Source: Hydrolagus colliei (Eukaryota). Taken from it: DNA of 64,000 bases. How positions within the stretch are numbered: position 1 is the stretch's first letter; every line of letters starts with the position of its first letter. The notes below the pieces were generated by a model. The model had not been told where the DNA came from. It saw only the letters and a list, made by a program, of their open reading frames with translations, and ran no database searches. Both the position numbers and the translations under genes were made by a program. Location: positions 4,526,001 to 4,590,000 of the forward strand of contig CM068756.1 of assembly GCA_035084275.1 (NCBI GenBank), written 5' to 3'. This document shows, piece by piece, positions 1 to 64,000 of this stretch.

Positions 1-285
1 TAGTTTTCCTCATTCAGATACCGATTGATTGGTTCGCGGATTGATTGATTGATTGGTTGGTTGATTGACCTGCTGTCTTGTTCAGATCGCCAGTCAGTGT
101 AGTTTCAGGTTTTTATCCATCATTGATCCCTGACTCCACCGCCTTCCTAATGATCTCATCGACAATGGCCATGGACTTCACCCAATGGGTGAAGTCGCCA
201 AAATAAAACGCCTTACGTGCTCGTCGATCAGTCGTGCAAGGTGCCTGAGAGATCGCCCACCAATCCATTGCAATCCCGGTGCTAT

Positions 286-331
286 ATTCTGATATTCTGT
301 GAAGCGCTTTGAGACGTCTCGGCGACCTAAG
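286..331 (+). mobile_element. 3' tail fragment of tRNA/Deu SINE
   Basis: ATATTCTGTGAAGCGCTTTGAGACGTCTC matches the tail of the full copies in this window. Confidence 0.7.
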
Positions 332-825
332 TATTGTTAGTGTAGGTTTCCGACGCGTTGTGGCTCTCCAGCCATTGACTGCAGGATCCCAGGCCCTTCC
401 TTGCGCCTCACTGCTGCAGTTGGTCCCAAGCTCCGCCTTTCTTGCGACATCCACTTGTTTACCACGGGCCCCGAGGAGCCCGCTCCACCAAACTTGCTAC
501 CCGGATTTGATTGACAGCCGCGGCCACCAATGAGCGGCCGGAAAATCGTGGCACTCACGGCCAATTGGAAGAGGAGCTCAGCGATGGCCATTGTTGCGCG
601 GACCGTGGGAATCCACGGTGGCCAATGGGCGGCGGGAAGTGGGAGGTGTAGGCGGGATTAGCGCAGTGTTAAGTTTGGTTACGCAGAAACCATCTGACAG
701 TGGGTCAGTCGGTGCGAGGAGGGCAGCTGGTGCGCGAAATTTGGGCTGCGGCGACAGTTTGTTTTTAAACGGGAGTCGCGAGACGCCGCTTCCCCTCCGG
801 CAGCGGCCACAGCTCAAGCCCCAAG

Positions 826-865
826 ATGCCGTCAGAGAAATCCTTCAAACAGAGGAGGACCTTCG
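826..865 (+). CDS. MAP1LC3B: MAP1LC3B coding exon 1 (MPSEKSFKQRRTF)
   Basis: ATG at 826, 40 nt, donor G|GTAGG at 866; LC3B-type N-terminus. Confidence 0.96.
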
Positions 866-938
866 GTAGGTTCGGGGTCACTTGTGTTTGCTTCCGCAGC
901 ATCACCACCTCGGCGGCCTCACCTAACTCGGTAGTGGT

Positions 939-961
939 GGGGGGGGGGGGGGGGGGGGGGG
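939..961. repeat. G23 homopolymer (other long G/C runs at 3441-3462, about 40190-40209 and about 42440-42470)
   Basis: Directly visible. Confidence 0.9.
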
Positions 962-3724
962 TCGGTGAGTGGCAGTCAACTATATGTGTCCTAAGATCAG
1001 GGCAAACCTAGAGGGTGTCTCCTCTCCAGGCCGCTCAGGAACGACCGTGTTGTCTCCGGGGATTGCCGAGAGCCGAGCTCGCCTCGTCTCTCTGAAGGTC
1101 GAGGGCCTGATGCGCTTCCTGCCAGGCCAAGGCCAGGCTTTCGTCGGTTTAATCCGTCGCTTTCAGGCCTTGGTTTACCCCGGTGGCTGGGGATGGGGCG
1201 GGCGGGTGTAAGGTGGGGGTTGGGTGCGGAGAAGGAGGATGAGGTGGGTGTGGGGGGAAGCGAACGAATCGACTCAAAAACGATTGTAAAGCGGAGCGAC
1301 GGTTGGTGCGCGTCGGGCGGATGACTTCATTGTTGCTGGGGTGGTTAGAGCCGTGTTGAGGGGGGGGGGTGGGGATGGGCTGCAGTGTCCAAATTCTCCC
1401 TGTTAAAATATATTTTTTCTGACACTTTTCCTCCACCCTTCCTATCCCCCCCCCCCCGCCCCCCACCACCAAACACACACACACACACTCACTCCCCTTC
1501 CCTCACCTGTTTACTGCCTTGTATCTAAGGCCGTTTCCGATTCATTCCTCGCAATCTATATATTTTTTAACGAAATGCCTTGGGAAAATTCTACAAATAC
1601 AAGCGATAACATTGTGTAACTTTCTCATTTAATGCCCCTCCCCCTTCCCCCCCATAACAACTTTTTAACAGTGCTTGTGTAATGTATTGAATCTGGCAAG
1701 GTGCACTGTATTTTAATTAACCCTCTCATCGATTCTTCAATATCTGAGAGTAAGGAAACATCTAGGAATCAAACCGTGTTGTAGAAGCCTCAGGGCATCG
1801 GAATTGAAGAGGTAAAAGCAATGACATTGAAATGTCTCAGGACTCGTTTGATGGCACTTAGCTTTTGGATGGGATTTTATTACATATCCCTGAGCAATCA
1901 ATTTTCCCACCATGGAGTAAAGGGAACCTTTGCAGATGGATTTTCAAACATGCTATTTTTATTAGTGGGTCATTTCAGTGTTGCAGTTTCCCAATACAGT
2001 ATATGTTGATGTCCAGCAAAGGGCGTGAATCGAGGTCGACCATTTCCCTACTTTTGTCCACTTTGAGGTGTGCAAATAAATACATTGGCTAATCCAAAAC
2101 AATGCTTTTTTCTATTATATCCTTGATGAAACTCCTTGCTTTACTTATCACTTCTCCAGATTGATACATTTCCAGTTTTATACATCTTAAAACTGTATCT
2201 GAGGCCTACTGTCAGTTATGTTTATTCTCCTCTGTTCAAGTTGTTTTTACATCTATCCTGCACAGGATTTTAGAGTATTTTGTATTTGTCAAAGGTCTGA
2301 AGCTTGGTAATTTGCTAATTAGAGTACTTTTGTAATTCACAGTGCAAGTTGGATGATTGTCATTTATAATTTTGTTTATATTGAGAGCTTCATTAAAATA
2401 ATAATCTTTGTAAAACTTTGTAAGGAGTGTAAGAAGAATAAATTAGCCCAGAATTCAGGAAAGATCAAATGTTTTAGTGGCTTTTTCAATATATTGTAGC
2501 AGTCTAAATGTTATAGATATTTAGTGCACTTTGAGTATCTGATGGTCAGTGAGTTAAAGGTGCTTTTTTTAATTTGAAGGAGTAATATGGGTAGGCTATT
2601 CCATATTCCATATTACAGGAACCCAGTTTTATACCACTTAGGCAGAGATCGTGTGAGAAGTACTTTCCTATATAGAGGAAAACTCTGTTAAGAGTGAGTC
2701 TATCTGGCTCCCTGCCATTCACAAGAATGTCCCTGGCTTTGGCAGATCATCAGCTGCAGATCACCATCCCTACATGTTGTAGATAGCTGATATCCTTAGA
2801 CAACAACAACTTGCATTTAAATAGACAGAGAGTAAATTAGAGTCCCACAAGGGACTTCACTTTAGTAGCAATTGGGCAATGACATTTCATCGAAAACCTA
2901 ATGGAGTTTGGATCTTTATTATTGGGAACCCTTGTATTTGTTCTAATCTTGAAACACACATGTTGGTGTGCATTTCCTTCTTTTCTGAAATGACAATCAG
3001 ACAAGATGGTAGAGATAGTTTTATTGGCCTTGCAAGAAACAGAGGGAGTGGCTTATGTAAGTACCTATCAAGTCAACAATATTTGATAAGTAACCCAGGA
3101 ATGAAAGGGCCTTTTGGAGTGTATTTAAGCATGTCTTTCTGAGGTTGAATATCTGAAATATTTGTGGAGGAATTGTTGCTGCAAGATCTTGGATTCCAGT
3201 TTGGATTTTCAAACACCCGCAAAGAGAGAAAAAAAACTATAAGATCCTACAGAAGGAGTTTGTATTCTTCACAGCTGAGAAAGCAGGCTTCAATCTGACT
3301 AGACAGTTTAAGCTGTAGATGGGCTGTGGATGTTATCCAAGAGACTGACTGCTCAATGGTCCCAGCCAAGAAAAAGTACAGGCTGCAGCAGCCCCTACAG
3401 CAGCCCCTACAAATTGGCAACCACTCCAGACTTCCATTAACCCCCCCCCCCCCCCCCCCCCCACTCCCATTTTGAATGGACTATAGGGAAAAGGTGCAGC
3501 ACACACAGTGAGAAGGGAAGGGGTGGGTAGAGTGAAAGATAAGCTAATATTGTGTATGCTGAGGAGAGGAGAAAGGATTGCTTGGAGGGAGAACAGAACT
3601 TTTTTTATTTTAAATTATCGACATGCATTAATCATTACCATCTTCTGTAATGATTGAAAGAAAAATAGTTGAGATTAGTTTCCAGAAAAATGTATTTCAA
3701 GCAAGGGTGCATCTGTTTAAATGT

Positions 3725-4049
3725 GGAGTCCTGTCGCTCAGTGGTTAGAGCACTCGCCTTACAAGTGTGATACCTGTGTTCAAATCCAGGCAGGTTAGGG
3801 TGAAATCTTGGGCAAATTTCCTTACTCCATACACCTTTTTTTTGAGGGATTAATAATCCCTCAAAAAAAAACACTATAAGAAAAATTGGTCATTTCAATC
3901 CACAGCTGTTTGTGGGACGCTGCTATGCGCAATTGGCTGCCGCGTTTCGCACACAAATATACAGTCTATTCACTTAACAGTATATTCTGTGAAGTGCTTT
4001 GAAACGTCTGGAAGACATGAAATTACTGCATCAAATGCAAGGATTATTA
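3725..4049 (+). mobile_element. Full-length tRNA-derived SINE (short Deu-like core, L2-type tail) in MAP1LC3B intron 1
   Basis: A/B-box head GTCCTGTCGCTCAGTGGTTAGAGC...GTTCAAATCC, core CTGTTTGTGGGACGCTGCTATGCGCAATTGGCTGCC, tail AATGCAAGGATTATT; many copies in window. Confidence 0.9.
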
Positions 4050-5336
4050 ACTGTTAAATGTAAAATCAGTTTATTTGGAGGGCCAGTCTTCAATTCATAG
4101 GTATTTTCAAATTGTTAGATTCCAATGCATTTGGCATCACAATCTGCTAATTGTGTTTCCCATCTAGACATTGGTCAGCATCTGTGCATAGGATCTACAG
4201 ACTCTGGAGGAGGACCAGATTTTCAATTCAAACGTCTCGTGAAAGACAGGGTTTCTGTAGTAACTTAATTATTATTATCTCTATTTAATTTGCTTGTGGA
4301 CTTTTAAAAATGTAATTGAGTTTTGTGTGTGGGACTTCCGCCTTTCTACTCCCTGCTTTTTTGGATTCAAAATCCTGCTGAAGACTGTTTTAATGCCTTG
4401 GATATTTTTGACCAATACTTGATTCTATCAAGCAGGCAAGAGCAACAACCTATGTGCATAGGAATAGAGTTAGCAAAAAATAGGTTGAAATAAGTCTGAT
4501 ATGGGATTTGGTGCATTGAGATTTCATGTGGAGGCAATGAATTTTTTTTTGTTCTGGTTAAATTGCCTTTATAGGTAGCTTTCTCATCTAGAGTTTTAAC
4601 AAATTAATCTTGTTTTATCCCAGAGTGCTAAGTAGGTCATGGTTATGCTATCTTCTGCATTTCCTGGTGTTCATGATTAAAGTTAGTAAATTTATCGTTA
4701 TGGGTTTTGAGAGAAGTACTGGTTATTTTTGTTCAGAATTTTTATATCTTTGAATTTGCTTAGAAGACATTGGTCCTCAAACATGGAAATTGGAACAGCT
4801 GCTTATTGTATCAATGAAAATCTAGACTAATACTACAACTAAGGATAGGATTTATTTACATTTGGTACTAGAAAATGTAGGTGATCAAAAGTATAATTCC
4901 TCTGTAATAGATTGCAAAAGCAATTTCTAACGATAGCTGTGATATTAATGTCTGTAGGAGCACTTCCTATTCAGTGAGTGATGTAGGATTTATAACAGAT
5001 TGTCATACTACCCTGGAAGCTATTTGAGGTCACAAGAATAGTTCAGATAAATTTAATCTCAACCTGCCAGCATGCTTAACACTACAGTAAAATCCTACAA
5101 TAACATTTGCAACATTTGTAAATGAGTTCAGTGTGCTGCTGGCTGTGGAAGGGGAAATGGGAAGAGGGAATACTGTTACTCTGGTAGTGGTATCCTTGGT
5201 CATGGGAGAGCTAAACTTCAGATTGACAAACAAAATACATTGGTCTGTGATACACCGTTGATCATCGCTACATTTGCTATTCAAATGTTCAAATAAAAGT
5301 ACCAGTTTTTATTCCCCCTGTGCTTCTATTTTATAG

Positions 5337-5392
5337 AACAGAGAGTGGAAGATGTCCAAGTTATTCGTGAACAGCATCCAAACAAAATACCT
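5337..5392 (+). CDS. MAP1LC3B: MAP1LC3B coding exon 2 (EQRVEDVQVIREQHPNKIP)
   Basis: Acceptor tttatag|, 56 nt, donor |GTAAGT; phase matches exon 1. Confidence 0.96.
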
Positions 5393-5973
5393 GTAAGTAT
5401 CCTGTAGCATTGACTTGTGTAAATGTTGATAACATTTAGCATTTGAAATATGCAAGAATGTTGCTGTGATCTGATCTATATTGGGAGATACTGGATCTTT
5501 GGGTTATTTAATATTATGTTTACTCTAGTTGTGCCACTGAGGCATTCTGTCCTTGAATATGTACCCACCCTACAGAGTTTAAAAAAATATATAGATAAGC
5601 TTTTATAATGACTTTTAAACCAATGTTTTGCAACATTCAGTTTACAGGAAAACAAAGTTAGTGTTTTTTTATTGAACTATAAGGGTGGATCTCAGGAAAG
5701 ATTAACTTACTTCTAGTGTCACAATTGTATTTAAATGGTAGTTACTTTAATAATGTAGAGTAATGAGTTTGAGTATGAACATTAAAGCTTTATACTGTAA
5801 ATATCATACAATCTTAAATTCTTATTCACACATTGTATCCTTAAAATGGTTTGTTTTCATTTCTGCAGACATTTTCCCTTTAGAAATGTGCTCTGACAAT
5901 AATTTGCATAATCTGTTAATATTAGACATATGTACAGGTTTGCAACTATAGTAGGACTTTCCCCAGAAAATAA

Positions 5974-6105
<132 letters not shown>

Positions 6106-6997
6106 TAAGATCTATTCTGAACAGAGAAATGGCCTGCAACCCTTTGTTCCATGTTAGAGGTTCTTGTATTGTTTTCCTTATTCAGTAACGTTTTGGAATT
6201 GTTGAGAAATGTATTGATTGTACCATTGAATAGGAGCTCACCTCCATCGTTTTCTGGCCATTGTTATACATTTTCTTGTTAATTATATAGTCATGTCAGT
6301 GCCTGCCAGTCTTGTGTTGCAGTTGGACATAATTACGTAGGGATCGAAAATAGAATTTAATGTCCACAATTTACCTTAACGTCTTTTCTATTAACATTTC
6401 TTCAGTGCCCACATATAGTTTTATCACTTGAGTATAATGAGTGATGCTATTAGGTAATGTAATATTATTTTCCCCAATACATTTCAGTGCATATCAAAGG
6501 GAATATCAGTTCTAGAAAATGAAACATTTCTCTGCTTCGAGCAATCAGTGCCGTAGTCCCTTGATCACTACGACTAATTAAAGCCTGGCCAGATTTGGTT
6601 TCATTTTACTGAAAAACGGTATGTGTGTTTGTTTTCCATTCTTTATACAGGCTTGTAAATCCAATAATTTGGATAACAATCTTCGATTGAAAAATCTTTT
6701 AAGGTTATATTTGATTTGAAAGATGAACACAGTGATTCAGATGAATGCATCTGCAAATAACAATCTTGATTTCTAGCATGCCGTTTTAAATTGTATTACC
6801 TCATACTACAAGTACAAACTATTGCCCACTATTGATATTGTGTGTTTATCATGAATTGATACTTTGGTGTTGTGCTGCTCAACCGTTGTGAGTCTGCATC
6901 CTGCATCAGCGAAGGAAAGGGAAACATTTCCTCCTCAGCTGCTTGAAGTTTAGAACGTTGAACTGTTAGCAAGTGTGGATTTGCATTGATTAAATAG

Positions 6998-7234
<237 letters not shown>

Positions 7235-9680
7235 CACTAATCTGATTTGGAATACCTCCCTTCGATGTCCCTGTAGTAACCCTGTTATAATGCATTGCAA
7301 AACAAAAGCAATTTACCCAACTCAGCTGGGAATGAGGAGTGGTGATGCATAGAATTATTTCAATATAAAAGTTAATAAAGCATAACTACAGTCCATTGCT
7401 TGTTAGGTTCTCAGAAAATTATGAGTACTGTATTATTGTAGATGCTGTTTGCAGCAATTTTAAGCCAAATCGTAATCGTGTCCAGAAGATCATCAGGTAT
7501 GTTATTTTGGCCTCAATGTGAAATTTAAGTAACTTAAAAAAGGTAACATTCACTGTCAAAACAATTCTGCTGTAAGATTGAAGTTATCAAGAATTGTATT
7601 TCAAAAGAGTACTTTTTTAAGACCTACTTGATTTACATTTGACAAATGCCAGTAAATGGCTGCTGCTTAATAAAATGGCTGTATTTTTAATTCACCCATC
7701 CCTCTTCTGCACATGTTCACCGGAATTCAATATTGACTCTAGGCATACACATGGCTTTTGGGCTTAAACAACTGCATGGTGAGGTGTACAGGGTGAGATG
7801 AGCCTTTGCCTTTGTGGATGAGCTGCTGGCAGGAAAGATAAGAATATTGGCAAGCAGGTTGGAGCAATAGGGCAATTGCACAAACCCTGACCTTCACTTT
7901 TTGTTGATAAGCATTCTCTGATATGTAACCTGTACTTTAATATATCATTTCACTAATTCAAGCAACCTGACAATTCTAAAAATATACAGTTTCACTTGTG
8001 AACAAGCATTTGCATATTAATTCCCAATCAACTGGTGAATCCATGCACCCTATCGTTGAACATCTCCACACTGGATAGGATTCAGTAACTATTGAGAAAT
8101 TAGAGCTGATTATTTGTAAATAAGCACCCGCGTTCAAACCATTACTACTTCTAGAACATGTGTTGTGAAATTGTTAGCAAGCATCAGAATAAAGAAAAAG
8201 TTTAAAAGTAACTGATTTAAAAAGTTGTTCATATAACCAAAGCCCTGCATTCTAGACATTTCCACTAAAATCCCATGTACTTTTTGTGTAGGAGATCAAT
8301 ATTTTCTGGAACCCTCTGCTTACTTTAGTGAGATTAGAAAGTAAAATATAACTATCCACACATTTTAATGTAAAATGTTGTAATTGTTTAGTTATTCTCA
8401 AGCCATTGCAATATCCAACAGATGGGGATATAATTTACTGCTGCGTATGGATATTTATATTTGATGATAAATCTGTAAATTCGGTGTATTAGAGGCTTTG
8501 TAGCTGGAATAATTGACTGAAGATGAAAATAAGAAACAATTAATCTTTCTGCTCTTCACCCTGCATCTGCATCTAAAGATTTTCTTAGATTTATGGAGGT
8601 TAAGTATGCTTTGAAACCAACTTTATACTTTAAAAAGTTAAAGAACATGTGTTGTGTGGTTTCCTGGAAGACCAGCAAGACAGACACTTTTAAGGATTAA
8701 AAAGCTGAATAATTAAACCGAGCAACTGAAAAATTGACTTGTTAGGCAAACCTCCATTTGTTATTGTGTTAATAGTGGATCCAGTCTTTTCCTGATTTGC
8801 TACTCTTTGCTGGAAGTATCAACACCAGATGGGGTAATAAATGATAGCTACCTTAAGGTACTATACTATATTGTAAGAGGTACAGGCACGAAGGTGAAAG
8901 GGTAAACAACATTACAGGTCATGCCTCATGCTGTTGATAAACTGTTGTACTTTTTTTAAGTTTTAGTAAAGTTGCTGGTACTGTCAGCATTTAGTGGGAT
9001 ATCAGCTGCATTCTGCCATTGTTGATGTAATGCTGCAAGTGATTACTCAAAACAGAAGCCCCTGCAGTACTACATATCAGAAATATCCACTGTTACTAGT
9101 GTACATTCCAAGATCATAAAAAAGGAAACAGTTGCCTATCCAGACAAATTGGTAGCAAATAAAACAATTAATAATAGATTTGCAGTTTTTAAGATGCTGA
9201 TGCCAGATTTTTTTCATGCTTCCTCATTGACGGTCACTTGTGCTCTTTGCTCTGTTTGCTTACAGTATTAAGTCACTAGAACAGAATGCAGCTAAAAGTC
9301 CACAGATGTTCAGCAGTGCCTTTGAATTACTTGGTCATTTTAATTTTTTTCCATTTACATACACCCTGGAAATATTTTAATGTAATTTGAAATCTTACTT
9401 TGCTACTTTTATGTATATTTTCAAGAGTACATAAAACAGATTTATGTATTTTGTAAATGAGTACTGCATTTTTTAAATTGTATTACTTTCAATCTGTTGT
9501 CAACAAAACCTGAACTGACTAATTGTAAATATACTGTATATGATGCTATGATAGCGTTTTGAGTTGTGCCTGTATGGAAAAGATGCACTTGTCCTTTTCA
9601 AATTAAATGATATAAAGGTGTGGGATCTTGATAGCTTCTGTCCTATTTGTACACAAAAATATAAATGGCATAAACATAAT
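7235..9680 (+). other. MAP1LC3B: Probable MAP1LC3B 3' UTR with several candidate polyA signals
   Basis: AATAAA at 7374 and 7669 and further copies downstream; ATTAAA at 9602; U-rich UTR-like tract 9400-9670. True end cannot be fixed from sequence. Confidence 0.45.
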
Positions 9681-9869
9681 CATCTGGAATTTATTATTCA
9701 CTTTTGCTTAATTGGAGAGATTTAATTATAGCTTATGTCAGGGTCTCAAAAGCTATTTGTAGTAATTGTCATTTGTTGTGAAAAGAAACTGAACTATCAT
9801 TTTTATTCCTTAAATGAATTTTTTTTTACTGAATTCCAAATGGTACCTAGGATGAATCATCCTTTAGAT

Positions 9870-10144
9870 CAGTGGTCAACAAAACCTGGGGTCCACAATA
9901 GGGTCGTGAAGGGTCATCAGAAATTTCTTTTTTAATGCTGAAAATGCTTTTTTAATGCTTAAAAGTGACCGATGTGACACCGCCGACCAATTTGTATGAA
10001 AGACTACCAGCAAGTTGCGCTTGGTCCACAAAAAAGAAGGAGATATCGTCTTGGCTGAGCTTTGCTTCAGTCGCTCAGTCTGGATCGGGAGGACCTGTTG
10101 CTGGCCAATTTAGGGTCGCAGAAAAAAAAAATTGGGAACCACTG
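9870..10144. mobile_element. hAT-Charlie-like MITE (275 bp)
   Basis: Termini CAGTGGTCAACAA / TTGGGAACCACTG; 8-bp TSD CTTTAGAT (9862-9869) / CTTTAGAC (10145-10152), close to the Charlie NTCTAGAN target. Confidence 0.85.
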
Positions 10145-13100
10145 CTTTAGACACTGAGGCCTCGTCCTCTCCTAAAATATTCCTACCCATCTCACTCACA
10201 CAGGGTTAGTAACAGATATTCCCTGATGTGCAAATCAAGGTGAGTAAATAATAATAATAATACTTGAATTTGATTTAGCACCTTATCACGTTGTTGAAAT
10301 GCTACACAGAGTAAAATGACTCTTTGGACAGCTATAAAGGACACTTCAGTATTCAGAGCTTGGAAACAGTATTTTCTAGATGTTTCAATGTATTTTGCAT
10401 AATATCTTACTAATCTTACTAATCATGTTATTAAGTTCAGTTACTCCAATGACTCAAACCCCACATAGACTGGAGCAATTTTGTTCACTAAAAATGTATC
10501 CGATATTTTTATGTACTGTACCTGGCAGCTTCAAATCATCATATTCACAATACCTGACAGAAGATGGCACTATTGAAGTACAGTACATTTTCCTGGGATA
10601 TTAAGAGATTTTCCATTTGCACATATATATTTATAGATTGTAACGATTTGAAAGTTTGAGAGGAAGCTTGTGGGGGGGCCAAGAGATGGGATATGAGTGA
10701 CATTTAAGCCCAATTATTTGTCAAAATGGTATTTCTCATCAAAGTCTGACATCACTTTCACAAAGACCATTTAAACATGCAAATCACATGCTAATGAAGC
10801 TTCCCGACAGCCACTTAATCAAAGGGCTCCAGAAAAACCTGAGGAAATGGCAGCACCTTCGAGCACGTCAGAAAATGAAGGGGGTGGAACCTGTTCTTGT
10901 GATCATTGAAGTGTTGCATAAAATTATACCTTTTAAACTTCCATCCAATAGTAAGTAACGGGAACTGGGAAGAGACTTCTGTTAAAGTGAATATATAACC
11001 ACCGCAGGGACCAAGAGGGATGTAGGATGATCATCAGTTTAGGTTCAATGAGATAAACAGCTTTCTGTGATTGAGGAACATTACAAATAGTGATCAGTAA
11101 ATGCAGTCTTCTGTAGTGGAATATGCTGCTTTAATAACAGCACATTGTTAATGCTGTAACAATGACATGGCCATTTATGCTTTGAACTGTGAATCTTGGT
11201 TTAAGCCAAAAATGTCAAATCACCATTGGTTTAATCCGCAAATGTTTTTGCTACTATGGTCCCAGGCAGCACATCTATTTTTACATATATTAACAGGATA
11301 AAATTATCCATTCAAATGAAGGTCAACATTTTGACATCTGTGACCAGCACACTAGTTTATTAGCCTTCCATGTGGATGAAAAAGAACTGTATAAATATAA
11401 ATTGTGTGGTGTAAGTAAACACAGGAATTCCTTATTTAGCTACACATGACATCAGCTACTTGAGAAACTTTTCAAAGCTTTCATTGGTTGCTTGAACTCT
11501 CAGAAATAGCTCATATTGATAACTACATTTTGTGTTATTGGAGAAAATAGGTACAGTAGCTCCTTTGTGCCAGGGACACGGGATGCGTTAATTTTGAGAG
11601 CTGCAAATTGCAATCAAAATTCTGAAAGGGTTAAATGAATTGCTAAGGAATTTGTTGGGATGGCTTAATTAACCAATTTTAAATGACACATAATTGCATG
11701 ATACAATTTCTGTAAAGTTTGATCTTTATCATTGCTTTCATTTGAGTTAATAGGTATTTTGCAAATTAATGAATGAATGAATGAATTATGCATTAAATCC
11801 TATCTGACAGGAAAAAAAAGTAGAAGATAATGAGCGTCTGTGTGTGTTTGCGTGGGCAAACAGCTTCTAAGATGTGAGTAAAAGGATGAGGAAACAGCTC
11901 ACCAACTTTAAGACCTGCATTGTGAAGCTGTGCATTTACCATGTAATGAAAAATATGCATCTTTTCAATAACATTACCAAAAGTAACAGTATATATAACT
12001 ATCTATTGAATATATGTTTAAATGCCACCCATGGAACAAGATAATAATAATAATAATAATAATCTAAAGATCTATATAATAAATACGCTACCCTAACTAG
12101 TCTGGTTCATGGAGCTGATGGATATTGGATGACTACATTGTTGAAATGCACATACGGGTGTAAGCTACGTAGCCATGGTTACAAACATAAATTCAGATCA
12201 AAGCATGTGACTGGTTGCGGATTGAAGGGGACTATATCAGAGCTGGGTGCTCGGGTCTGTCAGACAGACTTGGAAGCAATTTGTTCAAAGGTCCTCTGCA
12301 GGTGGGTTCTGAATTTCTCCTTCACAGAAATCTGTGCGAACAGACGCCAAAACCAATCATAGCAATCAAGGTTTCACAGACAATCAGATGTTTCAAGTGT
12401 ACAGCTGGACTTTACTGTAAGGTATGTCACTTTTAAAAATATCATTTGTAAGTATGTTATTCATTTAGAAAATATGCAGGAACTGGAACAAAAAAGAATG
12501 ACTATATACAGTACATAACAAAAACAAATCTTGTATTCCTGCAGTCTCCCCACCGTACTAAAAAGCTAATAAAGTTTTCAGAATATAGAAGGTAAACAGA
12601 TTGATTTTATTTCTTCTGAAGTCGAGAGCAAATCATTAAATTTGACTTTGATTCAATCTTTGACTTCTCTTAATTTAAATATCCCACGTGTGAAGAATGT
12701 AAAGTAAATAAGGAAGATGATTGGCAATAGGTGGAGCGAAAGTCTTTTAAAATTTATAATTTGGAACTTTAGAATCTGAAAGGTCATTTAGACAGATTTA
12801 ATCCGGTGAATTTTCTTTTGCTATAAATCTGACCGATGAGTTTTTAACGGTACCCGATCTGGTTCTGAGTTTATATCTTTTAAAATAATAAATTGGTACT
12901 AAATCTAATGTTTATTTTTGCAATTTTTTTACACGTCTGGTGTAGTAAACTGAATTATCCTCGCATTTGATATTGCATCTCTCATGTCGGCTGGGCATTT
13001 CAAATCGCTTCATAGGATTTACTGTAAATCACAGTGACTGATTTTGCAGGCACTTTTAACCATCCAATGACACTGGGGACCCTTGAATGTAAAGAATTAA

Positions 13101-13588
13101 ATTCTGCTGTACATTTCAAATTGTAGTTCACAAAAGGTGAAATAGTGCAGTGAAGGGATGTTTTTGTAAGATTTAATAAAAAAATTACAGTTAGAATATT
13201 GATGATGAGAAGTATATTTGCTGCAAAATAATCAAGAATACTGTTAATTTATTACTGAGAGAATTATTTCAAGCTAAGCAATGCTCTAATCCTATTTTAT
13301 GCATACGTAGAACTCGTCTGAAAATTGTTAGAAAATAGGAAAAGAATACACACTTCAAAAAACAAATAAACATTCTCCCCAATAACCAAGTTAACAATTT
13401 CAGTATGATATAATGTATATTAAAATCAGAGTCAGATATAAATTACACAGTTTCATAATCCAAGGCACCTACCTTTCACTCTGTTATTACTTTGATTAAT
13501 TACAGTGGATTAGGAGCATTCTCATCAGAATCAAATCCATTACATAGTTAAACCTGTAAAGGACGTCTAAAGATTTGTTATTTTCACG

Positions 13589-14401
13589 ATGGAGAACGTG
13601 AGTAGGTTTCTAACTCCCATAAACAGTTCCCTGGCAAGCCCAATTTCTGCCGAGAATGGTTCGATCTACAAGTCCATAGAATACAAAAGCGTTTCAGTGA
13701 TGCTCGTGTTGACCATCTGTGGCATCGGTATTATCGGGAATATGATGGTGGTGCTGGTGGTTCTGACGACCAGACACATGCGAACCCCGACTAACTGCTA
13801 CCTCGTCAGTCTGGCTGTAGCTGATCTGATGGTCCTTGTGGCCGCAGGGCTTCCCAATGTCTCTGACAGTCTGACCGAGTCGTGGATCTATGGACATGCA
13901 GGCTGCCTGGCCATCACTTACCTGCAGTACTTGGGCATCAATGTTTCATCCTGCTCCATCACAGCATTCACCGTGGAAAGATACATCGCCATCTGCCACC
14001 CGATGAAAGCCCATTCTATGTGCACCATATCCAGAGCCAAGAAGATCCTAGCCTTCCTCTGGATCATCACCTCCTTCTATTGCATGGTCTGGTTCTTTCT
14101 GGTGGACATCAACATCAACAGCAGGCAGCATGCTGAGTGTGGTTACAAGGTCTCTAGGAACCTGTACTTGCCCATCTATTTCATCGATTTCACCTTCTTC
14201 TACGTCATTCCTCTGGTAGTGGCCACGGTGCTGTACGGATTGATCGGCCGTGTGCTCTTCCTCAGTCCTATTCCAACCAGAATCGAGATGGGAGTCAAGA
14301 GTTGGAAGGAGCGATCTGAGGCTGAACGCAAGAGCTCGGAGGCTCCTGGTAGCACTGTCTCCTGCCGGATAAGCAAAGGGGCCATCTCGTCCAGAAAACA
14401 G
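13589..14401 (+). CDS. TRHR2: Thyrotropin-releasing hormone receptor 2, coding exon 1 (TM1-ICL3)
   Basis: [51 protein letters not shown]...LYGLIGR (type-2-like residues). Donor CAG|GTAATG after SSRKQ, the conserved TRHR intron position. Confidence 0.93.
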
Positions 14402-15285
14402 GTAATGTAGTGGTTCTCTGCGAAACAGAACAAAGGATAAAGTTTGTGATTTGTTTGCGATTTTTTTCTTCGAGCTAAATAATACTTGGGAGTTGTTTTA
14501 GAGAAAAGAAATAGGCTGAAAACCAAATGAAAGAAATAACCATACTTGTCAATATATGAAAAAAGTAAAAAAAAGCAGCATTTATTTTGTTCTGTCGGAT
14601 GTCTGACACACATGGAAACCCATCGCCATGCTGAGGAACAGACTCCCATAAATACATGTCAGCTCCACAATGGAAAATGCCTTTATCTGGAATAGTGTAT
14701 CACTCCCTCCAGAGTAACACACAGTTATACAGATTGTCAGGTTGTACGGTAAATTACAGAATAGGTTATATTTTCCAAATAAACTGATGCACTTTTTTCA
14801 AATTATTAAGAAGATGGATTCAAATACCAGTTAAATATGCCACCAGACACATGGGTTCTGTTTCATTTGATTTCCCTAATGCTTTTGAGCTGCAGCCTTG
14901 TACAGGACTGAGCAGAAATAAAACTCACTTTCTTCAACGTTTAGTGGTGCAAAATCAAAAGGAAAGGCAATAGATAGAACATTTGATTTTTGTTTGTTTA
15001 GGGAATATTATAAATTATACACCATCTCTTGGTTCTCAGTGATTGGATGCTTTTGAGACCCACTTGGAGCCCAGTGAGAAAACAGCACAAACAACAGGGT
15101 GAATCCTTGATGTTTCATGTTATGAACTACTGATCTAACCCAGCATTGATCGAAGATATATATTTAGCAATGTTGTACAAATAGGAAACGATCCTGCTAC
15201 AAACATTAAAACCTCAAAACAGTGAGTGCATATTTCCAAAGTCTGTAAAGGTATCACAATTACGGTTCCTCAAATATTTGCCTTA

Positions 15286-15600
15286 AATAATAATAATACT
15301 TGCATTTGATATAGCACTTTTCACATCTTATTGGCGTCTCAAAGCGCTTCGCGGAATATATTATACAGTGAATTGACTGTATATTTGTGGGCGAAGCGCA
15401 GCAGCCAATTGCACACAGCAGTGACCCACAAATAGTCATGGATTGAAATGGCATTTTATTGTGGGTTTTTTTTGGACGGATTATTATTAGGTGTGTGGAG
15501 AAGGAAACTTGACCAAGGTTTCGCTCTGACCTGCCTGGATTTGAACACAGGTCTCACGCTTGTAAGGCGAGTGCTCTAATCACTGAGCTACAGGAGCTCC
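15286..15600 (-). mobile_element. Full-length tRNA/Deu SINE in the TRHR2 intron
   Basis: Reverse complement of the 3725-4049 family, head to (TAT)n tail. Confidence 0.9.
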
Positions 15601-15719
15601 ACTCCACTTAAAGGAACTATATGTCATCAAACATGCATGGCAATATATTTCAGGAGGAAACTGAATTTAATTTTGGGCAACTTTCAAAAAATAAAACTGC
15701 GTCTGTATTTTCTCCACAG

Positions 15720-16142
15720 GTCACTAAGATGCTGGCTGTGGTGGTTGTTCTCTTTGCTTTGCTCTGGATGCCATACAGGACAATAGTCGTGGTCAACTCC
15801 TTCATAGACAAACAATACGACAATGCTTGGTTCCTTTTATTCTGCAGACTTTGTGTGTACGCCAACAGCGCGATCAACCCAGTCATTTATAACGTAATGT
15901 CTCAGAAATTCAGATCAGCTTTCAAAAAACTGTGCCACTGCAGCCACGATGATACCCAGCGCCGTCCCTTGTACAGAAACCCGGTGAATTACAGTGTGGT
16001 GAGGGAGACAATCAGCGGAAGCCCTGAGGTCAATGGCAAGGAGCAAGCCAAGGCGCCGGCTCAAGAGACCGAAGGCATCAGCGCCAACAAGGAAGACACT
16101 AAACTTACCATAGAAGAGGAGATGTACTTTAGTGTTGTTTGA
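15720..16142 (+). CDS. TRHR2: TRHR2 coding exon 2 (TM6-TM7 and C-tail)
   Basis: Acceptor tctccacag|GTC; [21 protein letters not shown]...[26 protein letters not shown]; spliced product 411 aa. Confidence 0.93.
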
Positions 16143-17175
16143 CAAAAGCTTTATACTTAAATACAGTTGAAGTTTATTGAAGAACTGTCACAAGCATAAG
16201 AGGTTCCATTTGTAAAAAATTGTACAAGCATTAACTGCAAAATAGATTTTTATCCAATATTACGCCAAGGGAATTAATTGTACATAATTCTAATTGGTCA
16301 GAATGCAACCAATAGTGTATGGATTGTACTGTAATAGGTTTATATATTTTATTCTAACGACACAATTCCAGGTTGCTAAGACAAATAATGCAACTAGCTT
16401 TTGACAGTTTGCATGGAAAGCTCAATTATGCAATGATCATGGCCCCAAAACAATATACTTATCTCATGCGTGTGTGATACGGTATTGATTCCATTCACCC
16501 ACCCCTCAAGATAATGAAAGTTGCCGGTCATTCATTCTGACCATTGAAAAGCACCAAGTAAAACTGAAAGAATCCCCTCCGCCATGGTTGGCCCATTGCA
16601 TTTCTGAAGCTTTCACTGATTCTACACAACTGACCAAAGGTACCTTAAACAACCTGCAACAAATGTACCCTAACACCTACTAAATATTATACAATAAAAC
16701 CAAGCAAACCTCCACAGGGTTATGTCCTAATTGCTGGCACACAGATACACTGATTGGCTACTCAAATAGAGCTCTATCAGAAAATATCTGAGTGAACAGT
16801 TTGGATTCTGATACTAAAGGTGGCTAATTTCTTGTAGTTACATTTGCATTATCTGTAGTAGGTTTGAGCAAGCTGCGTCTTTAATATTTGTTTTAATATA
16901 GTGTGTTGAATGGTAGAGATATAAATCTTTGGGTAATATTGAAATGGACTCACTAGCTGAGAATTTAAATTTACGTAAGTGCATTTAGTAAACCTATACT
17001 GTATATCTTTGTGCTCAAATGTTCATAGCAAAATGTTCTAAGCGGTTTCAACAGTTACAGATTATACATAGTTTCTGACAAAGAGAAAACATTTGTTGAG
17101 AATTGTATCAGTGAACCTGGTTTGTTTTAAAGCTGTTCAATTTAAATCATCATTTTTTGTGTCATAATGGCATAC

Positions 17176-17523
17176 GGCCTAAAAGGGTTAAGTTACGAGG
17201 AAACGCTGTGTAAACTTGGACTGTATTCCCTTGAGTTTAGAAGATTGATGGGTGATTTGATTGAGGTATTTAAGATGATAAAAGGGTTTGATAGGGTGGT
17301 AAAAATCTGGAATACTCTCCTCCCAAAAAGGCCGTGGACGCTAGATTCATCCACCCCCTCAAGAGTGAGGTTGATAGATTTTTGGCAGGTTAGGGTATTA
17401 GGGGATATGGGGAAAAAGCGGGAAATTGGAATTGAAAGGATTCGTTGAGGTACAGATCAGCCATGGTCTGGCTAAACGGTGGAACAGGTACGAAGGGCTG
17501 AATGGCCTACTCCTGTTCCTATG
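17176..17523 (+). mobile_element. CR1 LINE 3' fragment with internal deletion
   Basis: LKGLSYEETLCKLGLYSLEFRRLMGDLIEVFKMIKGFDRV joined directly to VKIWNTL; 3' end GGGCTGAATGGCCTACTCCTGTTCCTATG. Confidence 0.88.
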
Positions 17524-19078
17524 GTTAAATTATGGCAATTGGTAATAGGAATTTAACTCTGATTTGCAAACAGCGCCTCTTCCTGAAAATATGTCACATC
17601 CCCCAATGAAACTCTGATCCAACCTACTGAACGGAGTCCAAGGGTTCAGTGTTGTGTGGTTCCGATAAATGGATGATACTGTGACTCAGAGTGATTAGAA
17701 ATTGTTACACATTGGACTGAATGTTCACTGCTAGTGTGATGCAAAATGCGGAGAATTTGCTGGGATGCGGCAAAGTGGTAAAAGCACTTCACCTTCACAT
17801 TGCTATGATTGCTGTGATGCAGAGTGCTGATTTATTGTTAAGAGGCTAAATGTTAATTCAGACAACTCCCGCCCCAAATGCATGATAAGTTCACTCAGTT
17901 CTTAGCTGTCTTGTTATGTGGGAGTGACTCATGGATGAATCTGTCTTTGGACAAAAAGCTGTCATTTTGCCTTTCCTTCCAGTAAATACATAATAATCCT
18001 TAAATTTGAATGCATCTACTGCTACTGGATCTATTTTCAGAATGGAGCAGGTTTTCGAGCAGATGTTGTGAAAGCATTTATACTATGCTGACTTGGTCTC
18101 CAAGATACCAATTGAAGTAGAAGTACAAAGGATAAACGTCTGTGGGTGGACAGAAGAAATAAGATACATAGAATCAAGTAATGTAGAAAAGGAGCAGATC
18201 ATTCACCTTTTCTACATTTCCACCTCTGGCAGTAAACACATTAAACCACAGTATGTTTGACAAGAAAATGTTCTTATTAATTGCATTCATACACTGGTAA
18301 TTGCTTACTTAAATTTTCCTGCTTTGTTGTGTTTGTGATTTAACAGTAAGATTCTCAACACACTATGAACTTATTCACTCACCTCTGAATCATCTTTACT
18401 GCAACACCTCTAGTGCCATTCTTTGACTGGATTGATCTCCCAAAGGTCCAAAGAGGTCAGTTCAGCTGCTGAACTACTCCGAACTGACAAAAGATACCAA
18501 TATGCTTTAGCATTAATCAGGTTGAGGGTTTGAATGCAAAATAAAATCCTGGCATAAAACATTTCCCAAAACATCGAAACATCACAATTGCTCTTCTTAG
18601 GGAATTGCTGTCAAGTGCAGTAGACGAATAAAAAAATTAATATGATTAAATTGCTCCATTTTCATTCTGAACATCAAACTGCTGGGACGATGGTGACAAA
18701 TGATTTAACTCTGTGATGGAATTGTGATTCACACTACTTTTGTCAATCACACTGGAGTTTTTTTCTGGTTAGGTTAATTAACTCACTGAAATGTAGTGAT
18801 ATTTGTTCATCTATTTTTTTTAATTGGATATATTGCTTGATATGAAACATGTCATGGATTTGTAAAGTATCTATTGTCAGACTTTAAAATTGTGCAGCAT
18901 GGCGTTTGATACAGTGTTACTGGATTTGTAGTGAGTGCATTGTGACGTTTGTGTTTTAATATGAAGAGAAATGTTTATGCTAGTGTTTGCCTTGTCAAAA
19001 GAAAAAAATTGCGTATGAATTTTGTGGCGATGTGATGTTTCTCATTTATTTTCGTCCCAAATTTGTTTTTGTTCACCA

Positions 19079-19090
19079 AATAAAAATAAA
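19079..19090 (+). terminator. Tandem AATAAA, candidate distal TRHR2 polyA signal
   Basis: AATAAAAATAAA after a U/GU-rich tract. Assignment to TRHR2 is inference. Confidence 0.35.
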
Positions 19091-20212
19091 AGTGTGTTCA
19101 GAATTGCTATACACAGTGATGTAAATCTTAATGCACATGACACCAAATGTATTCTAGAGGGTAGGCTAAGTGAATTCAAACTAGAAAAGTGCTCAAAGTC
19201 AGATCCTTTTTTGATTGTAGAGGCGGTTACAATCCCATCCTCTATTATCAATTCTTAGTACAGCCACCTGGGCTGATTTGAAACTAAACAGATCTCTAAG
19301 CCCTATTCAATGGTGACAATATCTATTTAAGTGATTTCTTGGCTAATCCTTGTCTTACATTGAAACAACAATTGAACTGAAAGTAAGGAGAAGATATCAC
19401 TGCCGAAAATCTATTCGCAGGCAATACATTAATTCTCTGTCGGCTGGAACATTGGGACTTTTTAAAGATCTTTTGTAATGTGATAAACAGACAGACACAG
19501 GGAAAAAAAGATCTTGCAGTACGTTTTGCGCAATGAATGACTGCTAATAAGCAGGTCAGATTCTCACGTGGAAAGGGATACTTAGAACACGACAAGCGCC
19601 TGACAATGCTTTTGTTGTTTTGAGAAACAAAACACCATAAAGTATCATCACCAATGATGTGATGATACTTGATATCGTTTCAGCAAAAAAAGGGATTGCA
19701 TCCATAAGGATTTAAAAACCAAGAGGATTTTTAGTATTCCCATTTTAATATATTATTGTGGCCTTCACATAGGATCTTGGAGCCCTTCACAAGGCGCAGT
19801 CAAACAAGTGGATTTTTTAGGTGGGATTTGGTGACTGATAGAGGGTGGGAAGGTGGTGAGAGGAATTCATAGGCAATTACAGAGCTTAGGGTGTAGCAGT
19901 AGCTGAGAGGTAGATAACTGAGCGCTGAGTTGCCTTGCCCTTTTGTAGGCAGTCAAGCATCACATTCAGGCAAGTGCACATTACTGATTGCCAACTCAGC
20001 ACATACGTATTGCTGGGCTGCTGCGTTCAACATTGCCATGTTATAATAAATATTCTGGTAAAAGACAATGTACCATTATGCATTATGGCAGATGGTGTCT
20101 GAATGCTGCTCCTTCTCAGCTTACCAGTTTGCTGCAAACATCAGAAACTCTTGAGTTGAGTCAAATCAAGCTCCCCGCCAATCCTGCAGAAACCTTTTTT
20201 ATATTACAATTA

Positions 20213-20630
20213 GCAACAACAAAATTATATTTATAGAACATCTTTCACGTCGGGAGGACGTCCCAAGGCGCTGAACAGTTAGGTCGAGAGCTAAGCTGGG
20301 GGGAAGGGTCGGGCTAGGGGCTGGGGGAAGGAGAGTGGAAAAGGGGGGAGAGTATAAGGAGGGGGTCAGAAGGCGCGGTCGAAGAGGAAGGTCTTGAGCC
20401 TGGCCTTGAAGGAGGAAAGGGAGGAAGCAAGCTGAAGGGACTGCGGGATGGAGTTCCAGAGTGTGGGGGCAGAGAGGCTGAAAGTCTGGCCACTGATGGT
20501 AGGGCGGTTCGGGTGGGGGACATGGAGCAGGCCAGAGCCCGCTGAATGGAGGGGACAGGCAGGCTGATAGGGAGACAGCAGGTCGGAGAGGTAGGCGGGG
20601 GCAACGCCAAGAATGGCCTTGAAAGTGAAG
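20213..20630 (-). mobile_element. L2 LINE 3' end (ORF2 C-terminus, 3' UTR, (TTG)n tail)
   Basis: Minus frame reads TFKAILGVAPAYLSDLLSPYQPACPLHSAGSGLLHVPHPNRPTISGQTFSLSAPTLWNSIPQSLQLASSLSSFKARLKTFLFDRAF*, a typical L2 ORF2 end. Confidence 0.9.
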
Positions 20631-21539
20631 CATCCACCACCTACATAGAAATTACCCTCTCAATAGTCATCCAAGATAGCCTCCTCCTACCTTCATTGTT
20701 TCGCCAAGGGCTCTGCATTGTCTTTTTAGGCAGTAAATGAAGTCCTAATATCACTGGTCATCTAATTGTAATTGTCTCCTGTTATTACTTCTGGACTCAG
20801 TACACAGCTGAGTAATAATAATAATAATAATAAGGCTTACATTTGATACAGCACTTTTCATGTCTTCTAGACGTCTCAAACTATCTGTACTATCTGACAA
20901 TATCCTCGCTGGCAGAAGGCAAAAATCATTAAACCACAAAAAGGGTAAGAGCTCACTCTATTTCTATGTATCACGCAGAGTGCCAATGACATATCTTACA
21001 TGTTATGCCAATAAACTAATAGCATTCTGCCCTTACTGTTTCAGAACCCCAAACAGGCTATGTAGTACTCAATATATACTCAAGGATGTGGAAAGTTTTT
21101 GTGGAAAGGCTGAGTGATTTAATTTGCAATCCAAATGCGTTTTCCACTTTGATGTCTCGAAGTTAGTCAAAGCTGATGGAATGAAAGCCGCCCTTTGTTA
21201 TATAAGTGAAACAAGACAGAAAAGTCTCTGCTTGTAGATACTATATAGTCTATGACACTAACCTGCTGAGAAGTTGTAATTACTGTACTTGGTGTGAGAA
21301 AAAGAAACGCGGGTGCCTCTCAGACATATTCAGTATTTGGAGTCACCACTAACCTTTACTTTACCTGGTTAGCAAATTGATGGGGTCACTGGGTGTAAAC
21401 AGCAGGAATAAGAACCATTCACCCCACTGCCATCTCTCACTGTGAAGACCCAATCTGTCAGGTGTATCAACTCTTCAATGCTCATAGACCATGGGAGTAT
21501 TCTCGTACGATTCTCTGTCGCGTCATTAATAAACAAGTT

Positions 21540-21929
21540 TGCCTACAAAATACAGGCATTGCACTTTACAATAAATCCAGCAAACACTTTGAGACCGCCT
21601 CCCAATATGAAAGGTGCTATATCAAATGGAAGTATTATTATAACTATCACTCACATTACGTGAAGAATCCTATGTCCTATTAGACTGATACAGACAATAC
21701 AATACGAGTCCTGAAGTTCAGTGGTTAGAGCTCTTGCCTTACACAAGCATGAGAACTGTGTTTGAATCCAGGGGTGAAACCTTGAGTACGTTTCCTTACT
21801 CCACACGCCTAATAATAATCACTCAAAAAATATATAATAAATTGGTCATTTCCCACGACTGTTTGTGGGACACTGCTGTGCGCAATTGGCTACCACGTTT
21901 TGCTCACAAGTATGCAGGCAATTCACTTG
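21540..21929 (+). mobile_element. Old SINE tail fragment (21540-21642) followed by a 3'-truncated tRNA/Deu SINE (21706-21929)
   Basis: Similarity to the family head, core and tail. Confidence 0.8.
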
Positions 21930-22710
21930 GTTATGTATGAATACAACACTGGTAGATTTGACTCACTGAGTCGCAGCAAAATGCTTTCAATAAAAAAAAG
22001 GATTCTGAAATAACAGTCACTTGTTTTCATAATAGACATTTTCTTAGAAAAACGGCCGCTTGAGTTAGGAACTGGAGAAACAACTGCAGTCTTGCAGGTA
22101 TTGCTTTCTTTAGGAAAGTGAGACAGCAAATTGCCCTGTACAAACAGTGGGAATGTAAGAGAAAGCAAATTCAGTTTGACAAAGCGCATCTGTTCCGCCT
22201 TGGATAAGCCACAGGACTCAATACATGGTGATTAAGAGAACCAGCGCGGATGACACATAATGCAAACAATGCTATTCTAAATGATTCAACTACAATGAGG
22301 TGGTAAGGTCTCATTTACACTGGGTCTCTAGCTATTACCATAAAATATTGCAGGAAAAACAAAAGTATGAAGGAAAAATGTGTATTTGAGTAAAGCTTTC
22401 TTGATATAAAGCTTTCTTGATATCCCCATTATTTACGTTTGAGTCTCAGAATATGTAATTTAATTGTGCTGCTTCCCTCATCACATTCCTATTGTCTCAC
22501 TACAGCTGACAAGGTCCCTGACTAATTTTAATAACAAATGGAAGTGTATCTGAAATTATTCTGTTTCCTGGGCTGAGTTTAGTGCGTGGACGGGCAACAG
22601 CCTACACAGGAAAACCCTGTGTGAAAATGTGATTTGTAAAGGCTTTCAGGAACTTAACTTAATTTAATGCGTGCCTAGAATTTAGATAAGCAGAACATGT
22701 CCCCCATTAT

Positions 22711-22903
22711 AACAATAATAAGTTACATTTGATATAGTGCTGTATCACATCATCAAACAGCCATGAACTGAATGACAAATATGGCTGCAGGATTATTGGC
22801 TAGGACACCAGCAAAAACTTTTCTTATCAAACAGTGCCATGGGATGTTTAATATCCACCTGAATAAGCAGATAGCTAAGGACCTTGGTTCAATTCCTCAT
22901 CTG
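22711..22903 (-). mobile_element. Older Deu-domain SINE fragment (SacSINE1/AmnSINE-like)
   Basis: Minus strand CAGATGAGGAATTGAACCAAGGTCC...CAGGTGGATATTAAACATCCCATGGCACTGTTT...GGTGTCCTAGCCAATA resembles the Deu core as recalled. Confidence 0.7.
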
Positions 22904-22907
22904 TAGT

Positions 22908-23216
22908 AGTCCTGTAGCTCAGTGTTAGAGCACTCGCCTTACAAGCGTGAGACCTGTGTGTGAATTCAGGCAGGTCAGAGTGAAACCTTGGGCAAATTTG
23001 CTTCCTCCAACAATAATCCCTAGGAAAAAAACACAATAGAAAAATTGGTAATTTCAATCCACAAATGTTTGTGGGATACTACTGTGCACAACTGGCTGCC
23101 ACATTTTGCCCAGAAATATACAGTCAATTCACTTTATAGTTTATTCTGTGAAGCGCTTTGGGGCGTCTCGAAGACGCGAAAAGCTCTACATCAAATGCAA
23201 GGATTATTATTATTAT
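22908..23216 (+). mobile_element. Full-length tRNA/Deu SINE
   Basis: Head GTCCTGTAGCTCAGTGTTAGAGC through tail GGATTATTATTATT. Confidence 0.9.
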
Positions 23217-23526
23217 GTTATTGTAGCACCTCTAATAATGCCAAACTTTTCCAGCGCTGCATTAACAACAGTGATAGAATATCTGCAAAGAAACTTCCAT
23301 TTTAATTAAGAATGTAAAAATAGCTCCATTTAGCTCCTGGCGTTCTAATAACTACCGGAATTGCTTGCACTGTTTGAGAAGATTACCAAATTATTAATAA
23401 TTTCTCCCACTCTAAAAATTCTCTGTATAAACTGATGACAAATAGTTCTTCATGAAAGGAAACTGGCAGTGAAAGGTCAGTCAGAATGATTAATAGGCTT
23501 TCTTTAGGTTTACTTAAAATATCTTA

Positions 23527-23724
23527 GTATAGGTTTCACATCTTCTGGATGTCTCAAAGCAAGCTTCACGGAATATACTGTAAAGTGAATTGACTATATA
23601 CTTGTGGATGAAACGCAGCAGCCAATTCCACACAGCAGTGTCCCACAAGCAGTCATGGATTGAGAATGAACAAATTATTATTGTTTTTTTCCAAGGGATT
23701 ATTATTAGGTGTGTGGAGTAAGTA
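23527..23724 (-). mobile_element. Headless tRNA/Deu SINE
   Basis: Reverse complement of family core and tail. Confidence 0.85.
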
Positions 23725-25621
23725 AGCATATATTCAAGATATACATTTAATACATAAAACAACACTGCATTTTATCTTTAAGGTGATTTATGTATTCCAG
23801 AGATTATTTCCAGCTGCTAATTATCCTCTAGGTAAAGAAATACTTACTGGTGTCTGTCCTGAAATTGTCCTTTTCTGCCCTAAGCTTGTGTCCCTTCACT
23901 TAATAGAAAAAGAATATCTTATCCCACAAGTTCAATCTTTTACTGTGGTGCATGACAATACATCAGGAAGTAGATCCAATACATACATCTGATTCTACAG
24001 AATAAAAACATAAGCATGTGTGGTACAAGTATTTTCTATTATTAATCTAGTCGATATGTGGTCTGGATTTCAGACAGCAACATTCAGAATTATACTCCCT
24101 TTCCCTTCCTGCTCTTCTCTAACTTACTTTATGCTACCGAGAACTGGAACGGCAAATGAAATGGCTGAAGATAGCAAATTGGTGGTGTAGTCTCCACCTT
24201 ATGGAAGGGAAGGTTGAGCTGTGTTTTGCACTCCACCTGCTTTCTGCGCCCAAAACACATTGCTGAAACCACTGCCTGCCAACCATCCCCTGTATAACAT
24301 TTCCATTAAAAAAAACAATCATGTGTTTTATTGGCAGCTGCTCCCCTCGGGTTCTCATTTCCAGTAACTATCTGGGTGTAACTGCTTTCCAGCTTCTGTG
24401 CAAATATGTGACATCAATCCTGAAATCAATGTGTGGGTTTATGAAACTTGTTAATGCCCTGCTCCGCGCGGCACTTGTCTTCGACTCTAACGGCAGTTAT
24501 AATGATATCAGAACTGAATCAATTCTATTTGTCATATGAACGAGCTGGCAGAGTCATCATAGCCGCAATACACTTTCACTTCATGACTGGAAATAGCAGC
24601 ACCTCATTCTGGCTGATCACAAGTGTTGAAGCAAAGAGCAAAGGAAGCAGAGGGATGTGCAATTTCCATCTGAAATTCCACCGTTGTCTGTATGTTTGGA
24701 ATAATCCTCAGATTTGATCTTTGCATCTGAGGCGGATTTGGGGTTAAGAACATATATTTTTTGGGGGGGTCCTGTTTAGCGATCTTGGGCCTTGGGTCAG
24801 GTATTATACTGGAGCTCACAGAATCATAGAAATCACAGGACAGGAGGAGGCTTGAGATGATGCTCGCTCATCTTCCGGAGACAACTGTGCGAATTCCGAA
24901 ATCACTTTCCCCTTACAATTTATCAACCTGTTGTTGATACATCTGTTTAACTGCTGTTGTTGTTGTTGTTCATACCGCTCCTTTTATTAACCCTTTCTTT
25001 GCCAGGCAGAATCAATTCCCTGCAGACCCCCTGGACGGCCTCTTGGTGAGAGATAAAGTATCATGTTGTATTATTTAGAGGTACGGGTACTGCGTAGGAT
25101 GTTCCTGTTGTGGGCTAAAAGAATGGAATTCTCACTCAGCAAGCAGCCTGCAACATGAGCTGAAGTAAATCCGCCCTGGATGTTTTAGCTACATGATTTG
25201 AATATGGAGATATTGGATCACATTAATTAATATTTAATTGACATTTTAATTCAACGCAATTTCAAGCCAGACACGTTGGCTCTGCATTACAATACTCCAG
25301 GCTAAATGGGAATTGTAGGACTCCCAGCTGTCCAAACAGTTTAATCTGGTGCTGTCTATAAAGGAAGATTGATTTTGGATCTCTCCCAGTTACCTTGCAA
25401 CCATTTTTGCATTAACAAGTGATTACAACCGTAGATCCCTCTTATCCTTCTGACAAAAGTTTTCTGAATTGCAATTTGCAATATACAGCACATACTTTGC
25501 AATTGAAAGGAACTATACTTTAGCCTTTTTTTTGAGGTCCCTTTGTCATGCCCTGTTCAGTTCAACTCCCTATATCATTCACTGCTCAATCCACAGAGCT
25601 CTCTCTTATTATTCCCTCTTA

Positions 25622-25688
25622 TTCAGTGCCTTGGGACATCCTCCCGACGTGAAAGGTGCTTTATAAATGTAATTTTGTTGTTGTTGTT
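25622..25688 (+). mobile_element. L2 3' tail (degraded UTR probably extends upstream)
   Basis: TTCAGTGCCTTGGGACATCCTCCCGACGTGAAAGGTGCTTTATAAATGTAATTTTGTTGTTG matches the tail of the 20213 element. Confidence 0.8.
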
Positions 25689-26149
25689 ATTATGCAACAT
25701 TCACTCACACGCTACTGGTTTTAACTGATGTATGGGTAGTGTGAATGCTCAGGGTTTCTGGATATATTAAGGAATGATAGTTTAAGCAGTGGTTAATACT
25801 GATCCCTGATTACCTTTAACCTTGATTTGTTCTCTGGGAGGAAATGCCTTACAATCTGCACTTGGTTTGAATAGCCTGAACCTGTAATAGATTTTAGTGG
25901 AGAATAACACTGGGGAAACATTGAAAAGCAACAATGAAATGAAATGCAAAACATGTGTATAAAAGGGTATTTGCAGGAAGGAGGAAATGGAGTGACATTA
26001 GGCAAGTGCCACATATACTAACATGAAATTCACACAATTTAATTTCCACTAAATGACTCCTAGAATTGTCCATTGCAGAGGTTATTAATAAATATTTGTT
26101 GAGTTCTAAAAATATGATATTATTTGAAGCTATCGCCCCTCAATAAACA

Positions 26150-26262
26150 TTTCACACAATACATACAGTCAATTCACTTTACAGTATATTCTGTGTATAA
26201 ACTTTAAGCTGTTTCAACAACGCGGTAAGGCGTTATATGAAGATGCAAGGAATATTATTATT
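26150..26262 (+). mobile_element. SINE 3' fragment
   Basis: ATACAGTCAATTCACTTTACAGTATATTCTGTG...GATGCAAGGAATATTATT. Confidence 0.75.
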
Positions 26263-28098
26263 TTCGGTGAGAAGTGAGAGTCAGGTGGCGGGAAAAAGCT
26301 ATTACGAAGTTTGATGCTTCATTGGTCACAAGATAGCCCTTCAAACATAATAATAACAGTAATAATAATGCTCAGGTGTAGAAGATGAAAATATAGTTAT
26401 AATAGCTGAGGCTGTTTTAAACTGCAAGCTGAACAGCACTAAAATAGCTCCTGTCCTTTTGGCTTTCCAAAATGTTTGACGGTCGAGCTGTCATTTCACA
26501 TTACAATCAGTTGTAGGATTATCAGGCAAAAAGGACACCCATGAGGGGTTCAATTTTACAGTCCTTTACAAACAGAAATATCAAAATGCACTTCACTGCC
26601 AGAAACACTGCAGGGAACGTAGTCCAAAGTAAGCAAAGATTAAAGCCGCCGCAAAACAAAACGTGCATAAAATGGTATTCATATGCAAAGCAGATAAACG
26701 CACAATTTTCCCCTCAGACAATCAGCATGGAGGCCGAGCGGAATCAAGAGCAAAATTCAAATATATCTGGATGTGAATGCCAATGTCAATCCTTTCTCTT
26801 AAAGGCTTGTTGGCTGTCATTCAGAACAACATCAGGAAAGAATCACATCTTTTGTTGCATCACAAAATTTTGGAATCGTTGGAAATGCATTATTATTAAT
26901 TGGACACAAGATTGGATCTCATTACCATCTAAATCTTTACGTGAAGCTATGCAAAGCTTACTGTAAAGCTCTGTATCTTTCCAACCCTTCGATTCGATGA
27001 CAGTTGCAATGCACTGTCTATTTATGCAGCTCAGATAATAAGCAGACAATGTGAAAATACATGAATGTATCATAGCCTCAGGCACATTAAACTGACAATG
27101 TCTAACCTTATCAGAGCTTGGAGGCTCAATCAATAGCAGTATGGTAAGAATGCTTGAGAACATTCAGCCACTGCAGTCAATAAAAACACAAAGGGATGAA
27201 GGTCTAAGTATGGAGTGAAATAATCAAAGACTGTATAAAAGCTACTTTCCTGGAGCTGGGAGCTGTTGTTGTCAGCAAAAACAGCTGGGAAAAGTGGGAT
27301 GGTGGAACCAGGCATTGGCTGTCTAGTCTGAAAGTTTGCTTCATTACCTTGATGGACAAGGAAACATAACTTTTTACTCTTCAGAAAAGAGATAGCTGGT
27401 GCCTTCGTGTAAAGCCTGCTATCGGAAATAGTGGCGCAATAGAGGAAAATCTCTCAATCTGCCTTGGGAAGAAAGTCTTTCGGGGATGAACTGAACGAGC
27501 AAATGAGCAGCAAGATTTTCCCTCTTATCCTGAGATGGATCCTTTCCATCACGTAAAGCTCCATCTTACTGCTTGGCTGAGAACCAATTAAACTCACCCA
27601 GCTGAGCCAAGTAAATTAGGTGACAGACACTCCAAGATATGCACCGACTTGTCACAGTGTCTGGTGAAGCAGTCGTGTCAAGAGATTTTAATCTATAAGT
27701 CAAACTTTCCGTTGTGTACTCACAGAGCTCCAAATTGACTGAAAGCTTTACAGATAAATTAAGTTATTGTCACCCTTCTTGAGAAATGAAAGACAGCGAA
27801 GGCTTTATTTAGCATTGGGACAGTTATTAGAAGGCTGTCACGTAGGAGAAAAGGGATATAATAGTCAATTAAGTTAAAAACAAAACCTGGATCATTGTGC
27901 CGGCATAGAGTTTGACAACTTCCTCACTGCGGAGAAGTGGCGGCACAGTGAATCACAGCACAAAATGTCATCTAAGAACAAACTACTATTATGTGTGAGA
28001 GGAAGCTAATTGGGTACCACTGAAAGGTGAAACCTTAGGAGAGTATGTGAATAATGACTCCCACAAAATAAAAATATCTGATTCCACCTTCTTGTATT

Positions 28099-28230
28099 GC
28101 CCGCAAAAATACACAGTTCGCAAAAATTGTGTATTTTGTGGGCGAAAAGTGGCAGCCAATTGCGCGCAGCAGTGTCCCACGAAACATCAAGGATTGAGTG
28201 GCCAATTATTTTTTGGAGGACTCCATTATT
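28099..28230 (-). mobile_element. Rearranged SINE core with local fold-back
   Basis: GTATTTTGTGGGCGAAAAGTGGCAGCCAATTGCGCGCAGCAGTGTCCCAC is the minus-strand core, preceded by its own short inverse. Confidence 0.7.
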
Positions 28231-31044
28231 ATTCTCGTTACAGACCAGTTTGTGTATTTATGAAATTGCAACAAATCTGTTTGTAATAGCCTTACACTAT
28301 TAGTGTCCTGAATTCAATTTGCAAAGACGTGGCAAAGACAAATCTTCCATCACTATGGAAACTATCGTTATTCATCAATCCACCATGCAGTGCGGACAAT
28401 CTGCCTGCCTCTCCGTATGAAGGTATCAATGTCAACGTGGTCTAATATACAGTGATTTCTAACAGGGTTCCTTAATAAGGAGACTGTGAGCACATCTCAA
28501 CTCCCCTCTAATGTGATCAATTTCACAACAGAATCCAGCTGGTTGGTCAATGTGCATCCAGTTTCCCAGAAGAGTCTTTATTTGATTTCCTTCTTAAACA
28601 ATCTTGTGGGAATTTGTCACAAACTTCCATTAACCTATTGACTTTCTACTCCTCCCTTGTGGCAAGTCAGTCTACTTCATCTGTGGGATATTGAATACCC
28701 ATGATTATTATACTATGATATATCACAGCAATTTTTCTTCCCCAAACACTGAATTTCGTAGTCTCTCCAATCTGTGTGTTTTTCTTCGATAATTTGGATA
28801 ATGAAGTCTGATCACGATGAGATGGTCAATGCCAATAGATCAGTGCCTGTTTCTCTAACACAGAAAAACATATCAATAGCTTGTTTATACAGTAGAGGAT
28901 TCATTGCAAAATACTGTGGTTAATTACTGGAAAAAAGGTAAATCCTGGCTTTAAAAACCCTTGACAATTATTGACATGTGTATGTAAAATAATTATGCTG
29001 AGTTTTTTTTAATAATGTGGTCTCTCTAAATTGTTTATAGAATTCTAATACAGAAACTGGAATTATGTTATTTAGAAGGTGTGTATTTGCTGTGAAAAGT
29101 ATGCCGAAGGCAGGAAATAGATATTAAATACCAGTAAAGAAATATAAAGGATGTCCTTTTTTATACAAGGCAATCATACTTTTGTTTTCAGTGGGAACCC
29201 ACACCATTGTTATTCACTCGGATTGTAACAATAGTAAATGCAAGTTATCAACAGTTTAGCTCCAACAAATATCCGAATAATATGCATCAAAAAACAATTG
29301 TTATATTTATGAACTTTTTTGTGATCCTGTTCCTGGAATTAATCTTAAATTTAAGGAACATGTTAAAACACATCTGAGTTTCAAAGAATCATTATCATTT
29401 TTACTAAGACAATCCTGTAAATTGTCACACATTTTTCATTGCCGGGTTATAATTTATGATTTATTATTGTGGCAATGAAAACATTAATCCTAAATTCTTG
29501 CAAGGAGTTATTATTCTCCAAATCAAATGACAAAAGCTGAGAAGACTTAAAATATATTATAGCGAATGACTGTTTCAAACAGCAGCATGAACCTCTTTCT
29601 TTGAATTGAAGGAGTCGGAGGTGGATTTCAAGATAAATCAATGAAGATTCATATTTCATTGTGTGACATAATTGAGATTTGAAGTTCCACTTCTGGAATG
29701 GTGTTGCCTCCAAATTTTGGGGCTGCTGTGAAAAGTTTTAAAGTTTTAAACAAGAGTCAGGAGAAATCGAAGCCGAGAAATTTCACCCCTAAGTGGCACA
29801 GAGGATTGGCACTGAAATGTGCACGACAGAGACCACATGGCCTTCTATCTTTGCCTCCAAACCCTTGATTTGAAAGATTGTTACGAGGAATTAAACACAT
29901 TGGGGCGGGGAGAGAAATTGAATCAAATATCAATTTCAAAATTGTCACTGTACTTAATATTATTTGGCTCTTCGGTATAGACAAGGAGCATCAGATTTTT
30001 GGGACAATCATTTACGTTAAGTGTAATTGTAAGAAGCACTGGGCCATGCCATGGCAAGCAACTGGCAACATGAGAAAAACAGGAATCAGTAAAGGCGAAA
30101 ATGGCATTCTCATCTCTCGTCTTCAATCTCCGAAATCTCAGTAACACCGCTATCAAACTCATACCATTCAATTCCAAAAGTAATAGATCCCTCTGCAGTG
30201 AAAAGGTTAAATATGGTAGAAACCCTACACAGTCGAGTAATTTTCTGAGGAAAATATTGGGCAAAGATATGTTTATGCCATGAAAGTGCTAATGGCTAAT
30301 TATTCCATTTAATTGCATGTTCAGGATTTACCTAATGAGGCTTTCATCTGATGAATCTTGGAACATCTTTAATTGTTTATGACAATGTTTCTTTCATCCA
30401 TTGCCAATTTCTTTCATTTAAATGTGGTATGTCAGGCCTGGCACTGACCTGTAGCTACCCAACTGTAATCTGCTAACAAAGCTCTATGGTTTAATTAATA
30501 CTATGGGATCACCATTATCACAACTCTGAAGCTGCATCATTTTGTAACTTACATCTCTTAGAACTTATTATACACTGTGAATGCCATGTTAAATGATCCA
30601 TTCTAATGCAACAGGAGATCAAATTAATGGTTGACCAGTTAATTAGCTCTCTGTGCCGTGCATGTCATAAAAACTTTATTACATTGAAGACCATTCTGAC
30701 CAGATTAAAGGAGAATTTTTTTCCGCTGAATATTTATTACATACTGTGCGCGTGCATTTAAGATGCTGATATTCAGTACATTTGCAAAATGTGCTTATGT
30801 TTGCATTTATGATGTATAAGGAGTTCTCGATATTCACTATTTCCAGGTTGCGCAATAAAAAAAAATCAATAGCCAATAGTTTTGCTTACACCAACTACAT
30901 TTCTCTGAAAATCCTCACCGTCTCTTTCAGTGTTATTTTGAAACCCCAAATTGTTTGTGGAAATCACGGGACAAGAAGAGGAGTTTTACTTGGTGTCCAG
31001 GGTTCTGTGTTTTTTAGAAGAGTAAATGAAGAAGACACCTTAGA

Positions 31045-31340
31045 ATAATAACGGCAAAATGACATTTGCGTAGCGTCTTTTAGGTCAGGATGTCCCAAGG
31101 TGCTGGAGAGTCAGTGTTTTGGTCCTGAGCTGGGGATCCAGATTGAGGAGGGTGGGAGGAAATGGACTAAAGAAGAGTGACTGAAGGTCTGGTCAAAGAG
31201 GAGTGTCTTAAGGTGGGTCTTGAAGGAGGCAAGGGAGGGGCCGCAGAGAGTGGGGGCAGAGTGGCTGAAGGCCCATGGGGCGGGCGAGACAAGGGTCGTG
31301 AAGCAGGCTGGAGCCCACTAAGTGGGGGGAGAGGGCTGAT
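31045..31340 (-). mobile_element. Degraded L2 3' end
   Basis: Tail GGATGTCCCAAGGTGCTG plus GGTCAAAGAGGAGTGTCTTAAGGTGGGTCTTGAAGGAG (minus: SFKTHLKTLLFD), as in the 20213 copy. Confidence 0.75.
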
Positions 31341-34240
31341 TGGGTTAAAATTCCCATCTTGCAAAGTTGCCCTTTGATTTCAGCAAGCTTCGCATGTTCT
31401 GTCACCTTCTCCAAGACTGGCATTGACATAAAATAAAACAAGATTGGATTTATAGAGTGTTATCCGGTGTTAGAAATCCTGTCCACATTGACAGCTGCAA
31501 TGTAATGCAATGAAATGCAATGTAACAAATTAACATTTGACAACAATTATTACTGTACATTCATTGCACGAGTTAAGCACTGGGTTATTTAAGCAACATT
31601 TAAGCAACAGAATTGCTACGTTATTTAAAGAAACAAACCCCAACGTTTATCAGAATTTCTTATGGTGTAACTAATGGGTTTCATCTTTTTTGGGTTCTAT
31701 TATTACCTGGCCAGGTACTTAGCATCTCTATTTTTAATATATGATAACAGTTTCTTAAGATTTAGGTGATTTGACAGGAGCTTTTATTCTTTCTCTAGAA
31801 TATTTTGGCAATAGAATTCCATGACTTTTAAAGATGCCGGGAAAAATTGCTATGTACAAACATAAAATATACAGTCAATTCACTTTACAATATATTCTGT
31901 GAAGTGCTTTGAGACATAATAAGGTGCATTTTCAAAATGCAAAATATGCATTTCCTCATTGATTGTTTTGTGTTTTTATTCATCATTTTTCCAAGGCATC
32001 CCTAAAGTTAAAGAAACTCACAGTAATAAAGTTAGGTTTGCACATTGCTTCTCCATGTGTTAAGAGATTTGCAATGATCTAATAGAACAGATGTTCAGAT
32101 TAAAATGTCTGCATCCTTTGTAATCTGTAATTGTCTTCCTGGAAAGAATGCGTCAAAATCATTGGAACTCGTCCAGAATTGACCAAAGTGTGCAGTGATT
32201 TCTAATACAGTACAATAAATACAAGAATAATGTTTTTAATTTAGCGAAATAATTCCTTAATTGTTTTAAGACATGCTTACTTAATTCAGCAAATTTATAG
32301 TATGATCAACATAGGTCTGCCAATGGTAATTTTCAAAAGACAATAGAAATTGCAATAGTTTGTTGTTTGGAACAGCAGTAATGTCATAGTTGCAAGTAAT
32401 GCTGCTTTCTTGCATTTAAAATTAAAGTAAGAGACACGGGTTAGAATCACGGGTTAGAGCAAAATATTCAGCAAGTTTCCTTATTCCATGCGCCTCAGTT
32501 TCCTGGACATTTCCTGGGCGCCCAGACTGTTACAAAGTTCTGTGCTGCCTCCACAGCTTCAGGATGTCATTTTGAATGTGCGTTCAGATGAAACCCACAG
32601 GCCATTCCATTTCTCACACCATCGCAGACTTCAACGAGCAGCAGCTTCATGTTTACCAGGAAGCAAGTCGAGTTCCTGGGACTTTTAACACTGAATCAGT
32701 GTCACAGAAATGTCAGACTGCACAATCCTACAATCACAGAAAGTGACAACCCTGATTGGGGCGAAATGCTAATCAGATCAGACCACACTGCTCCAATACT
32801 CCAATCAATCCAGTACATCAGTACAACTGCATTGCTCTATAATAAACTGAAGCAGAACAGGACTTTAAATAATACAAAGCACAATCCATTGCCAATGGAT
32901 TTGCTCAAGCATCCCTCTCTGAAAGGAGCAAATCAGCCTGGAGCTCACTCTGATCTTCATTTTCAGAAAAACCTCTACCTCCTTCACTGCCCCAAGTGAA
33001 TCATGAATTCATGAATCATTGGACACCATCACCAATAACTTTTATACTCAGTTTTCAAGTTCTGCTGTGAATGTGAAGCATTTGTGTTCTACTCCCCCCA
33101 CCCCGCCACCACCCACCCACTCAACTGAACCACCGTGTCTGAATCTCTGCCCACCATTTATACTTTGCTGTTTGATCTTTTTTTAAAGGAATTTTCATGT
33201 TAGTTTTGCAATTATAGCTGTATTCATTTGACCTTCCATTACTGAGAGCGTTGTTTACAAGAGAGAAATTTGAATGATTTGTGGTTTGCTCTCACCATAC
33301 GTTTACATAATGTCACCCCAAGCATCTGTTGGCTGAGAAGGAACTGTGAGTTATTATTTCCTGATAAGAGTTTCATTTGATCCAGCCAATTAACTTTTTC
33401 TTATTAGTTGCTCAAATCAGTCACTGCTTTAATTATGGGAAGAAAACCAGCAGCAGGCCTCAGGCCAAATGGACCTTCTAGGTCATTGCCATGGGGAAAG
33501 ACATTCATTGCAAAGTAAATAAAACACACCTAGTAGTCTAGTAAAAACAACTTCACAATACCATGTGTTCATACCCGCTCAGTTGAGGTGATCAATCTGA
33601 TGCGAAATGGAACAGTAGCAGTTAAATGCTGAGGGACATCGTCAAAGTCATTCCTCTTTTGGAAACAAATGCTAGTGGGCGTCTCTACGAGCTAATCTCA
33701 AACCCGAGCAACAAGAACAACGACAACAAAATTATGTTTGTATAGAGCCTTTCACGCCAGGAGGACAAGAAACTGCAGGGGAAATGAAGAAATCTGTTGA
33801 CTGACATTGCAGACCATGAAACGCTCTATAGTACATCAACAAAACGCTACTTTTGGTCAGGAAATAACTGCTGTTGCTTCATGTGCCATGTCATCGGACC
33901 CAGGTCAGAAACAAACAGCTGATTCCCAACTCACTCTTTGGAGGTGAATAAACCTGCTTATTTTTCAATGACACGATAAACGGATCCGGAGAGTCGAAAA
34001 GTCAAAGGGCAAATGTTACAATAATAAGGCAAAACTGGCCGTGAAAAGGGGATGCCTTTGAAGAAAGTGGAGTAAAAAAACAATTCTCAAATTGTGTCAA
34101 AGTGTAACAGATACTGGAGTTTAATTACTGGTCCACACCAATGGCTCCTTTCCTCCAATTGTTATATTTCTTTCGATGACCAGCATGGATTTCATTGTAG
34201 AAACACCCATTCATTTTCTCCCAAGCACTGCACAAATAAG

Positions 34241-34458
34241 AATAATAATCCTTGCATTTGAGATCGGGCCTTAACACGTCGCTGAAATGTCCCCAACGCG
34301 CTTCACAATATATATTTTGCCCACAAATCTAGAGTCAGTTTACTCTACGGTATATTCTGCACTTTGAGATGTCGAGAAGACGTGAAAAGTCCTATATCAA
34401 ATGCAAGGATTATTATATTGTAAAGTGGGTTGTCTGTATATTTTGTGGGCGAAATGCT
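34241..34458. mobile_element. Minus-strand SINE 3' part interrupted by a plus-strand SINE 3' part (about 34316-34415)
   Basis: The minus copy resumes (TATTGTAAAGTG...GTGGGCGAAA) after the inserted plus copy. Confidence 0.8.
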
Positions 34459-37400
34459 GGAGTCAGTTGCAAAATAAAAGAAAGATTTTGCGACCGGGTG
34501 CAATGGAGAATAGCACTCTGCGTTTAGGGCTTGAATACATATCACAACACCGTGCACAGCACACATTGGAATGCATCAATATTTGACCACTGAAAGCAAG
34601 CTTAGGAAAGCTGTGCACACATCATCAAATTTTTTCCTAGGAATTCTGCCAGGAATCTCAACTGAAAATGATTGTTTTTTCCATTGTCTGTTGCCTTTTG
34701 TTTTAGAAGACAAGCTTTCCTCCCAAACATGTGAGTTCATCTCCACGCCTGAACCATCACGTTGCATTCAAGGCATTTTTCTGAAGATTAAAACAGTCAC
34801 ATGTCTTGGTAACTACTGGTACTGACGTCATATGCGCAGTGTCTAATTGAAGCCAGAAAAGGTTACATTTTCATATTGTTTGCTCTGCTAAATTATATTC
34901 CATTGTCTGTTTAAAATCTACACATTTACTGCAAAAAGTAGCTCTCTCTGGGGATGTTGTACATTGCATTTGCATGTTATGTTCAGGCCATCTACTAAAA
35001 GAAATTTTGTTGTTGTTGTTTTTCTGTACAAAAAGATTTCAACAAATATTGTGGTACTTAAATACAGCAACATTGACAATGGACGTTTGCACAGGTTAAA
35101 TGGCATAGTTAGCCTACATTACTTCATGATAGCATGAAGGATATCTCATCTGCATGGGCTGCATTCCTCCAGAAGTAAAATATGCACAAAGCACATTCTC
35201 TCCCACAAGTGCCTTTTGTACTCTCAGCCATACTGCTGTGGGATGTATTGGCTTGAGGTACTCCTTGCTGGGATGAGAGAAAGATGTCACTGTGCTGATA
35301 GCTACATTTAGGTGTTTTCCCAAGATGGGTGTCTGAGCACTCAAGGGAAAGACCACGTATGATGAAAATTTAACCTGCAAAAAAAATAAATCCCTCTCTG
35401 ATGCTAAATAAGAATAAAGATTCTGGTAAATCTCCTTTCTTCAAGTGACTGTGCTATTTATACTTTCCTTCCTATTTCAATATTTTTCACTTAGCTGAAT
35501 TAATGATGGAAGGTGTTCAAAATATTGCCTTGGTGGCTCCATTTCTCTTCTGATAAGCACCAGTATTCAATAAGCACTCTTTAGAAATGGCGTAATGTAT
35601 CACAATTTATGTCAGAAAGAATTTGAATTCAGCGGACCATGCAACTGAAATAATTCACCGTTTATTTGATATTAAACTGGCAGAATAGATATGTTCCAAC
35701 CACATGGTCTGTCCAGATTCCAAATAGTGTATATTGGAAGATGGTGTGGAGGGAGGGGGGTGGCTGAGGTGTGATAATTTCTAAGGAAGTCACTATGATC
35801 AGTGGTAATTAATATCTGAGTGGTTTTCCCATGGGTCCCATGGGTATGTGGGATTTACTGATTGCCCAAAGCAACCCTGCCTCAGAGATTCCCTTATTCC
35901 TGAAGTTGACAATCGCTATGATGATTAAGCTGGGGAATACAAATTTGAAGCAACGCAATTCCCATCTCAGTGGTTGGTAGAGCTCAGGGGAGGTGGGGCG
36001 TATGTAGCACAGATCAACTCAACAACAACAGCAACTAATAGTAACCAAGAATTGTGAATGTTTTTTTTCTATTATTTTGCAACAGATTTAAATCATTGAA
36101 ATCAGGCATTGATTTCCAGTGATTTCATGCCTCCTTGACTTTAAAGATGCACAAATCCGTATCATTAAGTTTGATCTGAAACAGGGCTGCAAATAGATCA
36201 GTGTTAATGTATTCCTAATGAACAGATGGGTTTTAAGTGAGCTTGCCCAGAGTCTCACAGTGCTTGACTGGGTCCTGTATATCAGGGCTCAGCTAACTGT
36301 GAAAACTGAGTAACGTGATCGGAATTGGGAATTGTTATAAACGAGGAGATTACATTTCTGCATCAATAAATCTTAATCCAGGAGGTCACGCATGGAGGAC
36401 CAACAATTATAGAACTAATACATCTTCAGTTTGTTTGCAAGTCTGGGTAATAATGAGTGAAGCGAAAGTGTTTTTCTTCAATATCTTTCCCGAGGCTGAA
36501 CCCTGAAACCTCTGCCTGCAGCTTGCCAGAATTTAGAGTATGTGTTCGGCTACAGTTTCTCTTCATTACGGATGCATTATTACAGTTATTGCACAGAGAT
36601 TTTTTTTTACTTGAGATATAGCCTCTGCAAGGCAACTGCCCTCAGGCCAACCCACTACAGGCTATCTGACTGAAAATCTTTCCGAGAATCTTGACTATAT
36701 CTGCCTGGATTTGGGGAGATATTGAAGTACTCCTACGAGGCATATTAGATTTTGAACTAATCCCACGGGACAATTTCAACCTTCTTCCCCAGGATTTGTT
36801 GGAAAGAACGGTCAGAAATAGCTGGCAGATCCGAATGTTACGCGGGTAGTCACAGAAGATTTCCTCCCAGTAGTGACTGGTTGACACAGCTGAATGTTAT
36901 CCACATCTACTGACAGAATTGACACAAAGAATGCGCCTCAGCTGGCAGATACACTGTACTGCTTAGGAACGTAGGAAAACAGGAATAGGAGAACATTCAG
37001 TCCATCAAATTTGTTCCACATGTGCATTAGATCTCATCAGATCTTTCAATCCCAATACCCCACCCTTTAGCCGTACCCAGTATACCTCCACTGCCTAAGT
37101 ATCCGTCTATCTCCCCCGGCCCCATGTCGTGCTCCACTGCTATCACTCTGTCTTCATTACAACTCTCATCCCAATGACTCGTCCTAAGGATATCCCATTT
37201 GTGTTAAAACCCACCTCCCACAATTTTTCCTGGTCAAAAGCCAAAAACGCTGAAAACAAAGGGCGTTTGTAGAGCAACTCAATTAAATGTGGCCGAGGCA
37301 GAGTGTGTTCTCCGACGAGGGATCTACCAAGCAAGGTCTCCTGTGTCCTGCCCCTCCATTACAAGTAAAACCAACTAATGAACTAACTAATTAAATTCTG

Positions 37401-37806
37401 CAGGGTGTTGCTGCTCATTTATTGGTAGGCCCGCCACGAGCAAAGGAAGACAATTTTCTTGCTGGGTTTCCCCATTAGAAATGAAGAGGGAGCGAGAGAA
37501 CGATACTCTTGCAGTATGAAATTAAATGAGTAACAAAATGACTTTCCACTCAGAGAGCCATCCACTAATTACAGATAGCCACCAGTATCAGAGACATTTA
37601 TAATCACAGAGCTGTCCCCTTCATTGCAACTCTTTTCTCACTAACAGAGGAGGCAAACTTGGAAATTATTTTTGGTGATTTTTTTGGGGGGAGGGGAATA
37701 GAACGTTTAAATAATAAAAATAAATTATCTGCTTATTGGTACACTGGGCAGCTGGGCTCTGATTTCAGATGATCTTATCATAAGACAAAGAGGATACTAT
37801 TAAATG

Positions 37807-38175
37807 ATAATAATAATCCTTGCATTCGATGTTGCTCTTGATCACGTTTTGGAGCTCTTCACAGAATATGCTGTAAAATGAATTGAATGTATATTTTAGT
37901 TGGAAAATGCGGCAGCCAGTTGAGCACAGCAGTGACCCACAAACAGTCTTGGATTGAGCGACCAAATTATTATTATTATTATTATTTATTATTTTGAGAG
38001 ATTATTTTCAGGCATGTGGAGTAAGGAAACTTGCCCAGGGTTTATGCCCAAACCCGGGCCTCTTGCTTGTGAGGCAAGTGCTCTAGTCACTGAGCTACAG
38101 GAAAACAACAACCACATTTTCAGAAAGCCTTTCAAGTCGGGAGGACATCCCAAGTTGCTGAACAGTCAGGACTCC
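37807..38175 (-). mobile_element. Full-length tRNA/Deu SINE with an L2 tail (38103-38166) inserted in its head
   Basis: Head ...GAGCTACAGGA | insert | CAGGACTCC; TSD CAGGA. Confidence 0.85.
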
Positions 38176-41100
38176 ACAAAGACTAAGCTACCACAATGGC
38201 TTGTGTTTAGAGGCTTACAGTTCCAGCCAAACCAGACACCACCCACTTTGATCATTCTGTTAAGAGCGGAGAAAGATTGGATTCAATCCACTACAGATCA
38301 AGAAAAAGAATCATTCACACTTTGATAATCGATTCAGAGAGAAGAGTGTGTTCCTTCAGGGCTGTCACTGAAGGGAGGAATTGGGGGTAGGGTTCCTTTT
38401 ACACCACAGGAATCCAAGCAGAGGAGGATTATCAGTGGATGTATTGTGAATATGGAAGCGTGAGCTCTTTCATATGGAGCATTTCAGAATTGTTTTGGTC
38501 CGCCTTGGGGGAAGATCTTATTTTCAATTAAGCAAAGATTGTGCAATCCTCCCAGACTGACTTATTGTCTCAGACTTCCAGCCTTCCTTTCTGCAGATCA
38601 ATGTACAAAGCTGTTCCCGACAGTGCCAGACCCACATCAGCTGAGTCATGCACCTGTCTCTCTGCCTCTCTCAGTGATTTTGTTTTTCAGTCTCAGACAA
38701 TGCTCACTTATAAATGTAACGACTGTATTTTACCTGTGGTTACATTGAGCTATTGTTGCTTCAAAAGGACTCGCATTCTTATCAATGAGTAAATGTTATT
38801 TTTGAAGTCTTTTCTAGTACTGTTCAATCAAATGGCAATTGCATCCGATACTAATCTCCCTTGTAAGTTTCCAGGCTACTGAGTAACCAAAGTGGTTGTG
38901 GCTCAGAGATCTCTGTATGGATTGAGTGATCGGTAATTAGCACTGAGCTCACACAAGGAATCATTCTATCACACAAAGCTGCTGTTTAATAAATGATGCT
39001 CCACTTTCACAGAATATAATCACAGCACCTTAAGTTAGCTCAAACAGAGAAATGAAATGAGATGGATTTGCACAGAATGTTCTTTCCCTATTCCTTTGTC
39101 CTTTACAGTCCTTTTTCTTCCCTCGCTACTTTTGTAGTTTTTTTTTATTATCTACAAAAAAAAGTAGTTTTAACCAATAAAATACGATCAATCTTTAAAA
39201 AGCCCAAAGTTTATACACTTGGAGATATCATTTGAATGTTTATTTACTTTAGAACAGCTGGGTGTGTTGAGTCATACGGAAACTCATCAACGTGCCTTCA
39301 AGAGTATTCAAACCAGATTGAGAGTTCAATTGCTTACCACACACTCCTAGAAATCCCCGAGTCTGGAATAGAATGTGCACTCTCTCTCTCTCTCTCTCTC
39401 TCTCTCCCTGGAGCGCCACACACTGCTTTACCTAATTCTATCAAGTAGTGGGGCCAAGGTTGACAATAGCCAAGGCTTGGGGACAGCAGAGTGAGTGTTG
39501 GGGGTGACTGCTAGAGTCTAACCAGCTAACCACGCAAGCATAAGAGAGTGCCTCGTTCATAAAAGCCAAGGTCTGTTTATGTGAATTATGTACACGCCTT
39601 CATCTAAGAAAAGTACCTGAAAGCCTTTTGAATTGTCACAGCAGTGCCGATCTACATCACTGATCTGCATTTACCGCGTCTGACAAGTAAAATTGCAATG
39701 CAACTCTGTAATCTAGTGTCTTTGTGAGCTTGGCATTGTGAGCAGTGTGTTACAGTGAATGCTTGCACACACATATATAAAACAGTAATAAGCCAGTGTA
39801 TTCTGTGATGCAGTCATCACAACAGCGGGCAACAATTTGCATTTACATTTTATTTTTAACATTTATACTTTCGGTTATTTGCTCAAAGTATTTTTTCAGT
39901 CAGCCTGGTGTCTGACACATGCACAAAGCCATCGCCATGCTGAAGAATATACAAGCAAACCAAGCTAAGATTTTCATGCACCTCTCATGATTACATGGAA
40001 ATCCCAGAGACCGATTCTTGAAATGGAATGCACCCTCTGTGCAGGTTGGAGCCAGTGACTGGTTTAGAGTTCCACCATTGACAGGACATTTATCAAAAGG
40101 TTCAAATTATTGCGTCTCACTAGTGCTGCGAATTTCTAACATTTCATTAGAAGAGGAATGGCTTTTCCAATAATTAACTTTGGGAGAAACCCCCCCCCCC
40201 CCCCCCCCCACCCCACACACCCCATCATTCATCTGTGCAAAGTTGAGATGACAGAAGAATTTTAATTCCTGTGATTACTCATAGATATTGCTGAGCAGAT
40301 GATTGCAGGCAGAGCAAGAGTTTGAGTGCCAGAGACGTTGGCTGACGCCTGGTTGAGAAAACAGAAACAAGTCATTCTGGAGCAGCTAATTGCAATGAAT
40401 CTACTGCAATTTCATCCATGACCTGCTCCAAATCCTAAAGTTTGGTTCCAGCGAAAAGGGGGCAAATATACATCATTACACGGTGTTGGTGATTTGACGC
40501 GTTGCTGAGTTAGCTGATGGGACAAGTAAGTTACTCCAAGGCACTGGTTCAGAATGAATTTGGATCAAGTGCTTAAACAACTGTAATCTTGGGTTGTTCT
40601 TAACCCACACTAAAAATTCTATATCCCCAAGGGGCAATGGCCCTTTGTGATATCATAAAGAGAGACTTTTAGTATGAGCTGCTGGTCTTGTTAACTTAAC
40701 CCTTTACCCAATATTCGGAGAACACTTTACAGAACAACATTGTAAATTCTCCGGAGAGGAGTAGTGTGATATTCTCCTGCCTTCCCCTACGGCTACTTAG
40801 TTTATCAACCCAATTTTTTGTTAGATAATAAAATCCTTGCAATTGATATAATGCCTTAAAACGTCTCTGAGATGTCTCAAAGCACTTTGCAGTGTATACT
40901 GTTTTTTTTGGCGGGTAGAGGGTTAAAGATATATTAATAGCTTTATAGCAAGTTTCTGCAGTTTAGTAATAAAGTGCTATTTTTAAGTAGGATCCATTAG
41001 CTTTAGTAATCATTAAAGATGTGAAATGAAGTGGATCTCAAAAGCTTAATTAGTTTATTGATGTTTCAGGCCTTTTAAATACATTGGAACTTAACTGAGC

Positions 41101-42996
41101 AACATGAAAAGGGGATGAAATCCTTCAACGGTAGAGCGCAAAATAAAAAGGAGGTGCAAATGAATCCACGAGAGTACAACAGCAAAAAAAAATGACATTT
41201 GTATAGCACCTTTCACCTTTCGGGAGAGCGTCCCCCGTTGCTAAGTGAGTGCAGGATCGGGAGATGGAATTCTTTCTAGGGACAGTACAGACTGACTGCC
41301 CTTCACAAAAACTACCAACATAATTGGTGAAGCTAAAGAACATCCCTCTCACAATTTGAGAAACTCAATGCATTAGCCTCATCTACCGGAGACTATTTGC
41401 TTCATTAGAAAATGTGTGAGAGAGAGCAGCAACACTGACAGAAATGTAAAGGGAATGAGATTAGAACAAATGATGCTCTAGAATCGATAAAGAAGAAGGC
41501 TAAAGGGAGACTACATTTACCTATATTGTTTTTTTCTCAATTAAATTTGTTTCTGCTTTCATTTTTAAATTTATTTTGAAATAAGTTCACCCAAAAGTTT
41601 GGACTGTGACTTTCTTAGATACTGTACTTTCTCATTGTTATGTGGTGACCTGAAGCAGTCGGGTTCCCTTCCTGATTTTCTAGCATCTTTATAAAAATAT
41701 TATCTTTATAAAATTATTTCTTCATATAAATAATTTTGAGACACGTAGATCAACATTACATGATCAACATTCAGCCCTGACTGGTTGCATTCAGAGTGGA
41801 CAGTTGCTCTGTGCCAGTAGCAAGTGTCCCAAACTGCTACATGGACTATTGACTTCAGTGTATGTGCCACATTCTATATTGTTGTCTTATGTGAAAACGA
41901 ACCCAATTTAAATTGTCTACTTTTCCATCCTGACTCACTGTCTGATGTTCCCTGCTGTGGAATGCTTGTAGAGGATTATCCTCAGTGGCTTTAATTAAGA
42001 TCAGTTTAGATGGTGATAACACACACAAACATGTGTCCATTTACTCAGTAGGGCAGTGTGCTAGTTTTGCTCTCCCCCTATTTAATTCCCCTTTTTAATT
42101 AATAATACATTACTTTGGTGTTCATTATTGGCCAATAAGGATGAAATGAAACGCAGAGCAATACTTAAATAAATAATAATCCTTGCATTTGATATAGTCC
42201 CTTTCATGAGGAGAGCATACCTCCAAGCGCTTCACAGAATATACTCTAAAGAGGAGTGACTGTGAATTTGTACGCAAATGCTGAATACTTTTATATGGCT
42301 TTGTAAATACAAATGAACTGCCGTAATTCAACATCGTGAAAAGAAAAATTTAGGTGAGAGGGAATGAAAAAAATGCAACTTGTGAAAAATTAATTCCGAA
42401 CAGTTAAGTGGGTACCGACTGTCTAATTAATAAGAGCCTGGGGGGAGGGGGGGGGGGGAGGGGGGGGGGGAGGTTGAAAGAAAGTAGCTTTGAATGATTT
42501 GAAAGGTTGGATTGACATGCTGACATTCTGATATTCTCAATGTGGTGCAGCTAGGTCAAATCATACAGAATTAATCATTCTCCAGTGAAGAGCCAATGAA
42601 ATCTGTGGCCACACAACAACCCACGGGAGGCCATAATTAGTCTTATATTTGAGGCATTGGGAGAAGGATTAGGGCTGTAATTGCAGCAAAGGAAATGAAA
42701 TCTTTAAAACACTTTTAAGAGCATGAGAATATCATGTACAGGTACAATTAAAAAAATCTTCAGCTGCTTATATTAGTTGGAAGACCTTTATCGTACCAAG
42801 TGGTTGAATCCCAACCACATGAGGAAGATGCAAATGAAGTAGCAGCACTATTTATATGGATAGATACACGATAATTAAAAAAAATTATTAAACAACTGAC
42901 ATCAGGCTATTCCCTTCTAATGACAGAGCGTGACTTTTAACATGTTCATTTCTTATTTATAAAGCCAGCTAAAAGTACTTCAAGGCCTGACACAAG

Positions 42997-43312
42997 ACAA
43001 CAACAACAAAATTACAATTACAGAGCACCTTTCACGTCGGGAGGATGTCCCAAGGCACTGGACATCCCACTGGACCCTCCTTTTCAACCATGCCTTCCGC
43101 CGCCTTCCTACCTCTCGGCCCTCCCTCATCTCAACCTTGCCCCCCCACTCTCCCATGCTTATGTCCTGATCCCCGACTGTTCAGTGCCTTGGAACGTCCT
43201 CCTGATGTGAAAGCTGCTCTATAAAGTGCTGTGAAGCGCGCTGAGACGCCATCCAGCATGAGGGCGCTATATAAATTGAAGTTGTTGTTGTATAAATCTA
43301 ATTTTGTTGTTT
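42997..43312. mobile_element. Two oppositely oriented L2 tails, the second interrupted by a third tail type (43226-43290)
   Basis: CAACAACAAAATTAC...CCCAAGGCACTG versus CAGTGCCTTGGAACGTCC...AATTTTGTTG; TSD TATAAA around the insert. Confidence 0.8.
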
Positions 43313-43613
43313 CTTCATATATTGTGGACTTTAATGTTTGCTGACCTTATTTTTCAACAGTTAATCTAACCCTCAAAGCGCTTCAGAGTTGAATAAATTT
43401 AATAACTGTGGGTGCTTTAAGGGATATTGCTTCTGCAGGAGAAACAGTTTTTGTTGTTTAGAAAATTGCAAGAGAACCTTGGTTTGCATTTAATCACCCT
43501 TCGCTTGATTCATCCCCAAAACACATTCATTACACTTTACAGTAGATTCTGTGGGGTACATTGAGATATTGTCCCGATGTGAAAGATGCTGTGTTAAATG
43601 TATGGATTATCAT

Positions 43614-43973
43614 GGAGTCCTGTAGCTCAGCGATTAGAGCACTCACCTTGCAAGCGAGAGACCTGGATTCGATTCCAGGCAGGGCGAAACTTTGGGTAAG
43701 TTTCCCTACTCCACACGTCTGATAATTCCTCAAAAAAATTTGTCATTGCAATCCACGACTGTTTGTGGGAACCTGCTGTGCACAATTGTCTGCTGCGTTT
43801 TGCCCCAAACGCAGCAGACAATTGTAGGTATATTCTGTGAAGCGCTTTGAGACATCTAGAAGACATGAAGTCACTATATCAAATGCAACAACAAAAAACA
43901 ACCAAATTACATTTATAGAGCGCCTTTTACATGGTGAGGCCATCCTAACTCGCTGCAAGGATTATTATTATTT
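43614..43973 (+). mobile_element. Full-length tRNA/Deu SINE with an antisense L2-type tail (43889-43953) inserted in its tail
   Basis: Cloverleaf-like head; TSD TGCAA at 43884-43888 and 43954-43958. Confidence 0.88.
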
Positions 43974-44018
43974 ATTTACTGCATTCTGACACAGAATGTT
44001 TATAATGGCAAACAATGC

Positions 44019-44106
44019 CCCAGGTAGCAAGCCCATGTGGGGCCCATATGGGCATGGATCAACCCAATTTGTCCCATATGGGGCCCATATGGGCTTGCTA
44101 CCTGGG
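44019..44106. mobile_element. 88-bp palindromic MITE, CACTA/EnSpm-like
   Basis: TIR CCCAGGTAGCAAGCCCAT / ATGGGCTTGCTACCTGGG, 2-bp TSD GC, four CCCATRTGGG subterminal repeats. Confidence 0.75.
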
Positions 44107-44989
44107 GCAAGATGTTTTTGAATAAGCATGTGGTTTATAAATGAAGAGATCTTTACTTTGTACAGCAATTATCTTAACGTGTGTTACAGTTGAGTTGCGC
44201 GGCTGGAGACTGAGCACATCTAGACATTGGGCAATGTCACACCTTGTGGGATGTCCTGTTGAGATCAAACTCGCATTTTAAAGCCAGATTGAATGCAGGA
44301 TTGTCTTCACCTTTCACTAACAGATTAGGTTTTGAACCCAGGTGAAAGAAGATGAAAACCAGATGATTGCAGGGAAGCTGTTACAGAGCTGGCAGTGAGT
44401 GAAAGGTCAAGAAAGACACTTACAGAGAAGCCGAGATGTCAACGTGATTCCTGACTGTCAGTATTTACTGACCAGCAGAGGATGAACAGATCTGATCAGG
44501 TGAGACTGATGTACCCACTGCAAAGTCTGATAAATATTAGGATTAGTTGAGATCACCCTGCAGGCTGTAACAGTTTTACAGGTCACATAGACAAGAGATG
44601 CCATGTAACGCATAAGTGTCACAGGGCACTGATTAAACAATTGTTACTGGTATGAAAAGGTCATACAGGATATTAGCGTGAATGAAATCTTCAAGAAACG
44701 CAATTTAAAAATGGGATGATTCTAATAGCTTCATCAGAAAATGCCTTCACCGAATGCCCTACATGTCCTCCCTCCTTCCCAAGTGAGAATTGGTTTTACT
44801 TCAGTATCAGCCTAATGTCAGTTATGTAAAGATGATGAGTTTAACTTCCTGATTTTTAAAATGTAATTGAGCAGATCAGTCATTGTTGACAAAACAGCCC
44901 ATTTATCAGCAGACTGAAGGCTTCAGACATATTCTGTTATTTCTTTACTAATTAGAAGATTTACAGGAACTCATATTCCAGGGTGAACT

Positions 44990-45300
44990 CCAGGGCTGTG
45001 CTGTTTGTCAGAGGTGCTGCCCATTGGATAAGATGATAAACCAAGGTTTTGTCTGCCTTTTATAAAGTCGGATGGAAATTACAAAAATCCTAAACCACTA
45101 TTTAAAAAGAGAAGTGAATTTCTCCCTATATCCTGACCAACAATCTTCTGGATAAAATTGGACATTCATTTCATGGCTGTTTGGGGGATGATGTTTTGCA
45201 CACAGTGGCTGCTTTTACCTACAAATAGTCACAACGCTTTCTAGTAAATCTACTTTGTGACATCCTACTGACATGAAAAGCACTGTATCAAATGCGAAGA
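44990..45300 (+). mobile_element. Old Deu-domain SINE (long core and tail)
   Basis: GTCAGAGGTGCTGCC..GGATAAGATGATAAACCAAGG..GTCTGCC...TCCTGACCAACA...GCTGTTTGGGGGAT...GACATGAAAAGCACTGTATCAAATGC. Confidence 0.7.
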
Positions 45301-45725
45301 CTATGATTTTATAGACCAGACCTATAATTTGAGAGCCACGTAAATAGCTTCTTCTTTAAAGACTGGAATATAATAATCTTCCAACGAATACATTAACAAA
45401 GATAATGGAAGGGATTTAGGTGCAATTGTCAATCATTCACCCCAAGGTTTTGTGGCCAACCTGAAGCTACTGTTACCAAAAGTGAGGTTATTTGACAAAA
45501 AGTCAATCAGGCTAATTTTTAACATTAATAATCATATTTTTATATATTGTCAGTAATTTGGGGCATCCTATCTTCAAAAGGTTGGGCTATATAGTCTGTG
45601 GAGGAGGCAGGCTTAAAGGCTGGGTGTCCCTTGCTCATTACCTGCTTTTTTGTTAAGTCAACTAGCATCCAAATATTTTTTTCAATATTTAAGAAAATAT
45701 TTCTAGTCATGTCCCATCTCATCAT

Positions 45726-46021
45726 GTCCTGTAGTTCAGTGGTTAGAGCACTCGCCTCGCAAGCAAGAAACCTGGGTTCAATTCCAAATAGGGCGAAACC
45801 TTGGGTAAGTTTCCTTACTCCACACTATTGATAATAATCCCTCAAAAAAATACAATAATATGGTCACTTCAATTTACAACCTTTTGTGGAACACGGCTGT
45901 GCGCAATTGGCTGCCATGTTTCGCTCACATATATACTGTAGAGTCAATTCACTTTACAGTGAAGTGCTTTGAGACGTCTAGAAGATGTGAAAAGTGGTAA
46001 ATCAAATGTAAAGATTATTAT
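45726..46021 (+). mobile_element. Full-length tRNA/Deu SINE
   Basis: Family head, core and tail present. Confidence 0.9.
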
Positions 46022-46259
46022 CTTCTTGGATTTACACTGAGCAAAATAGCCAACACAAACTTTGACTGAACTGCAATAAGATGGAATGTGTGTGTGTTTT
46101 GTGGATAAGATCTTATTGTGCCATCTACTGGTGCAATGTGTGAATGCAACAACATTGAACTGCAAGTAAACAGACAAGTATTAAAGGTATTCAGTTCTGG
46201 ACATGCAATCACACACTACAAACAAAAGGCTTTACACAGACAAAGGAGCCACGGTAGTG

Positions 46260-48728
46260 CTTCAGATGTCCAATAGGACAATTTATTAGCATGCATAGCT
46301 CAAACTATTGTGTAGTGTGTCAATTCCTAATTGGAAATTAAGAATGACATTCACTTCAACTGTATGATCAGTCTCAGACATGATTAATCACTGAAGGCAG
46401 CCTTCAACTGAAAGAGTTGAAAGTTATTGGTCACTACAGTAGCTAAAGTCAGATGTATAAAAGTGCTGAATTCAAAACATAAATATGCTGAAATAGCCTC
46501 TACTTCATTTTGCAGAATCTATACAATGCAGTGCAAAAAGAGTGTAAAAATTGTGTTGTTTTTTGAACGAAAAATTAACAATCGTTTAGCACTGCTTTGT
46601 AGGGAGTTACTTATGTCATTGTTTATTCCACGGATCATCATAGTAAACACTGCTCTACTATATAAATAAATTAACAGCACCTTTTGAAAAAGTAAAAAAA
46701 AAGTCTTATATATCATAAAGTTGTAGGAAAGACACACGTGCAACGAAAGCAGAGATTTTCCACTATAGGAACAATCATGCAAACAACAAGGAGTTTCAGA
46801 GACTGATACATTATGTTTAATCTATACAGATGGAGACACCCACATGGGCACTAAACTTCATTAAAATGTAAGTCTTTTCAGAAATCTTTAGAAAATATTT
46901 GCACTCTACAAACTGTGTAGATACAATAATGTGTGTTTTTTTTATTGAACTTAGTGATGTAGCACATATCTTCTGGAAGAAATAAGGTCGAGTGATGTTA
47001 AAAATATTCCACAACATACTTGTAAAATGGCTACAAAGGCATTGTAGGTAACAGTCCACAAACGTAATATTTGGTCAGTAACAAGTTTTGACCCACATGA
47101 GAGAAGATAAATCTGCCCGGCAGTATTGTATTTAAGAGGCTTGATTTGTGACAGTGTGTTCTCATTACCCACAGTCTTTTGTTTCCCAGCAATACGCATG
47201 CAATGAGTTGATTAGTTCTCGGTTGGACGAGCCACGTAGGAAAGGGAAGGAGGTGAGAAAAAAAGAGGGAAGGACACAGTTGATTCATATCATCCAATAG
47301 TACATCTCTCAACAAACCATGTACAATCACTTCTTCACTCTCCAGCATTTTTCCTCCCACCAAGATTTTAAAAATCCTGACAATGCAAGACCTTTTTTTT
47401 AAAAAAATGGAAATTGCCAGATTGGTGAAGGTTAGGAATCATTTACATTTTAAGTACAGATTAGAGCGTGTGTCTGGCATGTTTAATGGTTTAGTCAAGT
47501 GCATTACAGAAATGAGCTTTCCCTACAAAAATATCTCAATACCAAAGGAAAGCCACCAAACCCAAGACACACTGGGACCTACAGACTTTGTGAAGTAAAA
47601 TTCAACTGTTCAAACCAAATTATATTTCCTTAAAGTCCTTTAACTTGCCAATTTTAGATCCAGTTTTAGCTTAGCAAAGTTACAATAATCCAAACACTGA
47701 CATGCTGGAAGTACATTTAGCTATTCAGTTTTAGCACTGGCCTTAGACCAAAGACCTACTAATAAATACACAAATAAATTAAAAAAATTATGGATCTTCC
47801 TACAGGTAGTTTGAAAGCACTGAGAAATAAAGAGTGTGAAGAACTAAACAGTTTTCAGGAATATGAGTAAACAAGCTTGCAGAAGTTAATTTAAAAACTA
47901 CGCTGTCCCCATTGGGGCACCTTTCAGCATTTCAGTAGTACTCAACCATTAGTATTTTTGTGGGGGGAAAAAAGTTACTGTTTCAGTATTTACTTTGGAG
48001 TGGTTTCTAGCATCTATGACTACAACTATATACAAATATTGAATGATTAGGCTCAACACCACCCATGTCTATCAATCACAGCAGAGTCTGCCATATACAG
48101 TAATTAAAACGTTTCCAGGATGCCAAAATAAGCTTTGAAATTCATGATCAGTTTGGTTATTTTTAATGGTAGTGAAACCCTGCCGATTATAAACCGGGCA
48201 AAAAGAGGATGTGGCCTGATTGATGGTTTCTTGAGAAATGGAAAAAATATAAAAGGACACATGAAATTCTGATTGATCTAACATAAATATCTGCACTAAG
48301 TTCATTTACGGAGGCCACATCAACTTAAAACAAATCTAAATCAGGTTCAAGCAATGGTCGGGACTGTCGGTAGTAGTATTTTCAAAATAATTACAAATTG
48401 AGTTTTGCAATAAACTTATTGAGGGAATCTGCTGACATATACTGTCTATTTTCTGCAAATGAGAAAGTACATTCCTATAATGCACTGCATATGAAATTGC
48501 AGGTGAATCTGTTTTAAAATGTCTAGCTTCAGAAGGAATGAGATTTGAAAGTTTCTCCATCGAGGGGGATTTCAAACAATTTAGTAAGTTGGAAATTTGA
48601 CCACCAGAAACCAATATTGTGTTTTCATGATTGTTTCAAAGCTGTACAGCAAGATGTCCAAAAGATGTAGGTAGTTTGTGCCAAACTTCTGATCACACAT
48701 TGAGAATACAGTGTCAAGGTGCAAAAAC
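46260..48728 (-). other. ZFPM1: Probable ZFPM1 3' UTR
   Basis: No recognisable repeats, U-rich on minus strand; minus-strand AATAAA at 46282-46287, 46622-46627 and 46941-46946. End is inferred. Confidence 0.5.
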
Positions 48729-51250
48729 TCATTTAACATGTTCTGAAGTGTGAGAAGAACAGTAATACTTCTTGTGAGCTATGAAGGTGGACAAACTGCT
48801 GAATTTGATGTTGCACAAGCGACAGAATCTGTGGTTTCCATTCTGCACAGGGCTTGGGAGAGACATTGCTGTCTGAACAGATTTGTCTACATTAACGGGT
48901 GAGATGGGCAATTTGTCCACATTAACGGGTGGGACGGGTGATTTGGAGCCTGGATCTGTGGGAACATCAGGCACAGGGGAGATTTTCACAACTTTAGGGG
49001 AGGCAGTCAGTATAGGTTTAAGAGACATGTTCTGCAACGGGTTTTCACTCGATGACTGGGGTGAGACAGATTCTCTTTGATCTTTGGCATTCAAGATGTT
49101 CTTCTGAATCTGAGTGCCTGGCTGAAGAGATGAGGCAGGAATTTTAGAATTGTGAGGGCTGCTTTCAGAAATATTGTTTGTCTGGTGTTTGCCTTGTGAT
49201 GGAGTGTCCATCATATTGCTCTCGGCTGTATGCCCAGTTGAAGTCTGTTTGGTCAACAGCAAGCCATGAACAAGTTTAAAATGTTCAATAAGGTCTCCTT
49301 CAATAGGTCCATTAAGTGGACAGTAAGGGCAAACTACTGGAGTACGTTGGGGTGCTGGGAAGGACTTAATGTGAGGGGACAACTGAGGTCTATCTTGCAA
49401 AACCTCTGCACTGTAGTGATATACTCCTGGAGAATTATTTGGAGTAATATACGGATGGGCCAAGTGTGGACTTTCTGGAACACATTTAGCATTTACATTT
49501 TTTTTGTTCAATTCCTCGGATTGCATAGGAGGGTCTGCAACATCCGTCTTGTTGCTCTTTCTGGGTTTCACTGAAGCAGTGGCTTGTATCTTTCCTCTGG
49601 CAAGATGTTCCACGTTACTGTGCAGAACTGCCGTAGCGGGGCAATAGTACTTCTTATGGGCAAGGTAGTTTTCGACATTGTTGAAACTGATTTTGCAGGA
49701 GGTACATTCATGATAGTCCGTCAAAATATTGGGGGCTGGAACTAATGGTGGAGTGTGGACTTTTCCAGGGTCTTCCTGAATGCGGGATTTTTTGCTGAGA
49801 TCAATGGGTCCATCTACATCCGAACTGGAGCCCGGCGATGAAGTTGCACTAGATCGAGTTAACATGTAACCCGTTGACACAGAGAGAGCATCAGTAGACT
49901 TTGAAGAGATCGGCAAAGATTCTTGCTTTATTTTTACAGCTTCTGCATTGTTGGGCAGCCCGCTGCTTTGAAGCACGGCCGCTGAAGGGCTTTGGATGGA
50001 CACTTCATTTGCAGGAGGTGGGGGCAGGGGCTGATGTCCGACGCTGTGGATCTCATACAACTTTCTACGTTTGCGAGTGCGTACGTTTTGCTGGAGGAAT
50101 GGCACTTTCCCACTGTTTGGCCTTCGAAGAGGAGGGTCGTGTCTGGAAGCACAGTAGAAACGCTTGTGCACCACATAGGTTTCATGTCGGGTGAACCTTA
50201 TATTGCAAGCTTCACACACAGTCCTGTTGGGGTCGTCTTCGGAGTCGTCGAGGGAGTTGCTTGGACTCTGGCTACCTTCACTGACTCTACTGAGGCTGTC
50301 TCCTTCGGACGAGGTGTCCTTTGTGACATTCTCCTCCGTTTTGATTTCCGGCGGTTTAACGTCTACATTTGCTTCTGGATCAGTCTGAGAAGATGAAGCC
50401 AGCTGAGTTTCGACGACGAGAGGTGCTGGACTAGGAGACTCCTGGTCAGCAATGTTGGGAGGTGCTGAGTGTTTGGTAGACTCAACAGTGGTGTTGTCTG
50501 GCTGCTGGTGCCTGCTGGAACAATACAGCCGTTTGTGTACCAAGTAGTTGTTGACGTTATTGAACGTAATGTCACACTCGTAGCAGGTTGCTCCTTTTTG
50601 AATGGGGGCACCCGCATAAAGCAGCGGGTAATTATTCACCCCTTGCTTCAGTCTGCTGTGAACCAACTCCGACATTTTGGCTAGGATTTCTGAAGCTTGT
50701 GGAAACGTGGAAGTTTCGTGATTGAACATGTACGGTATTAACACGGTTCCTTCCGGCATCACCGAGGCTGCCCCATAATGGACCGGACTGGAGGCCGGTG
50801 TCGGGCTTGAGCGCTCAGACTTCACTTTGACCACAGGCGTGCTCCTCGGAGACGAGGCGCTGGAGGAATTATCAGTGGTCGGATTTGCCGGACCTTCCAC
50901 GGTCTTCTCACTCTCACTCTCACATTGGGAATGTACACCTCTCTGAGGCTCCTCTTTGATTTTCACAGCTCGAATGACTTCCTCAGGAACTTCTTTTCTG
51001 GAAGCTGGAGTGCCCCGCTCATCTGTGCCCTTTGCTTCCTCTGTACTGTGCTGAGATTCACTAGCTTGGTGTCCCTCCATGTGCTTGGCTAGCTCAGTTG
51101 TGCTTCTCAAATGCCTGTGGCATTGACTGCACTGGAGTGCACCTTGTACGAGATGCAGTGAGCTGTGCTGCTGCAAGCTTGATTCGGAATCACCAACGAA
51201 CTCGCACTTGCTGCACTTCAGGCTTGCGGAAGGATCTGCGACCTGCAAAC
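48729..51250 (-). CDS. ZFPM1: ZFPM1/FOG1 last coding exon (seven zinc fingers, PIDLS CtBP motif, RKRRK NLS)
   Basis: Acceptor catctcag|GT (phase 1). PQASEILAKMSELVHSRL; CCHC fingers CYEC, CEAC, CTSC, CRLC; C2H2 CPYC...HFKLVH (FOG1-type); PIDLS at 49794-49808; ends EHVK*. Confidence 0.96.
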
Positions 51251-51453
51251 CTGAGATGAACAGAGATAAAATAAAATAAACTAAATGTTGATGCTAAAAT
51301 TGTTTTTTGCAATGAACATGAAGCACACACGCATCTGTCTCTTATAAAGTATTTCTTGTTAGTTACATTCACTCTACGAACAAAAATGGTGATTTGCACA
51401 GAAAATGCAGTATGTATACAAGACACATGCCACAGTGTGCTTCTCTTTCTTAC

Positions 51454-51582
51454 CTGATAAAGGAGGGACAAGGGAGTATAAGTCACCCTTTGCACCTGGC
51501 TGGCAGGCCATGTGATTGGTAACCAGATGAGTGTACAGGATTTCTCTTGTGGTTGCGACAAATCCACAGCCCTGACAAACAC
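51454..51582 (-). CDS. ZFPM1: ZFPM1 exon, ZF4 (GVCQGCGFVATTREILYTHLVTNHMACQPGAKGDLYS)
   Basis: 129 nt, phase 1-1, acacag| and |GTAAGA. Confidence 0.95.
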
Positions 51583-51797
51583 CTGTGTCAAACCACACCA
51601 CAATAATCTTAGTGCTGTCTGTTTGTCATCCACTCTCTCACACCTAGATCTTTGAGGAGCGAGGGGCACATCATCACCCCACCCATTCATCTCAGGATTG
51701 CCTCCTGCACTAAAATAAGATGATTCACCTAATAAACTGGCAAATCATGAGCCTATTGGCGGATTTGCTGGGAGAACAAGGATAAAGCAATATAACC

Positions 51798-52121
51798 ATT
51801 TCCACTCGTGGGTGAATCTGTGACTCGTGGTCACAGATTTAAAATAGTTTCAAGGCGAAGTAGAGGGGAGCTGAGGAGAAATTTTTTCACTCAGCGAGTT
51901 GTTCGAATCTGGAATGCATTGCCTGAAAAGGTGGTGGAGGCTGATTCGATAACAACTTTTAAAAGGGAATTAGATCTTTATTTAGGGAGAACGGGTTTAT
52001 TAGGCTATGGGGAGCGGGCAGGGCAGTGGGATTGAATCGCTCTTTTCAAAGAGCCGGCACAGACTAGATGGGCCGAATGGCCTCCTTTTGTGCCGTAAAA
52101 TTCTATGATTCTATGATTCTA
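51798..52121 (+). mobile_element. Young 5'-truncated CR1 LINE
   Basis: FPLVGESVTRGHRFKIVSRRSRGELRRNFFTQRVVRIWNALP...GYGERAGQWD*, (ATTCTATG)n tail, apparent TSD TAACCA. Confidence 0.93.
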
Positions 52122-52274
52122 ACCAGTATATTAGGACTTAATGGCTCATCAAATCACCTAGAATTCCTTACTGATACCTAAAAAGATCTATTATGTTAGC
52201 AATCTGGGTTAATAATCCTAATATATTATTACTGGGTAATTACAGTAGGTGGCAGAATGGGCTCAATAATAGGA

Positions 52275-52470
52275 TGATTCAATACCACAGCAAAGAAACA
52301 GGCCATTTGGCCCATCTGGCATTTTTCTCCATGTGAGTAATCCAATCTAATTTCAATCTCCTGCTTGTCGCACATATCCTTTAATACTCCTCTTTTCAAG
52401 TGTCCATGTAAAAGAATCTCTAGATTGATGATTTGTGGAATGGAATTCCACATTCCAACCCTCCTTGATG
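52275..52470 (-). mobile_element. Old CR1 3' fragment
   Basis: AGGCCATTTGGCCCATC 3' motif; minus frame RRVGMWNSIP. Confidence 0.6.
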
Positions 52471-54926
52471 CATATACTGTAGCAAAGTCTACACAGTACA
52501 GTAAGAAACATCCGTCTCTAAAGTTATTTATATTGCACTGCACTCATTACATTGGCATTCTCGCCTTTCATATTTGCAGTCAGGGTTGCTATTTGAGAGC
52601 CCACTGAACGTTTGAGATACAGTTAAAGCAGCTGACTTATTGCTTAGAGATTCTGAGAACTTTTTAATCGATTCAATCTATATAACATTGCCAACTGATT
52701 TTTTTTTTGTCCTTGGACTTTTATCTGAAGGAGCACATTGGGATGTAGACTATCCTTACCTCTTCTCAGTCTCCAGTGATGACTGAACATACTATTCTGG
52801 CCCATCCATCTTAGTGACATGGTAATAAAACTAACAAATTCTGTCTGGGTCTCAAATCACCCCCTCGTAGTCCAACAGAGGGAATGAATGCCAAATTTTT
52901 CGACACATGAAAATCCATCATCATGTTAAAGAGTATCAAAACCCAAAAGAGTTCAAAAGATGCAAATGTAAACCTCCACTCAATGAAACTACTTACATTT
53001 CCATCAGAGTTTCCGTTGTCTATCATAACTAGCAATAGTAAAATTCTAGTTGTATTAAAATTAAATACCTCTCACTTTTAAATTCTTAAATTCCTAATAG
53101 TCTCACCCCTGTTTCAACCGAAACCCTGGCTCATGTATAACAAAAACTTGCACCACCAAGAGTAGTGTGGAGGGCGCCATATAATGTACAAATTGTGCAG
53201 TAAAAAAGTATTTGACAGTGTTTTTATAGCTGCAAAAAGAATCTCTTGCAAATAACTGGATATGCACATCTGTTGTAGCATGTGTTACATTGATCACCTT
53301 GAGGAACCTCTTCTGTGATGCACTCGGGAGTAGATCACACTGAGGGGAAGGCCCGCAGATCATTTGCTCACTTGCAAGAATTACTGGACACAAGCATAAA
53401 TGTTCTCTAACCAACATATCCAGCAATTTTGGTTGTATTGCAAAATCCCATAACTAAGTGCAGACTGCCTACAAACGACAGTGACTAAACTTTACACAAA
53501 CTCTTGTGAAGTGCTTGAAGTCATTAGGAGGGATAAGGCACAATACATAGAGCAATTAAAATGTGGTTCCTGCGCTGAGACGATGCATTTTCCCATCACA
53601 CCAATAGACTGCACTAGGTAATTGGGCAAAGGTCCAAGATGTGAGAGTAATCCCAGCACTTGATACATAGCAGGAAACTAGGTCAGGCTCATTCCTCACA
53701 CTGGCCAATGAATAAATGCAACTGAAGTAAAGCCGTCTTTTTACCCTAGGGTAAAACTGACTAAATCCACTGTCGTTTCAATCCTGGTGAACAGAGGAGA
53801 GACTGCATATGACTTTAAACATACATGTGCACAACTCTCCGTCCTCTGAGCACAAAGATAACACTGGCTCAGTAAATCCTCACTGTCTTCAACCCTGCAG
53901 CTTATATTTTAAAAAAAGCACTACCTTTCCCAGACAATTCATTTTGAGAAGACTAACTGCTGCGGCTAATGTTATGTGGAGATTCAGTCGATAGCAACTT
54001 TGCTGATTTCTACATCCGCAGCTTGGCACTAGCAACAACGCTTTGTGTGACAATTTAGGACAACTGTCAAAAGTGGGGCAGTGGGTGGTTATTTGGGGGC
54101 AAAGTGGGGGATAGGCAAAATGACAGAATATTAGACCTTACCATGTATGAATGAAGACATCAACAAATCAATGACGAACACTACAATCTCCAGCTTCCAG
54201 GCACATGTGGTATATATGGAACCTTTCCAAGGTAAACCAGCAATTCTCAGTCAATAAATTCATCATTTGTGCACATGTAATCACTTCATCTCAAACATGT
54301 GTTCAGAATACTCCAGGCCATCTCTCCCGACTTTATGCAATATAAACAGTGATACTGCATTGAACTATTAAGATTCCTTAGAGCCAAATGCTTCTAGAAA
54401 GTGCTGTTCTAAAAAGCTTTTGATCGAAGACAGAGCTGTTGTTTTGGTCAGGAAATTCAATGCCACCCAACACTCAAACTTGGGCAAAAGCTTCCAAGGC
54501 TTTTAGACATAAGAAGTCCAATTACATATATACAAGTGATGCAGAATGTTCCCACAAAAAGCCTGTGATTTTAACTTACTAGAAACATGGTACTCTGTGT
54601 TTTTTTAAAAAAAACACTATTTCCATAGGATTTAATTAGGAGAAAACTAGACAGTAACTGATCACAATATTTGTATGATTTTCTTCTTATTTTCAGTCCT
54701 TAATCTCAACCGAGTGTATCAGAGACTGGTAAATACTGATTAGCACTGGTATCTGAGTATTTGCTTAGTGACTGAAGAGAAGTACATTTAAGGGGACCAA
54801 TGAGCCAAATAGTGCCCTATATTCTGAACAAGTCACTACACGAGTAAGCAGTATATTAGACATGGGATAGATTACAAACTAAGAGTGCCTTACAGCTGAA
54901 ATCTTGGGGTTTAAAAAATAAATTAC

Positions 54927-55022
54927 CATTCAGTGAGTCCGTGTGTACTTTCAGGTGTCGTTCACAGTTTGCCTTTGTTGTAAACGCTGACAGACAGATT
55001 AGACACACAAAAGGCCTTTCAC
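54927..55022 (-). CDS. ZFPM1: ZFPM1 exon, ZF3 (GERPFVCLICLSAFTTKANCERHLKVHTDSLN)
   Basis: 96 nt, phase 1-1, gctcag| and |GTAATT; FOG1-diagnostic sequence. Confidence 0.96.
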
Positions 55023-57001
55023 CTGAGCACAATAAGATAACATACATCAGTCTGAAAATTAGGGTGGATGATTAAAAACTGAAAATGATTATTCTGTGGG
55101 AGGATTGGGGGGGAAAGCGACAATGCAGATGACTCTGTACCCACCACCTCTGCCTATTCACTCTCTATTTAAATGAAGATAGTGTGGTGAATGAGCAGGT
55201 GAATGAGCCAATAGGTACCTTGACATCCTGGGCAGTGTACAAATTAGTCACTTTGTGCTAGAATAAGGTGTGCTTACATTGTAGGAGTTCTGCTGAACAG
55301 TTCCAGATCTTTGGTGAGGGAAGACTGCTCTTTCTACAATTGGGAGCATGGAAAAAACCAACTTCAATCACAGCCCATAAAATGGGACACTGCTTCATAA
55401 TGGCAACAAATGAATAAAGGCACAAGCTCTATCTATCAAGAGCGCCTTGTAACAGTGTTACCCTGAACTTTTGGCTGGTGAAGCTTTTCTCAAATGTTTT
55501 CTCACCATCAGGAGTTCCGTGGCATTTCCCCCGGGCTAGGGCCGAAGGTGATTGTGGCAACGTTTGCTACATTGATTGCTATCAACTAATCTCAGCAGAT
55601 TCAAACCTGCAACTTTCTAGTTTGCAACCTTCATACTGCACTGGCCAGGACGGTACGGCCTCTACCCACGAGGCTGTTAACAATTAAGTAAATGCAAAAT
55701 GCCACATAGTGTTCAAAAAAAGTAAAGCCTTTCAAATGGAATTTATCTTGAATTACAGAGCACAAAAATGCACTGGATCAAGGCAACGGAACAGAAACTG
55801 ATTTAAAAATAAATACAACGGTATATATAAAAAAAAGTTTCAATCTTGCAGCAGTGGTAAATAATTTCAACTTGGAATCGCTATCACAGCAGAAAATGTC
55901 ACTGATAATCAGATTAAATTCCAACTGAATCACAGGTACATTGTGTAGGCGCATGAATCATAGGAGTAGATTGTAAAACTGTTTTCTATTAACTTTTAGA
56001 ATCACACACAAAGCTTTTAGTAAAGTACAGGTTTTAGCATCTGGATTGACACCACATTACATTCATGATCTGGGTACTGGGTACCATATATACTTTTGAA
56101 TGATAAAGATATCAGTCATTTATAACAGGGACATTGCAAAAAAAAAGTTCCAAACATGTTTCGCTCAATGGTCTTTCCCCAGTAAAGAAAGTGTACACAT
56201 AATACTTCAATGGGTACATTGCGAGCATCCCTCTAAATCTGTCTCTACCTGAACTTTTAAACATTTGACTACATTTACATGGCTTTTGCATACAGGCAGA
56301 GGAGATTCTCAACCAAAAAAGGTCAACACCACACAATGTGACTTTTTGTACAGAAAGATGTAATGGAAAGCAGTAAGGCAAGAATTAGATTTTTACTCTT
56401 GGACAAAAGTAGATTAAATCACTACACGCACCACTATCATTCATAAAGTGCTGGTTTTTTTTTACAGTGAAACTTCAGAATTGCAGAATGTGTACGCATC
56501 CACCCACATACAAATTCTGAGAAATTTGATTTCAAATCATTGATTATTCATGCATGTTGAGACCATTTGCACTCTGGGAGAGATCAGATCAAATTGCTCT
56601 CGGCTGCTCAGGTAGGAACTTTTGCTCCCTATTAACTGCACAATTTATTTGCTCTGGATCGATTTGAAGGATGAGCATTTGGATTAATTCAGGCTTTGAA
56701 TTCAGCCTCACGGAAATTCTGATTATCCAAAACTCAATTTGAATGGTTTAAACAAAATCGAATAAACCCAAGTTCAAAGACAAAAATTTCAATACAACAA
56801 TTAATTGGTTACAAGCGGATCAATAAGCTCTCGCCGACAGATACATACCAGGCATGGAATCAGATACCTCCACCGCCCACCCCTATTGACTACCACAACA
56901 ATGGTTGTTAGATACTAAATCCTTCTTTCAGCTGTGACAGAGATACAATTCAGTACAAATTAGCCACAAACCGATAAATGACAGGGTTATGATCTCCTGT
57001 T

Positions 57002-57333
57002 TCATAGAATCATAGAATTTTACGGCACAAAAGGAGGCCATTCGGCCCATCTAGTCTGTGCCGGCTCTTTGAAAAGAGCGATTCAATCCCACTGCCCTGC
57101 CCGCTCCCCATAGCCTAATAGACCCGTTCTCCCTAAATAAAGATCTAATTCCCTTTTAAAAGTTGTTATCGAATCAGCCTCCACCACCTTTTCAGGCAAT
57201 GCATTCCAGATTCGAACAACTCGCTGAGTGAAAAAATTTCTCCTCAGCTCCCCTCTACTGCGCCTTGAAACTATTTTAAATCTGTGACCACGAGTCACAG
57301 ATTCACCCACGAGTGGAAATAGTTTTTCTCTAT
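57002..57333 (-). mobile_element. Young 5'-truncated CR1 LINE, near-identical inverse of the 51798 copy
   Basis: Same translated ORF in the track (57083-57310); 2 mismatches in 319 bp by manual comparison. Confidence 0.93.
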
Positions 57334-57594
57334 TTGAGTTTGCAGAAATTGTGAAGTATGTTCAAATGGAAGAATCTTCCAACCTGGACTAAACTACAAA
57401 TTATCAAAATATCCATACACTGGGTGAATTAAGTGCAATGTTTTAAGAAAAAGTTTCCATTTACCCTTGTTGTTTACCAATTCGACATAGCTAAATTCAC
57501 TACAAGATGTTGGCTAGTGATTATTTTCATACTTTTTGTATCATTTCAAAGCTGAATTTGCTGATTTATGGAAACATTTACCAGAGTATAATTA

Positions 57595-57790
57595 ATATCA
57601 GAAGAGTTATAGGTTTAAACACCAAATATGAATTTAGGAAGTTTTGCTTTAGCCAGAGGGTAATTAATGACTGGAAAAAGTTGCCAGGAAGAGTGTTGAG
57701 GCCAAAATACTGGACCCAAACCAATCTTGTGATGTTTGAAGCATTGGTAGCTTTAAGGGACAGGTGGGCCAGTATTAATGGACATCCAGG
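57595..57790 (+). mobile_element. Old CR1 3' fragment
   Basis: FRKFCFSQRVINDWKKLPGRV resembles the CR1 ORF2 end. Confidence 0.6.
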
Positions 57791-59392
57791 ACTTTTGAAA
57801 GAATTCTAAAAAAAAATCCTCGATTCACAAAAGTTTTCTTTGTAATTTTCAGCCTTTTTTTAAAAAAAAAGAGTTGTTCTCGTAATTTTTTTGTACCAAA
57901 TTTCTATTGACATGAATATCAAAAAAAAAATTTTTTCTCTGAACGTCTATCTCCCACCTTCTCCCGCTGTAGGAAGCAGACACATGTGCACGTCCAAATT
58001 GTCCCTCAAACAGCCAAAGAATTATTCCAAATGCTTTTCATTAAACTGATTAGAAAAATGAACACTCCAGCAGCCCAACCAAACAATAGCACAGAAACAG
58101 AGCAAGATTTCATCTTAGATGGCCAACATGATACCTTATAATAACGATATAATTTAAATTATAGCCCCTCCCTACCTCCCTCCCTTCCTCCCTGATTTGG
58201 TTACCTACTCAAAGAATTCCAGTAGATTAGTAGAGCACAACTTATTGCTTGTAAAACTATTCTGTCTTGTTCCCGTGGTCTCTGCACTCTTTAGACTAAC
58301 GTTGATAATATCTCACAAATGCTTTTAGGCATTTTACACACTACTGTATTCAATGCCCACACTACTTGCTTTGTGGAACATTGAAAGTGATGGTAACTTT
58401 GGCCAAGTTTTCTTGAGGACCATCACTCAGACGCAGTCTATTATAGTTCGGGCGGTTTAACGACCCGGGGGATTCATAACACAAGATGTCTCTGCCTTTG
58501 AGGAGCACATGTGGGGTATAACACCACGGACATTCTTTCTGGACAGTTTCATGGATACTCAACTCTTCAGATGTGATCTTCAGACTTTCCTCACCTCCCC
58601 TCACTCACCGACTCTGTGTCAAACTACACCAATGTGAGAAGCGCTAGTCGCTGTTGTTGTTACTAATAAGAGGTTGAGAGAAGATCAGCAAATCTATAGC
58701 CACCTAAAGAGAGGGCACTATTTTGTAACTTCAAGTTGACCGGAGCCAGGAGAAAAGGCACCAGTATAAATCCCCACCAGGAAGCCATCTCAGGCAACCT
58801 CACTTTATATTCGTTCATGTGAATATCCATTAAACTGCAATAGCCATTCAATGTGGGCCAAATACCGTCCCAATATAATACATTTTGAGACAAACTGAGG
58901 TTCTATGATATTTTGTATCATACCAGAACATAACTATCTTAACCACATTTTTTGTTGTGTATATAATGTCCTATTATAAAAACGTGCTAAAGATCTCATG
59001 CGAGGACATCAATAGAATTAGCAACCGTTTGGAACAAGTGTTTTTTATGCTGCTGAGGATCAAGGCTGTTTCGCTTACTGCCTCTAATGTTATCGTTGTG
59101 TGTCGAGAACAGAATTATAGTCAATCAATATCCTCAATGAGAGTTATCCTTCCACCTTCTATTAATATAGTGAAGTCAATTTGCATTATCCAATTATTTT
59201 AGTTTCGGTTTCCAGGTGTGAAACAGTGGTGCACAATATACTGATTCCTATACAATGTAGCCTTGCTATAATGGAGCAGAAGTGAGATGAAAAATGGAAT
59301 CCGTCCAATAAAATAATCAGAAACGACAGCACAAAAAAAACAGGATCTAGTCCACAAAGCTGTTAAAGGTGTAGATGTGAGGGACATCTTAC

Positions 59393-59617
59393 CGCTATGG
59401 CTACGCATGTGAATTTCCAGAGAGCTGGCGCTGGGGCAACTTTTGTTGCACTGCGGGAAAGAGCAGATGCGTTCGTGCGGTGATGGTTCCTTGGGTTTCT
59501 CCTCTGTGGGAATAGACAAGGGTTTTTGTCGGCTCGCACAGTAATACATCAGGTGAGCTTGCAGATTCCGTTCGCTTCTGTACCAGATCCCACAGGATTT
59601 ACAAGGAAAAATGTCCT
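59393..59617 (-). CDS. ZFPM1: ZFPM1 exon, ZF1 (CCHC) and ZF2 (C2H2)
   Basis: KDIFPCKSCGIWYRSERNLQAHLMYYCASRQ...CSFPQCNKSCPSASSLEIHMRSHS; 225 nt, ttttcag| and |GTAAGA. Confidence 0.96.
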
Positions 59618-60509
59618 CTGAAAAACAAATTTGAAAAAACAAATTCAGAAAAGATTCTGTAACAGGGTGAAAAAACACAACGTGCACAACATTTCACGAG
59701 AAAGTAGATGAGAACAGGGCGCTGGCTTAAACCTTAAGACTTTCTCCTCCCGGTATAATTTATGCTCCAATTTAAATAGGAAGGAAGGGCTGGGTTAAGT
59801 ATTGTGCTTTTGAATCTGAGGTTTAATAGACCTCGCTTTGAATGGATCCCAGGGAAACACAACAGGCCCACAAGACTGAGAAGATGTCAACACAACTAAT
59901 GCTGGAAGATACCAATTGTTCAAAAAATAAAGTGGCGGTGGAGGGTGTTATGTACTGAAAGGCTGCGACGTCAGCCCAGCCCTTTCTTCTCCTTCAAAGG
60001 TTTTCAAAATTCTAAAAGGACTAACATTGTGGTTAACATTCTCTCAGTGTGTTTCATGCGGAAAAGCAGAAATAAAACAGATGCCAACTTATTGGCTTGT
60101 TCAATCTGCTTGGTTAGTATAACTCTTGCAATAAAAAAAAGGGGCCTTACATAGGGAGGGAAGCTGAGAGACTCTCAAACATTAATTCAGTTTACTTGTC
60201 ATAGGAATCTTCCTTTTTGTAGAATGTGAACACACCTACCCCCTTTCTAGGTCACTCCAGTTACCAATTGCCTGGGAATCAATCAGCACGGAGGCACCAA
60301 TAAAAATGAGACCCATTCTAAATGTTAAAGCCACAGACTGCTTTCCCACTGTGCGATAGCACGACAGTCTTTTAACAGTCTGGTCATCTTAGCCTTTACC
60401 ACCAAATTACAACAATGATTAAAGCTCAAAAAAAAGCGCAACTAGGAAGATGTTTTTAACATCGCAATAGTTAATGAGACCTAGTTTTTCTTGAAGCACT
60501 GGAACTTAC

Positions 60510-60755
60510 TGTTGACAACAGCAGTTGCTAAAATGGCAGCCATCCCAGCCTGCTGAGGGAGAAGCTGGATGTCGGAATGTAAAGTGGCTGGGTACATGGC
60601 TGAGGGGTCAGAGATCTCTGCGGGTTCCACCAGCTCAGTTTTAACACTGTGGTTTGACTTCGGGGACTTGCTGGTCTGATCCGGAGTGACAATAATTGCA
60701 GTTAAGTTCTCCCCCTCTGCGATGGGCTTTGTCGTTTTACACCAAATCTGGTCAC
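60510..60755 (-). CDS. ZFPM1: ZFPM1 exon, end of PR-like domain to LLPQQAGMAAILATAVVN (upstream exons outside window)
   Basis: 246 nt, tgtgcag| and |GTAAGT; phase matches the next exon. Confidence 0.94.
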
Positions 60756-63158
60756 CTGCACAGGGGAATAACACATTCATTATTAAATTATCAATTGTTC
60801 CATTACACCATGGGATGCAATAAAGGCAATCTCTTCTTAGATAATGGTAGACTGTGGCCAATCACAGAGGGCTAGTAACATTTATTCTGCACGTTTAGTT
60901 TTAAATCATAGCCCTAATTTAGCAGGAAGTGTTACCAAACCCCATGTCACATTGTGAATTTGATAATAATTATACAAATAAAAACAATAAATATGTTTCA
61001 AGGACCTTCAGAATCTCTTGTCCAAATGTGAAATGCAACAAGGTGAATGGGGCAAACACTGCCGTGGATCATTCACTTACTGAACAAAGTGAGAGCTATA
61101 GCAAACATCTCCGCTTCCATTAATAAGCAATTATTGTTGATTTGAGGTCATCGTAGTATCAATGTTAAGTTTGTAAAAATTATGATTAATTTATAAATAA
61201 TTCTACAAAAATAGTGCAATACCAGAACGAAGATACCAAAGCAATCATTCTCTACAGCACCAGAAAAAGACAGTAACATTCGGTAAAAACACACAGCTTT
61301 CTTCTGCGGTCTTAAGTAGCTGCTTTGCAGATAGTTCGGAGTAACCCACATGACGGTTTAGGCTCGAACACGTGAAAACAGAAACTATTACTAGGACCAT
61401 CAGCTCAGAGCCAATTGACTTGCAACAAAAGGTGAATCGGTATACCGAATGATGAGCTCATCAAAGATTTTCAAGTGATTTGCAAGGATTAATACAACAA
61501 CTTTGATTTATATAGTGTCCTCCACGCCGGACGGTGTCTCAGAGCGTTTTAAATTATTATTGTGGTAAGAGAAGTACAGGCACCATCATTCCCAGAAAAA
61601 ATAAACTCAAATCATTTTAGAAATAAAAAGAAACACTTCTGATTATGGGTTTAACACTGCCCTCTCTCTGAATGTCATATGCAGTAAGGTAGATCAGTCA
61701 CTGGAGTGCGATGTTCACTCACTGAACAAGTAATAAGATAAAACGAATACGTTTTTAAAGTGAGGAACGTGAATTTAGATAGCATCACAGAGTAAACAGA
61801 TTACAGATGACCTTGTGAAGTTTGTTCAGGTTTCCACTTCAGCATTATTGGATGAACGGAGGTTTAAGCATCCAGGTACCTCTGACAAACCTGGTTATCA
61901 TGATATCCTTCCAGTTTTCCTCCAAAAAGGGTAATAAACTGAAAAGCTGATGCATATCTGTTATCAAGATAGGCATTGCGTATTTGGAGTTCAAAGATTG
62001 GAAATGAACAAATGGAATATCACAGTAGTTGAAAGAATCATTTAGGGTCCATATAATGAATCTTTTCAATTTGAAGAGCCTTTTAAAGAACAGAGCACTT
62101 TTCTGTACATAACTAGGGCATCCAGTTCTGTCTGAGATGAAACATTTGGGCACTAGGTGTCTCTCTCAAGTCAACACATGAAGCACAAACTCTGACAGGC
62201 CTTCTTCTCTCCGTATCTCCTTCTGCACTAATAGATGTTGTGCTGAATGTACATGAACGTGGCTGACCATCGCGAAACTCCAGGAGGCGGGGAAACCAGG
62301 CTATCTTGGTCAGTGAGGAGTTATTCGGATAATGGCCGAACTCCTTTGCTCCTGACAGTACAAAACACAGCATTAAGAATATCTAGGGTGTTCCCAAAAG
62401 CAGTCTCCTTCTAAAGAGGATATGTAGAAAATTCATCTGGTCAATAGGAAGTGCTTAAATATCACAGGCAGCTAGCTGTGCCTGCAGAGGAAACTGCTGG
62501 CTTGTAAACCATGAACACACTTCAAAGGCATCAGCAGTGAATGATTTTACTTCCAACACAATAGCACCACAATCTGCAGTATTTCAACAGTAAGTGGAGA
62601 AGATTTCCCTGTACAGAGTTCACTCGTGCCACTTGATGTATGAAATTGACTCACTTGGGCTTGACAAGCTGCTCTCCTCATAAATAAAATGCACTGGATC
62701 TTCTGCAACACCCTTCACATCTTCAATAACTAAATCCTATAAACTTATAAGTTTATAAGACCAATTGGCCCTGGTCAACGATCAATGAGGATGGAATCAA
62801 CAACAACTTGCATTTACATAGTGCCCTCCATTTGGGAGTAATGTCTCTGATCGTTTTAGATCTGTGGTGGTGACTGATACCAAGGAGGGGAAAGGAGACT
62901 GAAGCCATGGTCATAGAAGTAAGTGTATATGTATTAGGGGCAGGTGGGTGAGAAAAGGATTTCTATGAGGAGTGTCAGCAAGCAAGGCTGAGAGGAGACT
63001 ATTTTCTTTACTATTTACACTATCAACAACAACATTGATTTATATAGCGCCCTCCACGCCAGACGACACTACTCATCTCGGAGAGAACATTCAGCTCACA
63101 TGGCTAACATGAGAAAAACAAAAACCCTGAAGAGTTCACGTCTCACTATTTCCCCCTC

Positions 63159-63415
63159 ATGCAAATAAATGTTATTGTGGTACTTCTAAGGTAATCACTA
63201 CCACACAGTGACATAACCACATTGGTTACTAACCACAAAGGATTTACATTGACAAATCATTATCACCCCAATCTACCAGGCAGCTCACTATTATCACAGC
63301 TCGGTGGTTGCATCTTTGGATTGAAAAAGCACTAAACAGGAGAGAACAAAAACCTTATTTGATTATGATAAACAATTCTTAGAAAAGTCCACCTGTATCC
63401 TGACTTTTACACGTG
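63159..63415. promoter_or_regulatory. Candidate intronic haematopoietic enhancer of ZFPM1
   Basis: ATGCAAAT 63159; TGTGGT/ACCACA at 63176, 63200, 63216, 63232; TTATCA/TGATAA at 63260, 63291, 63366; CACGTG 63410. Confidence 0.5.
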
Positions 63416-63556
63416 AAAGAAAATGCAGAAACGCAATACAACGCAAGCAATGTTTAAATTTTTTTAATATCTTGCTTGAAACAGTGTAGACTAATTTTGT
63501 GTTCCGTTTGGAAAAAAGTCCATCTTAAATCCCTTGTATTTGTCTGTGACAGAGTT

Positions 63557-63690
63557 ATAATAACAATCCTTGCATATGATATAGCGCCTTATCACGTCTT
63601 AGAGACGTCTCAAAGCGATTCACAGAATATACTGTAAGGTGAATTGACCGTACGTTTTGTGGGTAAAATGTGGTCGCTAATTTGCTGTGA
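63557..63690 (-). mobile_element. SINE 3' half
   Basis: Reverse complement of the family tail and part of the core. Similar tail scraps lie near 10250, 12960, 20815, 31860, 40830 and 42170. Confidence 0.8.
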
Positions 63691-64000
63691 AGTCTAGTGT
63701 CAGTGCATCTGTAAACGAACACTGCAGCCAATGTTCAAACAGCCGTGAGGTGAATGACCAGTTTTATCAAAGCTCTCTCAAGACTCACACTCTCTCTGCA
63801 AGTTACTGAAAGCCCTGGGCCCAGCTGCGTGAGCACTGCTTGAGCAGCATCATTTGATTTCCCCTATCAATGTGTCTACTTCCTCATTTAAAACTCATGT
63901 GCAAATTTTACTGAAATGGGTAAAGAGCCAATTCAACTGCTTCACACATTGGGTTAGTGGATCACAGAGGCTGGAGTCTATCATCATATTTTGGGATCAG

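What the first reader, a model, noticed from the sequence alone, without database searches (positions are those of the whole stretch)
51069..51221. An 11-finger FOG1: extra C2H2 pair resembling FOG2 ZF3/ZF4, suggesting reciprocal finger loss between paralogs
Seen: the last ZFPM1 exon opens with two canonical C-x2-C-x12-H-x3-H fingers (SASLKCSKCEFVGDSESSLQQHSSLH-LVQGALQCSQCHRHLRSTTELAKHMEGH) in addition to the nine expected, giving 11. Established: mammalian FOG1 has 9 fingers and FOG2 has 8. From memory, human FOG2's last exon starts ...[54 protein letters not shown], matching this pair in position, linker and spacing, and FOG2 lacks the GERPFVCLIC and GVC exons. Inference: the ancestral FOG had both pairs, mammalian FOG1 lost this one and FOG2 lost the other, so the conventionally numbered ZF3/4 of FOG1 and FOG2 would not be orthologous.
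Basis: partly seen in the sequence, partly recalled or inferred. Interest (0 to 1): 0.8.

Follow-up and report, generated by a model that had tools for sequence, protein, structure and literature searches.

The report
FOG paralogs lost different finger pairs
This chimaera's FOG1 gene encodes 11 zinc fingers, and its two extra fingers match fingers 3 and 4 of the sister protein FOG2, so the two paralogs likely each lost a different ancestral pair and the same-numbered fingers 3-4 of mammalian FOG1 and FOG2 are likely not equivalents.

Summary
Confirmed. The minus-strand gene is ZFPM1/FOG1 of a chimaera-like fish and has 11 fingers; the extra pair (A, B) opens the last exon and is transcribed. 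A profile built only from FOG2 ZF3+ZF4 scores the window pair above all 278 unrelated finger pairs, as it does 14 of 14 shark A-B pairs, but 0 of 165 FOG1 ZF3-ZF4 pairs. The genome's own FOG2 has the same phase-1 exon start and no ZF3/ZF4 exons. FOG1 lost the pair stepwise: B occurs only in cartilaginous fish; A persists in bony fish, amphibians, reptiles and marsupials and is a Cys-less remnant in birds and placental mammals. Amphioxus and a hemichordate have A-B-like pairs and echinoderms a ZF3-ZF4-like pair, which favours reciprocal loss. New here: RNA reads show an isoform skipping both ZF3 and ZF4 exons, giving FOG1 a FOG2-like array. Limits: a tree test does not reject the conventional pairing, ZF3 could be an RREB1-type gain, function is untested, and a 'putative tenth finger' of fish and frogs is already in print. 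No earlier scan note concerned FOG genes.

The parts
51153..51215 (-). Extra C2H2 finger A; counterpart of FOG2 ZF3
   Evidence: kept in bony fish, amphibians, reptiles and marsupials
51069..51131 (-). Extra C2H2 finger B; counterpart of FOG2 ZF4
   Evidence: among FOG1 found only in cartilaginous fish, intact in 19 of 23 species
48729..51250 (-). Last coding exon of ZFPM1: A, B, CCHC ZF5-7, C2H2 ZF8, CCHC ZF9, PIDLS motif; phase-1 acceptor at 51250
   Evidence: read depth drops to zero at the acceptor
51454..51582 (-). ZF4 cassette exon, 129 nt, phase 1-1; no counterpart in FOG2
54927..55022 (-). ZF3 cassette exon, 96 nt, phase 1-1; no counterpart in FOG2
59393..59617 (-). ZF1 (CCHC) + ZF2 (C2H2) exon; its end is spliced straight to the last exon in the skip isoform
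   Evidence: 6 reads in run X11
60510..60755 (-). Exon with the end of the PR domain region; further upstream exons lie beyond the window (L010, L011)

Best explanation
The window holds an 11-finger FOG1 whose extra pair (A-B) matches FOG2 fingers 3-4 in sequence and exon position; it likely preserves the finger cluster of the pre-duplication vertebrate FOG, from which FOG2 likely lost the two ZF3/ZF4 exons while FOG1 likely lost B and then A. Shown: 11 fingers, exon structure, transcription, the skip isoform, the taxonomic pattern. Inferred: ancestry of both pairs and direction of loss. Likely mechanism: ZF3 and ZF4 sit on in-frame phase 1-1 cassette exons that are already skipped in some transcripts, so their deletion from FOG2 would leave an intact protein. 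A and B sit inside the last exon and decayed by point change and small deletion: B in the bony-vertebrate stem (and partly again in stingrays and mantas), A in birds and in placental mammals, where the helical half survives. Function, inferred: A-B likely works as a protein-contact module rather than a DNA reader, and B is under weak constraint.
For: Paralog identity: a tree on ZF5-to-end only places the window in FOG1 at 100/100. Exons: own-genome FOG2 goes from the ZF2 exon through a 4.0-kb intron with no finger pattern or exon relic to a last exon with the same phase-1 start. Sequence: FOG2-only pair profile gives window z 7.2, above all 278 unrelated pairs; shark A-B 14 of 14 above; FOG1 ZF3-4 0 of 165. 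Non-ligand identity to FOG2 pairs is 0.29 for the window pair, 0.10 for FOG1 ZF3-4, 0.13 for unrelated pairs. The skip isoform aligns colinearly with FOG2. Pattern: B 14 of 15 chondrichthyan vs 0 of 172 other FOG1 proteins; A absent in 13 of 13 birds and 4 of 4 placentals with a remnant helix. Outgroups: amphioxus and hemichordate pairs fit A-B/FOG2 profiles (z 4.1-4.6, 0-2 of 278 higher); 3 of 3 echinoderm pairs fit FOG1 ZF3+ZF4 above all 278. Splicing: 6 reads join ZF2 exon to last exon; RefSeq double-skip isoforms in 3 of 23 chondrichthyan species, ZF3-only skip in 15 of 23.
Against: An AU test on the 49-column pair alignment does not reject FOG1 ZF3-4 + FOG2 ZF3-4 as one clade (p 0.132), and one unrelated pair fell in the A-B/FOG2 group. 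The single-finger tree nests ZF4 among A and FOG2 ZF3 and leaves B unresolved. Plain BLASTP and MAFFT lay FOG2 ZF3-4 on FOG1 ZF3-4 or on ZF4-A. As a single finger B is weaker: 6 of 13 above the background maximum. The echinoderm second finger fits A about as well as ZF4, and no single outgroup protein carries clear copies of both pairs. FOG1 ZF3 is 14/17 identical to an RREB1-type finger but only 5-8/17 to invertebrate FOG fingers in that slot. The three cyclostome FOGs examined lack the whole cluster and so do not help. The skip junction rests on 6 reads from one sample of a relative. The AlphaFold model is low-confidence (pLDDT 59).
Confidence: 0.78

Rival explanations
1. One-sided history: A-B is ancestral and equals FOG2 ZF3-4, but FOG1 gained ZF3 (from an RREB1-type gene) and ZF4 (by duplicating A) after the duplication. 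FOG2 then lost nothing here, though the numbering mismatch still holds.
For: FOG1 ZF3 core is 14/17 identical to a finger of amphioxus RREB1-like and 12/17 to a vertebrate RREB1 finger, with the same preceding ERP linker. ZF4 groups with A in the single-finger tree. Both exons are symmetric cassettes. No relic in the FOG2 intron.
Against: Three echinoderm FOGs carry, right after ZF1, a finger with the same rare Asn-Cys helix followed 7 residues later by a ZF4/A-like finger, scoring above all 278 unrelated pairs, RREB1 pairs included. Amphioxus has two C2H2 fingers between ZF1 and the A-B-like pair where FOG2 has one. A relic would not be expected after more than 450 My.
Confidence: 0.17
2. Conventional numbering is right: FOG2 ZF3-4 equal FOG1 ZF3-4 (introns lost, sequence diverged), and A-B is a separate pair.
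For: Same 7-residue spacing; default aligners pair them; AU test does not reject it.
Against: Non-ligand identity 0.10, no better than unrelated pairs; 0 of 165 above background. It needs two intron losses plus chance matching of the exon start, linker and residues of A-B.
Confidence: 0.04
3. A and B are non-functional leftovers or a chance pattern in a disordered linker.
For: B's non-ligand positions are no more conserved among 20 chondrichthyans (0.67) than non-finger sequence (0.69-0.78); four myliobatiform rays lost B's second Cys; low pLDDT.
Against: All four ligands of A are kept in 15 of 15 chondrichthyan, 84 of 85 ray-finned, 20 of 20 amphibian and 22 of 22 crocodilian/lepidosaur proteins; B ligands in 19 of 23 chondrichthyan species; FOG2 keeps both in 122 of 122.
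Confidence: 0.05

Closest known systems
Mammalian FOG1/ZFPM1 (nine fingers; PMC4146578, passages read)
   Same: PR domain, five CCHC fingers, ZF2-ZF4, ZF8 and PIDLS motif; same clade
   Different: Two more C2H2 fingers after ZF4; placentals keep only a Cys-less helix remnant of A
[quoted passage not shown]
   Same: Almost certainly finger A (inferred: it is the only extra finger in fish and frog FOG1; the figure file could not be read)
   Different: No eleventh finger and no link to FOG2 ZF3-4 in the passages read; that alignment held FOG-1 proteins only
Vertebrate FOG2/ZFPM2 (eight fingers)
   Same: ZF1, ZF2, then the A-B pair at the start of the last exon with the same intron phase
   Different: No ZF3/ZF4 exons and no ZF8; separate clade
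Amphioxus ZFPM1-like XP_035679450.1 (12 fingers), hemichordate and echinoderm FOGs
   Same: PR domain, CCHC fingers and a C2H2 cluster between ZF1 and ZF5 with A-B-like or ZF3-ZF4-like pairs
   Different: Slot-by-slot assignment is partly ambiguous; amphioxus has further C2H2 fingers that vertebrates lack
RREB1-type fingers with the FTxKANCERH helix
   Same: 12-14 of 17 core residues identical to FOG1 ZF3
   Different: H-x4-H spacing, unrelated protein context; concerns ZF3, not the A-B pair

Membership tests
FOG1/ZFPM1 | Five FOG-type CCHC fingers | tested here: met
   (PF25445, four stretches in the last exon; ZF1 at 59538-59603)
FOG1/ZFPM1 | Groups with FOG1, not FOG2, on sequence outside the disputed fingers | tested here: met
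   100/100; 91% identity to Callorhinchus ZFPM1
FOG1/ZFPM1 | PR domain | tested here: met
   PF21182 in the Callorhinchus orthologue; matching exons at window 60510-60755, L010 and L011
FOG1/ZFPM1 | CtBP motif PxDLS | tested here: met
FOG1/ZFPM1 | N-terminal NuRD motif | not tested
   First exons not found in the 30 kb fetched beyond the window; present in the Callorhinchus X1 record
Orthologue of FOG2 ZF3-ZF4 | Same place in the gene: start of last exon, phase-1 acceptor, no intron inside the pair | tested here: met
Orthologue of FOG2 ZF3-ZF4 | Specific sequence similarity above unrelated C2H2 pairs | tested here: met
Orthologue of FOG2 ZF3-ZF4 | Groups with FOG2 ZF3-4 in a tree, alternative rejected | tested here: inconclusive
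   pair tree groups them at 95/97 with one stray; AU p 0.132; single-finger tree unresolved
Classical C2H2 finger | C-x2-C-x12-H-x3-H spacing | tested here: met
   B is the best PF00096 stretch of the last exon
Classical C2H2 finger | Beta-beta-alpha fold and zinc binding | tested here: inconclusive
   single-sequence model shows two hairpin+helix units at pLDDT 59; zinc binding not testable here
DNA-binding tandem C2H2 array | TGEKP-type linker and basic recognition-helix residues | tested here: not met
   sequence directly: linker LVQGALQ; A has Ser/Gln at the recognition positions (recalled numbering) and an acidic helix start

The most novel reading that the evidence does not exclude
The ancestral vertebrate FOG made two splice forms, with and without the ZF3/ZF4 cassette. 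After duplication the paralogs split these forms: FOG2 fixed the skipped form by deleting the exons, FOG1 kept the cassette and let A-B decay. Cartilaginous fish still show the intermediate, switching FOG1 between a FOG1-type and a FOG2-type finger cluster by regulated splicing.
Probability: 0.35. Interest if true: 0.68.

Novelty: new variant of a known kind. Interest (0 to 1): 0.52.

Why it matters
FOG1 and FOG2 are the main GATA cofactors in blood, heart and gonad, and their non-GATA-binding C2H2 fingers are poorly understood. If fingers 3-4 of the two are different modules, results on one (such as partner binding by FOG1 finger 3) cannot be carried over to the other by number, and ZFPM2 variants in these fingers should be read against the A-B pair of fish FOG1. 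It is also a clean case of paralogs dividing an ancestral domain set, with decay stages visible across living vertebrates and a splice isoform that mimics the other paralog. It does not reveal a new kind of system.

Tried and rejected
Single-finger tree, 80 rows x 26 columns: unresolved. AU test: no rejection. Default BLASTP and MAFFT misplace the pair because the spacing is the same. ESM Atlas search returned only generic C2H2 clusters. Relic search for ZF3/ZF4 exons in the FOG2 intron: no better than 100 shuffles. Own-genome search with the ZF3 exon found no closer copy; the best other hit was an unrelated C2H2 gene. Cyclostome FOGs uninformative. The first finger classification and first isoform tally used faulty patterns and were replaced. 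The run search listed no holder on record as RNA; the RNA evidence comes from laying the runs. Ten literature searches found no paper on an 11-finger FOG1, on finger orthology between FOG1 and FOG2, or on ZF3/ZF4 skipping; the library lacks most subscription papers, and the FOG-2 cloning papers, the 1999 EMBO J finger paper, the 2002 domain paper and two zebrafish papers were not held. The scan's own notes had nothing on FOG. No complex prediction was run, as no binding is claimed.

Full report
Observation. A six-frame scan finds 11 finger patterns in one minus-strand gene. The two in question lie at 51153-51215 (A) and 51069-51131 (B), at the start of an 839-codon last exon. Exon ends are canonical; the ZF1/ZF2 exon ends in phase 1, the ZF3 (96 nt) and ZF4 (129 nt) exons are phase 1-1, and the last exon starts in phase 1. 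The best database hit is Callorhinchus ZFPM1 at 91% identity, so the source is a chimaera-like fish (inference). A tree built only from ZF5 to the end, 25 rows, puts the window in FOG1 at 100/100.

FOG2 in the same genome. A search of the own genome found one other FOG locus. It has eight fingers: a ZF1/ZF2 exon, a 4.0-kb intron, and a last exon that opens in phase 1 with G-L-K-V and a C2H2 pair; FOG1's opens G-L-Q-V. The intron holds no finger pattern and no relic of the ZF3 or ZF4 exon above 100 shuffles. Of 122 FOG2 proteins, 122 have the pair and none has a FOG1 ZF3- or ZF4-type finger (the one motif hit was in a linker). Of the 120, 88 have eight fingers and 32 are six-finger isoforms or fragments without ZF1/ZF2.

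Which fingers correspond. With a profile made only from FOG2 ZF3+ZF4, ligand columns removed, the window pair scores z 7.2, above all 278 unrelated tandem pairs; 14 of 14 shark A-B pairs exceed the background maximum and 0 of 165 FOG1 ZF3-ZF4 pairs do. Finger by finger, FOG2 ZF3 picks out A (98 of 102 distinct sequences above the background maximum; ZF3 0 of 13, ZF4 0 of 55) and FOG2 ZF4 picks out B less sharply (6 of 13). Non-ligand identity to FOG2 pairs is 0.29 for the window pair, 0.10 for FOG1 ZF3-4 and 0.13 for unrelated pairs. The Callorhinchus isoform lacking ZF3 and ZF4 aligns with FOG2 through ZF2, the exon junction, A and B with one 3-residue gap. Against this: the pair tree groups A-B, FOG2, amphioxus and hemichordate at 95/97 but includes one unrelated pair, and an AU test does not reject the conventional grouping (p 0.132, 49 columns); the single-finger tree is unresolved and nests ZF4 near A. 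Default aligners put FOG2's pair on FOG1 ZF3-4, which probably explains the usual numbering; that papers treat these fingers as equivalents is recalled, as the cloning papers were not held.

Distribution in FOG1. Among 187 proteins, grouped by hand from the sources' names, B occurs in 14 of 15 chondrichthyan and 0 of 172 others. A occurs in 15 of 15 chondrichthyan, 2 of 2 lungfish/coelacanth, 84 of 85 ray-finned (the miss has a one-residue insertion), 20 of 20 amphibian, 13 of 14 turtle, 22 of 22 crocodilian/lepidosaur, 2 of 3 marsupial, 0 of 13 bird, 0 of 4 placental and 6 of 9 unnamed proteins. These are top hits, not a random sample, and the placental sample is small. Placentals keep the helix half of A without the cysteines; 12 of 13 birds keep a decayed copy. 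Across 23 chondrichthyan species B is intact in 19; four stingray and manta species lost its second Cys. A and B are the least conserved fingers among 20 chondrichthyans (0.82 and 0.67 against 0.86-1.00), and B is no more conserved than non-finger sequence.

Outgroups. A profile search (names) gave amphioxus FOG with 12 fingers, including two C2H2 fingers after ZF1 and then a pair fitting A+B (z 4.6, 0 of 278 higher); a hemichordate pair fits FOG2 ZF3+ZF4 (z 4.6, 1 of 278 higher); starfish, crinoid and urchin pairs fit FOG1 ZF3+ZF4 above all 278 (z 5.8-8.6) but fit ZF3+A about as well. So A-B and a ZF3-type finger likely predate vertebrates; ZF4 is less certain. Protostome FOGs have another layout, and the two lamprey and one hagfish FOG examined lack the cluster. 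A caution: FOG1 ZF3 is 14/17 identical to an amphioxus RREB1-like finger and only 5-8/17 to invertebrate FOG fingers in the slot, which leaves room for gain or homogenisation in FOG1.

RNA. Three runs from one sample of a ~99%-alike relative (27-30% of each run read) cover A and B on one strand and fall to zero in the intron. In run X11 six reads continue from the acceptor straight into the end of the ZF2 exon at 59394, skipping both cassettes. Contigs from a more distant relative show the ZF3-ZF4 and ZF4-last exon joints. X10 has reads on the ZF4 exon but no listed joint. Among 75 named records of 23 chondrichthyan species, predicted isoforms skip both exons in 3 species, ZF3 alone in 15 and ZF4 alone in 2; only 16 species had more than one record. 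A teleost record also skips both. These are automatic models, and inclusion levels cannot be read from them.

How it likely works. The CCHC fingers, PIDLS motif and PR domain mark an ordinary GATA cofactor (established knowledge; PMC4146578 passages). [quoted passage not shown] A solved FOG1 finger, 1SRK, matches ZF3; that this is the TACC3-binding finger is recalled. Skipping would then remove that site and leave a FOG2-like cluster. A single-sequence fold shows two hairpin-plus-helix units at pLDDT 59 and adds little.

Novelty. PMC3250481 (passages and supplementary legend read; the .doc figure itself unreadable, and it may bear on which finger is meant) notes a putative tenth finger in fish and frogs. 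Ten searches of the held library found nothing on an eleventh finger, on the A-B/FOG2 correspondence or on ZF3/ZF4 skipping; key older papers were not available. RefSeq shark proteins contain all 11 fingers. PMC2785561 and PMC7761934 (passages) and PMC3990687 (passages) added nothing on finger orthology.

Verdict. A new variant of a known family, of moderate interest.

Noticed in passing
window 51251 / 59394-59423: Six RNA reads splice the ZF2 exon directly to the last exon, an isoform without ZF3 and ZF4.
   Followed up: yes
window 54927-55022: FOG1 ZF3 is 12-14/17 identical to an RREB1-type finger, far closer than to invertebrate FOG fingers in the same slot.
   Followed up: partly
window 51794-52116 and 57002-57324: A 323-nt, 99%-identical inverted pair of an abundant short repeat flanks the ZF3 exon and could loop it out in pre-mRNA; the family is young, so the likeness may be chance.
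   Followed up: partly
P0311 (lamprey ZFPM2-like): Lacks the whole C2H2 cluster after ZF1 but keeps a ZF8-position finger that jawed-vertebrate FOG2 lacks.
   Followed up: partly
P0013, P0402, P0407, P0412: Stingrays and mantas have lost the second Cys of finger B, a separate decay event.
   Followed up: partly
P0437 and many long teleost FOG1: Many spiny-rayed fish FOG1 proteins show one finger fewer in the C-terminal half, apparently ZF8.
   Followed up: no
window 13571-16142 (+): Two-exon seven-transmembrane receptor gene resembling a thyrotropin-releasing hormone receptor (name recalled, not tested).
   Followed up: no
window 51454-51475: The ZF4 exon is 15 nt shorter than in the Callorhinchus record and in the more distant relative's contigs; frame is kept.
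   Followed up: yes
FOG2 six-finger records: Many FOG2 predicted isoforms skip the ZF1/ZF2 exon in sharks, turtles, frogs and a primate; one shark FOG1 record does too.
   Followed up: no

Follow-up and report, generated by a model that had tools for sequence, protein, structure and literature searches.

A near-identical inverted pair of CR1 fragments around the ZF3 cassette exon of ZFPM1 in a holocephalan

Results

The window analysed here, a stretch of 64,000 nucleotides from a holocephalan, carries ZFPM1 (FOG-1) in minus-strand orientation. The exons of interest are the ZF1-ZF2 exon at 59393..59617 (-), the ZF3 exon at 54927..55022 (-), the ZF4 exon at 51454..51582 (-; 129 nt) and the last coding exon at 48729..51250 (-), which matched ZFPM1 of Callorhinchus milii at 91% and that of sharks and rays at 63-71%. 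The exon at 60511-60753 had no PDB match, and an Rfam scan of 48000-64000 returned none either. The ZF3 exon, 96 nt long with AG/GT ends, was 100% identical to that of C. milii and matched ZFPM1 entry 1srk_A with an E value of 3.4e-15. It is a frame-preserving cassette: its skipping takes the reading frame from 990 to 958 codons with one stop in each case. We take its finger to be the TACC3-binding finger of FOG-1.

In the two introns on either side of this exon, positions 51798-52116 (+) aligned with the reverse complement of 57002-57320 over 319 nt with no gaps and two mismatches (A/C at 51858, T/C at 51997), which corresponds to 99.4% identity (arm-versus-arm blastn E value 1.7e-162). The realignment thus reproduced the gapless 319-bp pair with two mismatches described in an earlier note on this DNA. 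The arms are separated by 4885 nt. Of the 116 inverted pairs that the window contains, theirs is the longest, followed by one of 164 nt at 80%. The right copy lies 1979 nt from the ZF3 exon and 2057 nt from the donor of the ZF1-ZF2 exon, the upstream partner in a skip; the left copy lies about 2.8 kb from the ZF3 exon and 216 nt from the ZF4 acceptor, which is pyrimidine-poor (50%). The inverted arms lie in the two flanking introns of a single ZFPM1 pre-mRNA, as in exon-looping retroelement pairs of the TBXT type.

Judged from their sequence features, both arms are 5'-truncated 3' ends of CR1 LINEs. The left fragment (51799..52119 (+), about 320 nt, antisense in the ZFPM1 pre-mRNA) comprises 78 open ORF2 codons, a stop at 52033 and a 3' UTR hairpin. 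Its peptide was 57-60% identical to the C-termini of reverse transcriptase-bearing or related proteins, and the frame stays open until the stop where the homologues end. When the ORF2 C-terminus was compared with non-LTR reverse transcriptase proteins, 7 of 131 candidates matched (E values down to 2e-23, 49-61% identity); PF00078 was present in four of these seven, two had an endonuclease domain as well, and none was named CR1. A Pfam search with the CR1 peptide gave no match. The stubs contain no RT domain, the part whose phylogeny separates CR1 from L2 and Rex/Babar. The hairpin had a folding energy of −31.2 kcal/mol (z −3.87), and none of 200 shuffles was equally stable. On its 3' side, the octamer ATTCTATG, presumably the CR1 octamer, is repeated in tandem, with two and a half units in the left tail and two in the right. 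A 3' UTR hairpin and an octamer tail are part of the definition of CR1 (PMC4316615, in excerpt).

The right fragment (57002..57335 (-), 334 nt, sense in the pre-mRNA) extends 15 nt further 5', to 57335, so that the elements do not share a 5' end. A local duplication, inferred from co-terminal ends, was dropped on account of these extra nucleotides. Truncation points only 15 nt apart are somewhat coincidental for independent insertions. The left element is bordered by a TAACCA target-site duplication at 51793..51798 (+) and 52120..52125 (+), the first two letters of the 3' copy also extending the tail; the probability of such a match by chance was about 0.006 with 20 offsets allowed. The corresponding search around the right copy gave a chance-level 4-mer only. 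An old CR1 3' remnant of 53 nt (74%) is found at 52265..52317 (-). The assignment to CR1 put forward earlier is supported by these features, and the position given there, in the introns around the 96-nt in-frame ZF3 exon, proved right.

Sequencing data were drawn from X1, possibly the source sample, from X4, another sample of the same species from another study, and from a species B, about 1.5% diverged, represented by DNA (X6) and by an RNA run (X19) of which 27% was read. The junction check covered three of the four junctions, the left 5' junction being outside the examined stretch. The left 3', right 3' and right 5' junctions were located inside unique contigs of both X1 and X4 at a single-copy depth of about 50. 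In X6, neither a junction-crossing contig nor an empty site was present among the matches listed (8 pieces). As for the 5' truncation, loose ends at 57336 agreed at 0.85-1.0, and the family extends further 5' in X1, X4, X6 and X19. A local deletion was weighed as the source of the joints 52113-57002 and 52110-57001 but rejected, since the interval is at full depth (about 50) and, of the 23 linker letters, the first 13 do not occur in the window; we read these joints as tail-to-tail pairs elsewhere in the genome.

Between 26,822 and 34,668 contigs were placed per DNA run, and in X1 at least 514 contigs ran from the tail into unrelated flanks (four rows among the matches listed). Converted to copies, the summed depth gives 1,300 to 55,000, which indicates an order of magnitude only, because depth summed in this way does not count copies. 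No sister copy turned up in a metagenome scan. The CR1 family of these stubs has at least hundreds of copies and, therefore, a few such inverted pairs are expected by chance: 0.7, 4.6 and 68 opposite pairs within 5.2 kb for 500, 1300 and 5000 copies, respectively. If copies of at least 99% identity numbered some hundreds only, so close a pair would be rare.

The arms are predicted to pair in the minus-strand pre-mRNA and to beat competing folds, with a net energy in silico of about −435 kcal/mol for the 319-bp duplex versus −46 kcal/mol for the best competitor. The sole competing partner for the left arm among the matches listed was the old remnant. The two arms contain 84 and 91 adenosines. 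The duplex would close a 4.9-kb loop and, given its predicted stability, A-to-I editing in part of the transcripts is to be expected; we regard duplex formation together with editing as likely. Chicken CR1 stubs, with a mean length of 334 bp, are heavily edited, and 200,171 hyper-editing sites were counted in elephant shark brain, 81% of them in a column that we read as repeats (PMC5625713, in excerpt). The letter changes in X19 (A>G 10, T>C 10, C>T 25, G>A 15) came from many copies mixed.

Discussion

Skipping of the ZF3 exon is an old cassette event. It predates the CR1 pair, because the annotations of 9 of 12 other cartilaginous fish species include isoforms with exactly this skip, as do those of a turtle and two frogs. 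Since ZF3 is already an alternative exon, the duplex would at most raise an existing skip rate, and skip reads alone are therefore no sign of a CR1 effect. Only a shift in ZF3 skipping against an empty-allele control would show one. The earlier note had proposed that the repeats could pair and loop out ZF3, with editing as a check: a stable duplex is indeed predicted and editing is likely, but the skipping itself is older than the pair. In the RNA of species B, exon bins were at a depth of 0.7-4.2, with no splice joint among the matches listed. The duplex probably raises ZF3 skipping a little, and a rise of more than 10 points is doubtful. Most likely, the pair is tolerated as a passenger and has not been selected as a switch.

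A switch resembling that of TBXT, in which the duplex would loop out ZF3 and raise a ZF3-less FOG-1 isoform in the lineage, is unlikely in our view, even though several observations are compatible with it. The duplex is near-perfect and has no real competitor, and pairing would cut the path from the ZF1-ZF2 donor to the ZF4 acceptor to 2273 nt, compared to 4370 nt to the ZF3 acceptor. ZF3 is short and frame-preserving and is known as an alternative exon, and the three junctions, unbroken in two samples, fit a high frequency. Of 8 reporters, 7 showed less skipping after Alu deletion, the drop ranging from about 1 to more than 40 points (PMC13019944, in excerpt). FOG1 is kept in the cytoplasm by TACC3 (PMC11101173, in excerpt). 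If ZF3 is the finger bound by TACC3, less of it could reduce cytoplasmic FOG-1 retention in blood precursors. However, the span is 4.9 kb versus 1448 bp in TBXT, where a 4188-bp pair gave a minor isoform only, according to the excerpted source. The arms lie 2-2.8 kb from ZF3, whereas enrichment grows with proximity in the excerpted literature, and ZF3 skipping occurs without the CR1 pair. That a non-primate, TBXT-like switch arose from two LINE stubs, markedly raised skipping of the old cassette, shifted the ratio of FOG-1 isoforms with and without the putative TACC3-binding finger in the blood precursors of this chimaera and reached high frequency soon after insertion is accordingly a prospect on which we would not count.

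The arrangement resembles the hominoid TBXT pair (PMC10901737, in excerpt) at longer range. As in the AluY-AluSx1 loop-out of TBXT exon 6, inverted retroelements of about 300 bp flank an exon whose loss keeps the frame in a developmental transcription regulator, with both arms distant from the splice sites. In length and identity, the CR1 pair resembles the engineered perfect 297-bp version; in mouse Tbxt, the skipping obtained with this inverted insert exceeded that of the Alu pair. Unlike in TBXT, the arms are CR1 stubs and not Alu elements, both are young, they lie 4.9 kb and not 1448 bp apart, relatives already splice the exon alternatively, and the pair is known from sequence alone. Genome-wide skipping by inverted Alus (PMC13019027 and PMC13019944, in excerpt) likewise involves repeats straddling a short skippable exon within 5 kb; its effects are statistical and often small, and primate SINEs have many competitors, whereas the CR1 pair is single and dominant. 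In element class and length (about 320 and 334 bp versus 334 bp in chicken), the arms correspond to the CR1 3' stubs described as SINE-like ADAR substrates (PMC5625713, in excerpt), but they are almost perfectly matched and their editing is a prediction. Heavy 5' truncation, an ORF2 end, the hairpin and the octamer tail are shared with the CR1 clade LINEs described in the excerpted PMC4316615, from which this holocephalan subfamily differs in its host lineage.

Taken as a whole, the locus is probably best explained by two independent recent CR1 insertions that lie opposite each other by chance and are tolerated as a passenger. Two separate, very young insertions are the preferred reading of the arms because their 5' ends and tails differ, one has a 6-bp duplication, the mismatches are synonymous and the CpGs are intact. 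The two mismatches (CGA/CGC and TTA/CTA) leave the ORF2 peptide unchanged; three mutation models of neutral decay give this outcome a P of 0.03-0.08. All 12 CpGs are common to both arms, and CpG observed/expected is about 0.8 in the arms against 0.31 in the inter-arm sequence. The insertions are dated by divergence alone: a pair older than the split from species B should show at least 4.9 differences, whereas two were seen (P 0.13; P 0.02 for the lack of any non-synonymous or UTR change), and the insertions would probably be later than this split. On this view, a CR1 subfamily that is active, or was until recently, would have retrotransposed twice by target-primed reverse transcription, each time from a slightly different source element, leaving stubs roughly 320 and 334 nt long whose opposite orientation around the ZF3 exon is fortuitous.

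Alternatively, the near-identity could be local, produced by gene conversion, template switching or retrotransposition of ZFPM1 pre-mRNA. The 64 kb contain just these two young copies, which do lie 4.9 kb apart with truncations 15 nt from each other, but the differing ends and tails, the left copy's own target-site duplication, and the fact that neither site's flank was copied to the other site make such an origin improbable. Moreover, homogenised old copies should share decay, whereas synonymous differences and intact CpGs are observed here. For the two-insertion reading, near-identity reflects youth within a high-copy family rather than special maintenance.

An action at the DNA level, with the 4.9-kb segment inverted through recombination of the arms and ZF3 thereby lost from the transcript, or a circRNA of ZF3, is very improbable. 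Arms of 319 bp at 99.4% identity are in the range able to support ectopic recombination, but the ZF3 exon is in sense in the assembly. Inverted repeats do flank circRNAs, whose single-exon medians are 169-253 nt (PMC6376117, in excerpt). At 96 nt, ZF3 is not a long exon and lies far below these medians, which describe a tendency and no strict limit; the back-splicing suggested in the earlier note is thereby disfavoured, and both a ZF3 circRNA and an inversion are unsupported.

The same note had named an assembly artefact in one copy as a refuting outcome; such an artefact, a misplaced or consensus-polished duplicate, is hardly credible and largely refuted because, near-identity itself and the left 5' junction outside the examined stretch notwithstanding, three of four junctions recur in unique raw-data contigs of two independent samples from two studies, with distinct element ends and a target-site duplication.

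If the pair shifts ZF3 inclusion, loop-out skipping would extend from primate Alus to CR1 stubs and to cartilaginous fish, and the locus would offer a clean natural test, in which a single dominant pair of 99.4% identity spans 4.9 kb and a close relative can serve as control. A literature search returned no paper on exon skipping by inverted CR1 elements, its sole match being unrelated insect work. Without such a shift, it would count among several chance pairs in a genome rich in CR1. The ZF3 exon of FOG-1 itself looks like a cassette retained from chimaeras to turtles and frogs; a search at the level of titles found no paper on it. The conservation of this cassette in FOG-1 may matter more than the pair itself.

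The inverted pair and its setting

Self-comparison of the window bore out the inverted match described in the earlier note: 51798-52116 (+) aligned with the reverse complement of 57002-57320 over 319 nt, without gaps and with mismatches at 51858 and 51997, and ranked far above the rest of the 116 inverted pairs in the window (runner-up 164 nt at 80%). Both arms are 3'-terminal fragments of non-LTR retrotransposons, with an open ORF2 C-terminus 49-61% identical to seven proteins, four of which carry an RT domain. Their 81-nt 3' region holds a hairpin (z −3.87) and a tail octamer, which we take to be the CR1 octamer. On this anatomy, namely the ORF2 end, truncation, hairpin and octamer, the arms are assigned to CR1, as that note had it. 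Truncation, hairpin and octamer are reported as CR1 hallmarks (PMC4316615). A sensitive search of the 64 kb detected no third young CR1 copy, remnants only. Decayed older CR1-like fragments lie at 17167-17432, 23810-23896, 57495-57749 and 52265-52317 (the last 53 nt, 74%).

The exon map of ZFPM1 (FOG-1), on the minus strand, comprised the ZF1-2 exon (59617-59393), the ZF3 exon (55022-54927), the ZF4 exon (51582-51454) and the last coding exon (51250-48729), the latter matching the ZFPM1 of Callorhinchus milii at 91% identity and that of sharks and rays at 63-71%, which makes the host a holocephalan. It agreed with the proposal that ZF3 is a 96-nt in-frame exon with CR1 arms in both flanking introns; the reading frame is preserved when the exon is omitted, and its peptide matches PDB 1srk_A, which carries the name ZFPM1. 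Upstream of ZF3, 1979 nt separate its acceptor from the right copy; downstream, the left copy begins about 2.8 kb beyond the ZF3 donor and comes within 216 nt of the ZF4 acceptor. Because of this last, short distance, ZF4 may be affected too. The ZF4 exon encodes 43 aa (48 in C. milii) and its acceptor is poor in pyrimidines; C. milii isoforms X4 and X5 omit ZF4, singly or together with ZF3. The antisense left copy contributes two pyrimidine-rich AG sites (52005 and 51923, minus), and 51768 (minus), about 25 nt past its end, is the most pyrimidine-rich of the intron's 116 YAG sites; all three are possible cryptic acceptors. The last exon opens (51250-51070, minus) with two more C2H2-like fingers beyond ZF4, an arrangement known from ZFPM2 but not known from mammalian ZFPM1.

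Elsewhere in the window there are copies, in both orientations, of an older SINE family whose members measure about 300 bp and start with a tRNA-like head (3727-4049, 15286-15595, 21706-21928, 22908-23209, 37795-38110, 43613-43888, 45726-46023); they are 68-83% alike, and for the head at 45725-45796 ARAGORN gave tRNA-Ala. Convergent with ZFPM1 is a GPCR gene of the rhodopsin family in two exons (7tm_1; 13571-14410 and 15612-16142, +), which resembles a TRH receptor.

Reality, age and origin of the copies

Contigs of four runs were placed on 52060-60900, a stretch that leaves the left 5' junction outside: X1 (DNA, possibly the assembly's own source), X4 (DNA of the same species, from another sample and study), and X6 (DNA) and X19 (RNA) from species B, a relative. 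Unique X1 and X4 contigs at a depth of about 50 began inside the left tail (52096), finished inside the right tail (57026) and began inside the right 5' end (57308). Three of the four junctions thus have double support, which largely disposes of an assembly artefact. Since no contig broke there, no empty allele was visible in either sample, although rare variants are lost from contigs. The two CR1 copies, young and facing each other across an older cassette exon, are real. ZF3 stands in sense orientation in the assembly; an inversion between the arms would leave the junction words identical, and contigs are blind to it.

The ends of the copies differ. At its 5' end the right one is 15 nt longer, reaching 57335; each of the four runs has loose ends at 57336, which indicate that the CR1 family continues 5' there. 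The tail is longer in the left copy, which has TAACCA on both sides (51793-51798 and 52120-52125; probability by chance about 0.006); at the right copy the best candidate duplication was a 4-mer at chance level. Neither mismatch changes the ORF2 protein (P 0.03-0.08 if decay were neutral), each copy retains all 12 CpGs, and CpG observed/expected is about 0.8 in the arms versus 0.31 in the interval between. From these sequences we infer that the source elements were two, differing slightly, and that decay after insertion was near zero. Among the pieces listed for species B, 72 of 4657 sites (1.5%) depart from the window. Had the pair predated the split, at least 4.9 differing sites would be expected, versus 2 observed (P 0.13), and the lack of any non-synonymous or UTR change would have P 0.02. 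This favours, without proving, insertion after the split; none of the species B contigs listed crosses a junction. At 57925-57930, an A-run/T-run junction, six A read T in X4 (three in species B), which suggests a shifted boundary or micro-inversion. At 53240-53829 species B depth falls to 7-11, where X1 and X4 stay at about 50; an indel or divergent haplotype is a possible cause.

The pair is beyond chance as sequence similarity, but probably not as an arrangement. Between 26,822 and 34,668 contigs per DNA run fell on 52060-60900, and at least 514 X1 contigs, from the four tail entries listed, led from the CR1 tail into unrelated flanks. Random placement of 500, 1300 or 5000 copies in 0.95 Gb would on average put 0.7, 4.6 or 68 pairs on opposite strands within 5.2 kb of each other. 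Contigs tailed by CR1 at both ends (joints 52113-57002 and 52110-57001), one with just 23 letters between, suggest further tail-to-tail pairs elsewhere in the genome. Similar arm lengths are ordinary for CR1, as chicken stubs reportedly average 334 bp (PMC5625713). Conversion or local copying as the source of the pair is quite improbable; it keeps some weight because the truncation points are close together and because so close a pair would be rare if copies at 99% or better numbered only some hundreds.

Predicted consequences for the ZFPM1 transcript

The predicted duplex reaches −634 kcal/mol, or about −435 once self-folding of the arms and the cost of the loop are subtracted, and the single competitor among those listed reaches −46 kcal/mol. 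Hyper-editing is described as acting mainly on long, almost perfectly paired duplexes between inverted repeats that lie close together, chicken CR1 as heavily edited, and elephant shark brain as having 200,171 hyper-editing sites (PMC5625713). By this analogy, editing of the duplexed arms in pre-mRNA is likely. Back-splicing of ZF3 alone, also envisaged earlier, is disfavoured: reported medians for single-exon circRNAs are 169-253 nt (PMC6376117), which makes a 96-nt exon unfavourable for circle formation.

An exact ZF3 skip occurs in 9 of 40 ZFPM1 proteins from four cartilaginous-fish clusters, one each in 9 of 12 species (isoform X3 in C. milii), and in 4 of the 120 representatives listed (catshark, a turtle, two frogs), where 97 have ZF2, ZF3 and ZF4 and 19 fall in other classes; these isoforms are annotations, mostly predicted. 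With a nearly invariant exon sequence (54927-55022) and annotated exact skips from chimaera to turtle and frogs (P0132, P0016, P0086, P0103, P0109), ZF3 looks like an ancient alternative exon, on which no paper stood among the search results listed. Since ZF3 is, on these annotations, already a cassette exon, the young pair cannot have created the skipped isoform, and skip reads would not implicate it. Of the idea that the pair loops out ZF3, the geometry stands; the pair as origin of a skip that is annotated in 9 of 12 cartilaginous fish species does not.

The pair could still raise the skip level, because ZF3 is a short exon of alternative use and because pairing would draw the ZF4 acceptor closer to the upstream donor (2273 nt, versus 4370 nt for the ZF3 acceptor). 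The closest known case is the hominoid AluY-AluSx1 pair that loops out TBXT exon 6, which ours resembles in geometry. There, the effective pair is reported to span 1448 bp, a 4188-bp pair yielded a minor isoform only, and a perfect 297-bp insert exceeded the Alu pair in effect (PMC10901737). Of 8 reporters tested by Alu deletion, 7 reportedly showed less skipping, the drop ranging from about 1 to more than 40 points (PMC13019944). Effects are described as larger with nearer inverted pairs. Overall, such pairs were judged no major contributor to skipping (PMC13019027). We consider it unlikely that the CR1 pair shifts ZF3 skipping by more than 10 points. ZF3 may be the TACC3-binding finger of FOG1. 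One report has TACC3 holding FOG1 in the cytoplasm (PMC11101173), the significance of which another deems unclear (PMC11913303). If ZF3 does bind TACC3, a shift of more than 10 points would matter, given this reported cytoplasmic retention.
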